Shown in pieces: positions 1 through 64,000 of a DNA stretch of 64,000 bases. Numbering within the stretch: the first letter of the stretch is position 1; each line of letters opens with the position of its first letter. Under the pieces are notes generated by a model, which had not been told where the DNA came from, made no database searches, and was given only the letters and a program-made list of their open reading frames with translations. This DNA is from Chiloscyllium plagiosum (taxonomy: Eukaryota), in assembly GCF_004010195.1 (NCBI RefSeq), contig NC_057755.1, positions 1,105,306-1,169,305 on the forward strand. The letters are read 5' to 3'. Position numbers and translations under genes: made by a program.

Positions 1-65
1 AATTTCTTGACTGATTTGCGAATTTCCCCTTTCACAAAATCAATCCTTTTTCTCCTGGTAATGAT

Positions 66-286
66 TGTCATGAAGTTGGGGAGCTGGATCTGATTGGATA
101 TGAAATCCCTGATTGGGGCTGTTAATTTGGGCCAGTCAGTGAGACCTGGCTGATTGTTAAAGGTGAATTTCAGGGATATTGAGATGCTGAATACCTAACT
201 CAGTGACAGGCCACTGTCAACGGCGCTGCATTTGTAAATAAAAGGTGATTAATGGCAGGTCGCCAGACTCTGAAGGATTGGTGCCA
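66..286 (+). mobile_element. Short solo LTR-like element
   Basis: Begins TG (tgtcatg) and ends CA; repeated gattgg (CCAAT) boxes; aataaa near the 3' end (~237-242); no clean TSD. Confidence 0.45.
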
Positions 287-1787
287 ATGTGGACCAGGAC
301 CATGGGCTCTTCACTTTCCAACTCCCACCCCTTTCCAACCCACAGTCCACCTCTCCACAAAAATGTGCTGAGGTTTTTCTATGACGTTCTCGATCCTAGG
401 CACTGAGACAAAATACCATTCTGGACTTCATCAAGTCAGGACTAATGGTTCTGGAAGAGTCAATCAGTCATTTTAGGTCTGTCCACTGCTGTCATTTGAT
501 GTTAACACAGCACCAAACTGACTTTATAAATCTGGAAAAACAAAAAAAAGATGAGTTGGGAATCCATGTCTATTTGAGTGCAATATCGATTGACCAGAAT
601 GATAGCTGGACAGCAAGGGTTCAATGATAAGGAAGTTAAATGACATAAACCCAGGGTTGAATTCCCCTATTTAGAACGGTCTTAGAAGAGTAGAATTTTC
701 AAGAGAATATTGGAAACTACTGGCAGTGAATTGGCGGAAACGTTTCTTGTTGCTGCTTAACTTGGATCTAGGATGACCATCTAAATGATTTGCGATAGTC
801 TGAAATCTTTCCAAGACTGCAATGAATGAAAAATGCCTCACATTTCTCCACATTATATTGCACAGAGTATTTTGTGTTCATTCACTCATTGAACCTGTCC
901 TTCCCCTTCTCAGCGATCCTATGTCCTCCTTGCCTTTTACTGTATCACCTCACATTGTGTTATCCACAAACATCACACATGATCCCATCATTGATGGAGA
1001 TTATAAATGGCTGTGTCTGGAGAAGCGATCCTTGTGGTATTAACTAATATCAGCACGACAACATGAAAATGAAACATTTATTCCTATGCTCTGTTTGCTA
1101 TCCTTTATCATGTATCACACCAAGTCCCATTTCCCATCATCGCAGGCCTCATTGACAACATTGATTCCCACTCAAACATTTCCACAGTTCGCCATTTCTG
1201 CATTCTTGTAGGTGCACAACTCCCTCCCTAGCCTCACTCCACCATTTCGCTGGAAGCTGTTCCGTCCCATCAACAGTCAGATGTTTTCGGTTTCTTCTCT
1301 GTACATGTGCAGTACACTGCAGGGAACAGAGAATAGCTCATCCTGTGTGCTGCTACACAGATCGTGTGTGTCTCAGTGTCAGCTCTGAAACATGTACAGG
1401 ACACTTTAATCCTGAGTGGAGAATCTGTATTGATTGGAGCTTATGTAATTTTTGAGTGTATTTTTCAGTGTGTTAGTTTACTTGTTTCAATTATTGCCTG
1501 AATTGGTGAAGTTATATTCGATTCAGAAGTTTTATTCATATAGGGTGAGAAATTCTACTTGGATGTTTGATTTACTAAAACCTATAATGCGTTGTCTCCA
1601 TTAGTCAACTATCATCACTTTACCGAACAGCCACGGATACTACATCCCAGTGTTGAGGAGAACATTTCTCAGAGACACAATTAACAACCGAAATTTAATT
1701 TGCAAATGGACAAAAGCAAGGGAAGGAGGACACTGAAATAAAATGAGATTTTAATGTTGGATAGATGGTGTTAATGCTGGTATGTAG

Positions 1788-1930
1788 GGTGGCACAGTAG
1801 CTCAATGGCGAGCCTTGCCGCCTCACAGGGCCAGCGCATTGGTTTGGGTGGGATGCCATTTGCAGGGTCGCTATGGACTCGATGGGCTAATTGGCTTGCT
1901 TCCTACATTGGAAGTATTCTATGATTTTAT
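1788..1930 (+). mobile_element. Degenerate, internally deleted HE1/V-SINE
   Basis: Head ggtggcacagtagctcaatggcgagccttgccgcctcacag and tail ggactcgatgggctaa...attctatgatt resemble the SINE at 39100. Confidence 0.55.
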
Positions 1931-2129
1931 CCCACACGTATTTTCCAATGTTTGCTGTTGACCGATTGAGATTTGTGTCATCCAATAAATGTCAGTTCTA
2001 AAAATACTCTGTGACAACTGTCACTTATTTGTGCAAAGGTTTAAATAAATCAATTGAACCACATTGTAATGTACCTGTCAGCAGGCATAAATAAAAGGCT
2101 TTGAGTATGTATCACATCGGCATTGAGTA

Positions 2130-2231
2130 CAGAGAAATTTCCTGCACAAAGAGACTCAGATTTAAAAAAAACCTTCTCATTTGATCATGTGCGGACAATA
2201 TTATACACGACTGTAACAATTCCTGATAAGT
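2130..2231 (+). pseudogene. Remnant of GPCR exon 1 (copy A), splice donor mutated
   Basis: Reads HVRTILYTTVTIP-G then ataagt; homologous to the 5541 copy (TIP-G|gtaagt) and to intact exon 1 (VEKVYETILAVVGVP-G|gtaagt); TATA-like cataaataaaagg at 2086-2098; no in-frame ATG. Confidence 0.5.
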
Positions 2232-5200
2232 GCCGGGCAATATTGAATTTATGTGAATCTCTCTAAGGGTTCTCTGCGGGTTCACTCTGCCACTGACAAT
2301 GGTCTATGGCATGTGTGCAAAAGTCACACAATGGCAGACGATCGGTAATTTAGTCTCAGATTGCAGACACCCTCTGGAAACTCCATCACCACAGATTCCG
2401 CAGGAACTGCCTGGGAAATTATTCATCTCTACTTCATTCGGGGACGACGGAGAGTTTTGGTGTAATTAAGAAAATGATTCACTTTGAAAGAAAATATATA
2501 AGCGGTGGAATTTTTATGCAGAGAGTGCAGAATCATCTGGTTTGAGTTTGTTTCTGGTTTTCTTGAGTGAATGAACAGTGGGCTTTTCTGTGCATCTGAA
2601 GTTAACGGTTAACTTGGATTATTTCTGTAATCACAGCAATTTGTTACTAAAATTGCTTTTGACGTTTGGCTGTAAGTTTAATGGCTGTGTGCACGAGTGA
2701 ACCTTTGTTTATTTTTGATGCTTGCAATCCAGCATGGTTTTAATGGAGTCTGAAAGATTTATTAGACGGTTCTGGAATTTGCGATTAAGGAAGAAACCCT
2801 TAAATTAGATTTGATTCCCTACAGTGTGGAAATTAGAAAGCTTTACTTTCACTTTTATCACTATTGACATTTCGCTTAGTTCCAGGAAGATCTGTACTCA
2901 TGTGAAGGAAATGACAGTTTTAGTAAATCACGTTGTCTTGGAATGAAAATGTTGTGTTGGTCCCAGACAGAAGTGTTGTTTCAAAAAAGAAGCTCCGTAG
3001 AGGTTGTTTAAATCTGAGTACGTTGACACTCACGTGTGTGGTAGTTCCAGGAATAAATGTATTGCAGTTCCAGTTTAGAAGTGGCAGTCACAAGTCATTT
3101 ATCCAAGTGATAGATACAGGGATTCTGACGTCAATGTTACATGAGGCTTGTTTTCTTTGGAACGGCACTGGAAGTCGTGTTTTGTATGAAATATAAAAGT
3201 CGTGTCCTTTGTTTCATTTATCCATTGTTTTGAAGTTAATGAGAATTATACATTTACTGCGTGTTCATTGCATTTGAATCTGCATTATAAGTATGAAGTT
3301 TCGTTTATTCTATTTTATTATCATTTTATTTTGTAATAAACTTCTGTTTTGTTGTGGAAACAATATTTGCAGCATTGAGTGTTTATGATTCAGCAAGAGA
3401 TCACGTTGTTAAATCAAAACTAATAAGGTTATGATCCATCAAGCTGGATTTCTGTCGAGGATCTGGCTTGTACTGCAAATAATCAGCTGATATCAGAACA
3501 AAAGTGAGGCGATTAAACACTGACACTATCTCCCGAGGAACTGATAAACTAACCCCACACTTCAAATAGATTTCACCCCAACTATATCAGTCCAGATCCA
3601 CATATGCCCAAGACCCTGATCAGACATCCACACTGAAATGTAATTCTATATTACACCTCCCAAAGTTACTACGCTCTGACTCTGCATCTAAGTCTACGTA
3701 AAATAAATTTCCTCAGGCCTGCCAGACGTGTAACACTGAAACTCAATGAGACACTGAGTGCCTCATTGCAACAGTTTAGTGCAAAGCACTGGTCATCACC
3801 GAGCAGTGAGGGCAGAATTACTCTGAGCAGAGTAACGAAGAGATTTACAAACATGTTGTCAACGTGTGGAAATTACTGCAGCAGTGAGGAAAGATGGATA
3901 GGGTACGGGTCATTTCCATTGAACAGAGTTGGAATGAGAGTTGATTGAGATGCACAAAATAATCAGGGTCTTCAATAGAGACTTGTCTCCCCGAATAGAA
4001 GAACATTTGCCAGGAGACACAGAGTGATAAAAAAATGTTGGAAGGATTATCGAGGACATGAGGCCTACCATTTCATTGAGAAGATGATGGTGTGTCTTGA
4101 ATTCACTGCCCAGTTTGGTTGGTGGCTTGAGGTGACCGCCCTTACCCATGTAAAGGGAACTTGGATCTGCCCCTGAGATGTAGAAACCTTCAACACTGTG
4201 GGCTAGGTGATAGAAAGTAGGATAAGAACAGGTAGCTACTTTATTCAGTTGATGCAGACATGAATGACCTCTTTCAGTGAAATAGCTTTCGTGCAGTTCT
4301 ATGGGTTAGTACAAAGACTGTGGAGTGTTAAATTGAATTCAGATGGTAGGTTAAATGGTCTGCTTCTGTCATGTCCGTTTCCACCACTGGAACACTGTGG
4401 ATTGTCAAATTGAATTCCAGAGGGCTGTGACTACCTTCAGTTGTTCCCTAAAGAAATGTTTGTATCTTCATAATTTTTAAAATGCATAAAGGAATTTTAC
4501 ATGTGGAGTAGGAATATTAACTAAGTTTAGAACATAGGAATTTATCAATGCATTAGTTTAAAATTGTTCAGCTTGTTTACTTATTCTCATTACAAAAAAC
4601 AATTATTTTTGAAAGAGCATTGTTTAATTTTATATTTTCTATTAACTGCTGAGTATTCAGAATGTCACTCTGAATATAAATTCCCCCTGAAATGATCAGA
4701 ACACAACAGAGTCAGAGAGAACAGAATTTGATCAGATCATATGTTATTATAAAATGGATTGGAGCTTTCATATTCAGTAATTGCAGTACTGAATTGTCTG
4801 CTTTGATTTGCATTGCGTAGTTTATTCATGAAATATCAACAAGCATATTCAAAACAATTTGTGTCTGTTAATGCAGAGAATGCAATAAAACGAAGTCACA
4901 TTTGTTGTTTACATTTTTGCTGACTGAATTTACAAGCAAAATTAGAACATTTGCTAGCATAGCAAGGAATTTTAAACTTTCTGAAACTAAGTATGAGGGA
5001 GTCAGTGAGATAACAGATCATCAGTTTATCATCACAGGCTTAGGTTGTGGTTTGTACTGGTAATAATGAAACAAAACTTTCTCAGCTCTGCTCGCATTGT
5101 CCATCAAATAATTACATCTACTCAAGTGCAACCACTCATGTTTTTGTAAAATAGTGACCAGACAATTCTATAAATTCCTAACTGGAAACGGGAAAAGTTT

Positions 5201-5540
5201 GTGGTTTTAAGAGTTGCTTCTTTTTTGAGGTATTTTAGACGTCAGAGCTGACTTCCAGAAAATACTGGAAGAGTAATTATTGTTTTATAAGATGGTGCAT
5301 TGTTTTGGAAGTATGGGGAAAAGAAAAACCAAACCACCACATTTTAAGAAAAGATGGAAACTGTGTGGGAGAGTTCACAGCACAGGAGCAGAAAAGTGAA
5401 TAGTTTTTAAGTGTAATCTTGCTGATATTTTTGGGGATCTGCAATAGCGAGTGAATTGGTTTCTTTATGGTTATAGGTTTTATTGAGTTCTGTCACTTGG
5501 TTAAAATGTCAAAATATAAAGATCGGCACTAAGTTAGCCT
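2215..5540 (+). repeat. Segmental repeat copy A (paralogous GPCR intron 5' part)
   Basis: Colinear, diverged similarity to 5550-9540, e.g. 2600 ctgaagttaacggttaacttggattatttctgtaa vs 6883 ctgaagtttatagttaacttggaagtatttctgtaa; 3430 atgatccatcaagctgg vs 7713 gtgatccatcaagctga. Confidence 0.85.
3700..4310 (+). mobile_element. Old CR1 LINE 3' fragment (paralogous copy at ~8000-8570)
   Basis: Decayed RT C-terminal motifs (xWSxP, KRFTNML) and a CR1-like 3' UTR. Confidence 0.55.
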
Positions 5541-5565
5541 CTTATTGGAACAATTCCTGGTAAGT
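5541..5565 (+). pseudogene. 3' remnant of GPCR exon 1 (copy B) with intact donor
   Basis: ctt att gga aca att cct g|gtaagt (LIGTIP, phase-1 donor at 5560), fused directly to a truncated CR1 5'UTR. Confidence 0.5.
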
Positions 5566-8500
5566 ACCTTGAAGAATTGAATTTGTGTGAATCTGTCTGA
5601 GAATTATCTGTACTTAAACTCTGAAATTAACATTGATACATTGCATGTTGAGGCCACCGTCACACAGCAGCAACCGATAAATGATTTAGTCTCACACTAT
5701 GGAGACTTTTTGGACAACCTATCTTGGCAGATTCTGAAATAATTGCGTGAGAAGCTGAACTTTCCATTCATAATTATTCATCTCTTCTTGGAACCTTTCA
5801 GAAATCCCTATTTCAACTGGCGATCACAGAAAGTTTTGACAGAATTAAGGAATGTAATTGTGTCTATGTCGTTTAAAGGTCGAACTCATGCATAAGTCGA
5901 ACCCTTACTTTTAGCCAAAAATTCTTGTATTCTTCATATATACTCAGGTCTACGTAAACCCTATTACATTGCATTATAAACCTCTCACAAAAGAAACTGC
6001 ATGCTTTCATAGACTTTGTTTAATGTTTCATTAAACAAAATCGCATTCATTCATGACTGGAACTCTATTCATCACTCCTTGTTTGTGATGTTGTGATTCA
6101 TTCATTCATTCACTCATCCATAACTCTACTTACTGCACTTGGTTTACTACAGCATTGTTTTATTCATTCATTCATTTAGAAAGGTATTAAGTCTATCGAT
6201 ACTTATCACACTTGGTTTGCTATACATCCAAAGGTTAATATCGTTAAAAAAATGTTCATTATTTTAATATTGTCATTGTTTCTGAATATAAGTGAGATAC
6301 ATTCGCTATATGCCGGTGTATCTTTAATTTGTTGACAAATTTGCTAATGTTGTTGACGTTCCTCACATATGAGAGTAAATGTAAATGAAATAGAAGAACT
6401 TGGCAGAAAAGTTCATGGCGCTTACACATTCAAAATTAAGTGAATGTTTCATTTTAACTGCACCATTATACCAGGCCATGAGCATATTAAATAGTGTGAT
6501 TTTACAGAAGTTCAATTAATCTTTGAAATGTTAAATATTCGTACTGGTCTCTTGCTTTTATGTGGTAATTACCTTTACCGTAATTCATTGCATTTTTCTT
6601 CTTTACCCGGGATTAGTTGTGCCATCAAATCACTTTTGATGATAATACGGTACATCTAACTGTAACAGAAATTTCAGCCCCTCAAAGCTTGTGCCCATCA
6701 ATTCGTCGATCCTCTAAATTGAACTTTTAAAAATAGTCTGAAACATTCAACCAATATATAAGTATATACGATAGTCACTTTTCAAAAATATGAACGATGG
6801 TATTTTATGAAGAGAGTGCAATAACATGCTGGGCGAGTTGGTTTTGGTTTTTGAGTAAATAAGTGGCGGGGTTCACTGTACTTCTGAAGTTTATAGTTAA
6901 CTTGGAAGTATTTCTGTAACTACAGCAGTTTTTTTAAAAAGAACTGCTGTTGAAGTCTGGCTGTAGGCTGAATGGTTTTGTGCAAGAATGAACTGTTCTT
7001 CATTTTTTTACAGGTTGCAACCCAGCATTGTATTAAAGGAGTTTCAAAGATTTGTTGGAGACTTTTGAAATTTGAGAGTGAGGAAAAAAAATTGACCGAG
7101 AAACTTATAGTTTCAGTTTTATCATTTTTGTCATTTCTTTTCGTCCTTTTAAGACTTGGTACTGAGTGTCTGTATCGATCTGTGCTGATGAGAAGTGAAT
7201 GAGCGAGTTCGTCAATCACATTACCTTGGAGTGAACATGTTGTGTTGATCCCAAACTGAAGTGTTTGGATTTTTTTTTTAAAAGCTCTGAAGTGAATACT
7301 TACAGCCGAGTATATTGACCCGAAGCTGTGTGGTAGCTCCTGGAAGAAATTTACTGCAGTTCCAGTTTAAAACTAGCTGTCACAATTGTATACATAAATG
7401 TTCGATACAGAGAATCTGGTGTGAATTTTACACAGTGTGCATTTTCTTTGGAATGGCACTGGGAGTGGTGTAATACCTAAAAGTCATTTTATTTCATTTC
7501 GTTTAACATTGTTTTGAGATTAATGAGATTATACATTTACTCCGTGTTCAATGTCTTTGAGTCTGTGTTATAAGTATATCGTTTGACTTATTCTATTTTA
7601 TCATCATTTGGTTTGTAACAAACTTCCGTCTTGTTATGGAAGCAATACTTGCAGCTTTTTGTATTTACAGTTCAGCAAGAGATCACTTTGTTAGAACAAA
7701 AGAAATAAGCTTGTGATCCATCAAGCTGAATTTCTGTCTGGGGTTTGACTTATTCTGGAATTAATCACCTGGTATCGGAACAGACGTGAGGCTATGAAAC
7801 AAATAGTCTAACAGCTGAGAAACTAATAAACTAACCCCTCACTTCAACCAGACTTCGCCCAACTATACTCTTTGAGATTCATTATATGCCTCAGACCGTG
7901 ATCTAAAATCTACACTGAGATGTAATTCAATATTATACCTCCAACATTTACTCCTCTTTCACACTGCACCAGACCCGACTCAGAACCTTCCCTCATTCCC
8001 TGCCAGACCTGTAATAATAGAACTACATGAGACACTAGATGGCTCAAAGCTGTGGTTTTGTGCACAGTACTGGTCATCACCTCATAGTAAGGACAGTTTT
8101 TCTCTGAGGAGAGACTAAAAGGGATTTATAAGAATGTTGCCAGTGTGTGGAAATTCCTGTAGTATCGAAGAAAGATGGATAAGGTCATTTTGTCTTGAAC
8201 AGAGCAGAATGAGAGGTGATGTGATTGAGGTATCCACACTATTCAGGGTCTTGAATGGAGACTTGCAACACAGAACTCAGGATACCTTTACCAGGAGACA
8301 GAGTGAAAAAAGTTGATGGAAGGATTATAAGGGACATGAAGACGAAGCCTTTTATTCATTGTGTGTCCGGAATTCACTTCCAATTTTGGTTTGTGTGTGA
8401 GGCAAAGCAGAACACATTTAAAGGGAACCTGAATCTGCACCTGAAATGAGGTAACCTTCAAAACCTGTGGGCCAGGTGTTGGAAAGTCGGATCAGAACAG

Positions 8501-9540
8501 GAGCTAGTTTATTCAATTGATGGAGACATGAATAAGCGCTTTCAGTTCCTTAACTTTCCTGCAGTTCTACGGGATTCCAGAAAGACTGAGGAGTGTTAAA
8601 CTGAATTCATTTGGTGGGCTGAATGGCCTATTTCTGTGTTTTACGTTTCCAGCAAGTATCATTGGAACATTGTGCAGAGGTAAAGTGCATTCCAGAGGGT
8701 TGTGACTACCCTTCGGTTTTCCCCTGAAGAAATGTCTGCAGATTCATTTTTTTTTTATCATGCACAAAGTAATTGTTACAGGGACAAATAATTGTAACGA
8801 AGATTGGAGCATGCAAATTTATGAATTTGATCATTAGATTAATATTGCTAATTTGCTAAATCACTGTCATCATAAAATGTAAAGTCTTTCTTTTAAAGAA
8901 GGGAAGTGAAGTATTTTACTATGAACTTCTGTATATTTAGATGATCAGTTCCAAGATTAGTTGCCCCTGACATAATCAGAACACAACAGAGAGTTGTACA
9001 TGTATTGCAGCAGCCATGTTCAATAATTGACCTGTTCAGTTTTGAAGTATGTAGTTTATTCATAAAATATCAATGAGCACATTAAAAAGAATTATTTGAG
9101 TCAGACAGTGTAGAGATTGCAGTAGAAATGTCACATTTCCCTATTTTAATTTTGCATTCGAACAACAGCTCTTTGAAAAGGTGGAAGAGACACAAAGGCA
9201 GGCACCACATGCTCAGGGACAGAGAGAGAAAGAAACATACACTCCTGTCTGACGCAGCAGTGCTGCACAGCTGCTGCCTTTGCTGTCTGAGTTCATGCAT
9301 TTCTGGGCATCAGAGTGCACCTGGGAAAAAGGAACAAACAGCTGAGCTTAAAGGAATCTATGTGGGAGAGCTCACAGCACGGGAGCAGATAAGAGCATAG
9401 TTTTTAAATTTTATCTTACTGACTTCTTTTTTTGTAAGTCTACAGTAGTTAGTAGGGTGAGCTTTCTTTGGTTGTATGTTTATTGATATACGTCTCTTGA
9501 CTAAAATTTTAAAATATAAAACACAGGCACTAAGTTAGCC
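5550..9540 (+). repeat. Segmental repeat copy B (carries an extra ~900 bp insertion)
   Basis: Same order of old LTR-like, CR1 3' and CR1 5'UTR fragments as copy A; continues into the CR1 at 9300. Confidence 0.85.
5865..6775. mobile_element. Decayed non-autonomous DNA transposon (Tc1/mariner, pogo/Tc2-like)
   Basis: Present in copy B and absent from copy A; ends resemble Tc2/pogo-type termini (gtcgaactcatgcataagtcgaaccc ... agtatatacgata); AT-rich; no ORF. Confidence 0.45.
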
Positions 9541-10949
9541 TGGAATAGTGTGTTTTAGAGCGGTAGTACTCTATAATTTTCTGAGTCGAGAGATTGTTAA
9601 GGTGTAAAGAACATCCTTCATAGAGTGATCAGCCTTTCCTGTCAGATGCGGGAGATTCAGGAGAGTTTCCAAATGACTGATGATTAAGTGTGTTTGCCTA
9701 CGAATTCTATCAAATCGCATAAATCAACTGGAGCAGTAGTTAGAGACAATGAGGAAAATATACAGCTGGAGTGTGTGCTGGATATCAGCTACAGTAACAG
9801 AGAAAAGTCACAGATGCAGTTAGGTTAGCTCCAGAAAAGATAGGGGAGGAAGGCAGGTCGTGCATGAGTCTTTTGTTGATATCACCATCTCAAACAAGTA
9901 TGCTGTTTTTGAAAATTTAAGGGGTGGTAGACTCTCAGGGGAATGTAGCATGAATAACCAGGTTTCATGTACCGAAACTGGCTCGAATGTAACGAGGGGT
10001 ACGTCAGGTTCCAAACAATCAGATGTGATTGGGAACTTTCTAGTCAGAGGCATAGACAGAAGTTTCTGCGGCCGACAGCGAGAAATTAGAATGGAGCGTT
10101 GTCTCCATGGTGAAGGGGGCAAGGATCTCTCAGAGAGAGCGTAGAATATTCTCAAATGAGAGTGCGACCAGCAGGAAGTTTTTGTACACATTGGCACTAA
10201 TGACACTGGAAAAAAGGATGAGATTCTAAAGGAAGAATACTGAAAGTTAAGCAGGAATTCAAATGGATGTCTTCAAGGGTAGTAATACAGTATCTGGAAT
10301 ATTGGAATCTCTTCTGGGGTAGAAGTGACCGGTATAAGATGGACGGAATGCACCTAAATAGAAAAGGGACAAATTTACTGGCAGTAAGATTAACCAGAGT
10401 TGCTCAGGAAATTTTAAACCAATGAGGTCGGTGTAAGGGGCGTGGGGTTGGAGTGGTAGGGAGGGGTGAGTGGTCGCAGGGACCCTGGGAGACAGTGAGG
10501 AAAGAGATCAGTCTCAGATCGTTACTATTGGGAATAGGAGAAAGCCAAATAGTCATGACAGGCAGGAACAATCAAAGAACGAGGTAGGACTGATACATTA
10601 AATTGCATTTATTTCCATAAAACATGCCGAACAGGGAAGGCAGATGAACTGGGGGCATGGTTCGGAGCATGGGACTGGGATGTCATAGCAATTACACAGA
10701 TATGTTTCAGGTATTGACAGGACAGGAAGCTTGAAGATGTAGGATAGAAATCCTGTAGGAAAGGAAGAAAGGGAGACAAGAGAAGAGGGGGAGTTACGTT
10801 ATTTGATAAAGGATAACATAATGGATGCACGAAGAGAGAGTATTACTGGAAACACATCCAGGCAGGATGTTTGGGTGGAACTGAGAATGAATAGAGGGAT
10901 GATCACCTTATAGTGATTGTACTATTAAAAAAATCGCATAGTAAGTGGG
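9340..10949 (+). mobile_element. CR1 LINE 5' part: 5'UTR, ORF1 (SGNH esterase), start of ORF2 endonuclease; decayed
   Basis: ORF1 motifs ISNKYAVF, VIGNFLVRGIDRSFCG, VHIGTND; APE start GKADELGAW..WDWDVIAIT; many stops. Confidence 0.85.
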
Positions 10950-11388
10950 TAGTGGCCCAATGAAGACGGAGCCATGCTGTTCGGATGAAAGGTGCACGTC
11001 TGCTGAAACAAAATCTTCTCTTCCCAGTTTAAACGAGGCAAACGTAAAATAGGCGGAAAACAGAAGAGATTCAAAGGCGTTTTAAAAGCCAACATGAAGA
11101 AATGTAACATCGACATCAACAACTGGAAAACCAATACTAAGGACAGGTAAATCTGGCAATCCATCATCCGAGAAGGAGCAGCAACTTTCGAAACAACAGG
11201 TGTACAGAATTAGAAGAACATGGAAAGCGAGGCAGCAGCAACCAAAGTCAGATCTGCCATCTGGAACTCATTGGCCTTAATGCTTTCAAAGCCAAGATTG
11301 GACTCATCAACCAGTTGGGAACCCAGAAATAGATCAACGGAATGAAAACCATCATCCTTGACCTCGAGGGATAGCCAAGACGATGACG
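10950..11388 (+). mobile_element. RTE (BovB-like) LINE 3' end inserted in CR1
   Basis: Peptide resembling RLLKQ..SQFKRGKRKIGGKQKRFKGVLKANMKKCNIDINNW; flanked by a near-perfect 10-bp TSD agt(a/c)agtggg at 10940-10949 and 11389-11398. Confidence 0.75.
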
Positions 11389-11582
11389 AGTCAGTGGGAA
11401 ATTGAGAAACAAATTTGTAAGGATATCTCAGTCATCTGTAAGAATAATAGCTTTGTAATGGCAGGAGATTGCCACAGTGTTAAATTTTGAATGGAGAGGA
11501 ATTTTAACGTCTGTATATGAAAGTTTTCTCATTCAGTATGCGGGCATACCGACTAGAGAACGTACAGAACTTGACCTCTTGG
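11389..11582 (+). mobile_element. CR1 endonuclease domain, continuation of the outer element
   Basis: EIEKQICKDIS..CKNN..VMAGD and PTRE..LDL motifs. Confidence 0.75.
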
Positions 11583-12765
11583 AGTCATAGAGATGTACCG
11601 CATGGAACCAGACCCTTCAGTCCAACTTGTCCATGCCAAGCAGATATCCCAACCCAATCTATTGCCACCTGCCAGTACCCGACCCATATCCCTCCAAACC
11701 CTACCTATTCATATATACATCCAGATGCCTTTTAAATGTTGCAATTGCACCAGCCTCCACCACTTTCTCTGGCAGCTCATCCCATGTATGTGCCTCCCTC
11801 CACGTGAAAATGTTGCCCCTTAGGTCTCGTTTATATCTTTTCCCTCTCGCCCTAAACCTTTACACTCCAGTTCTGGACTCCCCCACTCCAGGGAAAAGAC
11901 TTCGTCTATTTATCCTATCCACGCCCCTTTTAAGATCATCCCTCAGCCTCCTACTCTCCAGGTAAAAAAAGCCCTCGTCAGTTCAATCTCTCCCTGTAGC
12001 TCAAATCCTCCATCCCTGCCAACATCTTTTCTGAAGTCTTTCAAGTTTCTGAACAACTTTCCGAAAGGAAGGAGGCCAGAATTGCACTGCAATATTCCAA
12101 ACAGTGGCCTAACCAATATCTTGTACAGCCGCCAGATGCCCTCCCAACTCATGTACTCAAAGGTCTGACCATAAAGGAAAGCACACCAAATACCACACTA
12201 TCCTATCTACCTGCGACTCCACTTTCATGGAGCTATGAACCTGCACTCCACGGTCTCTTTGTTCATCAACACTCCCTAGGATATTACCATTAACTGTGTA
12301 AGTCCTGTTAAGAGTTCTTCTCCCAAAATGCAGCACCTCACATTTATCTAAATCAAACTCTATCTGCCACTTCTCAGTCCATTGGCTCATCTAATTCAGA
12401 TCACGTTGCAATCTGAGGTAACCTCCTTCACTGTCCACAACACCTCCAATTTTGTTGTCATCTGCAAACTTAATAAGTACACTTCTTATGCTCACGTCCA
12501 AATCATTTATATAAATGATGAAAAGTAGTGGACCCAGTGCCGAACCTTGTGGCATTCCACTGGTGACAGGTCTCCAGTCTGAAAATAATCCTCCACTACC
12601 ACCCTCTGTCTTCTACCTTTGAGCTAGTTCTGTATCGAAATGGCTAGTTCACCCTGTATTCCTTGAGGTTTTAGCTTGTTAACCAATCTCCCGTGTGGAA
12701 CATTGTCGAACACCTTACGAAAGTCCAAAAAAGGTCACGTCCACAGCTCAACACACATCAATCCT
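11583..12765 (-). mobile_element. CR1 LINE 3' end (RT C-terminus and UTR), nested
   Basis: Minus-strand motifs WTEKWQIEFDLDKCEVLHFG and LYKILVRP; ctctatga tail at 11583; continues at 17697-18240. Confidence 0.9.
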
Positions 12766-14147
12766 GATTTGGAGATGCCGGTGTTGGACTGGGGTGTACA
12801 AAGTTAAGAATCACACAACACCAACTTATAGTCCAACAGGTTTAATTGGAAGCACTAGATGTCAGAGCGCCGCTCCTTCATCAGGTGGTTGTGGAGGCCA
12901 CAATTGTAAGGCACAGAATTTATAGCAAAAATTTACAGTGTGATGTACCTGAAATTATACATTGAGAAAAATCTTGATTGTCTACTGAGTCTTTCACCTG
13001 TTCGAATACCATGATAGTTTCACTTGTTTCATGTGTAAATCACAAAACCTTTTTTTAAAAGTTGCATTCTCAGGTTAGCTGTAAGGATTGGTGTTAGCTA
13101 GACAATATGTTGAAGGTGTTAGCCCCCTGTGTGCTCTGTCTATGCCATGATGTTTATATTAATTATAATCTAAAAAGTGAGATAACAGAGATTTACATGA
13201 ATTCATGCAGTTTTTGAGAAAAGCACAATGTAATTCTACAAGTACGAACTCACCCCACAAAATATACGTATATGTGTGCATGTGTGTGTGTCTGGGTTGG
13301 GGGGCTGTGAGAGAGAGTGGATATGTGTGTATGTGAGTGTAGAGTGTCTTAAGTCTGTGAGGAGGTGCATGTGTGAGTGTGAGAGTGTGTGTGTGTCTGG
13401 GGTGAGGGATTGTGAGTGTCTATGAGAGAGAGTGCATATGTATGTGTGTGAGTGTAGAGTGGTCTAAGTCTCTGAGAGGATGCATGACAGACACTGTGTT
13501 TCTCTGCGTGGTCTGTGTTGTAGGTTGACTTGAGCGGGTTTGTGATCCGCAATCCTTTTGGGATCTTTCCTGCTTGCGTGCATTTCTGTAGAAACTTGAT
13601 GTTTGTGTCGATATGTGCAATCTTCTTGGAGATCCTCTCCACTTTAAGCCGGCAATTAGTGGTGTTGGTAGACATGACAGACACTTGCAAACCCCCACCC
13701 CAGGCACACACACACCCTCCCACACTCACACATGCACCCCTTCACAGATTTAAGACACTCTACACTCACATATGCACTCTGTCTCACACTCACAACCCCC
13801 CAAACCAGACACACACACATACACACAAACTACATGAATTCATGTAAAACTCTATTATCTCACTTTTTAGATTAGAATCAATACAAATATCATGGTTTAG
13901 ACAATAAAACACAGGGGACTAACACCTTCAACATATTGTCCAGCTAACACCAATTATTACAGCTAACCTGAGAATGCAACTTTAAAAATAAAGTTTTGTT
14001 ATTTTCACATGAAAGAAACGAAACTATCATGGTATTCGAACAGATGAAAGCCTCAATAGAAAATCAAGGTATTTTTCAATGTATAATTTCAAATATATCA
14101 CACTGTAAATTTTTGCTAAAAATTCTGTGCCTTACAATTGTGGCCTC

Positions 14148-14228
14148 CACAACCACCTGATGAAGGAGCGGCTCTCTGAAATGTAGTGCTTCCAATTAAA
14201 TGAGTTGGACTATAATCTGGTGTTGTGT
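14148..14228 (+). ncRNA. Hammerhead ribozyme-like motif in PLE pseudo-LTR
   Basis: cacCTGATGAaggagcggctctctGAAA followed by a tccaa..ttgga stem; homologs at 12810-12895 (-; GAAA->GACA) and 17605-17685 (+; CAGACGA). Stem I/III topology not resolved. Confidence 0.6.
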
Positions 14229-14275
14229 GATTCTTAACTTTGTGCACCCTAGTCCAACACCGTCATCTCCAAATC

Positions 14276-16909
14276 ATGTTTACTATCGGCACCACTAACT
14301 GCCGTCTTAAAGTGGAGAGAATCTTCAAGAAGACCACAGACATCAAGTTTCCACACAAATGCAGGCAAGCAGGAAAGATCCCAAAAGGATTACGGATCAT
14401 GAACCCGCTCAAGTCAACCTACAACAAAGACTACGCAGAGAAACTTTGCCACCTCACCTCTCGCAAACTCCTCAATCATCTCATGCACCAACTCTGCAGC
14501 AGGCGCCACAACCTTGAAATTCACATGCAGTCCACACTCTCAGCCTGCCCTTAGGATACAGCAGTACAATTGTGCGACATTGCTAAACTGACAAGGCGAC
14601 AAAACTACACCACTTACATGCGCACCTAGAACAAAAAACTGGAGAAACTTGGAATTCTCACCAGTAATACCAAAACCCACTCAGGGACTACAGTAGACAA
14701 CATTATCACTGTGGAGAAGTTTATTATCAACTTATTGGACCACATCCCTCCACCAGAAGACATTGAAGTCCTGAGCAGGGGTCTCAACTTCTGGCCCACC
14801 ACCAAAATGGACTCCTTAGTTCTTGCAGCAGACACGGAGGAGTTCATCAGACGAGTGAGACTCCAGGAATTCTTTCAAGGTGCCAGCAGTGATCCCAATG
14901 AACCACTAATGAACTGGAACTGTCATCAAAGGGATCTGTAGAGGAGTGACAAAAGAAGGTGTCAATTTGGACTCCACCGGAGGTCCGCTGCCTTGGGCTT
15001 GACATGTATGCTCAAACTGTCAGGAAATATATAAATGCCAGATTCATCAGCTGTAACCACAAGGGAGAGCAAAACATTATCCGTTCACAACGCAATGCCA
15101 TCCAGACCCTCAAAGCCAATCACAACATTGTCATCAAACCAGCAGATAAAGGAGGAGCCATTGTCATTCAGAATAGAACAGATTACTGCAAGGAAGTGTA
15201 CGGACAACTGAACATCCAGGAACACTATAGGCAACTACCAGCTGATCCGACCAAAGGACACACGCGTGAATTAAACACATTGATCAGGACTTTAGATCCA
15301 GTCCTTCAGAGTTCCCTACGCTCCCTCATCCCAACGTACTTCTCGTGTAGGTGACTTCTATTGCCTTCCAAAGATACACAAAGCCAATACACCAGGACCT
15401 ACGTATCAGGCAATGGGACTTTGTATGAGAATCTCTCCAGGTATATTTAAGGTATCTTGAAACGCATTGTACAGGAGATGCCCAGCTTCTGTCGCAACAC
15501 TACGGATTTCTTACAGAAAATCAGCACCCACGGACCAGTCGAACGAGGAACATTCCTCGTCACAATGGATGTTTCAGCACTCTACACCAGCATCCCCCAC
15601 AATGATGGCATCGCTACAACAGCCTCAGTACTCAACACCAACAACTGCCAATCTCCAAATACCATCCTACAACTCTACTGCTTTATCCTCGATCACAACG
15701 TCTTTACCTTTGACAGCTAGTTCTTCATCCAGACACATGGAATAGCCATGGGGAGCAAATTTGCACTCCAATATGCCAACATCTTCATGCACAGGTTCGA
15801 ACAAGTCTTCTTCTCTACGCAGGATCTCCAACCAACATTATACACCAGGCACATTGACGACATTTTCTTCCTCTGGTCCCATGGCGAGGAGTCACTGATA
15901 AAACTACATAGTGATATCAACTTTTTCATCCCACAATAAAACTCACCATGGACTACTCTCGACTATCTATCTCATTCTTGGACACATGCATTTCCATCAA
16001 AGATGGATACCTCAGAACCACACTCAATCGCAAACCCACAGACAACCTCACAATGCTACACTTCTCCAGCTTCCACCCAAAACATATTAAAACAGCTATC
16101 CCCTATGGACAAGCCCTATGTGTACACCGGATCTGCTCAGATGAGGAGGAACGTGACGGGCACCTGAAAATAATCAGGGATACCCTTATAAGAACGGGGC
16201 ATGATGCGCAATTCATCAACCACCAGTTCCAATGTGGCACAGCAAGGAACTGTAATGACCTCCTCAGGAGACAGACACGTGCTGCAACTGATAATGTACC
16301 CTTCGTTGTTCAGTGCTTCCCACGAGCTGAAAAATTACACCATGTTCTTCGTGACCTGCAACACATTATCAATGAGGATGAGCACCTCCCCACACCTCCA
16401 CTGTTCGCCTTTAAACAACGGCCAAAGCTCAAACAGATCATGGTTCGTAGCGAAGTTGCCCAGCTTTCAGGACAACTCCATACAACCCTGTCATGATAGG
16501 CGCTGCAAGACGTGTCAGTTTGTGGACATGGACACCACCAATTCACATGGGGACACCTCCCACCATGTACGTGGCAGGTACTCATGTGACTCAGCCAACG
16601 TTGTCTATCTTATTACATTGCAGGTAAGGATGCCCTGAGGCATGGTACATTGGCGAAACCGAGCAAAGGCTACGGCAACAAATGAATGGGCACTGCACAA
16701 CAATCAACAGACAGGAGTGTTCCCTCCCAATTGGGGAACACTTCAGTGGTCCAGGACATTCGACCCCGGACCTTCGGGTGACCATCCTCGAAGGCGGACT
16801 TAGGGACATTCAGCAGAGAAAAATGGCCGAGCAAAGGCTGATAGGTAAGTTCCATTCCCATAGGGAGAAGCTCAACAGGGACCTTGGGTTCATGTCACAC
16901 TACTGGTGA
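14276..16909 (+). pseudogene. PLE reverse transcriptase + GIY-YIG endonuclease ORF, disrupted
   Basis: IKPADKGGAIVI, LVTMDVSALYTSIPH, GIAMGSKFALQYANIFM, YTRHIDDIF, HPKHIKTAIPYGQAL; Cys linker PCHDRRCKTC; YSCDSANVVYLI..AWYIGETEQRLR; ends LNRDLGFMSHYW*; several stops and frameshifts. Confidence 0.92.
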
Positions 16910-17696
16910 CAACCATTGCACTATACACACACATACAGACATACACACATATACACAGCCACGCACACAGACAATCACTCACATCCTTACAGACACACAC
17001 ACTCCCACTCATACATGCAACCTCTCAGAGACTTAGACCACTCTACACTCACGAACACACCTATACACTCTCTCCCACAGACACTCACAACACCCACCCC
17101 AGGCACACACACACACTCCCACACTCACACATGCACCCCTTCACAGACTTAAGACACTTTACACTCACATACCCTGTCTCCCACACTCACATCCCCCAAC
17201 CTAGACACACACATAGACGCACAAAGACCCACGTGCACACATATACATATAGTTTGTGGGGTGAATTTGTACTTGCAGAGATACGTTGTGCTTTACTCAA
17301 AAACTGCATGAATTTATGTAAAACTCTGTTTGACTCACTTTTAAGATTAGAATCAATCTAAACATCATGGCATAGACAGAGAACACCTTCAACATATTGT
17401 CTAGCTAACACCAATTGTTACAGCTAACCTGAGAATGTAAATTTAAAATAACGTTTTGAGATTTACACATGAAAGAAGTGGCATCATGGTATTCGAACAG
17501 ATGAAAGACTCAACACCCAAACAATGCATTTTTAAATGTATAATTTCAGTTGCATCTCACTGTAAATCTTTGCGATAATTTTTGAGCCTTACAATTGTGC
17601 CCTCCACAACCACCAGACGAAAGATCGGCACTTCGAAAGCTAGTACTTCCAATTAAATCTGTTGGACTATAACCTGGTGTCGTGTGATTCGTATCT

Positions 17697-18240
17697 CATC
17701 AATATTCTTTTTTATTTCTTCAAAAAACGCAATCGAGCTTGTGAGACATGATTTCCCACGCACAAAGCCATGTTGACAATCCCTAATCAGTCCTTACCTT
17801 TCTAAATAAATGTACATCCTGTCGCTCAGGTGTCGCTTCAGCAACTTGCCCACCACCTACCTCTGGCTCACTGGTCTAAAGTACCCTGGCTTGTCCTTAC
17901 CACCTTTCTTAAACAGTGGCTCCAGATGAGCCAATTTCCAGACTTCCGGCACCTCACCTGTGACTATGATGATACAAATATCTCAGTAAGATGCCCAGCA
18001 ATCAAATCCCCAGCTTCCCACAGGGTTCGAGTGTACACCTGATCAGGTCCTGTGAATTTATCCACTTTTATGCATTTCAAGACATTCAGCACTTCCTCCT
18101 CGGCAATATGGACATTTTTCAAGATGTCACCATCCATTTCCCTACATTTCATATCTTCTACGTCTTTTTCCACAGTAAATACTGGAGTAAAATACTTGTT
18201 TAGTATCTCCCCATTCTTCTGCGGCTCCACACAAAGGCCG
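17697..18240 (-). mobile_element. CR1 ORF2 fragment, continuation of the 11583 element
   Basis: GEILNKYFTPVFTVEK and IKVDKFTGPDQVY on the minus strand. Confidence 0.85.
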
Positions 18241-19261
18241 CATAAAGAAATTGAGGGTTTTCTTAAGAAAAATAAGCAAGCATATGTCAGCTATAGACAG
18301 GCTAAATCGAGTGAGTCCTTTGCAAGTATAGAGGCAGTAGGATATACCAAAGAGGGAAATCAGGAGGACAACGAGGAAATCTGAGATAGTTTTCGAAATA
18401 GGATCATGGAGAATTCAAGGGGATTACACAACTTCATTAAGGACAAAAGTGTAACTAACGAGAGAATGGGAACCCTCAAAGATTAGCAAGGCAGCATATG
18501 TGTGGAAGGGCAGGAGGTGGGTGAAATACTAAAAGTGTATTGTGTATTATTGTTTACTGTGGAGAACCACATGGAAGATACTGAATGTGGGGGAATATAT
18601 GGCGACAGCTTGACAAGTGTCCATATTACAGAAGAGAATGTGCCAGATGCATAAAGGTGGACAACCTCAGGAAATGATCAGGTGCACCCTCAAACACTAT
18701 GGGAATCTAGTGAAGCGACTGATGGGCCCCGTGCTGAGATATTTGCATCATTGATAGTCAAAGGTGAGACGCTGGAAGACTGAAGGTTGTCTAACGTTGT
18801 GCCAGTATTTAAGAAAAGTGTAAGAAAAATACAGGGATCTATAGACTGGGGAGCTTGACATCAGTGATGGGCACGATGTTGGAGGGAGTCCTGAGGGATA
18901 GGATTTACATAAATTTGGAAAGGCAACGACTATTTAGGGATATTCAGCAAGGCTTTGTGTGTGGTAAATCATGCCTCACGAACATGATTGAAGACGTAAC
19001 AAAGGGGATTGCTGAGAGTGGAATGGTGGACATGACCTATATTGACTTAAGTAAGGCAGTTAACAAGGTTTCTCGTGGCAGACTGGTTAACAAGTTACGA
19101 CCTCGTTGAATATAGGGAGAACTCGTCACTTGGATAAAGAATTGGTTTGAAGGTGGAAGACAGAGTTTGGTGGTGGAGGATTGCTTTTCAGCCTGGAGGC
19201 CTGTGACCTGAGGTGTGCCACAACGGTCGGTGCTGGGTCCACCGCTTTTCTTTGTTTTGAA

Positions 19262-20225
19262 TCATTTGTGGGACCTGGGCACCGCTGGCTGGCCAGAATT
19301 GATAGCCCATCTGTATTTGCCCTTTGAGAAGGCGGTGATGAGCTGCCTTCTTGAATCGCTGCAGTCCACTTGCTGTGGGTGACCCACAATGCCGGGAGGG
19401 AGGGAATTCCAGGATTTTCACCGAACAGCTTTGAACGAACGGTGGCATATTTCCAAGTGAGGGTGGTGAGTGGCTTGTAGGGGAACTTGCAGGTGGTGGT
19501 GTTCCCAAGTACCTGCAGCCCTTCTCCTTCTAGATGGGATTGGTCACGGGTTTGGAAGGTGCTACGGAGCACTGGTGGTGAAGGGATTGAACGTTTGTAG
19601 ATGTGGTGCCAATCAAGCGGGTTGCTTTGTCCTGGATGGTGTCAAGCTTGTTGAGTGCTGTTGCAGCTGCCCCCATCCAGGCAAATACAGATGTTCCATC
19701 ACACTCCTGACTTGTAGATGGTGGATAGAATTCGGTGTGTCAGGAGATGAGTTACTCACCACAGTACCCCTAGTCACAGACCTGTTCTTATTGCCACTGT
19801 GTTTATGTGGTGGATCCAGTTGAGTTTCTGGTCAATGTTAACCCCAAGGATGTTGACATTGGGTGACTCTGTGTTGGTAATTTCGTTGGATGTTAAGGGG
19901 TGGTGGTTAGAATGTCTCTTATTGGTGATGGTCATTGTATGACATTTGAGTGGCATGAATGTTACTTGCCACTTGTCAGCGCAAGCCTGGATATTGGCCT
20001 GAAATTTTTGCACTTGAGCACGGACTGCTTCAGTATCTCAAGAGTCGCTCATAGTCCTGAACACGGTGCAATCATCGGCCATCAACCCTTCCTCTGACCT
20101 TATGACAGAGGGCAATTCATTGATGAAGCAACTCAAGATTGTTGGGCCGAGGACACTACCCTGAGGGACTCCTGCAGAGATCTCCTGGAACTGAGATGAC
20201 TGACCCTTCACAACGACAACCATCG
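19262..20225 (-). mobile_element. Second CR1/L2-group LINE family, 3' fragment
   Basis: ISAGVPQGSVLGPTILSCFINELPS..MADD and ADKWQVTFMPLKC; 3' UTR differs from the other CR1s. Confidence 0.8.
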
Positions 20226-21039
20226 TTCATCATTCATGTAGTGGCTTGGATGTGAACACAGGATGTACAGTTAGTTTGCAGATGACACTAAAATTGGAGT
20301 TGCAGTGCGCAGTGAAGAAGGCTAACTCAGTGAACAATTGGATGTTCATCAGATGAGCCAATGGGCCGAGGAGTGGCAGATGGACTTCAATTTAGATAAC
20401 TGTGAGGTGCTGCAATTTGGAAAGGCAAATCGTAACAGGACATATACACTTAATGGTAATGTCCTGGGGAGTGCTGCTGAACAAAGAGAACTTGGAGTGC
20501 AGGTTCATAGTTCATTCAAAGTAGTGTCTCAGAAGGATAGGATAGTGAAGAAGGTGTTTGTCATGCTCTCATTTAAGAGCATTGAGTAAAAGTATTGGGC
20601 GGACATGATGTGTCTGTACAGGATTTTGCTTCGGCCACGTTTGGATTATCATGTGCATTTCTGTTCTCCGTCCAAAAGGGAGGAAGTTGTGAGACTTGAA
20701 AGGGTTCAGAAAAGACTTACAAGGAACGTGCCAGTGATGGAGGGTTTGAGCAACAGAGAGAGGCTGAATAGGCAGACGATATTTTCTCCGTAGATTCGGG
20801 GTAGAGGGGTGACCTTATGGAGGTTTATAAAATCATGTGGGACATGGATAGTGAAAATAGACAAAGTATTTTCCTGGAGTGTGGATGTCCAGAACTAGGG
20901 GATTTAGATTTAGGGTGAGAGGCGAAAATTTTAGAAGTACTTAAGGGCAACTTTTTCACGCAGAGCATGGTACATGTATGGAATGCACTGCCAGAGGGAG
21001 TGATGGAGGCTAGTGCAATTACAATATGATTAAATTACT

Positions 21040-21330
21040 TACAGCGTGGAAACGCCCTTCGCCCCAACAAGTCCACATCGACTCTCCGAAGGTCAACACA
21101 CCCAGACCCAATCCCCTACATTCACCCGACACTACGACCAAATTACCAATTCACCTAACCTGCACATCTTTGGACTGTGGGAGGAAAGTGGAGCACCCGG
21201 AGAAAATGCACGCCGAAAGGGGGAGAATGAGCAAACTCCACACAGACTGTTGGCCATGGCGGGAATTGAATCCGTGTCTCTGGCGCTGGGAGGCAGCAGT
21301 GCTAACCACTCTGCCAACGTGCCGCCCAAT
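21040..21330 (-). mobile_element. HE1/V-SINE (tRNA-derived)
   Basis: Reverse complement has the A/B-box head (gtggttagcactgctgcctc..ggattcaattcc) and the V-SINE core ccacagtccaaagatgtgcagg. Confidence 0.88.
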
Positions 21331-22332
21331 CTGTAAAAGATAGCTGAAAGGCGAATTGAATAGAAAGGGTTGAGAGGGAAATGAGGGCAAATGAGAATAG
21401 ATTAATTTAGGATATCTGGTCAGCATTGATGATTCGGGCAAAAGGATCTGTTTCCATGTTGTATAGCTCTATGACTCCAACACTGCCTGGTATACAAAGA
21501 ACATTCAACAAATGTTCCATGTTAGATGAATATCAACACTTTAAATCGCAATTTCCTTTCAGAAATGAATCCCTGTCTTCTGCTTGAAATGATTACGTCT
21601 CTGAGGTGATGTTTTGAGTACAGTGACCCATGTTCAAATGAACATGTTCTGATGAGAGTGATTCTATTAACTATGTTTTTACTCTCCCCGTAGATGCTGC
21701 CACACATGCTGACTTTTGCCAGTTATATCTGATTCTATTTCATGGTTTCAGCATTCAGAACCCTTTCATTTATTTCATTAAAATTTCACAACCTGCCTCC
21801 CAGAAGGAATTCTTAGAGCCAGAGAATCATACTGTCCAGAAGAGATACTCCAGTCCATCCAGTTTGTGCTGCCAAAGCGACACGAAATTTACACTCATCC
21901 CAGCTTCGAGCACTAAACTCATCATCTCGTATAACATGATGCTTCAAGCGTTCATCCAGGTAGTTCCTTTTTAAACTTTGTGAGTTTTCCTGATTCCTCG
22001 ATGCTCCCAGGCACTGAATTACCACACCCCCATCACTCTCTGAGTGAAAGCCTCTTCCTCAGCTTCCCTCTAATCCTCTTCCTTTTCACCTTCAAAAATA
22101 TGCCCCCACCCATCCCCACCATATGTCGAATTCCTGCCCACACTTAGACAAACTGAGGGTTGAGCATCTTCAATATGGGTCATTCAATTGTAGCTATCCT
22201 CCTCAAACTTGACATATGAAGACTCTCAGCTGATCTAGTCGGGTGCTCAGATCTTCCATTGCTCTCTGGGTCAGAACGGGCAATGTTTGATCAGTAATGT
22301 CCAATTTCCATTTTACCTTCTACCTCTTTCAG

Positions 22333-23199
22333 TTAATTTCCTAGTGATTTTGATCCTTGCAGGAGGAACGTGTGTTCTTTCTAACTGCACAACGCGCTGC
22401 CTGTTGGCTATGGTAATGTTGGATCTACTGTTCATTTTCACGAAGAACATAATGTGGCAACTCAAATTCTTTTATTTCCCAAGGTGTTTCTGGACCTAAC
22501 CCCTGTGTGCAGATATGTCGTTGTCCTGGTCAGTGCAGCCATAGACTGTACCATTTAAATCACTGTCCTTTTGTACGTTGATCTTTTTGTGGCCATTTGC
22601 TGCCTGAAAATGAAGATAAAATATTGGACAGAGAAAACCTTGGCTGTGATTCTCGCGACAACTGGCATGCTGCTCTGTTCAAAAAATACCCACTTCTATT
22701 TTTGGTTTCAACCAGTGAAGATAATTGAAAATAATCCGTGGTTGTGCCGAACAAAGTCAAGTTGTTTTACTGATGGCTGGGATTTACGTGCGTTAATATC
22801 ATTTTAACCACTTTCATCCCATTCGTGTTAATTCTGTTGATGAATACTCTGACGGTCAGGTACATTTTAATGGACAGTCGAGTCCGCAAGAGCCTGAGGG
22901 GTCAGAGGAAAGGAGAGAGTCACAAAGACGCAGATATGGAGAGCCAGAGGAAGTCGGTGATTTCCCTCTTCTACATATCCATCAGCTTCATTCTTCTGTC
23001 GGTAATGTATGGTGCAAACATCTTATACTTTGGCAGTAAAGGAATGAATGTTGCAAAGTACAAATGTCTAGCTGATTTTAAATCCGTCCAAGAAACGCTG
23101 AAGGATTTCAGCTGCAGTACTTACACATTATTTTATGCAGTATCTCTGTCCAAGTTCAAAGCGAAGTTCAGGAATGCGGTGCACCAACTGGTAACGTAA
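22333..23199 (+). pseudogene. Class A GPCR (shark GPR139-like family) exon 2 pseudogene
   Basis: Acceptor ctctttcag|tt; VNFLVILILAGGTCVLSNCTTRCLLAM..DLL colinear with 36511-37397; 1-bp deletion ~22491, TAA at 22556, DRF->DLF, second frameshift ~22780-22805. Confidence 0.9.
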
Positions 23200-24044
23200 T
23201 GTCTTCACTTAATGACTCACAAAACAACTGAGAGAGCTCCAGAGGCAGGCAGTGTTCCCAGTGCTGGAATGGCATACGCACGGCCAGGATTCCATCAGTA
23301 CAATCACATGGATCTCTGTATAAAACTCAGCGGTGGATGAGGTGGGGGGTGTACAGGATAGGTCACCACTCACCACACACAGGAACACACTGCTATCTCT
23401 GATTGACTGATGGATTGTCACATATAGGGACACGAAGACAATGAGCAGCCGGAGGCTATTCATCACTTCGGGTCTGGCCCTCCTGCCAGACTATAAGATC
23501 GCGGTTCATCCAATTGTATCATCAAACCAGTATTTCCGTGTGCCTCTGAGGACCATCTATATGCAAATCACACACCCACCATCGAAAACCTGAAAAAAGA
23601 ATTTATCCACCTCCCCCTTCAACAATACTGAAGGACGTGACAAAGGGAGAGCAGGTAAAGGGGCAAGATGTGACTGTCAGGGGCAGAGTAGGTTGAGAAG
23701 AGGCTGCAAGAGTGATTGGAAATGACGGATTGGCTCTGAGTGATGGGTTCAGCTGGAACATTGGGTCTTCACGGACTGCCCTGTGGATGAGTGTTAAAGA
23801 CAGCAGGAGGTTTCTCTGCATTTCCCCTGCAGGGCAGGAGATGGAGGTACAGAAACAGTCCCTCCTGCAAAATGATGATTTCTCAGACTCTCTATTCAGC
23901 TCACAATAACTACTTTATTCCAACAAGGGAAAGGCTCTGGGTGCTTGTGATCACCTCATCGGAATTGGTTATTAATTCATTCAGTTTTCTTTATTTTTCA
24001 GAGAGTTTCTTGAGCCCAGTTCCTGGCCCCTGCCATCATAAGTA

Positions 24045-24370
24045 TATTGCCATCTCTCTATTCCTCTGCTTCTTTATGTTTGTATTTGTCTCTGTTCCTC
24101 CCTTCCTCTCTTTCTCTGTCTCTGTCTCTTTCTCTCTCTCTCTCCCTATCTCTGAATTTCTTGCGGTCAGTCTCTCTGTTTCTCTGTCTTACTCTCTCTC
24201 TATCTCTCTCTCTCTCTCTGCCTCTCTAGCTCTCGCTTTCCTTCTCTCATTCACTTGGTCTGCCTGTTTTTCTCTCGCTCTCCTCTGCCTCTGTCCCTTT
24301 ATCTCTCTGTGTCTATCACTGTCTCTCTCTGTCTCCCTGTCTCCTTCTCAGTCTCTTTTTTTCTCTCATT
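24045..24370. repeat. CT-rich low-complexity/microsatellite
   Basis: (TC)n and (TCTG)n degenerate array. Confidence 0.9.
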
Positions 24371-24583
24371 GATATGTCAGACACTTGTTATCTCAGTTTC
24401 GTATATGTTCACGTGCATTGGCTCAAATGCATTCCTGATCCCTTCATTCACTCATTTTTCTCCAGGACGTAATTTTACAAAACACAAAATGCACGTACCC
24501 GACCAGCTATACTTTGACACAATACTCATTACAGTTCTTTCACTGCGTTGTCCCTTCATTTCTTGCATTTTGATTGTTTTCAT

Positions 24584-24584
24584 C

Positions 24585-24617
<33 letters not shown>

Positions 24618-25900
24618 GTGTGTGTGTGTGGTTCTCCGCATTTCTCTTTTATTGTGAGAGGATCTGTGTTTATGTATGTTTCATTGCCTTTGCGGTGATG
24701 ATACTGTCTGCCAGTTCCTCAGTTTTTGTCTTTGGATATGTTGCTGTGCATCTATATGTGTTTTGCATATGGTGACTGTTGCGTTTCTATCTGGGCACAG
24801 TACATGCTGTTTTTGCTTGCATGTGTCAGCGTGTCATATCTGTTCGGTTCCTCCATGTGTGCCTGTCTTTGAGTGCAGGTGTACTATTGCGTGAATGCAA
24901 GGTGTGTCTCTGCCTGGATGTGCTCCTTTTTGTGCAGGTTTGTGCGTTTTCCAGACTGTGTTTGTCTGTTGCTTTCTATGTCAAATCTTTCTGTGCCTCC
25001 GGCAGGATCTCTCTGTTCCACTGTATGGATGTGTCTCTTTGTTTGTTTAAAAGTGCTGCTTTCTGTCTGTATCTAACAGTGTTTGTAATTCTGTAACTGT
25101 GTCTACGTGTGCTCATGTGTATGTACAGGAATGTTTCTGCGAGCTCTTGCAGGTTGGCGCGCAATGTCTCTCAGTACGATTTCAGTTCTATATGTGTGAG
25201 GATCTGGGTGTGACTCAGTGTCTGTGTGTAAATGTGCTCCTATATTAGAGGATTGTTTTTATGTGTGTATGTATTCCTGGTCTGTGTGTCCATCAGTTCC
25301 TATATATCAATATAACTATTTCTGTGCGTGTGTGAATGTGAACGTGTGGGTACGTTAATGTGCCTGTGTGTCAGTGTGCTCGCATTCTGCAGTGTCATTG
25401 TATTCCTCTGTGTGTCTGTGGAAGTGTGGGTGTGCTTCTGTATTAGTGTGTTCTCATATCTGTCTGTGTGTGTGCGTGTGTGCCTGTGTAGGGGTTGGTG
25501 GTGGCGGGGTTGGGTGCATTCCTGTTTCATGGTATATTCCAATGTCTCAGTTTGAATGCATTTCTATGTATGGGTGTGTTTCTGTGTCTGTGTGATCCCA
25601 TATCTCAGCTCGCTGTGAGTGTGTGCTCGTATGCAAGTGTGGGGAGGGAATTGGTTTCAATGTGTATGTTTGTGTGTGGGGGTGTGTGCTTGTATGTGTG
25701 CATTTTTGTGTGTGGGTGGGGGGGGTTGTTTTGGTGTGGATTTGTGTGGATATGTGTATGTGTTGGATGGATTGGACGTGAGCGTGCACGCGCGTTTGGA
25801 AGTGTTTCTGTTCGTCATTATGGTCCTATATCACCATCTGAGTGTATTTCTGTTTGTGGGTGTGTTTCTGTGTCCTTCAGGGTGTGGTTATGTCTCTGTC
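24584..25900. repeat. (TG)n microsatellite followed by GT-rich low-complexity tract
   Basis: Near-pure TG repeat 24584-24630, then degenerate TG-rich sequence; explains the spurious C/V-rich ORFs. Confidence 0.85.
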
Positions 25901-26419
25901 TCATAATAACACATCCTCTCCTGAAAATGGCTGAGTAAACCAGAGAGCAGGTCACGGTGCACAGATTGCTTTCAATGGGAACCTGGAAAAGATCTAAATA
26001 TCAGTATGTCTACCCCATAAATCCTGAAATTTGAACTGATACCCCGGTTCAATGACCTAACTCAAACTAAATAAACACGTCAAGAAAATATTGAATGAAA
26101 ACCAGGGCACGAGGAAGCTCAAAGGATCAGTGGGATCTTGGGATGCTTGTCCACAGATCCCTGAAAGTAGCATAAGAGGTCAGTAGGCTAGTTCAAAAGG
26201 CACACGGGACACATGCCTATATTAGTCGTGGCGCTGATTATAGGCAGTCATATTGGAGCTTTCCAGGACTTTGGTGAGGATGCAGCTGGGGTACTGTGTG
26301 CAGTTCTGGTGAACACTTGATGGGATTATATACACTCACATCGACAAAGCAAATGCTGCTGAGAGGTGGGAACAGTAGCAGAGTTTAATATGGGGAGTAG
26401 GCAAAAGTGGTAATATTGT

Positions 26420-28385
26420 AAACTTCCTCTGGACCACCTCCAATACCAGCGCAATATTCCTTCAATACGGAGTACAAAACTGCTCACAATATTCCAAACG
26501 CAGTCTGACCAGAGCCTTATCCAGCGTCAGCAGTATGTCTCTGCTCTTGTACTCTAGCTGTCTTTAAATGAATGCTAACATTGCATTTGCTACCTGTTAT
26601 GAAGTTGTGTAGATTACTCTTGAAGTGGAAGGCAGGAAATCAAATTTGTTTATAAAAATGATAGGAAGAATGAGTGTGTGCTCCCTTTAAGAGGTAAAGT
26701 GTTTTTTTCTAAGCTTAGATATTTATCCGGAAAAATGCATCTGTAAGCCGCTGTACATTACAGACCGTTCTGACATTGAAACACATATCAATTGGCTGTA
26801 ACTAGAAACCTTAGGCGTGTCTTGATGTTAAGGCAACCAGCTTGAATGCTAGCCAATCAATTTAAACCAGGGCCTAGATACTAAAATCCAATTAAATTTA
26901 AATCTGATGATTTGACTACCTCAAGCCAGTCCAATTGTAAAGAAATTACTAGATCATCCAGGATATAAAAGAAGAGGGCATTTGAGAGAGCCAACTGCTA
27001 GCTGAAGAAGTAACAACTTTCAGATCTCAGAGAAAGCCCCATAAATCCATAAAAGGTACCATGACAAGTTTATCTAATATTCCAGACAAACGAAATTGCA
27101 GACAAGACGCCCCTGAAAGCGGAATCAGTGGAAGAAAGGTATTTTTGACTAGAGATCAGAAGAGAGACTGAGATACAGTGGAGTAGGCAGAACATTTTGA
27201 AAGACCCATTCTCTGTGAACTTTGAGAGACTCTGTTTGAATTTATTGGTTCTTATTACTTAGATTTATATAGATGGGAGCAGTTTTTATTGGAGCAGCAT
27301 ACCGTTGGAATTTCATTCAGTTATGGAATAGTTACTAATTAGGGGGAATTGTTCAGTTTGTTTTTAATTCTGTTAATTTGTTCGTTGTTAGATGCAAATA
27401 AATAAATTGTGACTTGTTACTTATAAAATTACTATCAGGGAATTATTTCATTTAACCACACTTTTAACAGATTATGAGAGGCAAGGCGAGCTTCTCTGGA
27501 GGTTTTGCATGTAATTATTAGAAGAAAATCTCTACTCCCACAAAAGCAGATTGGAATTTGTGGTCCGGTCTAATTATCAGAGGTGATCGACCAGTTCGCC
27601 GTTGTCGTACATCCTAACTGCCAACTGAACCTGCACATTCACCTGAAGAAAATCCTATGCAAGGACTCCTAAGTCGCTTGAGTGCTTCAGGTTTCCAAAG
27701 GCTTTCCATCACAAGAAAATAGTCTGCAACTCTATTCTTCTGACCCAAGTTCAGGAACTCGCGCTTGCAACATCGTATTCCATTTGCCAGTTGTTTGCTC
27801 ACTCTCGCAGTCTGTCCGAGTCTTTTTCAGTCGCTGTCCTACCCCAACGCAATATTTTACTCCAACAATCTTTGCATCATGTGAAAACTTTGCAACAATT
27901 TCCTCCATCATCCAGATCATTAATGTATAACGTGAATACTTGTGGTCCCAAACGAATCTCTGAGGAATTCCATTAGTAGCCAGTTACCAAACTGAAAAAG
28001 ACCCCATTATTGCCTTCTGCCCGTCAGCTAACCTTGCCACTAATACAAGGGGCTTTTATCTGATTTAGCAGCCTCCTATAAGGGCCTACTTCATTAACTG
28101 CTGTAGCTTTGCCTTGCGTTTTCTGTGTTTTGTGCACGATTACTATTAGTCGGTTGTGTTGCAGCATTCTTCAGCTTTTCCCTTTTAAAATAATATTCTC
28201 CTCTTTTATCCTATCTTCTAAAACGAACAACTTCATATTTTCCCAAGTTAAATTGACAACCTTTTGCTCACTTACTTAACCTATCAAAATCTCTCTGTAA
28301 ACTGTCTATCTCCCAACTTGCCTTCCCATCTATTTTTGTCCCATCTGCAAATCTGGCTACAGTGCGTTTGTTTCCTTACTCAATC
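26420..28385 (-). mobile_element. Decayed CR1 fragments interrupted by a solo LTR
   Basis: CR1 RT-like sequence on both sides of 26595-27611 (ttgcatttgc..|..tcctaactgcc); VAKFSHDAKI motif. Confidence 0.7.
26595..27611 (+). mobile_element. Solo LTR (~1.0 kb)
   Basis: TG...CA ends; CCAAT boxes ~26853-26935; TATA ggatataaaag 26961; aataaa ~27397-27406; cleanly splits a CR1. Confidence 0.7.
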
Positions 28386-28429
28386 ATTCAAATGCACAGT
28401 ATTGCATGTCTAATACAATATGTATGATA

Positions 28430-28900
28430 TATACTATGCACTGTTGTAAAGAGCTGTTTGCGTATAAATATTGTTTTGCATTGGAACTGATCCTGTTTGC
28501 ATGTAAATACTCGTCTGCATTGGAACCATTTGTGTTTATTAATAAATATTGTTTTGGATGGGAACTCTTTGTTTCAAAATATAAATATTGTTGTGTTTGG
28601 GAATTGTTCATGTTTATTTTTATATCCTGGTTTGTTTTCGAGCTTTTCCCGCTTTTTCATAAATATTTTTGTGTCTTGGAAACGTTACAGATGATAAATA
28701 AATATTGCCATGAATTGGTGCTAAGCATGTTAATATATGAAACATCGTGCTTTGGGAGTGTTTATGTGTCATGTATTGGAACTGTTCGTGTTTATGTGTA
28801 CTGTTCTGTAATGGAACTGTTCATGTTTGTAAATAAATATTGTTGTGTATTGGAGGTGCTCCTGTTTATATGTAAACATCAGTGTGTGTTGAAGCTGTGC
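28430..28900. repeat. Diverged 39-bp minisatellite
   Basis: Units such as ttgttttgcattggaactgatcctgtttgcatgtaaata repeated roughly 12 times. Confidence 0.8.
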
Positions 28901-29119
28901 CTGTCTCCAAATCATGAGCAAAACTGTATCTGACAATATGCTGTGAATGCTGACTTCCTCCTGTGCTTTGGGATGGATCTGCAATCCCAGTGCCTGCTGA
29001 AGGGGCAGCTGCACAGAACAACCGGTCACGTGTTAGCGGTTATGGGGAGTAAATAGGCAGACACCTGATTACTCATTATATATTCAGGGAACAATAACTG
29101 AAGAGCATCGGGCAAGAGA

Positions 29120-29420
29120 TAGAGTTAAGTATAGATAGAGAGGGGGGTTAAAGATTGTAATATACAAATAATTCACGAACGAATAATGTGGAGTTAAATT
29201 GATAATAATAAGGAGAGGGTTAAATAGAAAGTAATGGGAAAAGGATTAAATACAAGGGAACAAGGAGAGGGTTAAATACGGGAGAAGAGGATGGAACTTA
29301 ATACAAAGGGGAGAGGTGTAAAGGGAGAGGAAGAGAAAGAAGATTGAAAACAATGGAGCAAGGAAAGTGTTAAAGAGCGGGGAAAGGGAGCTGATTTAAT
29401 TCAAAGTAATAGGAGAGATA
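29120..29420. repeat. Purine-rich degenerate tandem repeat
   Basis: Recurring ggagagggttaaata motif. Confidence 0.6.
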
Positions 29421-29470
29421 TACACAGACATATACAGAGGAAGGAAGTGTGTTGATTACCGAGGGCACAG

Positions 29471-30700
29471 AGTCATAGAGTCATAGAGATGTATGGCATG
29501 GAAACAGACCCTTCGGTCCTATCAGTCCATGCCGACCAGATATCCAAACCCAATCTAGTCCACCTGCCAGCACCTAGCCCATATCCCTCCAAACCCTTCC
29601 TATTCATATACCCATCCAAATGTCACTCAAATGTTGCAATTGTACCAGCCTCCATCACGTTGCTGGCAGGTCATTCCATACACGTACCACCCTCTGTGAG
29701 AAACAGTTGCCCCGCAGGTCTTTTATATCTTTCCCCTCTCACCCTAAACTTATGCCCTCTAGTTCTGGACTCCCCGAACCAAGGGGTAAAAACACTTTGC
29801 CTATTCACCCTATCCATGCCCCTCATAATTTTGTAAACCTCTATAAGGTCACCCCTCAGCTTCTGACGCTCCAGGGAAAATATCCACAGCCTGTTCAGCC
29901 TCTCCTCGTAGTTCAAATCCTCTAACCCTGTCAACTTTCCAGTAAATCATTTCTGAACCCTTTTAAGTTTCACAACATCTTTCCGACAGGAAGGAGACCA
30001 GAATTGCACACAATATTCCAACAGTGGCCTAATCATTGTCATGTACAGCCGCAACATGACCACCCAACTCCTCTACTCATTACGCTGACCGATAAAGCAA
30101 AGCATACCAAACGCCTTCTTCACTATCCTATCTACCTGCGACTCCACTTTAAAGGAGATATGAGCCTGCACTCCAAGGTCTCCTTGATCAGCAACACTCC
30201 CTACGACCTTATCATTAAGTGTATAAGTTCTGCTAAGATTTGCTTTCCCAAAGTGCAGCGCCTCGCATTTATCTGAATTAAACTCCACTTGCCATTTCTC
30301 AGCCCATTGGCTCATCTGGTCAAGATCCTCTTCGCTGTCCACTACACCTCCAAGTTTGGTGTCATCTGCAAACTTCCTAACTGTACCTCTTATGCTCGCA
30401 TCCAAATCATTTATGTAAATGACAAAAAGTACAGGACCCAGCACCGATACTTGTGGCACTCCACTGGTCACAGGCCTCCAGTTTGAAGAACAACCCTCCA
30501 CCATCCTCTGTCTTCTACCTTTTAGTCAGTTCTTTATCCAAGTGGCTAGTTCTCCCTATATTCCGTGAGATCTAACCTTGCTAATCAGTCTCCCATGGGG
30601 AAACTTGTTGAACGCCTTACTGAAGTCCATATAGATCACAACTACCGGTCTGCCCTGATAAATCCTCTTTTTTCACTTCCCAAAAACTCAATCATGTTTG
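29471..30700 (-). mobile_element. CR1 LINE 3' end
   Basis: VTSGVPQVSVLGPVLFVIYINDLD..KFADDTK; (agtcatag)2 tail. Confidence 0.93.
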
Positions 30701-30906
30701 AGGCTTCCAATTAATATAAGAAAGCAACCTCTACCCAACCATCACACTTTGATTCCTATTTGTAAGCCATGTATGGATCCAGTTTGCCAACTTGGTTTGA
30801 ACCCCATGAGTTACTAACTTTTGGATCAGCCTTCTATGTGTGACATTGTCAAAGGTCTTAACGGAGTCCATGTAAACCAAATCAACTGCACTCCCTGTAT
30901 CAATAT

Positions 30907-31120
30907 ACAGTCTGTTCTATAATGTGTGTTTCTTCAATGTAAATTGGCTATAATGCAATTGAAATTTTAGGCTATTATTTGTAGAACATGAACTTCCTTA
31001 CCTGTATTGGTTATAACACGATTCTGCTCCCATTGGTTTAAATAGTGTTGCTATTATGCGATTTTCTTATAACACGTAATTGTACAGGAACAAAACTCTC
31101 GCATTCTTTCAGTACAGACA
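30907..31120. mobile_element. MITE-like element (related copy at ~59060-59250, opposite orientation)
   Basis: Starts ta|cagtctgttctataa; homologous to the reverse complement of 59190-59250 (cagggtgatctgctataacac..ttcaatgtgaa); interrupts a minus-strand CR1. Confidence 0.5.
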
Positions 31121-31449
31121 ATATTTAGTCTGTTTTTCAAAAACTTCAGATCAGTTAGGCAGGATGACCATCCACCAAATGCATGCTCTCTCTCTTGATC
31201 AATCCTTTCCTTCAGAACATTTTGCAATAATTTTCCCACCACTGACGTCAGCTTAACTGGTCTGTAATTAACCTGACCTCTCCCCACTGCCTTCTTGAAT
31301 GTTGTGCACTCTAACTTATGATATTAATGATTGAGATAAGGTCAATTATGCAATCAGTAAAGATAATTAGGCCTAGAACACAATTTTGAGGAATTCTAGC
31401 TGTGAAGTCCTGGAGCTTGTGTGGCTGAGTTCCAGCAACCACACCAATT

Positions 31450-31640
31450 TCTGTGGGTGTGGAGTCACTTGACGTCCAGATGGGGCAAAGGCAACGATTT
31501 TCTTTCCCTGAAGAACATTAGGAAACCACATGAGTTCTTATTACAGTTGACAATGGCTTCATGGTCAACATTTGAGTCCTAATTCTATATATTTAAGGAA
31601 TTGAAGTTCTGTCATGATAGGATTTGACAAAGGTCCGCCT
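31450..31640 (-). mobile_element. Degenerate DeuSINE (SacSINE1-like) fragment
   Basis: tggagtcac..tttctttccctgaagaacattaggaaaccacatg..caatggcttcatggtca resembles the reverse complement of the Deu domain (recalled, not aligned). Confidence 0.4.
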
Positions 31641-31814
31641 TAATACTTCTGAAGTATCAGAATATGAGCCAATTCGATATCTGGCTTCTTGTCTCATTTA
31701 GAATCCAATGTGATAGTTCTGATCCAATTATCCAATAAAGATTTAATTTTTGCTACAATCATTTAATGAAATATTATTTCACTAAATGATTGTGGGGGGG
31801 GGGGGGGGGGGGAA

Positions 31815-32720
31815 CTTGGGAATAATGCGTTTGCAGATGATGCAAATATTCGCAGTGTGGTTGAAAGTAATGAAGGAAAAGTCTGAGTTTTCAGATTGTA
31901 ATAGACAGATTGATCAGATGGGCAGACCAGTGGCAGATGTCATGTAACCCTGATAAACGTGAGGTGATGCACTTTTGCAGAAGTCACAAGACAAGGGAGT
32001 ATTCAATGAATGCTAGAACATGAGGAAGCTCAGAGGAACCGAACGATCTTGAGGTTCTTGTTTTTGAAGGCAGTTGGTCAGATTAATAGGGCAGTTAAGA
32101 AGGTATACAGGACACGTGCCTTTACCATTCGAGGCACAGATTACAAGAGCCGGGGTAGGGGGAAGCGGGTCCTGTTGGAGCTGTGCAGGACCTCCGTCAG
32201 GCTACGGTTGGAGTATTGTGTGCAGTTCTGGCCAATGCACCAGAGGATGAGATTGTACTGGAGGGTGTGCAGAGGAGATTCACCAGGATGTTGCTTCACA
32301 TGTAGCAGTTTAGGGAGGCACGATAAGCTCAGGTTGCTTTCTTGAGAACAGAGATCGGGGGTACATAAGACTATGAAGAAAGTGGATAGGCTGAATAGAA
32401 ATCTGTTGTTCCATTTAGTCTAAGAACACGTGACAAATTGGCAAAATTTAAAGCTTAAAGGCAAGAGGCTCAGAGAGGGCATAAGGTAACTCTTCTCACC
32501 TATAGGATAGTAGGGGCCTGCAATGCACTGTCTGGGACGGTAGTTGAGATGGGAAACTTCACAAACTTAAAAAGGTACTTGGAAGAGCACTTGAAATGTT
32601 ATATCATGGCCATGGGCCAAGAGCTGGAAAGTGGGATGAATGTAGATGTTGTGTAATTTTTGCGAGAGAAACATTATAGTTCTGAGAGTCTCTTCTGTTC
32701 TCTAATTCTGTCATTCTAGA
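31815..32720 (+). mobile_element. Old CR1 3' fragment
   Basis: FADDANI, WADQWQM..NPDKREVMHF, LEYCVQFW. Confidence 0.8.
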
Positions 32721-33239
32721 ATTCTGAAGTTAAGCTTCTGATTTAGTATTGTTTTGTATTGCTTTTGAGAAAATATAATCGACGTAAGTTCTAGTGGTTG
32801 TCCTGGTCAGTATCAGTGTCAGGTTCTGTACTAGAGTGCTCATTCACATACAGAATTTCCAAAATGAGTTGTAAAACTGAATTAACAAGGAAAGTAGTGG
32901 TATGTGCGCAGTAGAACAGCTCTCAAGAAGTTCGACCACACGAAGTCCTGAATGACTGAATAGCCTCAGCAAAATGAAGAGCATCAATGAACAAAAAATC
33001 AAAAAGCAGTTAGATATTGATGGGACTGATAGTAAGTGAAATTTGGTGTTTGCCAAAATTGCAATTAACATTTGAGACCTCGTAGGATCAGATTAATCCA
33101 GTCTTTGTGGTATTCAAACACGGTCTCAAATCTCAATGACATAACATCATTAAAATTAACCTGTTGTTGTGATATGTTTATTCAAAATGCTGTAAAAAAA
33201 TGAAGGTGTAATGACAGTTTCCCAGTGGAGTTGGCAAAC

Positions 33240-33253
33240 TAAATAAAATAAAA
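33240..33253 (+). promoter_or_regulatory. TATA-like AT box upstream of GPCR exon 1
   Basis: taaataaaataaaa about 100 bp before the ATG; a similar box precedes the exon-1 remnant at 2086. Confidence 0.3.
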
Positions 33254-33349
33254 TCTCTGGGACTGTCAAATCATCAATTGCAGGAGAAATCTCCAATTCT
33301 GACAGATTTCCAGCAGCAGGGAGGGAGAAGTTGTTTGACAAACAATAAA

Positions 33350-33416
33350 ATGCATCTTCTCAGGGAAAAGGTCGAAAAGGTGTATGAGACCATCCTTGCT
33401 GTTGTTGGTGTTCCTG
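33350..33416 (+). CDS. Class A GPCR (shark 'probable GPR139'-like family), coding exon 1
   Basis: aaaATG start, MHLLREKVEKVYETILAVVGVP-G, canonical phase-1 donor gtaagt at 33417; splices in frame to 36511. Confidence 0.85.
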
Positions 33417-33804
33417 GTAAGTCTTGTAATAACTTAGCTTGTATAAATTTCTGCATTTAATCATCCTTCTGTCTATGATTGATCTCTGCATTTAATTATA
33501 CTTACTTCTATCTGAGACTGCGAAACCCTTTATTTCCACTTAACAAGATAAATCCCCATGTCAGACAATAGTCTGCTCACTCACTGAGTTTAAAGCAATC
33601 AGTTTGTCAATTACAAGACTCCTCAGTCGTGTGAAGCATTGTCTGTTTCTCTAAACTGTGCTGAATGGGTTTACACTGAGGCCACATTGTTGAGGTTTAA
33701 CTGAGCACAAGCACTGACTTGTTCTAGGAAAGGTTCAGCAAGACCACCTTCTCTCTCGTTCTCTCTCTCTCTTTAGTAGCTCAAAGCCTGCTATCCACCA
33801 GATG

Positions 33805-33903
33805 TACAAAGTTAAAAATCATACAACACCAGGTTATAGCCCAACAGATTTATTGGAAAGCACCAGCTTTTGGAACGCTGCTCGTTCAGGTGGTTGCCAA
33901 ATC
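33805..33903 (-). mobile_element. Short PLE pseudo-LTR end fragment with degenerate hammerhead core
   Basis: Matches 12797-12892; flanked by a 12-bp near-TSD atcca(c/t)cagatg at 33793-33804 and 33904-33915. Confidence 0.75.
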
Positions 33904-33919
33904 ATCCATCAGATGGCTT

Positions 33920-35330
33920 TTCATAAAGGTCTATCGCTCAGTGACATCTGGGGCAGCCCATTCCTTTATGCGAAGGTATTATTTTGGCGAACTTTGCTTA
34001 GTCAGCTTGCTCCAAATGGGATCCCAGATGCAACTTGGGCAAGGGGTGAGATGAGCAGCTCGTCATGTGGTGATAAGTGAACATCAGCACAGAATGGTTG
34101 CACCTGCGTCTTGTTTTCGTCAGTCACTGGATGTGTCGGTGGGGGTGATATTTGTGATGACTCATCGTGGGGAGGTGTGTTGAGCACAGTGTCAAACTTG
34201 TTGCATTGTTGAATTATTTGATTGGCAAAGAGATGTGTGAGTTTTGTCATTTGTAAGAAGGGGCACTATTTTGTGATGCAGACTTTAGTCAGTCCAACAC
34301 TGAGACCTGGAATTGTGCAGCAGCAGCTTCCCCACAGAAGGTCAAGCAACTTTGTCCAACAGGCAGTTTACCACCTTGTCCTTCATTGCCGCTGTTTTTC
34401 ATGTTCCTCGAATGATAATGGCCCATGTGCAGTTTCTCCTATTGGCATTCTTTTGGGATTGTTGTTTTGTCTTTGGTGATCAGTTTATGTATACAGCTAT
34501 TAGTCTCTGATGCCAAGCTGTGATACAATTCTGATCATCTCTATGGAGAATGTCGTTCCATCTATGGAGATTTCTAGCCCCAAATAGCTCTGAGTTGGAA
34601 ACCTCTGTTGACAAAGAGAGCAGCTTGGGAGCGTGAGCCTAGACATCAGGAAGGCAGCTTTGTTTAACCTCAGATAAAGTGTCAGACTTCTAAGCCAGAA
34701 AGTTTCAATGACAAATGCTGTGTCGATTCGGATTTTGTTTAGGTGGTGACTGTGGGGTAGTGTTGGGCATGTGGGAGGAGCTGTGCCCAGTCTTGAAGAT
34801 CATCCAATTGCGGTGGGCATCCAACCTGCAATATGGTAATTGGATTCACTACTGAATGTTTTCATGGTTCAAATCATCAGGATAGTCAATCCTGTACATG
34901 AGGGAGAGACTCAACGCTCGATCATTTATTCATCCATATTGTGGAAAGTATCCATTCCTGAACACTGTGGAGTGATTCAGTGTTCTGTACTGTTCTTTAT
35001 ATCGCATGGATATACAATTCTGCAGGCAAATTGAATTGTGGAGGCCCTGAAACCAACTACAGAAATGTTGCAAGTAATGCCTGTGTAAGGTGTCTCCTAT
35101 CCCTTATTGTACTGATCCCATGTGTCTTGATGTTAGTGCAGGTATCTTATGGGAAACTCCAGCAGGTCTGAGTAATCTGTACAGCAGGTGAAATCAACTG
35201 CTGCCAAAACCAATAAAAAAGTAGTAGATGACTCTGTTTCTGTCAACAAGCCGCTGCGCATATTTTTCTCTACGTCTTTTAAAAGTTGCAAATGATACAC
35301 TTAGAGAGAGTTTACTGCTGTACTACAAAT
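33920..35330 (-). mobile_element. Possible ancient LINE remnant (Ingi/I-like endonuclease region)
   Basis: Weak motifs on the minus strand (DLQDWA, LLPHAQHYP resembling FPxSQHRP); heavily decayed. Confidence 0.25.
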
Positions 35331-35419
35331 TCTTTAAACTTTATGTGACATGAAACAACGATTATCTTTCTGCCATACTTATAACCTGGTACAGACACGG
35401 ACAACGTTTGATCAGTAAC

Positions 35420-36480
35420 TTCTAGGATACAGAACTGGCTCATAGGTAGAAGACAAAGGGTGGTGGTGGAGTGTTGTTCTTCAGACTGGAGGCCTGTAAC
35501 TAGTGGAGTGCCACAAGAATTGGTGTTGGTGCTGTACGTTTTGTTCATTTACATAAATTATTTGAATGCGAGCATAAGAAGTACAGTTAGGAAGTTTGCA
35601 GATGGCACCAAAATTGGAGATATAGTTGACAGCGAAGAGGATCATGACCAGATGAGTCAATGGGCTGAGAAATGGCAAGTGGAGTTTAATTCAGATAAAC
35701 GTGAGGTGCTGCATTTTGGGAAAGCAAATCTCAGCAGGACTTATACACTTAATGGTTATGTCCTAGGGAGTGTTGTTGAACAAGGACACCTAGGAGTGCA
35801 GGTTCATAGCTCCTTGAAAGTGGAGCCACAGGTAGATAGGAGAGTGAAGGAGGCGTTTGATATGCTTTCCTTTATTGGTCAGAGTATTGAGTACAGGAGT
35901 TGAGAAGTCATGTTGCGGCTGTACATGATATGGGTTAGGCCACTGTTGGAATATTGTGTGCAATTCTGGTCTCCTTCCTATATTGTGAAACTTGAAAGGG
36001 TTCAGAAAAGATTTATAAGGATGTTGCCAGGGTTGAAGGATTTGAGCGATAGGGAGAGGTTGAACAGGCTGGGGCTGTATTCCCTGAAGCGTCGGAGGCA
36101 GAGGGGTGGTCTTATAGAGATTTACAAAATTACGTGGGGCACAGATAGGGTAAATAAGCAAAGTCTTTTTCCTGTGGTTGGGGAGTCCAGTACGAGAGTG
36201 CATGGGTTTAGGGTGAGAGGGGAAAGATATAAAAGTGACCTACGGGGTAACTTTTTCACACAGGCAGTGGTGTGTGTATGGAATGAGCCAGAGGAAGTGG
36301 TGGAGGCTGGTACAATGGCAATATTTAAGAGGCATTTGGATGTGTATATGAATAGGAAGGGTTTGGAGGGATATGGGTCAGGTGCTGGCAGGTGGGATTA
36401 GATCATCTTGGGATATCTGTTCGGCATGGATGGGTTGGACTGAATGGTCTGTTTCCATGCTGTACATCTCTATGACTCTG
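35420..36480 (+). mobile_element. CR1 LINE 3' end in the GPCR intron
   Basis: VTSGVPQ, KFADGTK, LEYCVQFWSP, FFTQAVVCVWN; ctctatgactc tail ends about 30 bp before the exon-2 acceptor. Confidence 0.93.
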
Positions 36481-36510
36481 TCTCTTTTTTTCCTTTCTCT
36501 CCTCCTACAG

Positions 36511-37397
36511 TTAGTCTAGTGGTGATTGTAATTCTAGCTCGGGGCAAGTGCGGTCTTTCTAACTGCATCACTCGCCATCTTCTGGCCATGGCAGCTTCTG
36601 ATCTACTGTTCACTGTTTTTAACATCGTACTTCGACGATTTGCGTATTACTATTATCCAAAGTGTTTCCTGGACGTCACTCCTGTTTGTAGTGTTACCTA
36701 CGTCCTGAGCTGGTTGACCATTGATTGTTCTGTCTGGTTCACTGTTGCTTTATCTTTTGATCGATTTGTCGCCATTTCATTTCATCAGATAAAATCTCAG
36801 TATTGCACAGAGAAAACTGTAACAATTGTTCTCGCAACAATCTGCATTTTCTTTTGTTTAAAGAACGTTCCCAACTATTTTCGATTTAAACCTGGAATGA
36901 TCAGCAACAATGTTCCATGGTACTGTTCTACCACGTCCTGGTATTATAACGATTCTCGCTGGGCAAGTTTTAAATATTTTGAAAAACTTTTAACACCATT
37001 TCTCCCATTCACTTTTATTCTCATTATCAATATTCTGACTGTCAGATATATATTTAAGGCCACGAAGATTCGAGAGGGGCTGAGGGGACAGAGGAAAATT
37101 GAAAATGACCCAGAGGTAGAGAGCAGAAAGAAATCAGTGGTTTTACTCTTTGCCATATCTTCCAGTTTCATTCTTCTCTGGTTGGTGTATATTTTGTATT
37201 TCTTTCATGCTAGTTATTCCTTGGATCCTGATACTCTTGATCTCCTTCGAATAATGGCATATATGCTACAAAAGTTAAGTTGCTGCACAAATGCTTTTAT
37301 TTATGTGGTCACCCAGAAAAAGTTCAGAGACCAATTAAAGTGTGCAGTGAAATATCCAGTTATAAAAATTATTGAATTGGTTAATAAATCCAAGTAA
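36511..37397 (+). CDS. Class A GPCR (shark 'probable GPR139'-like family), coding exon 2; spliced protein 317 aa
   Basis: Polypyrimidine tract + cag acceptor; open frame with seven hydrophobic segments: ARGKCGLS, LLAMAASDLL (TM2), PVC, SVWFTVALSFDRFVAI (TM3), PWYC, PFLPF (TM5), FILLW (TM6), CCTNAFIY (TM7), KKFR helix 8; stop 37395-37397. Confidence 0.93.
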
Positions 37398-37841
37398 CTG
37401 TGGAGTCAACGTTAGCTGCAGCAGATAATGAAATAAGGAGTTCACGTAAGGAATGGACCGAAAGGAGGAGGACTAGAAACATGATAACACTCCGTACCTA
37501 TTAGGCGAGGAATGACTCCATCTGAGTAGCAAAATGAAAGATACAGCAGGAGCAGAGCAGTTTACAATGCTATTCACAACGAGCAGCTGTTGGTAGGAAG
37601 CTGAACCAACAAAAACAAAACCAAAAGAGGAATTATACAGGTACAAAAGCTACCTTGGTTCCAAGCCATCAGTTCTCAGCGAACAAAGTGGGTAAAAGGA
37701 AAAATGACCTGGAGGAAAGCATTATCATTCACTGCAGATCAGAATGGGAAATACAATCACACGATCCTGTCTGTTCTTCCTCAACCAACTGTCTGATCCA
37801 TACATCTGGACAAATTAAAAACAAAAGTTTCTATTACAAAG

Positions 37842-37901
37842 AATAAATTATATCCAGGAAAGATTCTGTGTCTTGAGTGTAAATTTATTTTCAACAATAA
37901 A
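37842..37901 (+). terminator. Candidate polyadenylation signals of the GPCR gene
   Basis: AATAAA at 37842-37847 and 37896-37901, followed by T/GT-rich sequence. Confidence 0.45.
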
Positions 37902-38084
37902 TAAGCTTGTTTCCATTCAATTCAGTGACATCAATCGTTTCTTTATTTATTCCATTTCACAACCCAGCTGGTGCAATAGCAGGAGAATCCAAACCCAACC
38001 AGAGACACTTCTGGACTCCTTCTCTGCACCCTCCCAATGACCCAGCTCGCTCTCTAATTTAAGATGCTCCTTCAAATTGACTTG

Positions 38085-38680
38085 GAGTCATAAAATCATG
38101 GACATGTACTGCACAGAAATAGACCCTTTGGTCCAACTCAAATATGCTGACCAGATATCCCAACCCAATCTAATCCCACTTGCAACCACCCGGCCCATAT
38201 CTCACCATTCCTTCTTATTCATGTACCCATTCAGACACCTTTAAAATTTTTCAATTGTACCAGCCTCCATCAGTTCCTCTGGCAGCTCATTCCATCCCTC
38301 TGCGTGAAAAAGTTGCCCCTTAGGTCTGTTCTATATCTTTCCCCCCCACCCTAAACCTATGCTCTCCAAATCTGGACTCCCCCACCCCAGTTAAAAGACC
38401 TTGTATATTTCCCTATCTATGCCCCTCATGATTTTATAACCTCTATAACGTCACCCCTCAGGCTTTGACACTCCAGTGAAAACAGCAACAGCCTGTTGAA
38501 CCTTTCCCTATAGTTCAAATCCCCAACCCTGGCAACATCCTTGTGAATCTTTTCTGAACCATTTCAGGTTTCACAACACCCTTCCGATATGGAGGAGAGC
38601 AAAATTGCACTCAATATTCCAAAAGTGATCTAACCAATATCCTGTACAACCAGAACATGACTTCCCAAACCTGTACTCAA
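38085..38680 (-). mobile_element. CR1 LINE 3' end
   Basis: Same 3' UTR and RT C-terminus as the 29471 copy. Confidence 0.88.
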
Positions 38681-39099
38681 CTGCATACGTTATTGTCACC
38701 TGGCCTAATATCACCTTTAGTGGATCAGCACCAAGTCTGTTGAAAGAGGCCTGATAAAGATCTTTTTAAGTGTGTTTGCAGTTTATTTTGCATGAAGGAA
38801 CCAGTGATAGTCGTATCGGGTGAGTATAGATGACTTCCAATCAGGTGATTCCTGGCAATTGCAAGTCGAAATGTTTGAATTGATCAATAGGAAAAGATAA
38901 AGACAAGAGGAATTTGATTAGTTTGAAAGTAATTAGAGCCCTTATTCCAAGAGAGTAACGCGGGAGCTGACAGGCAAGTTCTGGACTGTACTATTTAGCT
39001 TCTGCTTTCTCACACACCTCCTCCCTCCCTCTCCCAGCACAGCTTCCCACCCAATTCATCCCACAGAGATGACTGTGGCTGTCAATTCATTCCTGAAGA

Positions 39100-39407
39100 G
39101 GCAGTGGTTAGCACTGCCGCCTCACAGCGCCAGAGACCCGGGTTCAATTCCCACCTCAGGTGACTGACTGTGTGGAGTTTGCACATTCTTCCCGTGTCTG
39201 CGTGGGTTTCCTCCGGGTGCTCCGGTTTCCTCCCACAGTCCAAAGATGTGCAGATCAGGTGAATTGGCCATGCTAAATTGCACGTAGTGTTAGGTAAGGG
39301 GTAAATGTAGGGGTATGGGTGGGTTGCGCTTCGGCGGGGCAGTGTGGACTTGTTGGGCCGAAGGGCCTGTTTCCACACTGTAAGTAATCTAATCTAATCT
39401 AATCTAA
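39100..39407 (+). mobile_element. Well-preserved HE1/V-SINE with (aatct)n tail
   Basis: A box tggttagc, B box ggttcaattcc, V-SINE core, CR1-like 3' end, tail (aatct)4. Confidence 0.93.
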
Positions 39408-39639
39408 AGGTGCACTCCGCGGGAGATCTGGGACTTATGCCGAGAGAGTATCATTGAGCGACAGACCTCTGGATATTTTAAGCAGACTCTGGCAACCAAT
39501 GTTCCTTTGCTCATGTGCACTAAGCAGCTGTTGCGTATCTTCATGCTTGTTTGTATCTGTGTGAGAGAGATTTTGAATCTCAATCCCCCTTGGATCGTTT
39601 AATCTCACACCCTGCCTGAATCAGGCCTCCCGAAACAAA

Positions 39640-39846
39640 GTCAGATAGTTTGGTGCTGGAAAAACCCAGCAGGTCAGGCAGCGTCGACGTGTTGGCAAAA
39701 GCTGTTCATCCGATAGGTTAAAGGGCTTATGCCTGAAATGTGGACTCTCCCGTTCCTTAGACGCTGCCTGACTTGCTGTGCTTTTCTAGCACTACACTTC
39801 TTTGACTCTAATCTCAAGCATCTGCAGTCCCGACTTACTCCTCCTC
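39640..39846. mobile_element. Short fold-back PLE-derived element
   Basis: Inverted arms (tggtgctggaaaa..aggtcaggcagcgtc / gacgctgcctgacttg..ttttctagcacta); degenerate hammerhead core at the centre; aaacaaa flanks both sides. Confidence 0.7.
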
Positions 39847-40487
39847 AAACAAACCCCTGGAGGGATAGCCTGTCCCTAATACGAGATAGGGAGTAGGAGA
39901 GACAATCGAGAGATCGGGAGCCAACCAGAATGGTGAGTACCAACGCTCTAAACTCTCCACACATTTCCCTGACTCCTGTTTGTACCTCTGATTATTTCTG
40001 TTTCTCTATTCTTTCTCTCCCTGGGCCTTGTACTCTCTACTTGTCTCTCCCTCTCTCACATTGTCAACATTTTCTTTTATCTTTTTTCTCTCTTCTTTCA
40101 GTCTTTGTCTACATTCTTTGCCACTCACTTTTGTTTTGCCACTCTCTCCCACCTTTCCATTCCTTCCCTATTTCTTTCAGTCTTGAAACTGCACTGCCCG
40201 CAATATTGCACCATCCCCCCAAAAATTACAGTCTCCAAAATCTAGTGCCTACACAGCCCCTGTCAAATTGTTCTACCTCCCTGAACCAGCCCCTTTGTAA
40301 TTTCTCCATTACATAATCAGCTCACTTAGAAGCCTTTCTGTATCTCCATCCATTCACCATATCCCAGGTGGTATGACCCAACCCCTGGGCTGGAGGACAA
40401 AGTGGGCATGTGCAGAAATAAGATTGCGTTTTTCTACAGCTGCTGGAAAGTTGATGCCCTACTAAATTTGGCCTAGATTTACTTCAG

Positions 40488-40632
40488 GGAGGAGGAAGTG
40501 AGGACTGCAGATGCTGGATATCAGAGCTTAAAAATGTGTTGCTGGAAAAGCGCAGTTGGTCAGCCAGCATCAAAGGAACAGGAGAATCGACGTTTCGGGC
40601 ATTCTCCTGTTCCTTTGATGCTGCCTGACCTG
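40488..40632. mobile_element. Short fold-back PLE-derived element with 15-bp TSD
   Basis: TSD ctagatttacttcag at 40473-40487 and 40633-40647; 23-bp perfect stem 40565-40587/40601-40623. Confidence 0.8.
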
Positions 40633-40764
40633 CTAGATTTACTTCAGTTGGCTTGGCCGTTTTGGGGAATTTCGGGAGGTACTCAAAGAGCAGAGACTCA
40701 CACACATGTGGATAATTAGAAATTCCTCGTTTCATTGCTCCAGGTTTATCCAGGAGCCATAGCT

Positions 40765-43465
40765 AATGTATTTCTGCACAACATCGAGGATCACAGCATC
40801 ACAACATCACAGCTACAGAAGGTTGTATCACAGCTCCAGAAACGAAGGTTGTATCACAGCTACAGAAACGAACGTTGTTGAGGAAGGTTTGTCTACTGAG
40901 TCATTATGGTTAGAAGTGAGGAATAGCAAGGGAACGACCACCGCATTATAGGTTTTCTGCAGACCACCTAATAGCAGTAAAGAGATTGAAGAACTCACAG
41001 GCGGGCAAACTCTCGGAAAATACACAAGTAGCAAGGTTGTTGTTATGGGTGATTTCAACTTTCCCAATATCGACTGGAACCTCCCTAGTGCAGATGATTT
41101 GGATGTAGCCGATTTTGTCAAGTGTGTTCAGGAGGGTTTCCTTACTCAGTATGTGGACAGACCGACGAGGGGAGAAGCCATTTTGGAGTTGGTGCTTAGC
41201 AATGAGCCAGGACAGGTGTCAGATCATGCGGTGGAAGAACACTTTGTTGACAATGATCACAACTGCCTCACATTTACCATAGTCTTGGAGAGGGAAAGGA
41301 GCAGTTACCGAGGGAAGATACTTAATTGGGGAAAAGGAAATTATGACGTTATCAGATAGGAGTTGGGAAGTACAGGCTGGGAGCAAATGTTCCACAGAAA
41401 GGGCACAGCAGACATGTGGAGATTATTTAAGGAACATTAATTGCGAGCGAAGCACGAATGTGTTCCTCTGAGACAGGTAAGAGGGGCTAAAATTAAGAAA
41501 CCTTGAATGACGAGAACAGAGGAGCATCTCGTCAAAAGGAAGAAGACAGCTTAAGTACAGTGGAGGAAGTAAAGATCTAGCACAGCTTTGGAGGATTACA
41601 GACTTGCTAGAAATGAGCTCAGAAATGGACTGAGGAGACCCAGTAGCAGACCAGACAAACGTTTGGCAAGAAAGATTATGGAGAACCCAAAGGCATTTTA
41701 CTCATGCGTGAGGAATAAGAAAATGATCAGGGAGAAGGTAGGGCCGATCACGGTTAGTGGAGGGAACTTTTGCGTGGAGTCTGAGCTCATAGGCTAAGCT
41801 CTAAATGAGTTTTTTTGCTTCGGTTTTCACCAAGGAAAGGGATTTTGTTATCAATAAAAACTTTGAGGAGCTGGGACACGGGCTTGATCAGATCAAGATT
41901 GATGAAGTTGATGTGCTGGAAAGTTTGGAAAACATTAAGATTGTTAAGTACCCAGGGCCAGACTAGATTTATTCTGGGCAGCTCAGGGAAACGAGAAAGA
42001 AGTTTGCTAAGCCAATGGCGAGGATCTATGCCTCCTCATGCCCCACGGAGTCGTCCTGGAGGACTGGAAGGAGGCGAATGTTACTCCTCTTTTCAAGAAA
42101 GATAATATAGCTTCTTTTCAAGAAGTCTCTGGCAATTGCAGACCAGTCAGTCGTACATCTGTGGTCAGCAAAGTTTTGGAAAGAATTCTGAGGGATTTAT
42201 GACTATTGGGCAAAGCACTGTGTGATTAAAGGCAGTTAGCATTACGTTGTAAGGAGCAGGACATGCCTCACAAATTTATTGATCTCTTTGATAATGTGAC
42301 AAGACAGATCGACGAAGGTCGAGCAATGAATGTGATGTATATGGACTTTGGCAAGGCATTTGATAGGGTTCCCCATGATAGGCTCATTCATAAAGTCGGG
42401 AAGTATGGGATACAGAGAGATTTGGCAATCTGGATTCAGAATTGGCTGGTTGATAGAAGGCAGAGAGTGTTGTGGATAGAAAGTATTCTGCCTGGAGGTA
42501 AGTCTTGAGCGGGGTCCTGCAGGGCTCTGTTCGTGGGCCTCTGCTCTTTGTAGATTATGTAAATGACTTGGATGAGGATTTTCAGGGATGGGTTAATAAA
42601 TTTGCAGATGACACAAAGGTTGGAGGTGTCGACGTTAGTATCGAGGGCTACTGCAGGCTGCAGCACCACATTGACAGGATGCAGAGTGGGCTGAAAAATG
42701 GCAGATGGAGCTCAACCTAGATAAATGCAAAGTCGAACTCAAATGTTGAATATAAGTCAGGATTCTTGGCAGTGTAGGGAACGGAGGGATCGAGGTGTGC
42801 AAGTACATAGATCCCTCAAAGACGCCACCCAAGTGGACAGGGTTGTTTAAAAAGCATGTGGTGTTTTGGCTTTCTTTTATTAACAGGGGGATCGAGTTTA
42901 AGAGCTGCGAGGTTTTGCTACAGCTCTACAAGTCCCTGGTGAGACCACACTTGGAATACTGCGTCCAGTTCTGGTCACCCTACTATAGGAAAAATACAGA
43001 GGCTTTGGTGATGGTGCAAACAAGGTTGGCCAGGGTGCTGCCTGGACTGGATGGCTTGCTTTATGAAGAGACATTGAATAAGCTCGGACCTTTCTCTCTG
43101 AGACAAGGAGGAAGAGAGGACATCTGATCGAGCTATACAAGATAATGAGTGGAATAGATAGAGTCAATAGGCAGAGACTTTTTCCCAGGGTAGGATCGAC
43201 TGGTACGAAGGGTCATAGTTTGAAGATATTAGGAGGACGACATAAAGGAGAAGTCAGACCTGGGTTCTTTATGCAGAGAGTTCTAAATGCATGGAATACG
43301 TTGCCAGCTGTAGTGGTGGAAGTAGAGTCATTAGGGACATTCAAGCTATTGCTGGACATGCACATGGATAGCAGTGAGTTGAGGGGTGCGTAGGTTAGGT
43401 TATTAGATTTTACATCATGGGACAAAGGGCTTGTTCTATGCTCTACGTTTCTATGCTGTATGTTC
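40765..43465 (+). mobile_element. 5'-truncated CR1 LINE (APE + RT), decayed
   Basis: MGDFNFPNIDW, YVDRPTRGEAIL, NPKAFYS, YMDFGKAFDRVPH, KFADDTK, LEYCVQFWSPYY; short duplications at the 5' junction. Confidence 0.93.
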
Positions 43466-43612
43466 TAATACTCAACAGACTATTAGATCAGAATCTTTAA
43501 TCCAGGTGATTTTGGTTTCCACCTTCATTGAAGTATTAACCAAAATCACGAGCAAGGCGCACACTTCCAACACTCTTTGACACAGCAGCAGTAATTCCAA
43601 GTGAAAAGACTG

Positions 43613-43925
43613 GAGGCGACACAGTAACTCGGTGGTTAGCTCTGCTGCCTCACAGCACCAGGATCCTGGGTTTGAGTCCAGCCTCGGGCAACTGTCTGTG
43701 TGGAGTTTGCAAATTCTTGCCGTGTCTCCGTGGATTTCCTCCCACAATACGATGATGTGCACGATAGGGTGGATTGGCCATGCTAAATTGCACATTATGT
43801 TTAGGGATGCATAGGTTACTTGCATAAGTCAGGGGTTAATATTGGATAATAGGGTGGGTGATTGGGTTTGGATGGGTTACTCTTTGGAGGGTCGAAGGAC
43901 CTGTTCCACACTGTAGGGATCCTAA
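43613..43925 (+). mobile_element. HE1/V-SINE
   Basis: Head ggtggttagctctgctgcctcacagc and core tgtgtggagtttgc..ttggccatgctaaattg. Confidence 0.85.
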
Positions 43926-44059
43926 ACTTTAGACTCGTCTGGTGACCTATATTTGCTGTCAATGATGCAGTGAGCTAATCTAATGCCATTCCGTGGAGAC
44001 CATGGTCGACCGCTGTCCTTTACTTCAGGAGGATCAGCATTTTGGGCAAAAGCCCCTGA

Positions 44060-44890
44060 GCTCCTCAGATGCCGCCTGAAATGCATTGTATTTCCAGCAC
44101 CACAGTCTCGATTCTAAAGGTAAGTGTTCTAATGCAGTGCGCACCATACTCCAAATCCAACACCACTGCACGTTTCTTTTGGGATTGTCCACTCCCAAGT
44201 TTCTAAGATGCATGCAGTGCCAGCTCCATCGGGGAACAATAGTGCAACAGAGTTTCCATCCCTGCATCAAAGTCATTGATACAGATTATTAATAGCTGGG
44301 GTCCAAAGACTGAACCTTGCATCACCCATTTGCTGCTTTCTGCACGGTAGGATGAGGCTTAATGGGATGAAGTGCATACTCCTACTCTTAGTTTCTTTGT
44401 TTTGTGCAAGAGCCAGAAATTCAATTTTGACAGAGGTGGAAGAACAATTTTGAGAGTTTGGCTGTTTCGGGATTTAGCATTTTCTGACTCAGAATTCCTC
44501 TGGCGTGGTTTCCTCATTATGCCTTATTGGTCTCACTACCATCACCACCACCCCCACCCCCCCCCCCCACCCCCCGCCTCCCCCAATATCCTTTGATCCC
44601 TTTAGACCTGCGAAGTAGATCTCCCTTCTCTGTGAAAATGTTTAGTCTGAATGGCTTTCTGTGGCAGAGAATTCCACAAGCTCCCCCCTCTCTGGTTAAA
44701 ACATTTCTCCCCATCTCATTCTGAAATAGCCTAGACTTAGACTGTGACTCCCTGTGTCTGGATTCCCCAGTCACTGCAAACATCCTCCCTGCGCTTATCC
44801 TGTTAGAATTTTAGAGCTTTCTGTAAGATCCCCCTCATTCTTGTGAACCCCAGTGACTTTAACCGATCCAGTCTCTTTTCATATATCTCC
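44060..44890 (-). mobile_element. Decayed CR1 fragments
   Basis: Reverse complement of RT C-terminal and 3' UTR motifs (gaattccacaag..acatttctcc). Confidence 0.6.
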
Positions 44891-44946
44891 TTTACTCATT
44901 CAGTCCTGTTCTCTCTCTCTCTCTCTCTCGTCCTCTATCACATGCT

Positions 44947-45925
44947 TCGGGCAAAAGCCCTTCATCAGGAATACAGTCGGAGTGCCTGAAGGCTGGAGAG
45001 ATAAATGAGAGGAGGGTGGGGGCGAGGAAAAAGTAGCATAGACTACAATAGGTGAGTAGGGGAGGGGATGAAGGTAATAGGTCAGGGAGGAGGGTGGAGC
45101 ATTTCCTGTTTCAAGAGTTTTTCTTCTTCCTTATTGTTCGTGCTGTCAAAACTCGTTCATGTTGACGAGAATGGCAATGTGATTGAAGCTGAATCTATTT
45201 AAAGAAAAGGAATGCTGCTTCCAGCACATCATTGACACTTGTATCACACATATAGGATACATCACTTGGTTCGCGTACACTTGTTCTCCTTGCTAGTCAA
45301 ATGTTGGTTCTGGAGATTGTTCCTGCTCATCGATGCTGCCTTCTCTGCTGTGCTCTTTTGTTGAGCGCCACACTTTTCAACTCTGATCTCTCATACTTGC
45401 GATCCTCATTTTCTCCTGGAGATTTTTAACTACCTAATAAGACATTCTCCTCCTCCTGTTGGGGCACGTGGCGGAGGTGCTGAAGATCAAATGAAGATGA
45501 ATATGAAGATCAATTCAAAAACTCTTGAATTGCTTTTACTACAGGGCAATAGCAATTCCATTCATACAGACCCTTTAAACTATCAATAGCAGAAATGGCA
45601 AGCTCTTGAAAACTCTTTACTTTCTGCAACTAATCAATGCATAAACATTTTGACAGGAAATACTCCGCCCTCCTCCCAGACCTATCACCTTCATCTCCTC
45701 CCCAACTCACCTATTGTACTCTGTGCTACTTTCTCCCCACCTCCACCCTCCTCTCATTTATCTCTCCACACTTCAGGCTCTCTGCCTGTATTCCTGATGA
45801 AGGGCTTTTACCTGAAACGTCGATTTTCAGGCACCATCTGAGGATGCTGCATGAACTGCTGTGTTTTTCCAACACCACTCTAATCTAAACTCTGATTTCC
45901 AGCATCTGCAGTCATTATTGTTACC
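44947..45925. mobile_element. Composite PLE-derived element: inverted hammerhead-bearing arms around an internal segment, 16-bp TSD
   Basis: TSD tcctctatcacatgct at 44931-44946 and 45926-45941; inverted arms 44947-45109 and 45653-45816. Confidence 0.8.
45791..45830 (+). ncRNA. Minimal hammerhead ribozyme-like core
   Basis: ttcCTGATGAagggcttttacctGAAAcgtcga; the mirror copy at 44946-44970 (-) has a perfect stem II gggc-tttt-gccc. Confidence 0.6.
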
Positions 45926-47649
45926 TCCTCTATCACATGCTCTCACACTCAAAATCACATTTTGTCTCTCTTGCCACTTTTTCTCACACTCTTACTCGGA
46001 CTCTGTCTCTTGGTCACACTCATTCTCTCTGCCTCCCTCTCCCTTGCTCGCTCTCACTTTCATGCTCCCTCTCAGTCTCGTTCCCTGTCTCTCTCACAGT
46101 CCCTCAACTTGAACTCTCAAGCTACAAAGTGTAACATGTCAGATCAGCCACTGAAATGAGATCTTGTTCAGAATCTGTCGCAGAAGTTGAACATGGAGTC
46201 AGGCTTGTTTCATCCTAATAGCAGGAATTTATAAAATATCACACTGTCTTGCTGTGATTTGAAATGTGGTGGTGTCAAGAAACAGGAAAAATAAAACTCT
46301 AATTTAACATACGTCCTGGATGGAATGATTCGCCCGTGCTTGTGATGGAGTGAATGAGTGAAGGTCAATGTGTCAGGTTGTCCAATTCAGTACGTTTGCT
46401 TGAGAGTATGTGAATGCATGACAGCATACAAGTGCATGACTGAATGAGTTTATGTATGTGTATATGTGACCTTATTTGTGTAAAAAAATGTGTGTCTGTG
46501 TATATGTGTGTTTAAGTAATAAGAGTGTTTGAGTTTGTGTGAGACACTGAGAGTGTGTGTGAGTATGTGCATCTATGTGTGACAGTGTGACTGCATGTGA
46601 AGGAAGAATTCCTAACGGATATTAATATCTTCATTAAAAGAGAAAATCTGATGAAAAGGGATTCATAGCAAGATGTCCTCATGTTCCCAATACAGTCTCC
46701 TGACAATAACTGTCAATGTATCATTGTCCTCCTAATTGTTAGCTCTACTACTATGTTAACTTACTAATATCTGTGTACACGATCACCAGAGTCCTCCAGA
46801 CAATAATGGTTAATAATTTCCCATCACATTTTAAACGAAATGTTCTGTTTCTTTTCTATTCTTCCTATAAATGTAAATCGCCTACTTACAGTGCATCTGC
46901 TAAAGTTTTAAATATAATTCATACAGTACAGACAGCACAGCATATTTTATGATGGGATGTAGCAAACTTTGTTACACTCAGCACCTTCATGTTGCAGCGT
47001 AATAACATCCCATCAGAGATCTGCCCTCCATCAGGGACAAAACCTCCCTGGATCTGTAAGTGTAGACTGGGCAGGGAACGTGGATTTTAATCTGTCACTG
47101 AGTCAGTTTGGAAATCTGTGCTGCACATTATATTCCATCTGTCAATGACTTGCTCACTCAGTGAAGCTGGTCATATCGGGTCACAGCCTCTTTGGTCGTC
47201 TCTCGGACGCAACGTGGGTTTGTCAGTGACCCTGGAGACATCATAAATGATTCAGAGAAAGGGAACAAGTATATCAATTGTAAATGGCCATGTCTTTAGC
47301 AGTGACTCTGCTTGCATCCCCACTCGTAATAGCTCACGAAGCTGGAAATGATCTTGATTGATGCCTACTGTGTCCTTTACCCTGCAGGGCACAGTTAGCA
47401 TAGTACGTAGTTTGCCTTAACATTACAATGTTCTAATATACAAGCAAAGTACAGTCAGGGATGGGAATGTAGAGGCGAGAGAGTGATAAGTTTGGTCAGT
47501 AAATTGAGAGCAGGCTATTAATAGGCTGTCATTCTGGTGCATTCAAACAGACACGCACTCCCCAAGTCCCCACTCTCTCCTGCCTTTCCCTATTTATAAA
47601 GGCAATGTCCCAGTCAACAAATCTAAAATGGCTGACTAACTCTTTTTTA

Positions 47650-50600
47650 GTTCCCCCCTCCCTGACCTTGGTGGGTCAAAAAACCAGCTGGAGGAGTCAA
47701 GTTAAACATGGAGACAACCTCTGGGCAGAGAGTGCCATCATTTACTCTGGAAGCTGAAGTTGAAGTTCGCACATGCAGGGGCATAGAGAGAATGAAATAC
47801 TTCTGCTGCGCGAACTCCTTGGAGCACTTGTATTCACACACAAGCACTGTGGGGCTCAGGCAGCTTCTGGATTTTTTACCACAAGGGGCGAGCTCTGGGC
47901 TGGAAGGCGACAAAGGGGCAAAAAGTCGGAGAGGGGACTGTTGCAAAGTTTGATCCCGCAGATTTCACTGCACCGTCTACAGCTGCCATCTCTAACTTTA
48001 TGTTCCCAGATGCTTCCCCTACAATTTTACTTCAATTCCCATCCTTGCCATCTCCGCCCTGTTCACACTCCCCTGTCGATTCCCTTCCTACAACTCTGGC
48101 TGCTCACTCTTTTTTGGAACCGTTAAATCGTCCAATCTTTCCAATCTCTAAACTCCCTGTTCAGCCTTCTCTGCACGTGTATCAGAGCCCTGTGGTCACT
48201 GAGTTTGGGCACTCCTCAGACACAGGATAAGGACAGTTGGGTTACAGTCAGCGGGAGGAAAGTGAAGCAACAGATAGGGCAGGGATACCCTGTTGCTGGT
48301 CCCCTCAGCAATAAGTATTCTGATTTGGATACTGCTGGTGCGGACGGCCTACTAGGGAAAGCGATAGTGGTAAGGTGTCTGGCACTGAGCCTGGCACCGT
48401 GGCTCAGAAGGGAATGGGGAGAATAGAAAAGCGCTAGTGGTAGGGGACTCAATAGTTAGATGGACTGACTGGAGATTTTGTGGCCGGGAACAGACTTCCA
48501 GAAGTCATGTTGCCTCCATGGTGCCAGGATCCAGGATGTCGCCGATGGGGTTTACAGGATTCTGATAGGGGAGAGTGAGCAGCCAGAAATCTTGGTACAT
48601 ATTGGCACCAAGACTTTAGCCAGGAAGGAAATTGAGGATCTGAAAAGTGACTAAAGAGAGTTAGGTTAGAAGCTGAAGATGAGGTCGAGTAAAGTAGTGA
48701 TCTCAGACTTCCTACCATTGCCACGAGATAATGAACTGAGGAACAGTCAGCGAATGCAGCTTAACACGTGGCTGCGAGGCTGGTAAAGGAAGGAGGGCTT
48801 CAGATACCTAGACCATTGGGATACCTTCTGGCGAAGGTGGCATCTGTACATTAAGGACGGGTTGCACCTTAACTGGAGGGGCACACATATTCTGGATCGG
48901 AGATTTGTTCATGTGGTTAGTGAGGGTTCAAATTAATTTGGCACTACGATGGGAATCAGAGCTACACATCTGAGAGAGGGGTAGTTGTAGATGGGGCAGT
49001 GAGAGGATGTAGTGAATCTATCAGGAAGGTTTCTCACGTGATGAAGCAAACGGATCGATTAAAGTGTGCCTGAAGGAGTGTCAGAAATAAGAGCGATGAA
49101 CTTAGAGCATAGATCAATACTTGAGGCTATGATGTTATGGCCATAACGGAGATTTGGATTTCATAGGGGCAGGAATGGTTGCTAGATGTTCCAGGGTTTA
49201 GAACGTTTAATAAGAAGAGGGAGGGTGGAAAAAGAGGAGTGATGTAGCATTGTTAATCAAAGAGAGCATCACAGCTACAGAAATGAAGGTGGTTGAGGAA
49301 GGTTTGTCTACTGAGTCAGTATGGGTGAACGTTAGGAACAGCAAGGGAGCAGCCACTTCATGGGGTTGGTTTCTACAGACGCCCTAAAAGCAGTAAGGAG
49401 AATGAAGAACTCATAGGTCAGCAGAATTCGGAAAAATGCAGATTAGCTGCATTTGCCTCTTCACTCTCCACAAAAGTCATACTGGAGGATTGGAATGAGG
49501 CGACCATTGTTCCTCTTTCCACGAAGGGGAGTAAGGAAATCTCTGGCAATTACTGACTATTCAGTCTTTCGTCTGTGGTCAGCAAGAGAAGAATTCTGAG
49601 TGATACGACTATTTGGAAAAGCATAGCGTGATTAAAGGCAGTCAGCATGACTTATTAGGGGCAGGTCATGCCTAACTAATCTTGTTGAGTTCTTTGAGGA
49701 GGTGACAAGACAGGTCGACAAAGATCGAGCAGTGGATGTGGTGTATTTGGACTTCAGCAAGGCATTTTATAAGGTTCCCCATCGTAGGTCCATTCGTAAA
49801 GCCGTGAGCTTTGGGATACAGAGCGATGTGGCTATCTAGATTCAGAATTAGTTATGGGTTACTTCAACTTTCCCAATATCGACTGGAACCTCCTAAGTGC
49901 AGATGGACTGGATGGAGCCGTTTTTGTCATTTGTGTTCAGGAGGGTTTGCTTACTCAGTATGTAGACAGACTGAAGAGGGGAGAAGTAACTTTGGATTTG
50001 TTGTACGGCAATGAGCCAGGATAGGTGTCAGATCTCGCTGTGGGAGAAGACTTTGGTAAAAGTGACCACAAACTGCCTCACATTTACCAGAGCCTTGGAG
50101 AGGGAAAGGAGCAGTTAGCAAGGAAAGTTATTTAATTGGGGAAAAAGCAAACTATGACTCTATCAGACAGAAGTTGGGAAGTACAGACTGGGAGCAATTG
50201 TTCTACAGCAGACCTGTAGAGACTATTTACGGAGCAGTTGTTGCGAGTGATGCACGATTTTTTTTTCCTCTGAGACAGGTAAGAAGGGGTAAGATTGAGG
50301 AGCCTTGGATGACGAGAACAGAGGAGCTTCTCGTCAAAAGGAAGAAAGCAGATTACGTAACGTGGAGGAAGCAAGGGTCTAGGACAGCTTTAGAGGATTA
50401 CAGCCTTGCTAGAAAGGAGCTCAGAAATGAACTGAGGAGCCCCAATAGCGGGCAGGAGAAAGGCTTGGCAGGAAGGCTTAGGGAGAACCCAAAGGCATTT
50501 TACTCAAACGTGAGGAATAAGAGAATGATCAGGGAGAAATTAGGGTCGATCAGGGATAGCGTTGTTGTGAATGAGAAATTTGAGGAGCTGGGATAGAGGC

Positions 50601-52200
50601 TTGAACAGATCAAGATTGATGAAGTTGACGTGCTGGAAATTTTAGCAAACATTAAGGTTGATAAGTCCCCAGTTCCAGACCACATTTATCCTAGCTTGCT
50701 CCAGGAAGCGAGAAGGAAGGTTGCTAAGCGGCTGGTGAAGATATTTGCCTCTTCACTCTCCACAAAAGTCATACTGGAGGATTGGAATGAGGCGACCATT
50801 GTTCCTCTTTCCACGAAGGGGAGTAAGGAAATCTCTGGCAATTACTGACTATTCAGTCTTTCGTCTGTGGTCAGCAAGAGAAGAATTCTGAGTGATACGA
50901 CTATTTGGAAAAGCATAGCGTGATTAAAGGCAGTCAGCATGACTTATTAGGGGCAGGTCATGCCTAACTAATCTTGTTGAGTTCTTTGAGGAGGTGACAA
51001 GACAGGTCGACAAAGATCGAGCAGTGGATGTGGTGTATTTGGACTTCAGCAAGGCATTTTATAAGGTTCCCCATCGTAGGTCCATTCGTAAAGCCGTGAG
51101 CTTTGGGATACAGAGCGATGTGGCTATCTAGATTCAGAATTAGTTGGCTGACAGAAGAAAGAGAGTGGTTGTAGATGGCATGTATTCTGCCCGGCGGACA
51201 ATTTGAATGGTGTCCCACAGGGCTTTGATCGTGGGCCTCTGCTCTTTGTAGTTTTTATAAATGACTTGAATGAGGAGGTTGAGGGTTTGGGTTAGTAAAT
51301 TTGAAGATGAAACAAAGGTTGGAGGTGTTGTCGATAGTATCGATGGCTAATGCAAGCTGCAGCGTGACATAGGCACGATGCAAAGCTGGGCTGAGAAATA
51401 GCAGATGGAGTTCAACCTGGATAAATGCAAAGTGATGCATTTTGGAAGGTCGAACTTTAATGCTGAATATATGATTAAATACAAGATTCCTTGCAGTGTG
51501 GAGGAACAGAGGGATTTTGGTGTTCGTGTCCATAGATCCCTCTAAGTTGTCGCCCTTTTGGATAGGGTTATTAAGAAAGCATATGGTGCTTTGGCTTTCA
51601 TTAACAGGGGGGATCGAGTTTAAGAGCTGCGAGGTCTTGCTACGGCTCTACCAATCCTTGGTGAGACCACACTTGGAATATTGTGTCCCGTTCTGGTCAC
51701 CCTACTATAAGAAAGATACAGAGGCTTTGGAGAGTATGCAAAGAAAATTTACCAGAATTATGCGTGGATTGGAGTGCTTGCCTTATGACGAAAGGTTGAA
51801 TAAGCTCTGACTTTTCTCTTTGGAGAGAAGGAGGAAGAGAGAAGACCTGATCGACGTATACAAGGTAATGAGAGGCATGGAGAGAGTCAATAGACAGAGA
51901 CTTTTCTCCAATGGAGGTTTGACTGGCACGAGGGGTCATAGTTTGAAGATATCAGGAGAAAGGTATAGAGGAGACATCAGAGGTAGGTTCTCTGTGCAGA
52001 GAGTTGTGGATGCATGGAATGCGTTGCAAGTGGTGGTGGAAGCAGAGTCATTATGGACATTTAAGTGACTGTGGGACGCGCACATGGACAGCAGTGAATT
52101 GAGGGGTGCATAGGTTAGGTTATTTTATTTTACATTAGGATTAATCCTCGGCACAACAGCGTGGGCCGAAGGGCCTGTGCTTTTCTATTTTCTATGTTCT
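47650..52200 (+). mobile_element. Near full-length CR1 LINE (5'UTR, ORF1 esterase, ORF2), decayed
   Basis: PLSNKYSDLDT, LVVGDSIVR, VHIGT, DGLHLNWRG (ORF1); APE and RT motifs to ~52070; ttctatgttct tail; 5' boundary uncertain. Confidence 0.9.
49451..49853 (+). repeat. 403-bp exact copy of 50743-51145 inserted in the CR1 endonuclease region
   Basis: Base-by-base reading found no differences between the two copies. Confidence 0.9.
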
Positions 52201-52249
52201 TGCTGGTCCTGGCTGAGGATCATTCCATCTGCCTGCACTATCACACTCC

Positions 52250-52420
52250 CACTTTCTCTCCAGAACTAGGTGTCTGTTGTCGCTCTCTCTGTGTGTGGCT
52301 GCTGTTTTACTTCTCTCCGTCTTTGGCTGTTTCTGTCTCTCCTCAGAATTTCTCTCCATGTCTGTCAGTCTCTCTTTCCCCCTGGACTTTCTTGTCTTTC
52401 TCTCTGTCTCTGTCTCTGTT

Positions 52421-52454
<34 letters not shown>

Positions 52455-52980
52455 TCTTTGACATTTCTCTCTCTTCCATTGTTTTTACATCTTGCTCTGC
52501 CAGATTTTATATTTTCTCTCTCTCGCTCCATCACTGCGTGAGGTTTTGTGCTGTGCCTCTCTCTCGGTATTCTTGGGTTCTTCCCCTGGATTTTCTCTCT
52601 CTCCCTGTCTCTCCTTCCATCTATTTTTGTCTGCCCTTTCCTTGTTCTCTCCGAGGGATTACACTTTGTCTCTTGGTTTTCTCTGACTTATCACTCCTGG
52701 GTTTCTCTCCCTGGGTGTTTCTCTGTCGTTTCTTGTCTCTGCCTGCATGTTTCTGTCTCTTTCCCTGGTTTCACACTCTGTCCTTCTCTGTCTCTCTCAC
52801 TGGGTAGTTTTCTCTCTTTCTAACACTGCTTCAGTGTCTCTCCAAGGATCTCTCTCTGCCATTGACCCTTTCTCTCTCTGAACCTGGGCTATGTCTTCCC
52901 TCCTTATCTGTTGCTGCTCCTCCACCAAACCCTGTCTCTCTCTCTCTCTCGCTTACTCGTTATTCCTGTCTGCCCTTCTG
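52250..52980. repeat. CT-rich low-complexity tract
   Basis: (TC)n and (TCTCTG)n degenerate array. Confidence 0.9.
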
Positions 52981-54914
52981 TGCCTGCCCCTCAGGTGGGT
53001 TTGGACTAGGTGCAGCATGGTGCTACGTATATTATTTACAAAGTGGGAGCTTTCTGTTCCCAGCATCTGGGTGGGTGGGAACAGAGTACCTTTCTCAGTG
53101 AGGTCTAGGGGCGGCGGCAAGAGAGCCTGGGGGCTGGGATCTTGCTATGCAGTAAAGCAGTCACTCAAAAGGTCAATTTGTGTCTGCACGTGCTCACTGT
53201 ATCTGCCACCATGCGTGTGTGTGGGCGATAGTGGGAGAGATGGCATGGAGGGAGCAGTTTAGAGGGTAAAGCTACAGGGCAGGGGACAATATTTAATGAG
53301 CAAAACATTTGGGTGCAGCAAACTATTAGTTGGGAGGGCATTTGGGGCAGTCTGAAAATGTGTTGGGGGTGAGATGCATAATTGGGGTAGAGGTAAACCT
53401 CAGGGGCACAGAATGAGGGTAATTATCAGCCAACTCCACTTTTTTAATCTCCCTCCGCCAAACTCTGGGGACCAAATCTGGGAGGCAGGGTGCAGCAAAG
53501 TTAGAGGGTACACATTTTGGCAGGGATGCAAAGTTGCAAGGTGAAAGATTGTGGGGGGCACAAAATGGAGCGACAAAATCTGGGGAGGTACAAATTTGAG
53601 TGGGGGGGCATTGCAAGATTTGTACAAAACTATAGGGAGTTGTTTGGTATGGGGGGGTGGTGGATGGGTCAATTAGTTGAGACAGAGAGTGAAATGCATG
53701 GGGGCTGCAAACTTGTTGGGTTGGGGGACAATATTTCGGGGCATTGCAAATTAGAGTGGTCACATAACCTGGTAGGATATTTGAGGAAAATGCAAACAGA
53801 AGGAAGGGTTTGGATAAAACACCTTTCCTCAGTGATGTGGGGAGGGGGATAGTGGCAACGTATACTTGGAGTCTGGGATCTTGCTGTGCATCCGAGCAGT
53901 CAGTGAAAAGGCCAATTAGTTTTTGTATGTGCCCATCGTGCCCTACCGACCTCCTGCCCAGCATCCTCCCTGGAAATCTGAGGGGGAACAGGGCGAGGGG
54001 AGTGGTGATGCTAGATAGAGGGGAACAAGAGAAAGGGGGTCTAGAGGGAGGGCGGCGAGAGAGACAGGGCTAGCAACAGACAGATACTCATCCTTAATCA
54101 ATCCAAGTCCACACCGAAAAAGGATAATGGCCAACTGAGCCAGACTTAAATACCTCTAGGTCTGTCACTCAAAGCTCATCTCCCTAAACCCAGTTCATTC
54201 AGTCAGCTCCCAGTTTCTCCTATCCTCTACCATCTTCTTTGTGGAATTTGAGGGGTGTGTGACAGAAAGCAGCAGGTTAGTGGTCTAACCCGGATCTGTC
54301 TCTGTCCTTCTCCCACAATGGACCCAGACGTGGATTACACACAACACTCCAAGCTGCAGTTTTAAACCTGGAGCAGCCAGAACACATGCTCAAAACATTC
54401 ATGAATACTTTTTTAGGACACATATTTGTTGGAGAAATTTAGTGAAACTAAGATGAACAAGTCAGCAAACTTGATGAGTTTGAGATTTATGCAAATGATG
54501 ATAAATCCAACTGATACAATTGAGCATACCATGTTTACTGTTGAACATGAGACTATTATACAATTGTATTTCATTCCTTGGAATGTGTCACGGGTTATTT
54601 CAGGGCAGTTCTGCTTTTTATTTGATAGTCAATGCTGGGAAACAGCTGCTTGACACAGATTATGTTGAAGATATTTCCGATCAGGACAGTATTAATTACA
54701 GCTCATACAACAAGAGCAATCTCCGTGTTGTCACTGATGAGGGATTAATTCATTGTACCCTCTGTCCACGTGAACACAACAGATATCACCTCCTCAAATA
54801 GAGTTATCCAATGGTCCCTTCATGGGCATTTCGCCTCCCTCTTGCTGCTCTGATGAGAAATTGGAATTTTAAAATGGTGACTTCTCTTTCAACGTCCATT
54901 TCAAAGACTGAAAG

Positions 54915-55185
54915 GGCAGCACGATGACTCATCAGTTGGCACTGCTGCCTCACAGCACCAGGGACCCAGATTCGATTCCAGCCTCGGGCGACTATCTGCG
55001 TGGAGTTTGCATGTTTTCCCCATGTCTGCGTGGGTTTCCATCACGTGGTCCTGTTTCCTTCCCCAGGCCAAAGATGTGCAGATTCTGTGGATTGGCAATA
55101 GTAACTGCAAGGTTACGGGGATCGGTTGGGATGCTGGTCTGACACGATGAGCCTCTTTCTGCACTGCAGGGATTCTGTTCTATGA
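54915..55185 (+). mobile_element. HE1/V-SINE, diverged
   Basis: gcactgctgcctcacagcaccagggacccagattcgattcc head plus V core. Confidence 0.85.
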
Positions 55186-56257
55186 AATCAGTTTTATACT
55201 TGAGTAATGTTTCGTTCCCAATCATTCCCCAGCTGTGGAAGAGTGTGGGGGGGGGGGGGGGGGGGGGGGGGCGGAGGATGTCGTTGGTAAACTCACTGAC
55301 CTAAAATTGCCCTCAGATGTTTCTGCTGGGCCGTCAGTTTGAATCGTTGATTTCACTGTTATTATCTCGACCCATTCTATGTTTTTTTTTAAATTTGATA
55401 ATGCAGAAAAACTTGTCCATTTATTATACAAGAGTGAGAAGAGAATGCCAAACCACACATGATTGGCATGTAAATTAAAGCAGGAAATAACGTCATGTAT
55501 TGTCGGTCCATCCAATTCTGAAAAATAGCATCAAGAGAACAGAGTTAGGTCACAAAGAACCTGAGCTAAAATATCAAACTATCCTCCCTATACTTCACTG
55601 CTCTGTTAAGTAGAGGGAGGATAACTTTGCTCTGTTAAGACCCGCATGCATTATACCCACTGAAGTTTAGACTTAAACTGTATATGTGCATTTATTGCAG
55701 TGTCGTGCACACTGAATCAACAGCTTCTAAGTCTGTTACTTTTTGAGCATGCCGGAGAATTTACCTGGTCAGTTCTTTATTTGACATGTTGCAGACATTG
55801 TGCGCCATTTCAGCAGTTGCAAAACTGATGATTCAGTTGAAAATGACACCAATAACAATGGCATCGAGCCTGTATTTCATAAACTGGCCCAGATATCCTG
55901 ATTGTAATTGCCATTCCAGTCATTTTAAAAATAATGTTAGTACTGAGCTCCACATTTCCAGGGAGAAATTCTAATTTAAGACCCAGCAGAAATGTAGAGT
56001 ATTGGTTCAGGAGTTAGAATACCATAAAAGTGGCAGGCTGCTTATGGGACGCGAGAGGTGCGTGATGCTAATGAGGTGGAGCTGATTGCTGGGGGGATTA
56101 GAACCAATGAGAGGGTCTCAAAAGGGTAAGGGTTGGTTTAGAGGGATGTTGGGCATGTATTGAGGCCGGTGGAGGCCAAAGTGACTATTCAAATGCCATT
56201 GGGTTGGGCTCTTCATTGTCTAACATGTCTTGAGATTTACAGAAGTAGAACTTCGTA

Positions 56258-56372
56258 AAATGTGAGGACTGCCGATGCTGGAGATCAAAATCGAGAGTGT
56301 GGTGCTGGAAAAGCACGGTAGGTCAGGCAGCACTCGAGGAGCTGGAGTTTCGGGCAGAAGTCCTTCATCAGA
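56258..56372 (-). mobile_element. Short PLE-derived element with hammerhead core
   Basis: Same family as 40488; reverse complement reads CTGATGAaggacttctgcccGAAA. Confidence 0.7.
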
Positions 56373-57319
56373 ATTGCAACCCTCCAATGTTTCCAACTTC
56401 AGTGGATTCTTTAGGAGGTTTCCAGACAGCGAATCTCCCAGCAGAGGCTTCAGTTCCTGAGGCGATTTCCGTGGAGTCTGTTCTGTCTAGGTTTCCACAG
56501 GACGCTGACATGGAAATCCAGCCTGTGCTATTCCAACAAATTCCTGGCCTCTGGAATTATTCCTTTCTCACTGAGGTAATGCAGAAAAGTACTTTTCAGT
56601 GTAAATCTCTAGTTGCAGAATCGGCTAGAATCAGCTGCAACAGGATACTCGCCCTGAGGTACCCCATGCAGTAGATATTTAACACTTTTTGAATGAAAGG
56701 ATCTTTCCAAGTTGAGGACATCCTGTCCTAAACCCAAGAAAATTCACTTCCCAAACAGAATGACTGGGCACAGATATCCCATGAGAACCATGGGACCAGC
56801 CCTCCAAGCCCTCAGTGTAATTGCCAGTGGTCCACTGTGCAGCCCACAGTGAGCCCCACTGTGGCTCCTTCATGGTTGTGCATTTCCATTGAGGGAATAC
56901 TGAGACCTGGATATCCTATAGAAGCTATGCTATGGAGCCAAGCCCCTGAGTCTGGTGACCCTGTGGCTAGGCCTCTGACCTCACAATGGGAGACCACCCT
57001 CACCTAGCTCGAGCTCGAGACTCAGCAAAAATCAATAGGATTTCACCCTGGAGTACAGCCACTTAAAGATGAGGGATGGGAAATCAGAGAATTGGTCATA
57101 TGTTGAATGAAATGGTAATATAAATTGAAATGCTCACGTGTACAAAATCAGGTTGGGTCTCAGTGACTCCGGTGACTGCAGTTGTATTTTCCCTTTTGAA
57201 CTGAACTGATTGCCCCATAATCTGAAATATGAAAATTACATCAGGAAACAAAAATTAACAATAGTATGAATAATGGGGATGCTGCAGTCCAGATTTCAAT
57301 ATTGTCAGCTCTTCTGTAA

Positions 57320-59060
57320 GGTTTAAGGAAATAAGAGAGGCTATCTAGCTGAAAGGGAAGGCATACAAAGTGGCCAAGATCAGCAGGGAACTAGAAGATT
57401 GGGAAAACTTTAAAGGTCAACAGAAAGCCACAAAAATATGCTGCAAAGAAAACTAAGATAGATTATGAGAGCTAACTACCACAGAATATAAGCCAGATAG
57501 CAAACGTTTCTATAACTTATAGAAAGAACAAAAGTGGCTCAGGTAAGCATTGGTCCTTTACAGGAGAAATAACAAATGCATTTGTGGCAATTTTCCAAAA
57601 TCCACTGGACTCTGGGGCAGTTCCAGCAGATTGGAAAACAGTAAAGGTGATGCCACTGTTTAAAAAAGGAGGTAGACAAAAAATGAGAATTATAGACCAG
57701 TTAACTTAACTTCTGTAGTGGAGAACATGCTTGAGTCTGTTAATTGTCCCGTTGGGCAGGTGCAGCCTGGGTTCATGAAAGGCAGGTCATACTTAACTAA
57801 TCTATTGGAATTCTATGAAGACATTACGAGCACAGTGGACAACGGGGACCCAGGAGATGTCGTGTACCTGGATTTCCAAAAGGCATTCAACAAGGTCCCG
57901 CACAAACGCTGCTGCGTATGATAAAGATGCAATGGATACAGGCAATGCATTAACATGGATAGAGGATAGCTAGCTAACAGAAAGCAAAGAATGGGAAAAA
58001 TGCGTGTTTTTCTGGTTAGCAATCAGTGACCAATCGTGTGCTTTGGGGAACATTGTTGGGACTGCAATTATTCACAATTTTCATAGATGATTGGAGTTGG
58101 GGACCACATTTAATATGTGAAGCTTTGCAGATGACATGAGGATGTGTGGTAGAGCAAAGTGTGCAGAGGACTGTGAAACTTTGTGGAGGGCCAGAGATAG
58201 CTTAAGTGAGTGAGTAAAGGGTCTGACAGATGGAGTACAATGTTAATAAATATGAAGTCATCCATTTTGATAAGAATAACTGTAAAAATAACTATTACTT
58301 GAATCGTAAAATGTTGCAGTATGCTGCTAGGCAGAGGGACCTGGATGACCTTGTGCATGAATCACAGGTGGTTGGGCTGTAGGTGCAACAGGTAATTAAG
58401 AAGGCAAATAGAATGTTGTCCTTCACTGGGAAAGCAATTGAGTCTAAAAGCAGGGAAGTTATGTTGTAGCTGTATAGGATGCTGATGAGGTCACGCCTGG
58501 AGTACTGTGCACAGTTTTGGTATCTTTGTTTGAGAAAGGATATACTGGCAGTTGATGGGGTGTAGAGGAGGTTCACTAGGTTGATTCCGGAATTGAGAGG
58601 GTTTGTTTCTGAGGAGAGACTGAGTAGACCGGGATTATGTTAATTGGAATTTACATAAATGGGGGGACATCTTATTGAAACATATGCATTTATGAAGAGA
58701 ATAGATAAGATAGAAGTAGAAAAGATGTTTCCAGTGGCGGGTGAAACTGAGACAAGAGGGCAGAGCCTCAAAATTAGGAGGAGCTAGTTTAAGAGCGGAA
58801 TTGAGAAGAAACGTCTTCACCCAGAGGGTTGGGAATCTGTGGAATTCCCTGCCCAATGAAGTCATCGAGGCTTCCCCATTAAATGTTTTCAAAGCTAAGA
58901 TAGATCATTTTTTGAACAGTAAAAAAATTAAGGGTTATGGTGAGAAGGTGGGTAAGTGGAGCTGAGGCCACAAAAAACATCAGCCATGATCATATTGAGT
59001 GGTGGAGCAGTCTCAATGGGCCAGATGGCCTCCTACTGCTCCTAGTTCTTTCGTTCTTAT
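57320..59060 (+). mobile_element. CR1 LINE RT and 3' end, decayed
   Basis: GFMKGRSYLTNLLEFYE, VYLDFQKAFNKVPH, FADD, FTQRVGNLWNSLP. Confidence 0.9.
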
Positions 59061-59333
59061 GTAACGTAATGGTTGCATTCTTGTGCAAACATGAGATTTT
59101 GAAAAACTGCGCTTTCAAAATCGTCTGAAGTGTTGGCGATGTAATCATATTGTTTTAAAAGGTTTCACTTTAGAAACAGCATTTCTGATTTGTCAATCGC
59201 GATACAGCAAGTTCACATTGAAAAAAAAAGTGTTATAGCAGATCACCCTGGAATACTTACCTGTAAGTATAATGCCTAATATTTAATTAATCCTATTCTA
59301 GTTTATTTATTAAAAGTTAACATAAATACTCAC

Positions 59334-59492
59334 CCAATCTGTTGTAGACTCTTACAGGTCCAAATGAGAAAGGGAACGGATTGGCCTGTGAAGAAGTTTG
59401 CTGACAGATTCAAATACATTAACGACTGGCTTTTACTGACAGCAGAGGCAGGATCATCGGCACAATAGTCTGAGGAGCTGTTCTTACCCAGT
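59334..59492 (-). CDS. RI-type leucine-rich-repeat exon (NLR/NLRP-like), possibly pseudogenic
   Basis: Acceptor ctccttggtccctag|, donor |gtgagt, phase 2-2, 159 bp open: LGKNSSSDYCADDPASAVSKSQSLMYLNLSANFFTGQSVPFLIWTCKSLQQIG (LxxLxLxxN pattern). Confidence 0.6.
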
Positions 59493-61942
59493 CTAGGGAC
59501 CAAGGAGATTAAACTGAGGATAAATACAGTATTCTTTGACAATAACAATGTACTCTATTAAGTCCTCAATATTTAATTTGGAAGAAAAGTTGGATTGATC
59601 CTGTAAAACTGATGTCTAATTGCCATCTGCTTTTATCAGAACTGGAGAAAGCAGCAATTGGAAGGGTTCAGTGGCAAAGAAAGAGAAGGGGAACCGGAGG
59701 GAATGGAAAAACAAAATTGAAGTAAAGCAATGTTTAAATGACATAAAGATAAAGGTGTAAACCAGAATCTCTGCATCTTTGCATTCTTGTCCAGAGTTGC
59801 CAGGAGAGATAATGCAGCATGAATGGAGTTCATAATGCTGTTGAAGGGTACTGGAAGCTATTAAATTCAGCTAACGCGACTGGAATCAGGAGGTGTGAAC
59901 ACACAGGCAGGGTAGGCAGAGTCATAACCGCAATATTGTCAGAGCTGAACAATTGATGGCTGATAGGCATGGGAGAATCATCCATTCAGTGTGCACAGAG
60001 CATGCCCTGGTTAAGGCAACATTTGGACCACTTTGAAGGCTGTACGCAGCACTTTCAAACAGCAGTTCCAGAGGGATCAGCCTGGGATCATGAGCTACTA
60101 ACAAAGAGCAGGTCGATTCGTGTTGGTCCCTGATTCATTGATGCTCCTCCAGACTGCTTGGACACAGAAACAATCCCTGTTCCATCAAGACTTGGAGGAG
60201 ACGGTCAACAATTCAACGCAGGCAAATTCGAATAGAGCAGGCATGGAAGCTCGTGACAAAATAGGATCAATGAGTTGATGTCTTCTGGAAGAGTCACAAG
60301 GTTAAACTGAAAGCCTTTTGTGTGACCAAGGATGAAAGTGAAATTGGTTGAAAAACAAAATCCCCTTCCAGCCATTCAAGCCTCAGAAGCAGCATTGCAC
60401 CACAATAAGTTCGGACAACAAATGCTGATCCAACCAGCAACACTGCCACTCCACAAGCGAATCAAAAGATTAAAAGAAACACTCTGCACCTGTGATAATC
60501 TCAGGAAGGCCCTCAGGCATGCAGCCTAACTGACTGAATTGATGTCAAAGCACATGTGTTGGTGTTCAGGGTAGTACTGACATCGTGAAGATCCACAGAT
60601 TGGGAGTTACTACTGTCGTCTCCAGATGATCCTCGGAATTAATCTGAGGTGGAGACAATGAGGTGGCATTAAGCATTATTTACTTCTCACAGGCTTCAAC
60701 TTATTTTTGATCATATCTCGCTGTTTAATAATGGTATCCCTGGACAGGCACCGTCTGCAGGAACACAGCTGTTCTGATAAGGACAGGAAGCCATGATGGT
60801 ACACCTATTTAGCAGACAACATAATCTGTGCACAAAAAGGTTTGCCGTGTGCCTCTGTGTCCCTTTATCTGTGTTCCTTTCCCATACAGGGTTGAAACTG
60901 GTTAAGGTTCAACTTTTCAATGATATTGTCATTAACAGAAAAAGTAAATGGAAACCACAGAAGCACAAAGGCAGGCTCGGTGTGAGGGAGCTGCAATGTA
61001 AACAGGATAGCGCATGCCTTAGGCAAAATTTAGACAATGACTGTGTAAACTGGGGAAAAACAGTAGGTTGCATAAGAAACATGGATGTAAAACATGAAAA
61101 CTGCAATACGTAATAGCATAATATTTTGTATAATGCTCGTGGATGTCTATAAACCTGCAGAATTGATAAGCATCAGCTCTCCTTTTGGATTACGTATTTG
61201 TTTCCTGTCAATTTGACAAGTTGATACAAAACAAATTCTGGTGTAGTCAACGGGATCTCTTGCCACATCCCCAAAACCGTCACTGCATTGAGGCACTTAT
61301 GTTTGAGATTACCACCAGAAATTAATGCAGAGAGCTGCACCAGACAGATATGGATAAATTCCAGGGAATCTGAATGAGGATTCAGGTGAGGATGGAACTA
61401 ATCAGATGGGGTGAGAGAGTGGGAAGAGAGAGGCAAAAGTACGAGCAGAGAGGTCAAATCCCTCACGAGTTGCAAGCAGAAGGATTAGGCCAAAGTTGTT
61501 CAGGAAACTAATACTGCCCAAGTCGGTGAAATCGTGGCTTTCTGGAGAGAAGTTGGAAGTTGAATTTTAAAGCCAAAAGAAAGGTTAGTTGATGCTGATA
61601 GGGAACTACAGCCCTCATAGGTATGATGGCTAATGTTAGAAGCATGACACATCCCCTTCATTCTCCATTCCCAGAATGCAGCCACGATTCCCAGAATGCA
61701 GCTGGGTCTCCTGATAGAAAAAAACAAAGAACGAACACACAAATTGTTCCTATGGAAACAATATGTAAAAAAAGACATCGAATGAAAAAGAATCTGTTTA
61801 TTATTTGCATTTGGAAACATTTTGAAATGTAAAATGCCTACACGAATGATAAAACATGTTGCTTTTGGAAATCAAAGATGTCCAAGTGTAAATGAGGAAA
61901 GTGCAAGTGATGTTAGTGACTGGAATCAAATAACAACGTTTA

Positions 61943-62612
61943 TAGAGTCATAGAGATGTACAGCATGGAAACAGATCCTTCGGTCCAACCTGTCCATGCC
62001 TACCAGATATCTCAATGCAATCTAGTCCCACCTGCCAGCACCCGGCCCATATCGCTCCAAACCCTTCCTATTCATATACTCATCCAAATGCCCTTTATAT
62101 GTTGCAATTGTACCATCCTCCACCACATCCTCTGGCAGGTCATTCCATACACGTACCACGCTCTGCTTGAAAAGGTTGCCCCTTAGGTCTCTTTTATATT
62201 TTTCCCCTCTCACCCTAAACCTATGCCCCCTAGGTCTGGACTTACCGACCAAAGGGAAAAGACTTTGCCTATTTACCCTATGCATGCCTCTCATGATTTT
62301 GTCAACTTCTATAAGGTCACTCCTCAGCCTCCGACGCTCCAGGGAAAACACCCCAGCCTGTTCACCCTCTCCCTGTAGCTCAGATCCTCCAACCCTGGCA
62401 ACATCCTTATAAATATTTTCTGAAGCCTTTCAAGTTTCACAACATCTTTCCGATAGGAAGGAGACCAGAATTGCACGCAATATTCCAACAGTGGTCTAAC
62501 CAATGTCCTGTACAGCCGCAACATGAGCTCCCAACTCCTGTACTCAATACTCTGACCAATAAAGGAAAGATTCCAAACACCTTCTTCGCTATCCTATCTA
62601 TCTGCGACTCCT
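61943..62612 (-). mobile_element. CR1 LINE 3' end
   Basis: LYRTLVRPLLEYCVQFWSPSYRKD and FSLERRRLRSDLIEV; tcatagag tail. Confidence 0.92.
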
Positions 62613-62809
62613 CGATTACTGTTTTAAGAATACTATAAGAATACTTCATTAGATTAGATTGTAATGCCTCGCTACGATTCATAAATAAGACAGAACAGCA
62701 GTCAATGAACCACAGAGTCATGGAGATGGAAACAGACCATTCGGTCTAACTCGTCCATGCAAAACTAGATTACATGAATTCTTCCAGGCGCATTTGCCAG
62801 CATTTGAGA

Positions 62810-64000
62810 AAGAACAAAGAACAAAGAAAATTTACAGCCCAGAAACAGGCCCTTCGGCCCTCCAAGCTGAGCCGATACAAATGTACTGTCTAAACCTGTC
62901 GATCAATTCCTAAGTATTTATATTCCTCTACTCCCCACCTACTCATGCATCTGTTCAGGCGCATCTTAAGTGCATCTACAGTGTCTGCCTCTACTACCGC
63001 GGCTGATAACGCGTTCCAAACACCCACCACCCTCTGTGTGAAGTACTTGCCACGTGTATCCCCCTTAAACTTTCCACCTCTCACTTTGAAAGCATGAACT
63101 CTCGTTATTGAATCCTGCACCCTGGGAAAAAGCTTGTCTCTATCCACCCTGCCTATACCTTCTTGATTTTGTAAACCTCAATCAGGTCCCCCCTCAATCT
63201 CCTTTTTTTTCTAGTGAAAATGCACCTAACCTACTCAATCTCTCTTCAGAGCTAGCACTTTCCATACCTGGCAACATCCTCGAAAGCCTTCTCTGTACCC
63301 TCTCCTAAGCATCCACATCCTTTTGGTAATGTGGCGACCAGAAGTGTACACAGTATTCTAAATGCGGCCGAACCAATGTCTTGTAAAATTTTAACATGAC
63401 TTGTCAGCTCTTATACTCAATACCCCGTCTAATGAAGGCAAGCATACTATATGCCTTCTTGATCACTCTATCCATCTATGCAGCAACATTCAGGGTAAAA
63501 TGCACTCGCACTCCCAGATCTCTCTGCCCATCAACTTATCCAAATGCTCTTCCATTCAATGTATAATTCGCTCTAGAATTAGACTTGCCTAAATGCATCA
63601 CCTCACATTTGTCTGGATTGAACTCCATCTGCCACTTTTCTGCCCAACTCTCCAGTCTATCTATATCCTCCTGTATTCTGTGACAGTCCCTTATGCTTTC
63701 TGCTACTCCACCAATCTTTGTGTCATATGCAAACTTGCTGATCATATCAAAAGTGCCCTCTTCTAGATCATTTATGTATATTACAAACAACGGTGGCCCC
63801 AATACTGACCCCTGTGGAACACCATTGGTCACCTTTCACCATTTCGAGAAACTCCCTTCAACTACTACTCTCTATCTCCTGTTGCTCAACCAGTTCTTTA
63901 TCCCCTAGCTAGATCACCCTGCACACCATGTGACTTCACTTTCTCCATTAGTCTACAATGGGGAACCTTATCAAACGCCTTACTAAATTCCATGAATCTG
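62810..64000 (-). mobile_element. CR1 LINE (different subfamily) 3' part, cut by the window edge
   Basis: GVPQGSVLGPPLFVIYINDL and WAEKWQMEFNPDKCEVMH; (gaacaaa)n tail at 62810. Confidence 0.92.

Follow-up and report, generated by a model that had tools for sequence, protein, structure and literature searches.

The gene described here, in a window of 64,000 nt from Chiloscyllium plagiosum, is a member of a large receptor family which is expanded in cartilaginous fishes and bears the sequence signature of ligand diversification. Paralogue counts, trees and pocket entropy support this, and with it part of the original prediction. Among the matches listed, 120 of 120 homologues are shark or skate (elasmobranch) proteins. 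At least 69 sequence clusters among these 120 matches come from the horn shark Heterodontus, some of which may be isoforms or near-identical copies, and at least 32 of the 69 sit on one 74.5-Mb sequence. Named members are also found in Callorhinchus, Narcine, Hypanus, Amblyraja and Rhincodon, so that chimaera, rays and sharks all have intact members. Many family models among the homologues are truncated, and one relative in C. plagiosum is a gene model without TM6. The RefSeq/UniRef label "probable G-protein coupled receptor 139" on shark, ray and chimaera models is automatic and inconsistent, as "capa receptor-like" and "vasopressin V2 receptor-like" are also used. No published description of the family was found in the literature, and the whale-shark supplements searched (12/24) gave no match; other supplements or subscription papers may use a different name for the family or report its expression under that name.

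The gene lies on the forward strand and has two coding exons (33350-33416 and 36511-37397) with a total of 954 nt, encoding 317 amino acids and a stop codon. Exon 1 (22 codons plus 1 nt) encodes the short N-terminus and the first half of TM1 and ends at a GT donor. It was the sole match of the family exon-1 HMM in the window (21.6 bits), and the exon-1 segment of the homologues stops at the same G-V-P. A motif scan located a candidate TATA-like AT-rich element at 33240-33247 on the same strand, 110 nt 5' of the ATG. The phase-1 intron of 3094 nt (33417-36510) contains a LINE 3' fragment with RT-like ORFs on the forward strand (35400-36479), which stops about 30 nt 5' of the acceptor. This fragment is 73-78% identical to other copies in the window and showed very high repeat depth with loose ends at 36479. 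Exon 2, preceded by a pyrimidine tract and an AG acceptor, encodes the remaining TM1 through helix 8 and the stop codon; two AATAAA motifs at 37842-37901 (forward strand) are candidate polyadenylation signals. Exon 2 matched Pfam 7tm_1 (PF00001) with 68.4 bits (E 9e-19; cut-off 30.5 bits), and the family HMM scored 417 bits on one tile covering it. The splice signals, the reading frame and the Pfam match agree on the two-exon 317-residue 7TM receptor that had been predicted.

AlphaFold modelled exon 2 as a helical bundle with a mean pLDDT of 71. A fold search with this model gave class A GPCRs as the top matches, and peptide-type class A receptors were not set apart. By its 7tm_1 domain and predicted seven-helix fold, the gene product is a class A (rhodopsin-like) GPCR. 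It has D2.50, D/R3.49-50, P5.50, W6.48, N7.49, Y7.53 and the cysteines of the TM3-ECL2 disulphide (C3.25 and the ECL2 Cys), and these core residues are also retained across the family. It lacks P6.50 and P7.50, and N1.50 is replaced by S. The DRF, LLWLV and NAFIY motifs and the N-terminus of about 10 residues before TM1 are all present as described. The view that these features are non-canonical holds in part: what sets most of the shark family apart is that the TM6 proline has been lost, whereas the proline-less NxxxY motif and the short N-terminus go back to a wider clade. The TM7 motif is not distinctive because the TM7 proline is missing from human GPR139 too (NFFLY), and the N-terminus is not distinctive because amphibian and coelacanth relatives have a short one too. 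Remote searches used exon 2 (294 of the 317 residues), and the N-terminus was compared locally.

The gene is a member of a fast-evolving carpet-shark subfamily. Its nearest neighbour in both trees is Stegostoma tigrinum P0001 ("sex peptide receptor-like"), which has 71% identity, the same motifs and also 317 residues. Two observations on this copy count against the preferred reading given below. It differs from the consensus at 26 of 138 near-invariant sites (median 4 and maximum 23 in other members), and in a simulation with substitutions only, an open frame persisted through 5% neutral nucleotide change in 13% of runs. Contigs of run X1 matched 36993-37301 and 37338-37979 with no differences. 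Run X5 (single-cell, unknown tissue, about 2% read) gave LINE reads but no exon-exon joint, and two bins of exon 2 had mean depths of 0.3 and 0.25. Run X6 (single-cell, unknown tissue, 6% read) gave no reads on the window, and run X7 gave coverage in repeat bins only.

One pseudogene of the same family was found on the same strand, as had been claimed. Its exon 2 (22333-23199) retains the AG acceptor but has frameshifts near 22470-22500 and 22775 and an in-frame stop at 22556-22558; its own exon 1 was not found in the window. It is 40-46% identical to the intact gene in amino acids and 64% in nucleotides, lacks the core residues R3.50, W6.48 and N7.49, and the tree does not place the two as sisters. 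The two exon-1 relics also proposed could not be recovered; every type of search across the 64-kb window, including tblastn/blastn, motif scans, ungapped scans and a search with 78 family exon-1 peptides, gave chance-level matches only. With an exon-1 HMM and a PSSM built from 65 aligned N-termini, the true exon scored 21.6 bits vs. 4.1 for the next match, and 37 vs. 6, respectively. The best score for a relic by nhmmer and Smith-Waterman was 57.5, within the shuffled maxima of 47-60, and the exon-1 pattern occurred 22 times in the window vs. 19.0 expected. A donor look-alike at 5550-5565 was rejected as a relic, since a stop lies seven codons 5' of it and it did not score as a family member. 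The idea of a local tandem array was not borne out either, since the window holds two copies, namely the gene and one old non-sister pseudogene. Of 142 ORFs of at least 85 residues, 7 matched Pfam at E<=0.001, comprising 2 of the receptor and pseudogene and 5 LINE RT/endonuclease pieces; no other gene, including a neighbour gene, was recognised among these ORFs in this LINE-rich window. A 2.3-kb segment is duplicated in the window with 71% identity, and a decayed 26-bp purine-rich tandem repeat (29120-29420) lies about 4 kb 5' of exon 1 with LINE pieces between.

In a tree of 34 rows, from which the GPR139 and GPR142 sequences themselves were left out, the chimaera, ray and shark members form one clade (support 96/93), and the gene is nested within this clade of paralogues. 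An amphibian and sturgeon orphan (Pleurodeles XP_069092602.1 = P0243, Xenopus P0296 and Acipenser P0312) is its sister (100/99), and two alternative groupings were rejected (p-AU about 0.001). Given this sister gene and the chimaera and ray members, the lineage did not originate in sharks as the original prediction had it; the expansion alone looks chondrichthyan. The orphan shares with the family the short N-terminus, C3.25, W6.48, N5.58, the lack of a TM7 proline and a similar ICL3 motif. Unlike the shark family, it has an invariant pocket, DRY and N2.50, and it retains P6.50 (22/22). With one cluster per species in 20 amphibian matches, it is apparently single-copy. The same wider group includes GPR210A and GPR210B of coelacanth, gar and fishes, which are also uncharacterised orphans; the available text of their description mentions no shark and no expansion, with 0 occurrences of "shark" or "cartilaginous" (PMC6504862). 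The clade of Latimeria P0253 and Odontesthes P0251 may be one of the two. A sister position of this clade to the shark family was rejected (AU p 0.001).

The best match of the family profile to a solved structure was GPR139 (E 2.4e-15), and chemokine and angiotensin receptors stood at about 1e-8. GPR139 was also the best PDB match for P0243, P0253 and amphioxus P0280, whereas the protein of the gene alone ranked GPR52 first. Since, of all characterised receptors, GPR139 matches the family and its outgroups best, we placed the family by sequence in the wider GPR139/142-like (MIP/SPR-related) group, with a tree that does not contain GPR139 itself. A search with amphioxus P0263 for true GPR139/142 gave 10 matches, none of them vertebrate. 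The homologue searches returned no GPR142 sequence; among the 9 most distant full-length matches checked, none was named GPR142 and 3 were nameless. The ESM Atlas gave generic 7tm_1 and srw-type clusters only, at 0.94-0.96.

We examined variability at 25 positions outside TM4 which, following class A conventions, we take to form the ligand pocket and which were placed by motif anchors. In the 69 Heterodontus paralogues, the entropy of the pocket was 1.76 bits, compared to 0.88 for other outer TM positions (p=1.5e-4), 0.29 for inner TM, 0.30-0.40 for ICL1-3, 1.00 for ECL1 and 1.09 for ECL2. In 22 amphibian sequences with the same mean identity of 0.77, the pocket value was 0.04 vs. 0.45 for outer TM. 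Pocket positions make up 13 of the 30 most variable sites (25/282 overall; p=3e-8). Between paralogues that are 80-90% identical, 50% of the pocket sites and 15% of the other sites differ; for amphibian pairs, the figures are 1% and 17%. The pocket excess was also significant in 37 divergent members, and in 17 Pristiophorus paralogues the pocket did not differ significantly from other outer TM (p=0.087). These comparisons show a hypervariable predicted pocket above a conserved intracellular signalling face. The pattern fits a many-ligand repertoire with shared signalling, and the pocket variability could also reflect relaxed constraint.

Our preferred reading, held tentatively at close to even probability, is that the family is an external-chemical-sensing repertoire which evolved by birth and death from one GPR139/142-like orphan. 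Under this reading, a single orphan receptor of jawed vertebrates, itself of the wider group, would have given rise to the expanded class A family of cartilaginous fishes, and this ancestor would persist as the conserved gene of amphibians and sturgeon. Each paralogue would bind a different ligand in its orthosteric pocket, and all would couple to a shared G protein, perhaps of Gq type by analogy to GPR139. Likely external ligands are peptides, amino-acid derivatives or conspecific cues, and likely sites are sensory cells of the nose, mouth, skin, gill or gut. The family resembles known chemoreceptor families (vertebrate OR, TAAR, V1R, V2R and T2R; nematode srw) in its many clustered paralogues, pseudogenes and variable pocket with a conserved coupling face, and differs from the six vertebrate chemoreceptor families in being a separate lineage. 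Many clustered paralogues and pseudogenes are what a chemosensory repertoire would have, with only 2 copies in the 64 kb of this window. Nematode srw, in the accessible part of PMC2576165, evolves by birth and death, has neuropeptide receptors as relatives and is a proposed sensor of environmental peptides. The catshark nose, according to the available text of PMC10116579, has only microvillous neurons with V2R dominant, and no GPCR was among the 50 most specific genes of a brain and olfactory library in the portion of PMC11979771 available; both count against the preferred reading. The gene itself would encode a functional class A GPCR of this repertoire.

Arrays of FPR and MRGPR receptors are models for an innate-immune or tissue-sentinel repertoire, in which many-ligand receptors of leukocytes, mast-like cells or barrier epithelia would detect products of microbes or parasites. 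Such a repertoire would likewise show a hypervariable pocket, clustered copies and pseudogenes. According to the accessible part of PMC8455134, MAS1 and its relatives are absent from cartilaginous fishes, so that another family may occupy this niche. We consider an immune role unlikely, though well worth weighing, as the family profile matches GPR139 (E 2e-15) much better than it does chemokine and angiotensin receptors (about 1e-8) and the N-terminus would be too short for chemokine-type docking.

A largely neutral expansion in repeat-rich DNA would also leave a LINE-rich window with a pseudogene, a 2.3-kb duplicated segment of 71% identity and many truncated family models. Copies would arise by unequal recombination, and the constraint on fold and coupling would last a while when that on the pocket was lost, the copies being redundant or needing no ligand. 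This is improbable, because the pocket entropy (1.76) exceeds not only that of outer TM (0.88) but also those of ECL1 (1.00) and ECL2 (1.09), the ICLs are conserved, and intact members occur in chimaera, rays and sharks. Quite improbable as well are receptors whose ligands would be a diversifying group of reproductive, endocrine or neural peptides made by the shark itself, after the neuropeptide-receptor ancestry of the GPR139/142-MIP group; we know of no expanded peptide family that matches these receptors. The TM3-ECL2 cysteine pair of the family and the frozen pocket of the amphibian sister, as expected with one endogenous ligand, are in favour of such receptors, as is the origin which GPR139/142 share with protostome MIP, FMRFamide and related peptide receptors (PMC8514136, available text). 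However, according to the accessible part of PMC2576165, families of peptide receptors usually consist of stable 1:1 orthologues, unlike the shark family.

The agonist residues of GPR139 are F3x33, H5x43, W6x48 and N7x38 in the available text of PMC5430874. The corresponding residues of the gene are W90, E180, W246 and Y273, of which one in four is kept. Human GPR139 (PDB 7vug/9m42) is like the family in W6.48, N5.58 and the proline-less NxxxY, and differs in D at 3.25 (C in the family), the retained P6.50 and the three agonist residues that are not kept in the gene; identity in the fold alignment to its structures was 21-23%. Against human GPR139, the gene reached 28.6 bits (E 1e-5). GPR52 ranked higher, and so did the orphans of amphibians (84.6), teleost (68.9), coelacanth (67.0) and amphioxus (58.5). 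That the gene is a true GPR139 or GPR142 orthologue and aromatic amino-acid receptor, as the database label and the best solved-structure match would have it, is very improbable and contradicted by the data here, in view of these scores, the agonist residues and the description of GPR139 as highly conserved across vertebrates (PMC12208981, as far as its text is available); the original prediction was right as to GPR139.

Cartilaginous fishes have the smallest vertebrate olfactory repertoire, with a mean of 43.8 and a range of 20-62 genes in the accessible part of PMC10869828, and a relative paucity of GPCRs in that of PMC8455134. Such surveys mine only known receptor families and would therefore overlook the shark family. 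It is possible, yet somewhat doubtful, that the family is a seventh vertebrate chemoreceptor family in cartilaginous fishes, derived from a GPR139-like orphan, sparse in sensory cells and in some sharks larger than the known olfactory repertoire (20-62 genes per genome). The wrong "GPR139" label on models can mislead comparative studies, and the amphibian and sturgeon sister gene would serve as a fixed-pocket reference for tracing the ancestral ligand. Whether sensory or immune, the family is a candidate for the missing ligand-discrimination capacity in sharks. A seventh chemoreceptor family, if true, would overturn the view of sharks as trading chemical discrimination for sensitivity.

The two-exon 317-residue 7TM receptor predicted from the sequence was borne out. 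On the forward strand, exon 1 (33350-33416, GT donor) and exon 2 (36511-37397, AG acceptor) join in phase 1 into a reading frame of 317 codons plus stop, and the exon 2 product is a rhodopsin-family 7TM protein (Pfam, E 9e-19) with a helical predicted structure (pLDDT 71) and fold matches to class A GPCRs. Contigs of X1, a public sequencing run possibly from the very sample that the window came from, are identical to parts of exon 2 and its 3' flank (0 differences). The 3' end of a LINE (35400-36479) stops about 30 nt before the exon 2 acceptor, leaving only a pyrimidine tract between, and could affect the branch point.

A pseudogene exon of the same family was located at 22333-23199 on the same strand, in agreement with the original prediction. 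The two exon-1 relics also proposed were sought by six methods and neither was recovered within the window. Repeats aside, the pseudogene and the window gene have only the coding exon in common (64% nucleotide identity), and they are not sisters in the tree. Thus, the window holds two old paralogues 10 kb apart instead of a tandem array. Beyond receptor and pseudogene, a Pfam scan of 142 window ORFs matched only 5 LINE pieces. Disrupted RT-like ORFs at 13350-17360, upstream of the pseudogene, belong to a second type of retroelement, apparently Penelope-like by its motifs, and gave no Pfam match at E<=0.001; the exon 1 of the pseudogene might have been lost there. A decayed 26-bp tandem repeat (29120-29420), about 4 kb upstream of the window gene with LINE insertions between, looks unrelated to the 26-bp repeat at 40790-40878. 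A decayed 39-bp tandem repeat (28454-28900; 10 copies, 61-77% to the reference) falls within an open frame of 210 codons (28301-28930) that has no Pfam match. A segment duplicated in tandem (2492-5540 and 6784-9541; spacing about 4.3 kb) is 71-75% identical across 2.3 kb and some shorter blocks, and gave no coding match.

In a protein search with exon 2, 1090 of 2373 candidates matched at E<=0.001. The best 120 of these are all from sharks or a skate (45-71% identity), nearly always labelled 'probable GPR139'. Heterodontus francisci has at least 69 family clusters (69 of the 120 among the matches listed), counted at 90% identity with isoforms possible (top pairwise identity 0.99); 32 of them are on one 74.5-Mb sequence. 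Searching all 50%-representatives exhaustively yielded 100 matches at E<=1e-30, and 19 in-family representatives checked by name were sharks, rays or Callorhinchus wherever a species was given; one extra short match was unnamed. Summed X1 contig depth was 6-24 in unique intron bins vs. 600-5700 in exon bins, which, though no copy number, fits many paralogues in Chiloscyllium plagiosum as well. The gene models P0186 and P0175/P0288 join a family 7TM to unrelated sequence, one being named sodium channel-like and one clustering with a RING-domain protein; these are probably annotation chimeras. The model of a close relative of the window gene, P0125/P0317 (C. plagiosum LOC122548289), lacks 46 residues around TM6 and is possibly a broken copy salvaged by gene prediction.

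We placed 25 positions in TM2, 3, 5, 6 and 7, taken by class A convention as the ligand pocket, on the alignment by conserved-motif anchors. Across 69 Heterodontus paralogues, pocket positions had a mean entropy of 1.76 bits, vs. 0.88 for the remaining outer TM positions, 0.29 for inner TM positions and 0.30-0.40 for intracellular loops, and they made up 13 of the 30 most variable (p=3e-8). In 22 amphibian sequences, whose mean identity was the same (0.77), pocket entropy was 0.04 vs. 0.45 for the other outer TM positions. Between paralogues that are 80-90% identical, half of the pocket sites differ vs. 15% of sites elsewhere; between amphibian sequences the figures are 1% and 17%. Among 37 divergent members the contrast persisted (p=0.0025); the 17 Pristiophorus paralogues showed it less strongly (p=0.087). 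These alignments show predicted pockets diverging over a conserved signalling chassis, a sequence signature of ligand diversification in a family whose expansion had been proposed.

Each paralogue would recognize a different ligand and signal through one common transducer; GPR139 couples via Gq (PMC5863515). The ligands would be external, not endogenous, and external chemosensation is the function we tentatively favor, at close to even chances. A nasal role is disfavored because the catshark nose is reported to be microvillous and dominated by V2R (PMC10116579) and the 50 top-ranking genes in a brain and olfactory library include no GPCR (PMC11979771). Immune or barrier sensing is a rather unlikely function. 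Near-neutral expansion, set beside the excess of pocket differences, is improbable, and endogenous peptide ligands are a shade more so.

That the window gene is a GPR139 orthologue is very improbable, as originally suggested: it scored 28.6 bits against human GPR139, lower than its GPR52 score, vs. 84.6, 68.9, 67.0 and 58.5 bits in the same program against salamander, teleost and coelacanth orphans and an amphioxus protein, and it retains only W6.48 of the four residues needed for GPR139 agonism (PMC5430874). GPR139 was the first solved structure matched by the family profile (E 2.4e-15; runner-up 1.3e-8) and by the amphibian, coelacanth and amphioxus outgroups, placing all of them in a wider GPR139/142-like group. 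Family members carry the TM3-ECL2 cysteine pair, whereas GPR139 has D at 3.25. The claim of non-canonical motifs stood in part. NAFIY is not a peculiarity here, because GPR139 also has no TM7 proline. Loss of the TM6 proline is distinctive: that residue is kept in GPR139 and 22/22 amphibian sequences, occurs in only 7 of the 37 divergent family members, and is most commonly replaced by V, M or I in Heterodontus and V, I or L in Pristiophorus.

The 25 matches of the salamander protein (P0243) comprised 20 amphibian clusters from 20 different species, 1 sturgeon and 4 elasmobranch family members, with no amniote or teleost among them. We built a quick tree of 101 rows (24 'chondrichthyan' rows were unnamed at building, 8 of them later named chondrichthyan) and a careful one with 34 rows hand-picked from 316 proteins with fragments excluded, both containing no true GPR139 or GPR142. 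They concur on a chondrichthyan clade (96/93) sister to an amphibian/sturgeon clade (100/99); amphioxus and the coelacanth/teleost pair branch outside both. Tests of the alternative groupings rejected each of them (p-AU 0.001), the groups having been defined after the quick tree was known. The window gene clusters with Stegostoma P0001 and C. plagiosum P0125 (support 100). At 138 near-invariant sites this group has 26, 25 and 23 departures vs. a median of 4, 10 being common to the window gene and Stegostoma; judged on sequence, the window gene is within a fast-evolving carpet-shark subfamily. The amphibian/sturgeon orphan (P0243, P0293-P0312) has N at 2.50 and a pocket that hardly varies, and is labelled 'probable GPR139' yet distinct from GPR139; it is a candidate undescribed endogenous-ligand receptor.

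Taken overall, the original observation was borne out in part, and so was its interpretation. GPCR repertoires that evolve by birth and death have precedents. The family proteins are already in RefSeq under automatic names, and no description of the family was found in the open-access literature searched. Extra GPR139/142-like subtypes, GPR210A/B, are described in coelacanth, gar and fishes, in passages of PMC6504862 that mention no sharks. Neither the shark family nor its amphibian sister appears to have been described, and the significance rests with the family as a whole rather than with the single window copy.

Follow-up and report, generated by a model that had tools for sequence, protein, structure and literature searches.

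Unrelated DNA in the loop of an inverted Penelope-like insertion in a shark: a probable single-event capture of host sequence

Penelope-like elements are known to carry foreign sequence with them. In the available text of Arkhipova et al. (2013, PMC3846280) a host gene and several non-coding sequences are described as captured between Penelope terminal repeats bounded by target-site duplications (TSDs), and self-priming and template jumps are proposed for the elements; transduction by Penelope-like elements is likewise listed as known in the relevant part of PMC6431247. An inverted copy and a tail are presented as typical of Penelope-like insertions in the accessible portions of PMC8557442, where the origin of the inverted repeats is described as open, and the passages on minimal hammerhead ribozymes in PMC4209133 note opposite-strand pairs 100-700 bp apart in Schistosoma.

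Here we describe a shark locus of related architecture, in which a long stretch of unrelated DNA lies between two inverted copies of a Penelope-like end. The window analysed is the whole stretch of 64 kb, within which the unit occupies 44931-45941, and evidence from outside the window came from public contigs of four sequencing runs: X1 (organism A, which carries the same species label), X9 (organism B), X19 (organism C) and one single-cell RNA run. A literature search that covered mostly non-subscription texts and few Repbase or Dfam entries found no publication on such a layout in sharks.

Architecture of the unit and its family

A sequence-only reading of the window had described a perfect 16-bp TSD around two inverted arms of about 160 bp, with a 13-bp inverted repeat and an older fragment of the same family in the spacer between them; all of these features were recovered, and every coordinate given for them held on recheck. 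The two TSD copies (44931-44946 and 45926-45941, both read on the plus strand) form a direct repeat of 100% identity, and when the two 60-bp flanks were shuffled none of 1000 trials gave 16 bp, the best reaching 14. The left copy adjoins a (CT)n run and has its last base in common with the end of the left arm. The arms themselves (44946-45109 and 45653-45816) are 164 nt each and 88% identical, with 19 differences in 164 nt, four of them of CpG type, and neither has a TSD of its own.

The left arm consists of an inverted partial copy of a Penelope-like terminal repeat (44947-45099, minus strand) that ends within a hammerhead motif after GA(A), followed by a short junction sequence discussed below. 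The right element (45662-45925, plus strand) is a 5'-truncated terminal repeat that runs 109 nt beyond its arm (45817-45925), and thereby gives the unit a one-sided tail. Since the depth of the family, which reaches 10^5-10^6 in three species, falls in the bin that holds 45925, we take this position to be the 3' end of the family. The loop between the arms is 543 bp long. Its 13-bp inverted repeat (45110-45122 and 45517-45529, plus strand) is of a kind seldom produced by shuffling, in that a non-overlapping repeat of at least 13 appeared anywhere in 4 of 1000 shuffles and one longer than 10 starting in the first four bases in none of 1000. The older family fragment (45310-45424, the element itself at about 45319-45415, plus strand) is bounded by a 9-bp TSD of its own and shows visibly greater divergence, and is likely an earlier, separate insertion. 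Contigs of X1 contain both outer junctions with no differences (315 and 504 bases, the left one in a piece covering 44657-44971), and the structure as a whole, TSD, arms and loop together, is confirmed as real.

The window holds six copies of the family, counting this unit and its inner fragment, and four of the six are inverted pairs: 39636-39845, 40488-40632, 44039-44113 and the unit itself. The pair at 40488-40632 is a good control for the unit, being a fold-back without a long spacer, with arms 97% alike over 30 bases, a 13-nt loop, a 1-nt overlap and a perfect 15-bp TSD (40473-40647 with the TSD included); at 39636-39845 and 44039-44113 no TSD of at least 8 bases was found. In all of the 15 contig joints listed, the end of the left arm is tied to the right element with hardly any filler or none between them, and most of those listed occur in all three of organisms A, B and C. 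Given these pairs and joints, an inverted layout and long TSDs are routine for the family, and only the long loop is unusual. No longer family copy, and no RT or GIY-YIG frame tied to the family, was found in the window, and exact scans for two family motifs in viral, metagenome and prokaryote collections returned no match.

The surrounding window is repeat-rich DNA. It includes a large decayed Penelope-like element of another family (12765-17696); inverted copies about 80% alike lie at its left, its hammerhead-like core is at 14157, and the best TSD candidate, of 8 bp, is not a clear one. The RT-related frames at 14950-16638 belong to this other family, and for that at 15915-16493 the best matches are bamboo shark and epaulette shark proteins at 75-77% identity. 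Elsewhere, a 317-aa frame at 36444-37397 encodes a rhodopsin-family receptor (Pfam 7tm_1, E 1e-18), and a partial frame resembling it at about 22774-23199 suggests a receptor gene cluster.

The distribution of the unit among the three organisms bears on its age. The right TSD copy is crossed by X1 record 7 and X9 record 24, the contig of organism B running through the tail, the TSD and the right flank with 40 differences in 533 bases. In organism C the flank contig (X19 record 16, 71 differences in 471) matches no further than 45926, the first base of the TSD, and continues in letters that do not match, so that organism C likely has the empty site. Divergence in the flanks is 6.2% between A and B (52/832) and 15.1% between A and C (71/471), and the divergence of the arms, 11.6% (95% interval 7-18%), falls between the two. 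The age suggested by the arms would thus match the presence of the unit in B and its likely absence from C, and is consistent with insertion before A and B separated.

The captured segment and its donor

Outside the older fragment the loop has a depth of 5-45, against 10^5-10^6 on the arms, and most of it lies at 5-22, similar to the contigs of single-copy flanks; depth here is summed contig depth at an 80% threshold, not copy number. Because the loop is low-copy, it does not come from the interior of a multi-copy element, and its depth fits about two loci, the insertion and a donor, and not a family.

Contigs that leave the window sequence at the edges of the loop point to such a donor. On the left, the match ends at 45110 for X1 record 4 as well as for X9 record 18; the coordinates of minus-strand records follow a convention deduced from pieces cut at a masked repeat, and the two species break at 45110 under either convention. 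On the right, X9 record 20, which is on the plus strand and unambiguous, stops at 45660 and is followed by 205 letters that do not match the arm, and an X1 contig piece also ends at 45660. We infer from these departures that an arm-free donor of 45110-45660 exists in organisms A and B, and these breakpoints delimit the captured host segment as 551 bp, to which no strand is assigned, with the outer arm of the 13-bp inverted repeat starting exactly at the left breakpoint. The arm-linked path is represented in X9 by a contig of depth about 13 that, judging from its end values, spans from 45087 or earlier to 45185 across the left arm-loop junction. Depth arithmetic in X9, in which the length of the second piece was fitted and about 62% of the run was read, fits an arm-linked and an arm-free path meeting near 45216-45244 (predicted 21.24 and 21.95, observed 21.3 and 22).

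The divergence of these contigs is not uniformly what a donor would show. While X9 record 18 differs from the window by 10.4%, X1 record 4 differs at 11 of 502 positions (2.2%) and X9 record 20 at 6 of 135 (4.4%), and these two low values count against a clean donor reading, given that about 11% would be expected for a neutral donor of the age of the arms. The six differences listed for X1 record 4 all fall in its first 91 bases, and it is plausible that the low divergence of this record reflects an assembly mosaic of the insertion and donor loci.

No donor was found elsewhere in the window, which extends 45 kb to the left and 18 kb to the right. The loop gave no protein matches: a 76-codon frame with one stop (45434-45661) is without a homologue among proteins of 41-133 residues and without a Pfam match, and its first 51 residues are without an Atlas match, although such searches are weak for short decayed frames. 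In the approximately 2% of the single-cell RNA run that was read, depth on the loop outside the older fragment was zero, a sample too thin to bear on expression.

Several local features of the segment may be recorded here. Extra depth, 29-45, occurs at about 45560-45620 in all three organisms; a motif of 10-12 bases is repeated three to four times within 45517-45653; and five substitutions private to the window lie within 36 bases (45136-45171) in comparison with X1 and both X9 contigs. The sequence at 45631-45657 has what we take to be a resemblance to a splice acceptor. Flipping of the loop between the arms was considered and rejected, since a flipped loop would still align into the arm at about 88%.

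Junction order and the route of capture

The inner ends of the arms retain a trace of the order of events. Family sequence leaves the left arm after 45099, as seen in loose contig ends, and the innermost 9-10 nt of each arm are non-family. Reverse-complemented, the last 10 bases of the left arm (45100-45109, minus strand) give the final 8 bases of the donor, a single extra base and the base with which the element begins. The extra base on the right (45661, plus strand) belongs neither to the donor, whose pieces end at 45660, nor to the family, which resumes at 45662, and it is present in both arms, which therefore share 8 donor bases, the extra base and the truncation point. Because the left arm repeats the donor-element junction, the mirror arm must have been copied from a molecule that already contained this junction, and the arrangement indicates that the junction came first and the mirror arm second. 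Furthermore, the end at the left breakpoint is complementary at about 9 of 11 positions to 45643-45653, directly before the duplicated part; together with the location of the breakpoint at the outer end of the 13-bp repeat, this makes it likely that the structure was closed by annealing of inverted microhomologies.

The reading that we favour, with a probability of roughly one half, is a single TSD-bounded insertion of a Penelope-like end carrying a 551-bp copy of host DNA, acquired by a template switch within the event and followed by fold-back of the cDNA. An element-encoded endonuclease would make staggered nicks 16 nt apart, and the right 3' end would prime reverse transcription at the family 3' end, with 264 nt being copied. 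The polymerase would then add one base, switch to a host template, either RNA or DNA, and copy 551 nt, after which the end of the cDNA would fold back on the same strand, to which it is complementary at 13 of 13 positions at 45517-45529 and at about 9 of 11 at 45643-45653, and the junction and arm would be copied as far as the hammerhead. The insertion would be completed by attachment of this end to the left overhang, with a microhomology of 1 nt.

We favour this order because it needs no source copy and agrees with the strand polarity of the unit as well as with the simple hairpins in its neighbourhood. Along the bottom strand the tail and one arm come first, in antisense, the donor follows, also in antisense, and the other arm is in sense, as in a self-primed hairpin; the left breakpoint falls on the outer end of the 13-bp inverted repeat; and in addition to the simple hairpin at 40488-40632, many arm-to-arm contig joints with short fillers occur in A, B and C among those listed. 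On the other hand, the perfect 13-bp match predicts copying from 45530, whereas the mirror arm starts at 45653. The resulting gap of 123 nt requires either a skip or use of the weaker site, and is unexplained by fold-back and by the chimeric-transcript route considered next alike.

In that alternative, which we regard as possible rather than probable, the capture was a transduction from a pre-existing source. A truncated copy would have inserted earlier after donor base 45660, a read-through transcript would have carried donor and element together, and both nicked ends would have primed, one at the end of the tail and the other inside the hammerhead, the two cDNAs then being joined head to head by inverted microhomology. 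Such a route accounts equally well for the shared junction, and the donor is not local to the window. There are also precedents for its parts, in that the available text of PMC11167929 reports a lizard element that cuts and extends both strands on RNA in vitro, with two internal start sites that define the tail, while that of PMC13174262 describes L1 5' transductions whose source copies were lost. However, in both A and B the match of the donor-like contigs ends at 45660, with the further letters in B leading off the arm, so the source allele would have to be lost or lie at a third locus that was not seen, and the depth arithmetic in the part of X9 that was read fits two paths. Taking the fold-back and chimeric-transcript routes together, we consider capture in a single event very probable.

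It is improbable that the loop represents a different mobile element, such as a small inverted-repeat element beginning at 45110, or the internal sequence of a longer Penelope-like element. While the exact start of the 13-bp inverted repeat at 45110 and the extra depth near 45560-45620 speak for a mobile element, most of the loop has the depth of single-copy flanks, the donor-like path continues beyond 45529 to 45660, the family's own upstream sequence at the loose end at 45099 is unlike the loop, and protein searches, weak as they are here, returned nothing.

The sequence-only reading had placed a hammerhead core at the outer end of each arm and proposed that the unit is a ribozyme-flanked, retrozyme-like vector. 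We numbered the motifs by hand against the description of the minimal motif in the accessible part of PMC4209133. The right motif (45790-45825, plus strand, with a predicted cut after 45821) is a complete but decayed minimal type I hammerhead, in which the core is complete but the conserved closing pair of stem II is a G-U and the stem also contains a C-A mismatch. The left motif (44947-44972, minus strand) is truncated: it retains the 5' strand of stem I, CUGAUGA, an extra A, an intact stem II and GAA, but halts there and runs into the TSD, without A15.1 and without a cleavage site. The two lie on opposite strands about 820 bp apart. A search with Rfam models, one of the checks proposed with that reading, detected no hammerhead here at E up to 10 and returned six chance matches only. 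Family contigs by the hundred start at 45790 in all four runs (521, 374, 443 and 160), a position that is the 5' edge of hammerhead stem I and not the cut site. The possibility that ribozyme cleavage set the junctions was rejected, as no junction lies at 45821, and the hammerheads are passengers in the insertion.

A non-autonomous cassette of this kind, moving as a unit and transducing host DNA repeatedly, is accordingly a highly improbable account of the locus. It is true that one TSD encloses the whole unit, and that terminal repeats suffice to mobilise intervening DNA in trans in the pertinent section of PMC3846280. Nevertheless, release of a unit-length RNA by two cuts, the defining step of retrozymes, cannot occur, because the motifs do not share a strand and no cleavage site is present in the left one. 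A transcript through the unit is moreover predicted to pair its arms as one long stem, burying the right motif, and the loop is low-copy, with no cassette family seen. That two copies inserted independently on either side of resident DNA, or that the locus was rearranged later, with the direct repeat arising by chance, is likewise highly improbable. Although the arms differ by 11.6% and the TSD is nevertheless perfect (at that rate a 16-mer would stay intact with a probability of 0.14-0.22), neither arm has its own TSD, both share the non-family junction bases, the match in organism C ends at the first TSD base, and no shuffle of the flanks gave 16 bp.

What survives of the sequence-only reading is therefore its structural core. 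That one insertion moved the whole unit is supported by the TSD, by the junction common to both arms and by the likely empty site in C, and that host DNA was transduced agrees with the arm-free donor contigs, which point to another locus as the origin of the loop. Where that reading had allowed for a spacer internal to a longer element, or for two separate insertions, we found a low-copy loop and arms without TSDs of their own. The retrozyme-like vector is not sustained, given the opposite strands, the truncated left motif, the absence of a junction at a cleavage site and a loop depth that fits about two loci.

The unit is the fossil of a single, old event, dead and showing no sign of function, and the interest of the locus rests on the clue that it gives to junction order. 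It supplies one ordered constraint on integration, the host-element junction before the mirror arm, and if fold-back is true, arms that duplicate a junction would establish the sequence in which integration proceeds. Across many such cases, the distance of the donor, its orientation and the bases at the junction would allow cDNA fold-back to be told apart from priming at both ends. We would extend the idea only tentatively to the proposal that the mirror arm in shark Penelope-like elements is generally produced by fold-back of nascent cDNA after an optional excursion into host sequence, in which case captures would be routine and would constitute a genome-wide route of host-DNA duplication in a vertebrate.

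Comparison with known systems

Retrozymes, of the LTR type in plants and the tandem non-LTR type in animals, resemble the shark unit, as far as the available text of the sources goes (bioRxiv 10.64898/2026.07.22.740005; PMC6155905), in being non-coding, hammerhead-bearing and related to Penelope terminal repeats. Their hammerheads are on the same strand, in direct or tandem repeats from which unit-length RNA is released, whereas the shark unit, which is not multi-copy, has inverted repeats and no more than a single motif on either strand. The motifs resemble the minimal Penelope-like hammerheads of Cervera and De la Pena (2014, PMC4209133), which in the parts of that paper available share the extra base after A9, a short stem I and the palindromic 15.2-16.2; in the shark pair one is truncated and one decayed, and they are about 820 bp apart.

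LINE-1 chimeric insertions and repair-made fold-backs, in the accessible accounts of PMC13174262 and PMC11724301, offer a parallel for unrelated sequence 5' of a truncated element within one TSD and for a fold-back at microhomology. The shark unit differs from the LINE-1 chimeras described there in having no poly(A) tail, and in that the sequence of its inverted part occurs a second time in the direct part.

Much of the unit is that of a standard endonuclease-bearing Penelope-like insertion as portrayed in the relevant portions of PMC8557442 and PMC11167929: a 5'-truncated copy is accompanied on its 5' side by an inverted one, only one end has a tail, and the terminal repeat contains a hammerhead. 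In the standard form given there the inverted copy is normally immediately adjacent, whereas in the shark 543 bp intervene; the shark copy contains no reading frame, and its tail of 109 nt is longer than the 30-40 bp described for Penelope-like elements in the former source.

Among the closest counterparts are the pLTR captures of Adineta vaga (Arkhipova, Yushenova and Rodriguez 2013, PMC3846280), in which, in the text available, one TSD surrounds the repeats and the unrelated DNA, one repeat copy is inverted and has a tail on one side, non-coding sequences are captured, and an empty site serves as proof. In the case presented there in detail a gene lies between two direct repeats within an 8-bp TSD, while in the shark the DNA lies in the loop of an inverted pair within a 16-bp TSD. 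Capture of this kind has thus already been described, and the shark unit is not a spreading ribozyme-driven vector; set beside the A. vaga cases in that source, it is distinguished by a tail of 109 nt in place of 30-40, by its vertebrate host, and by a mirror arm that repeats the capture junction.
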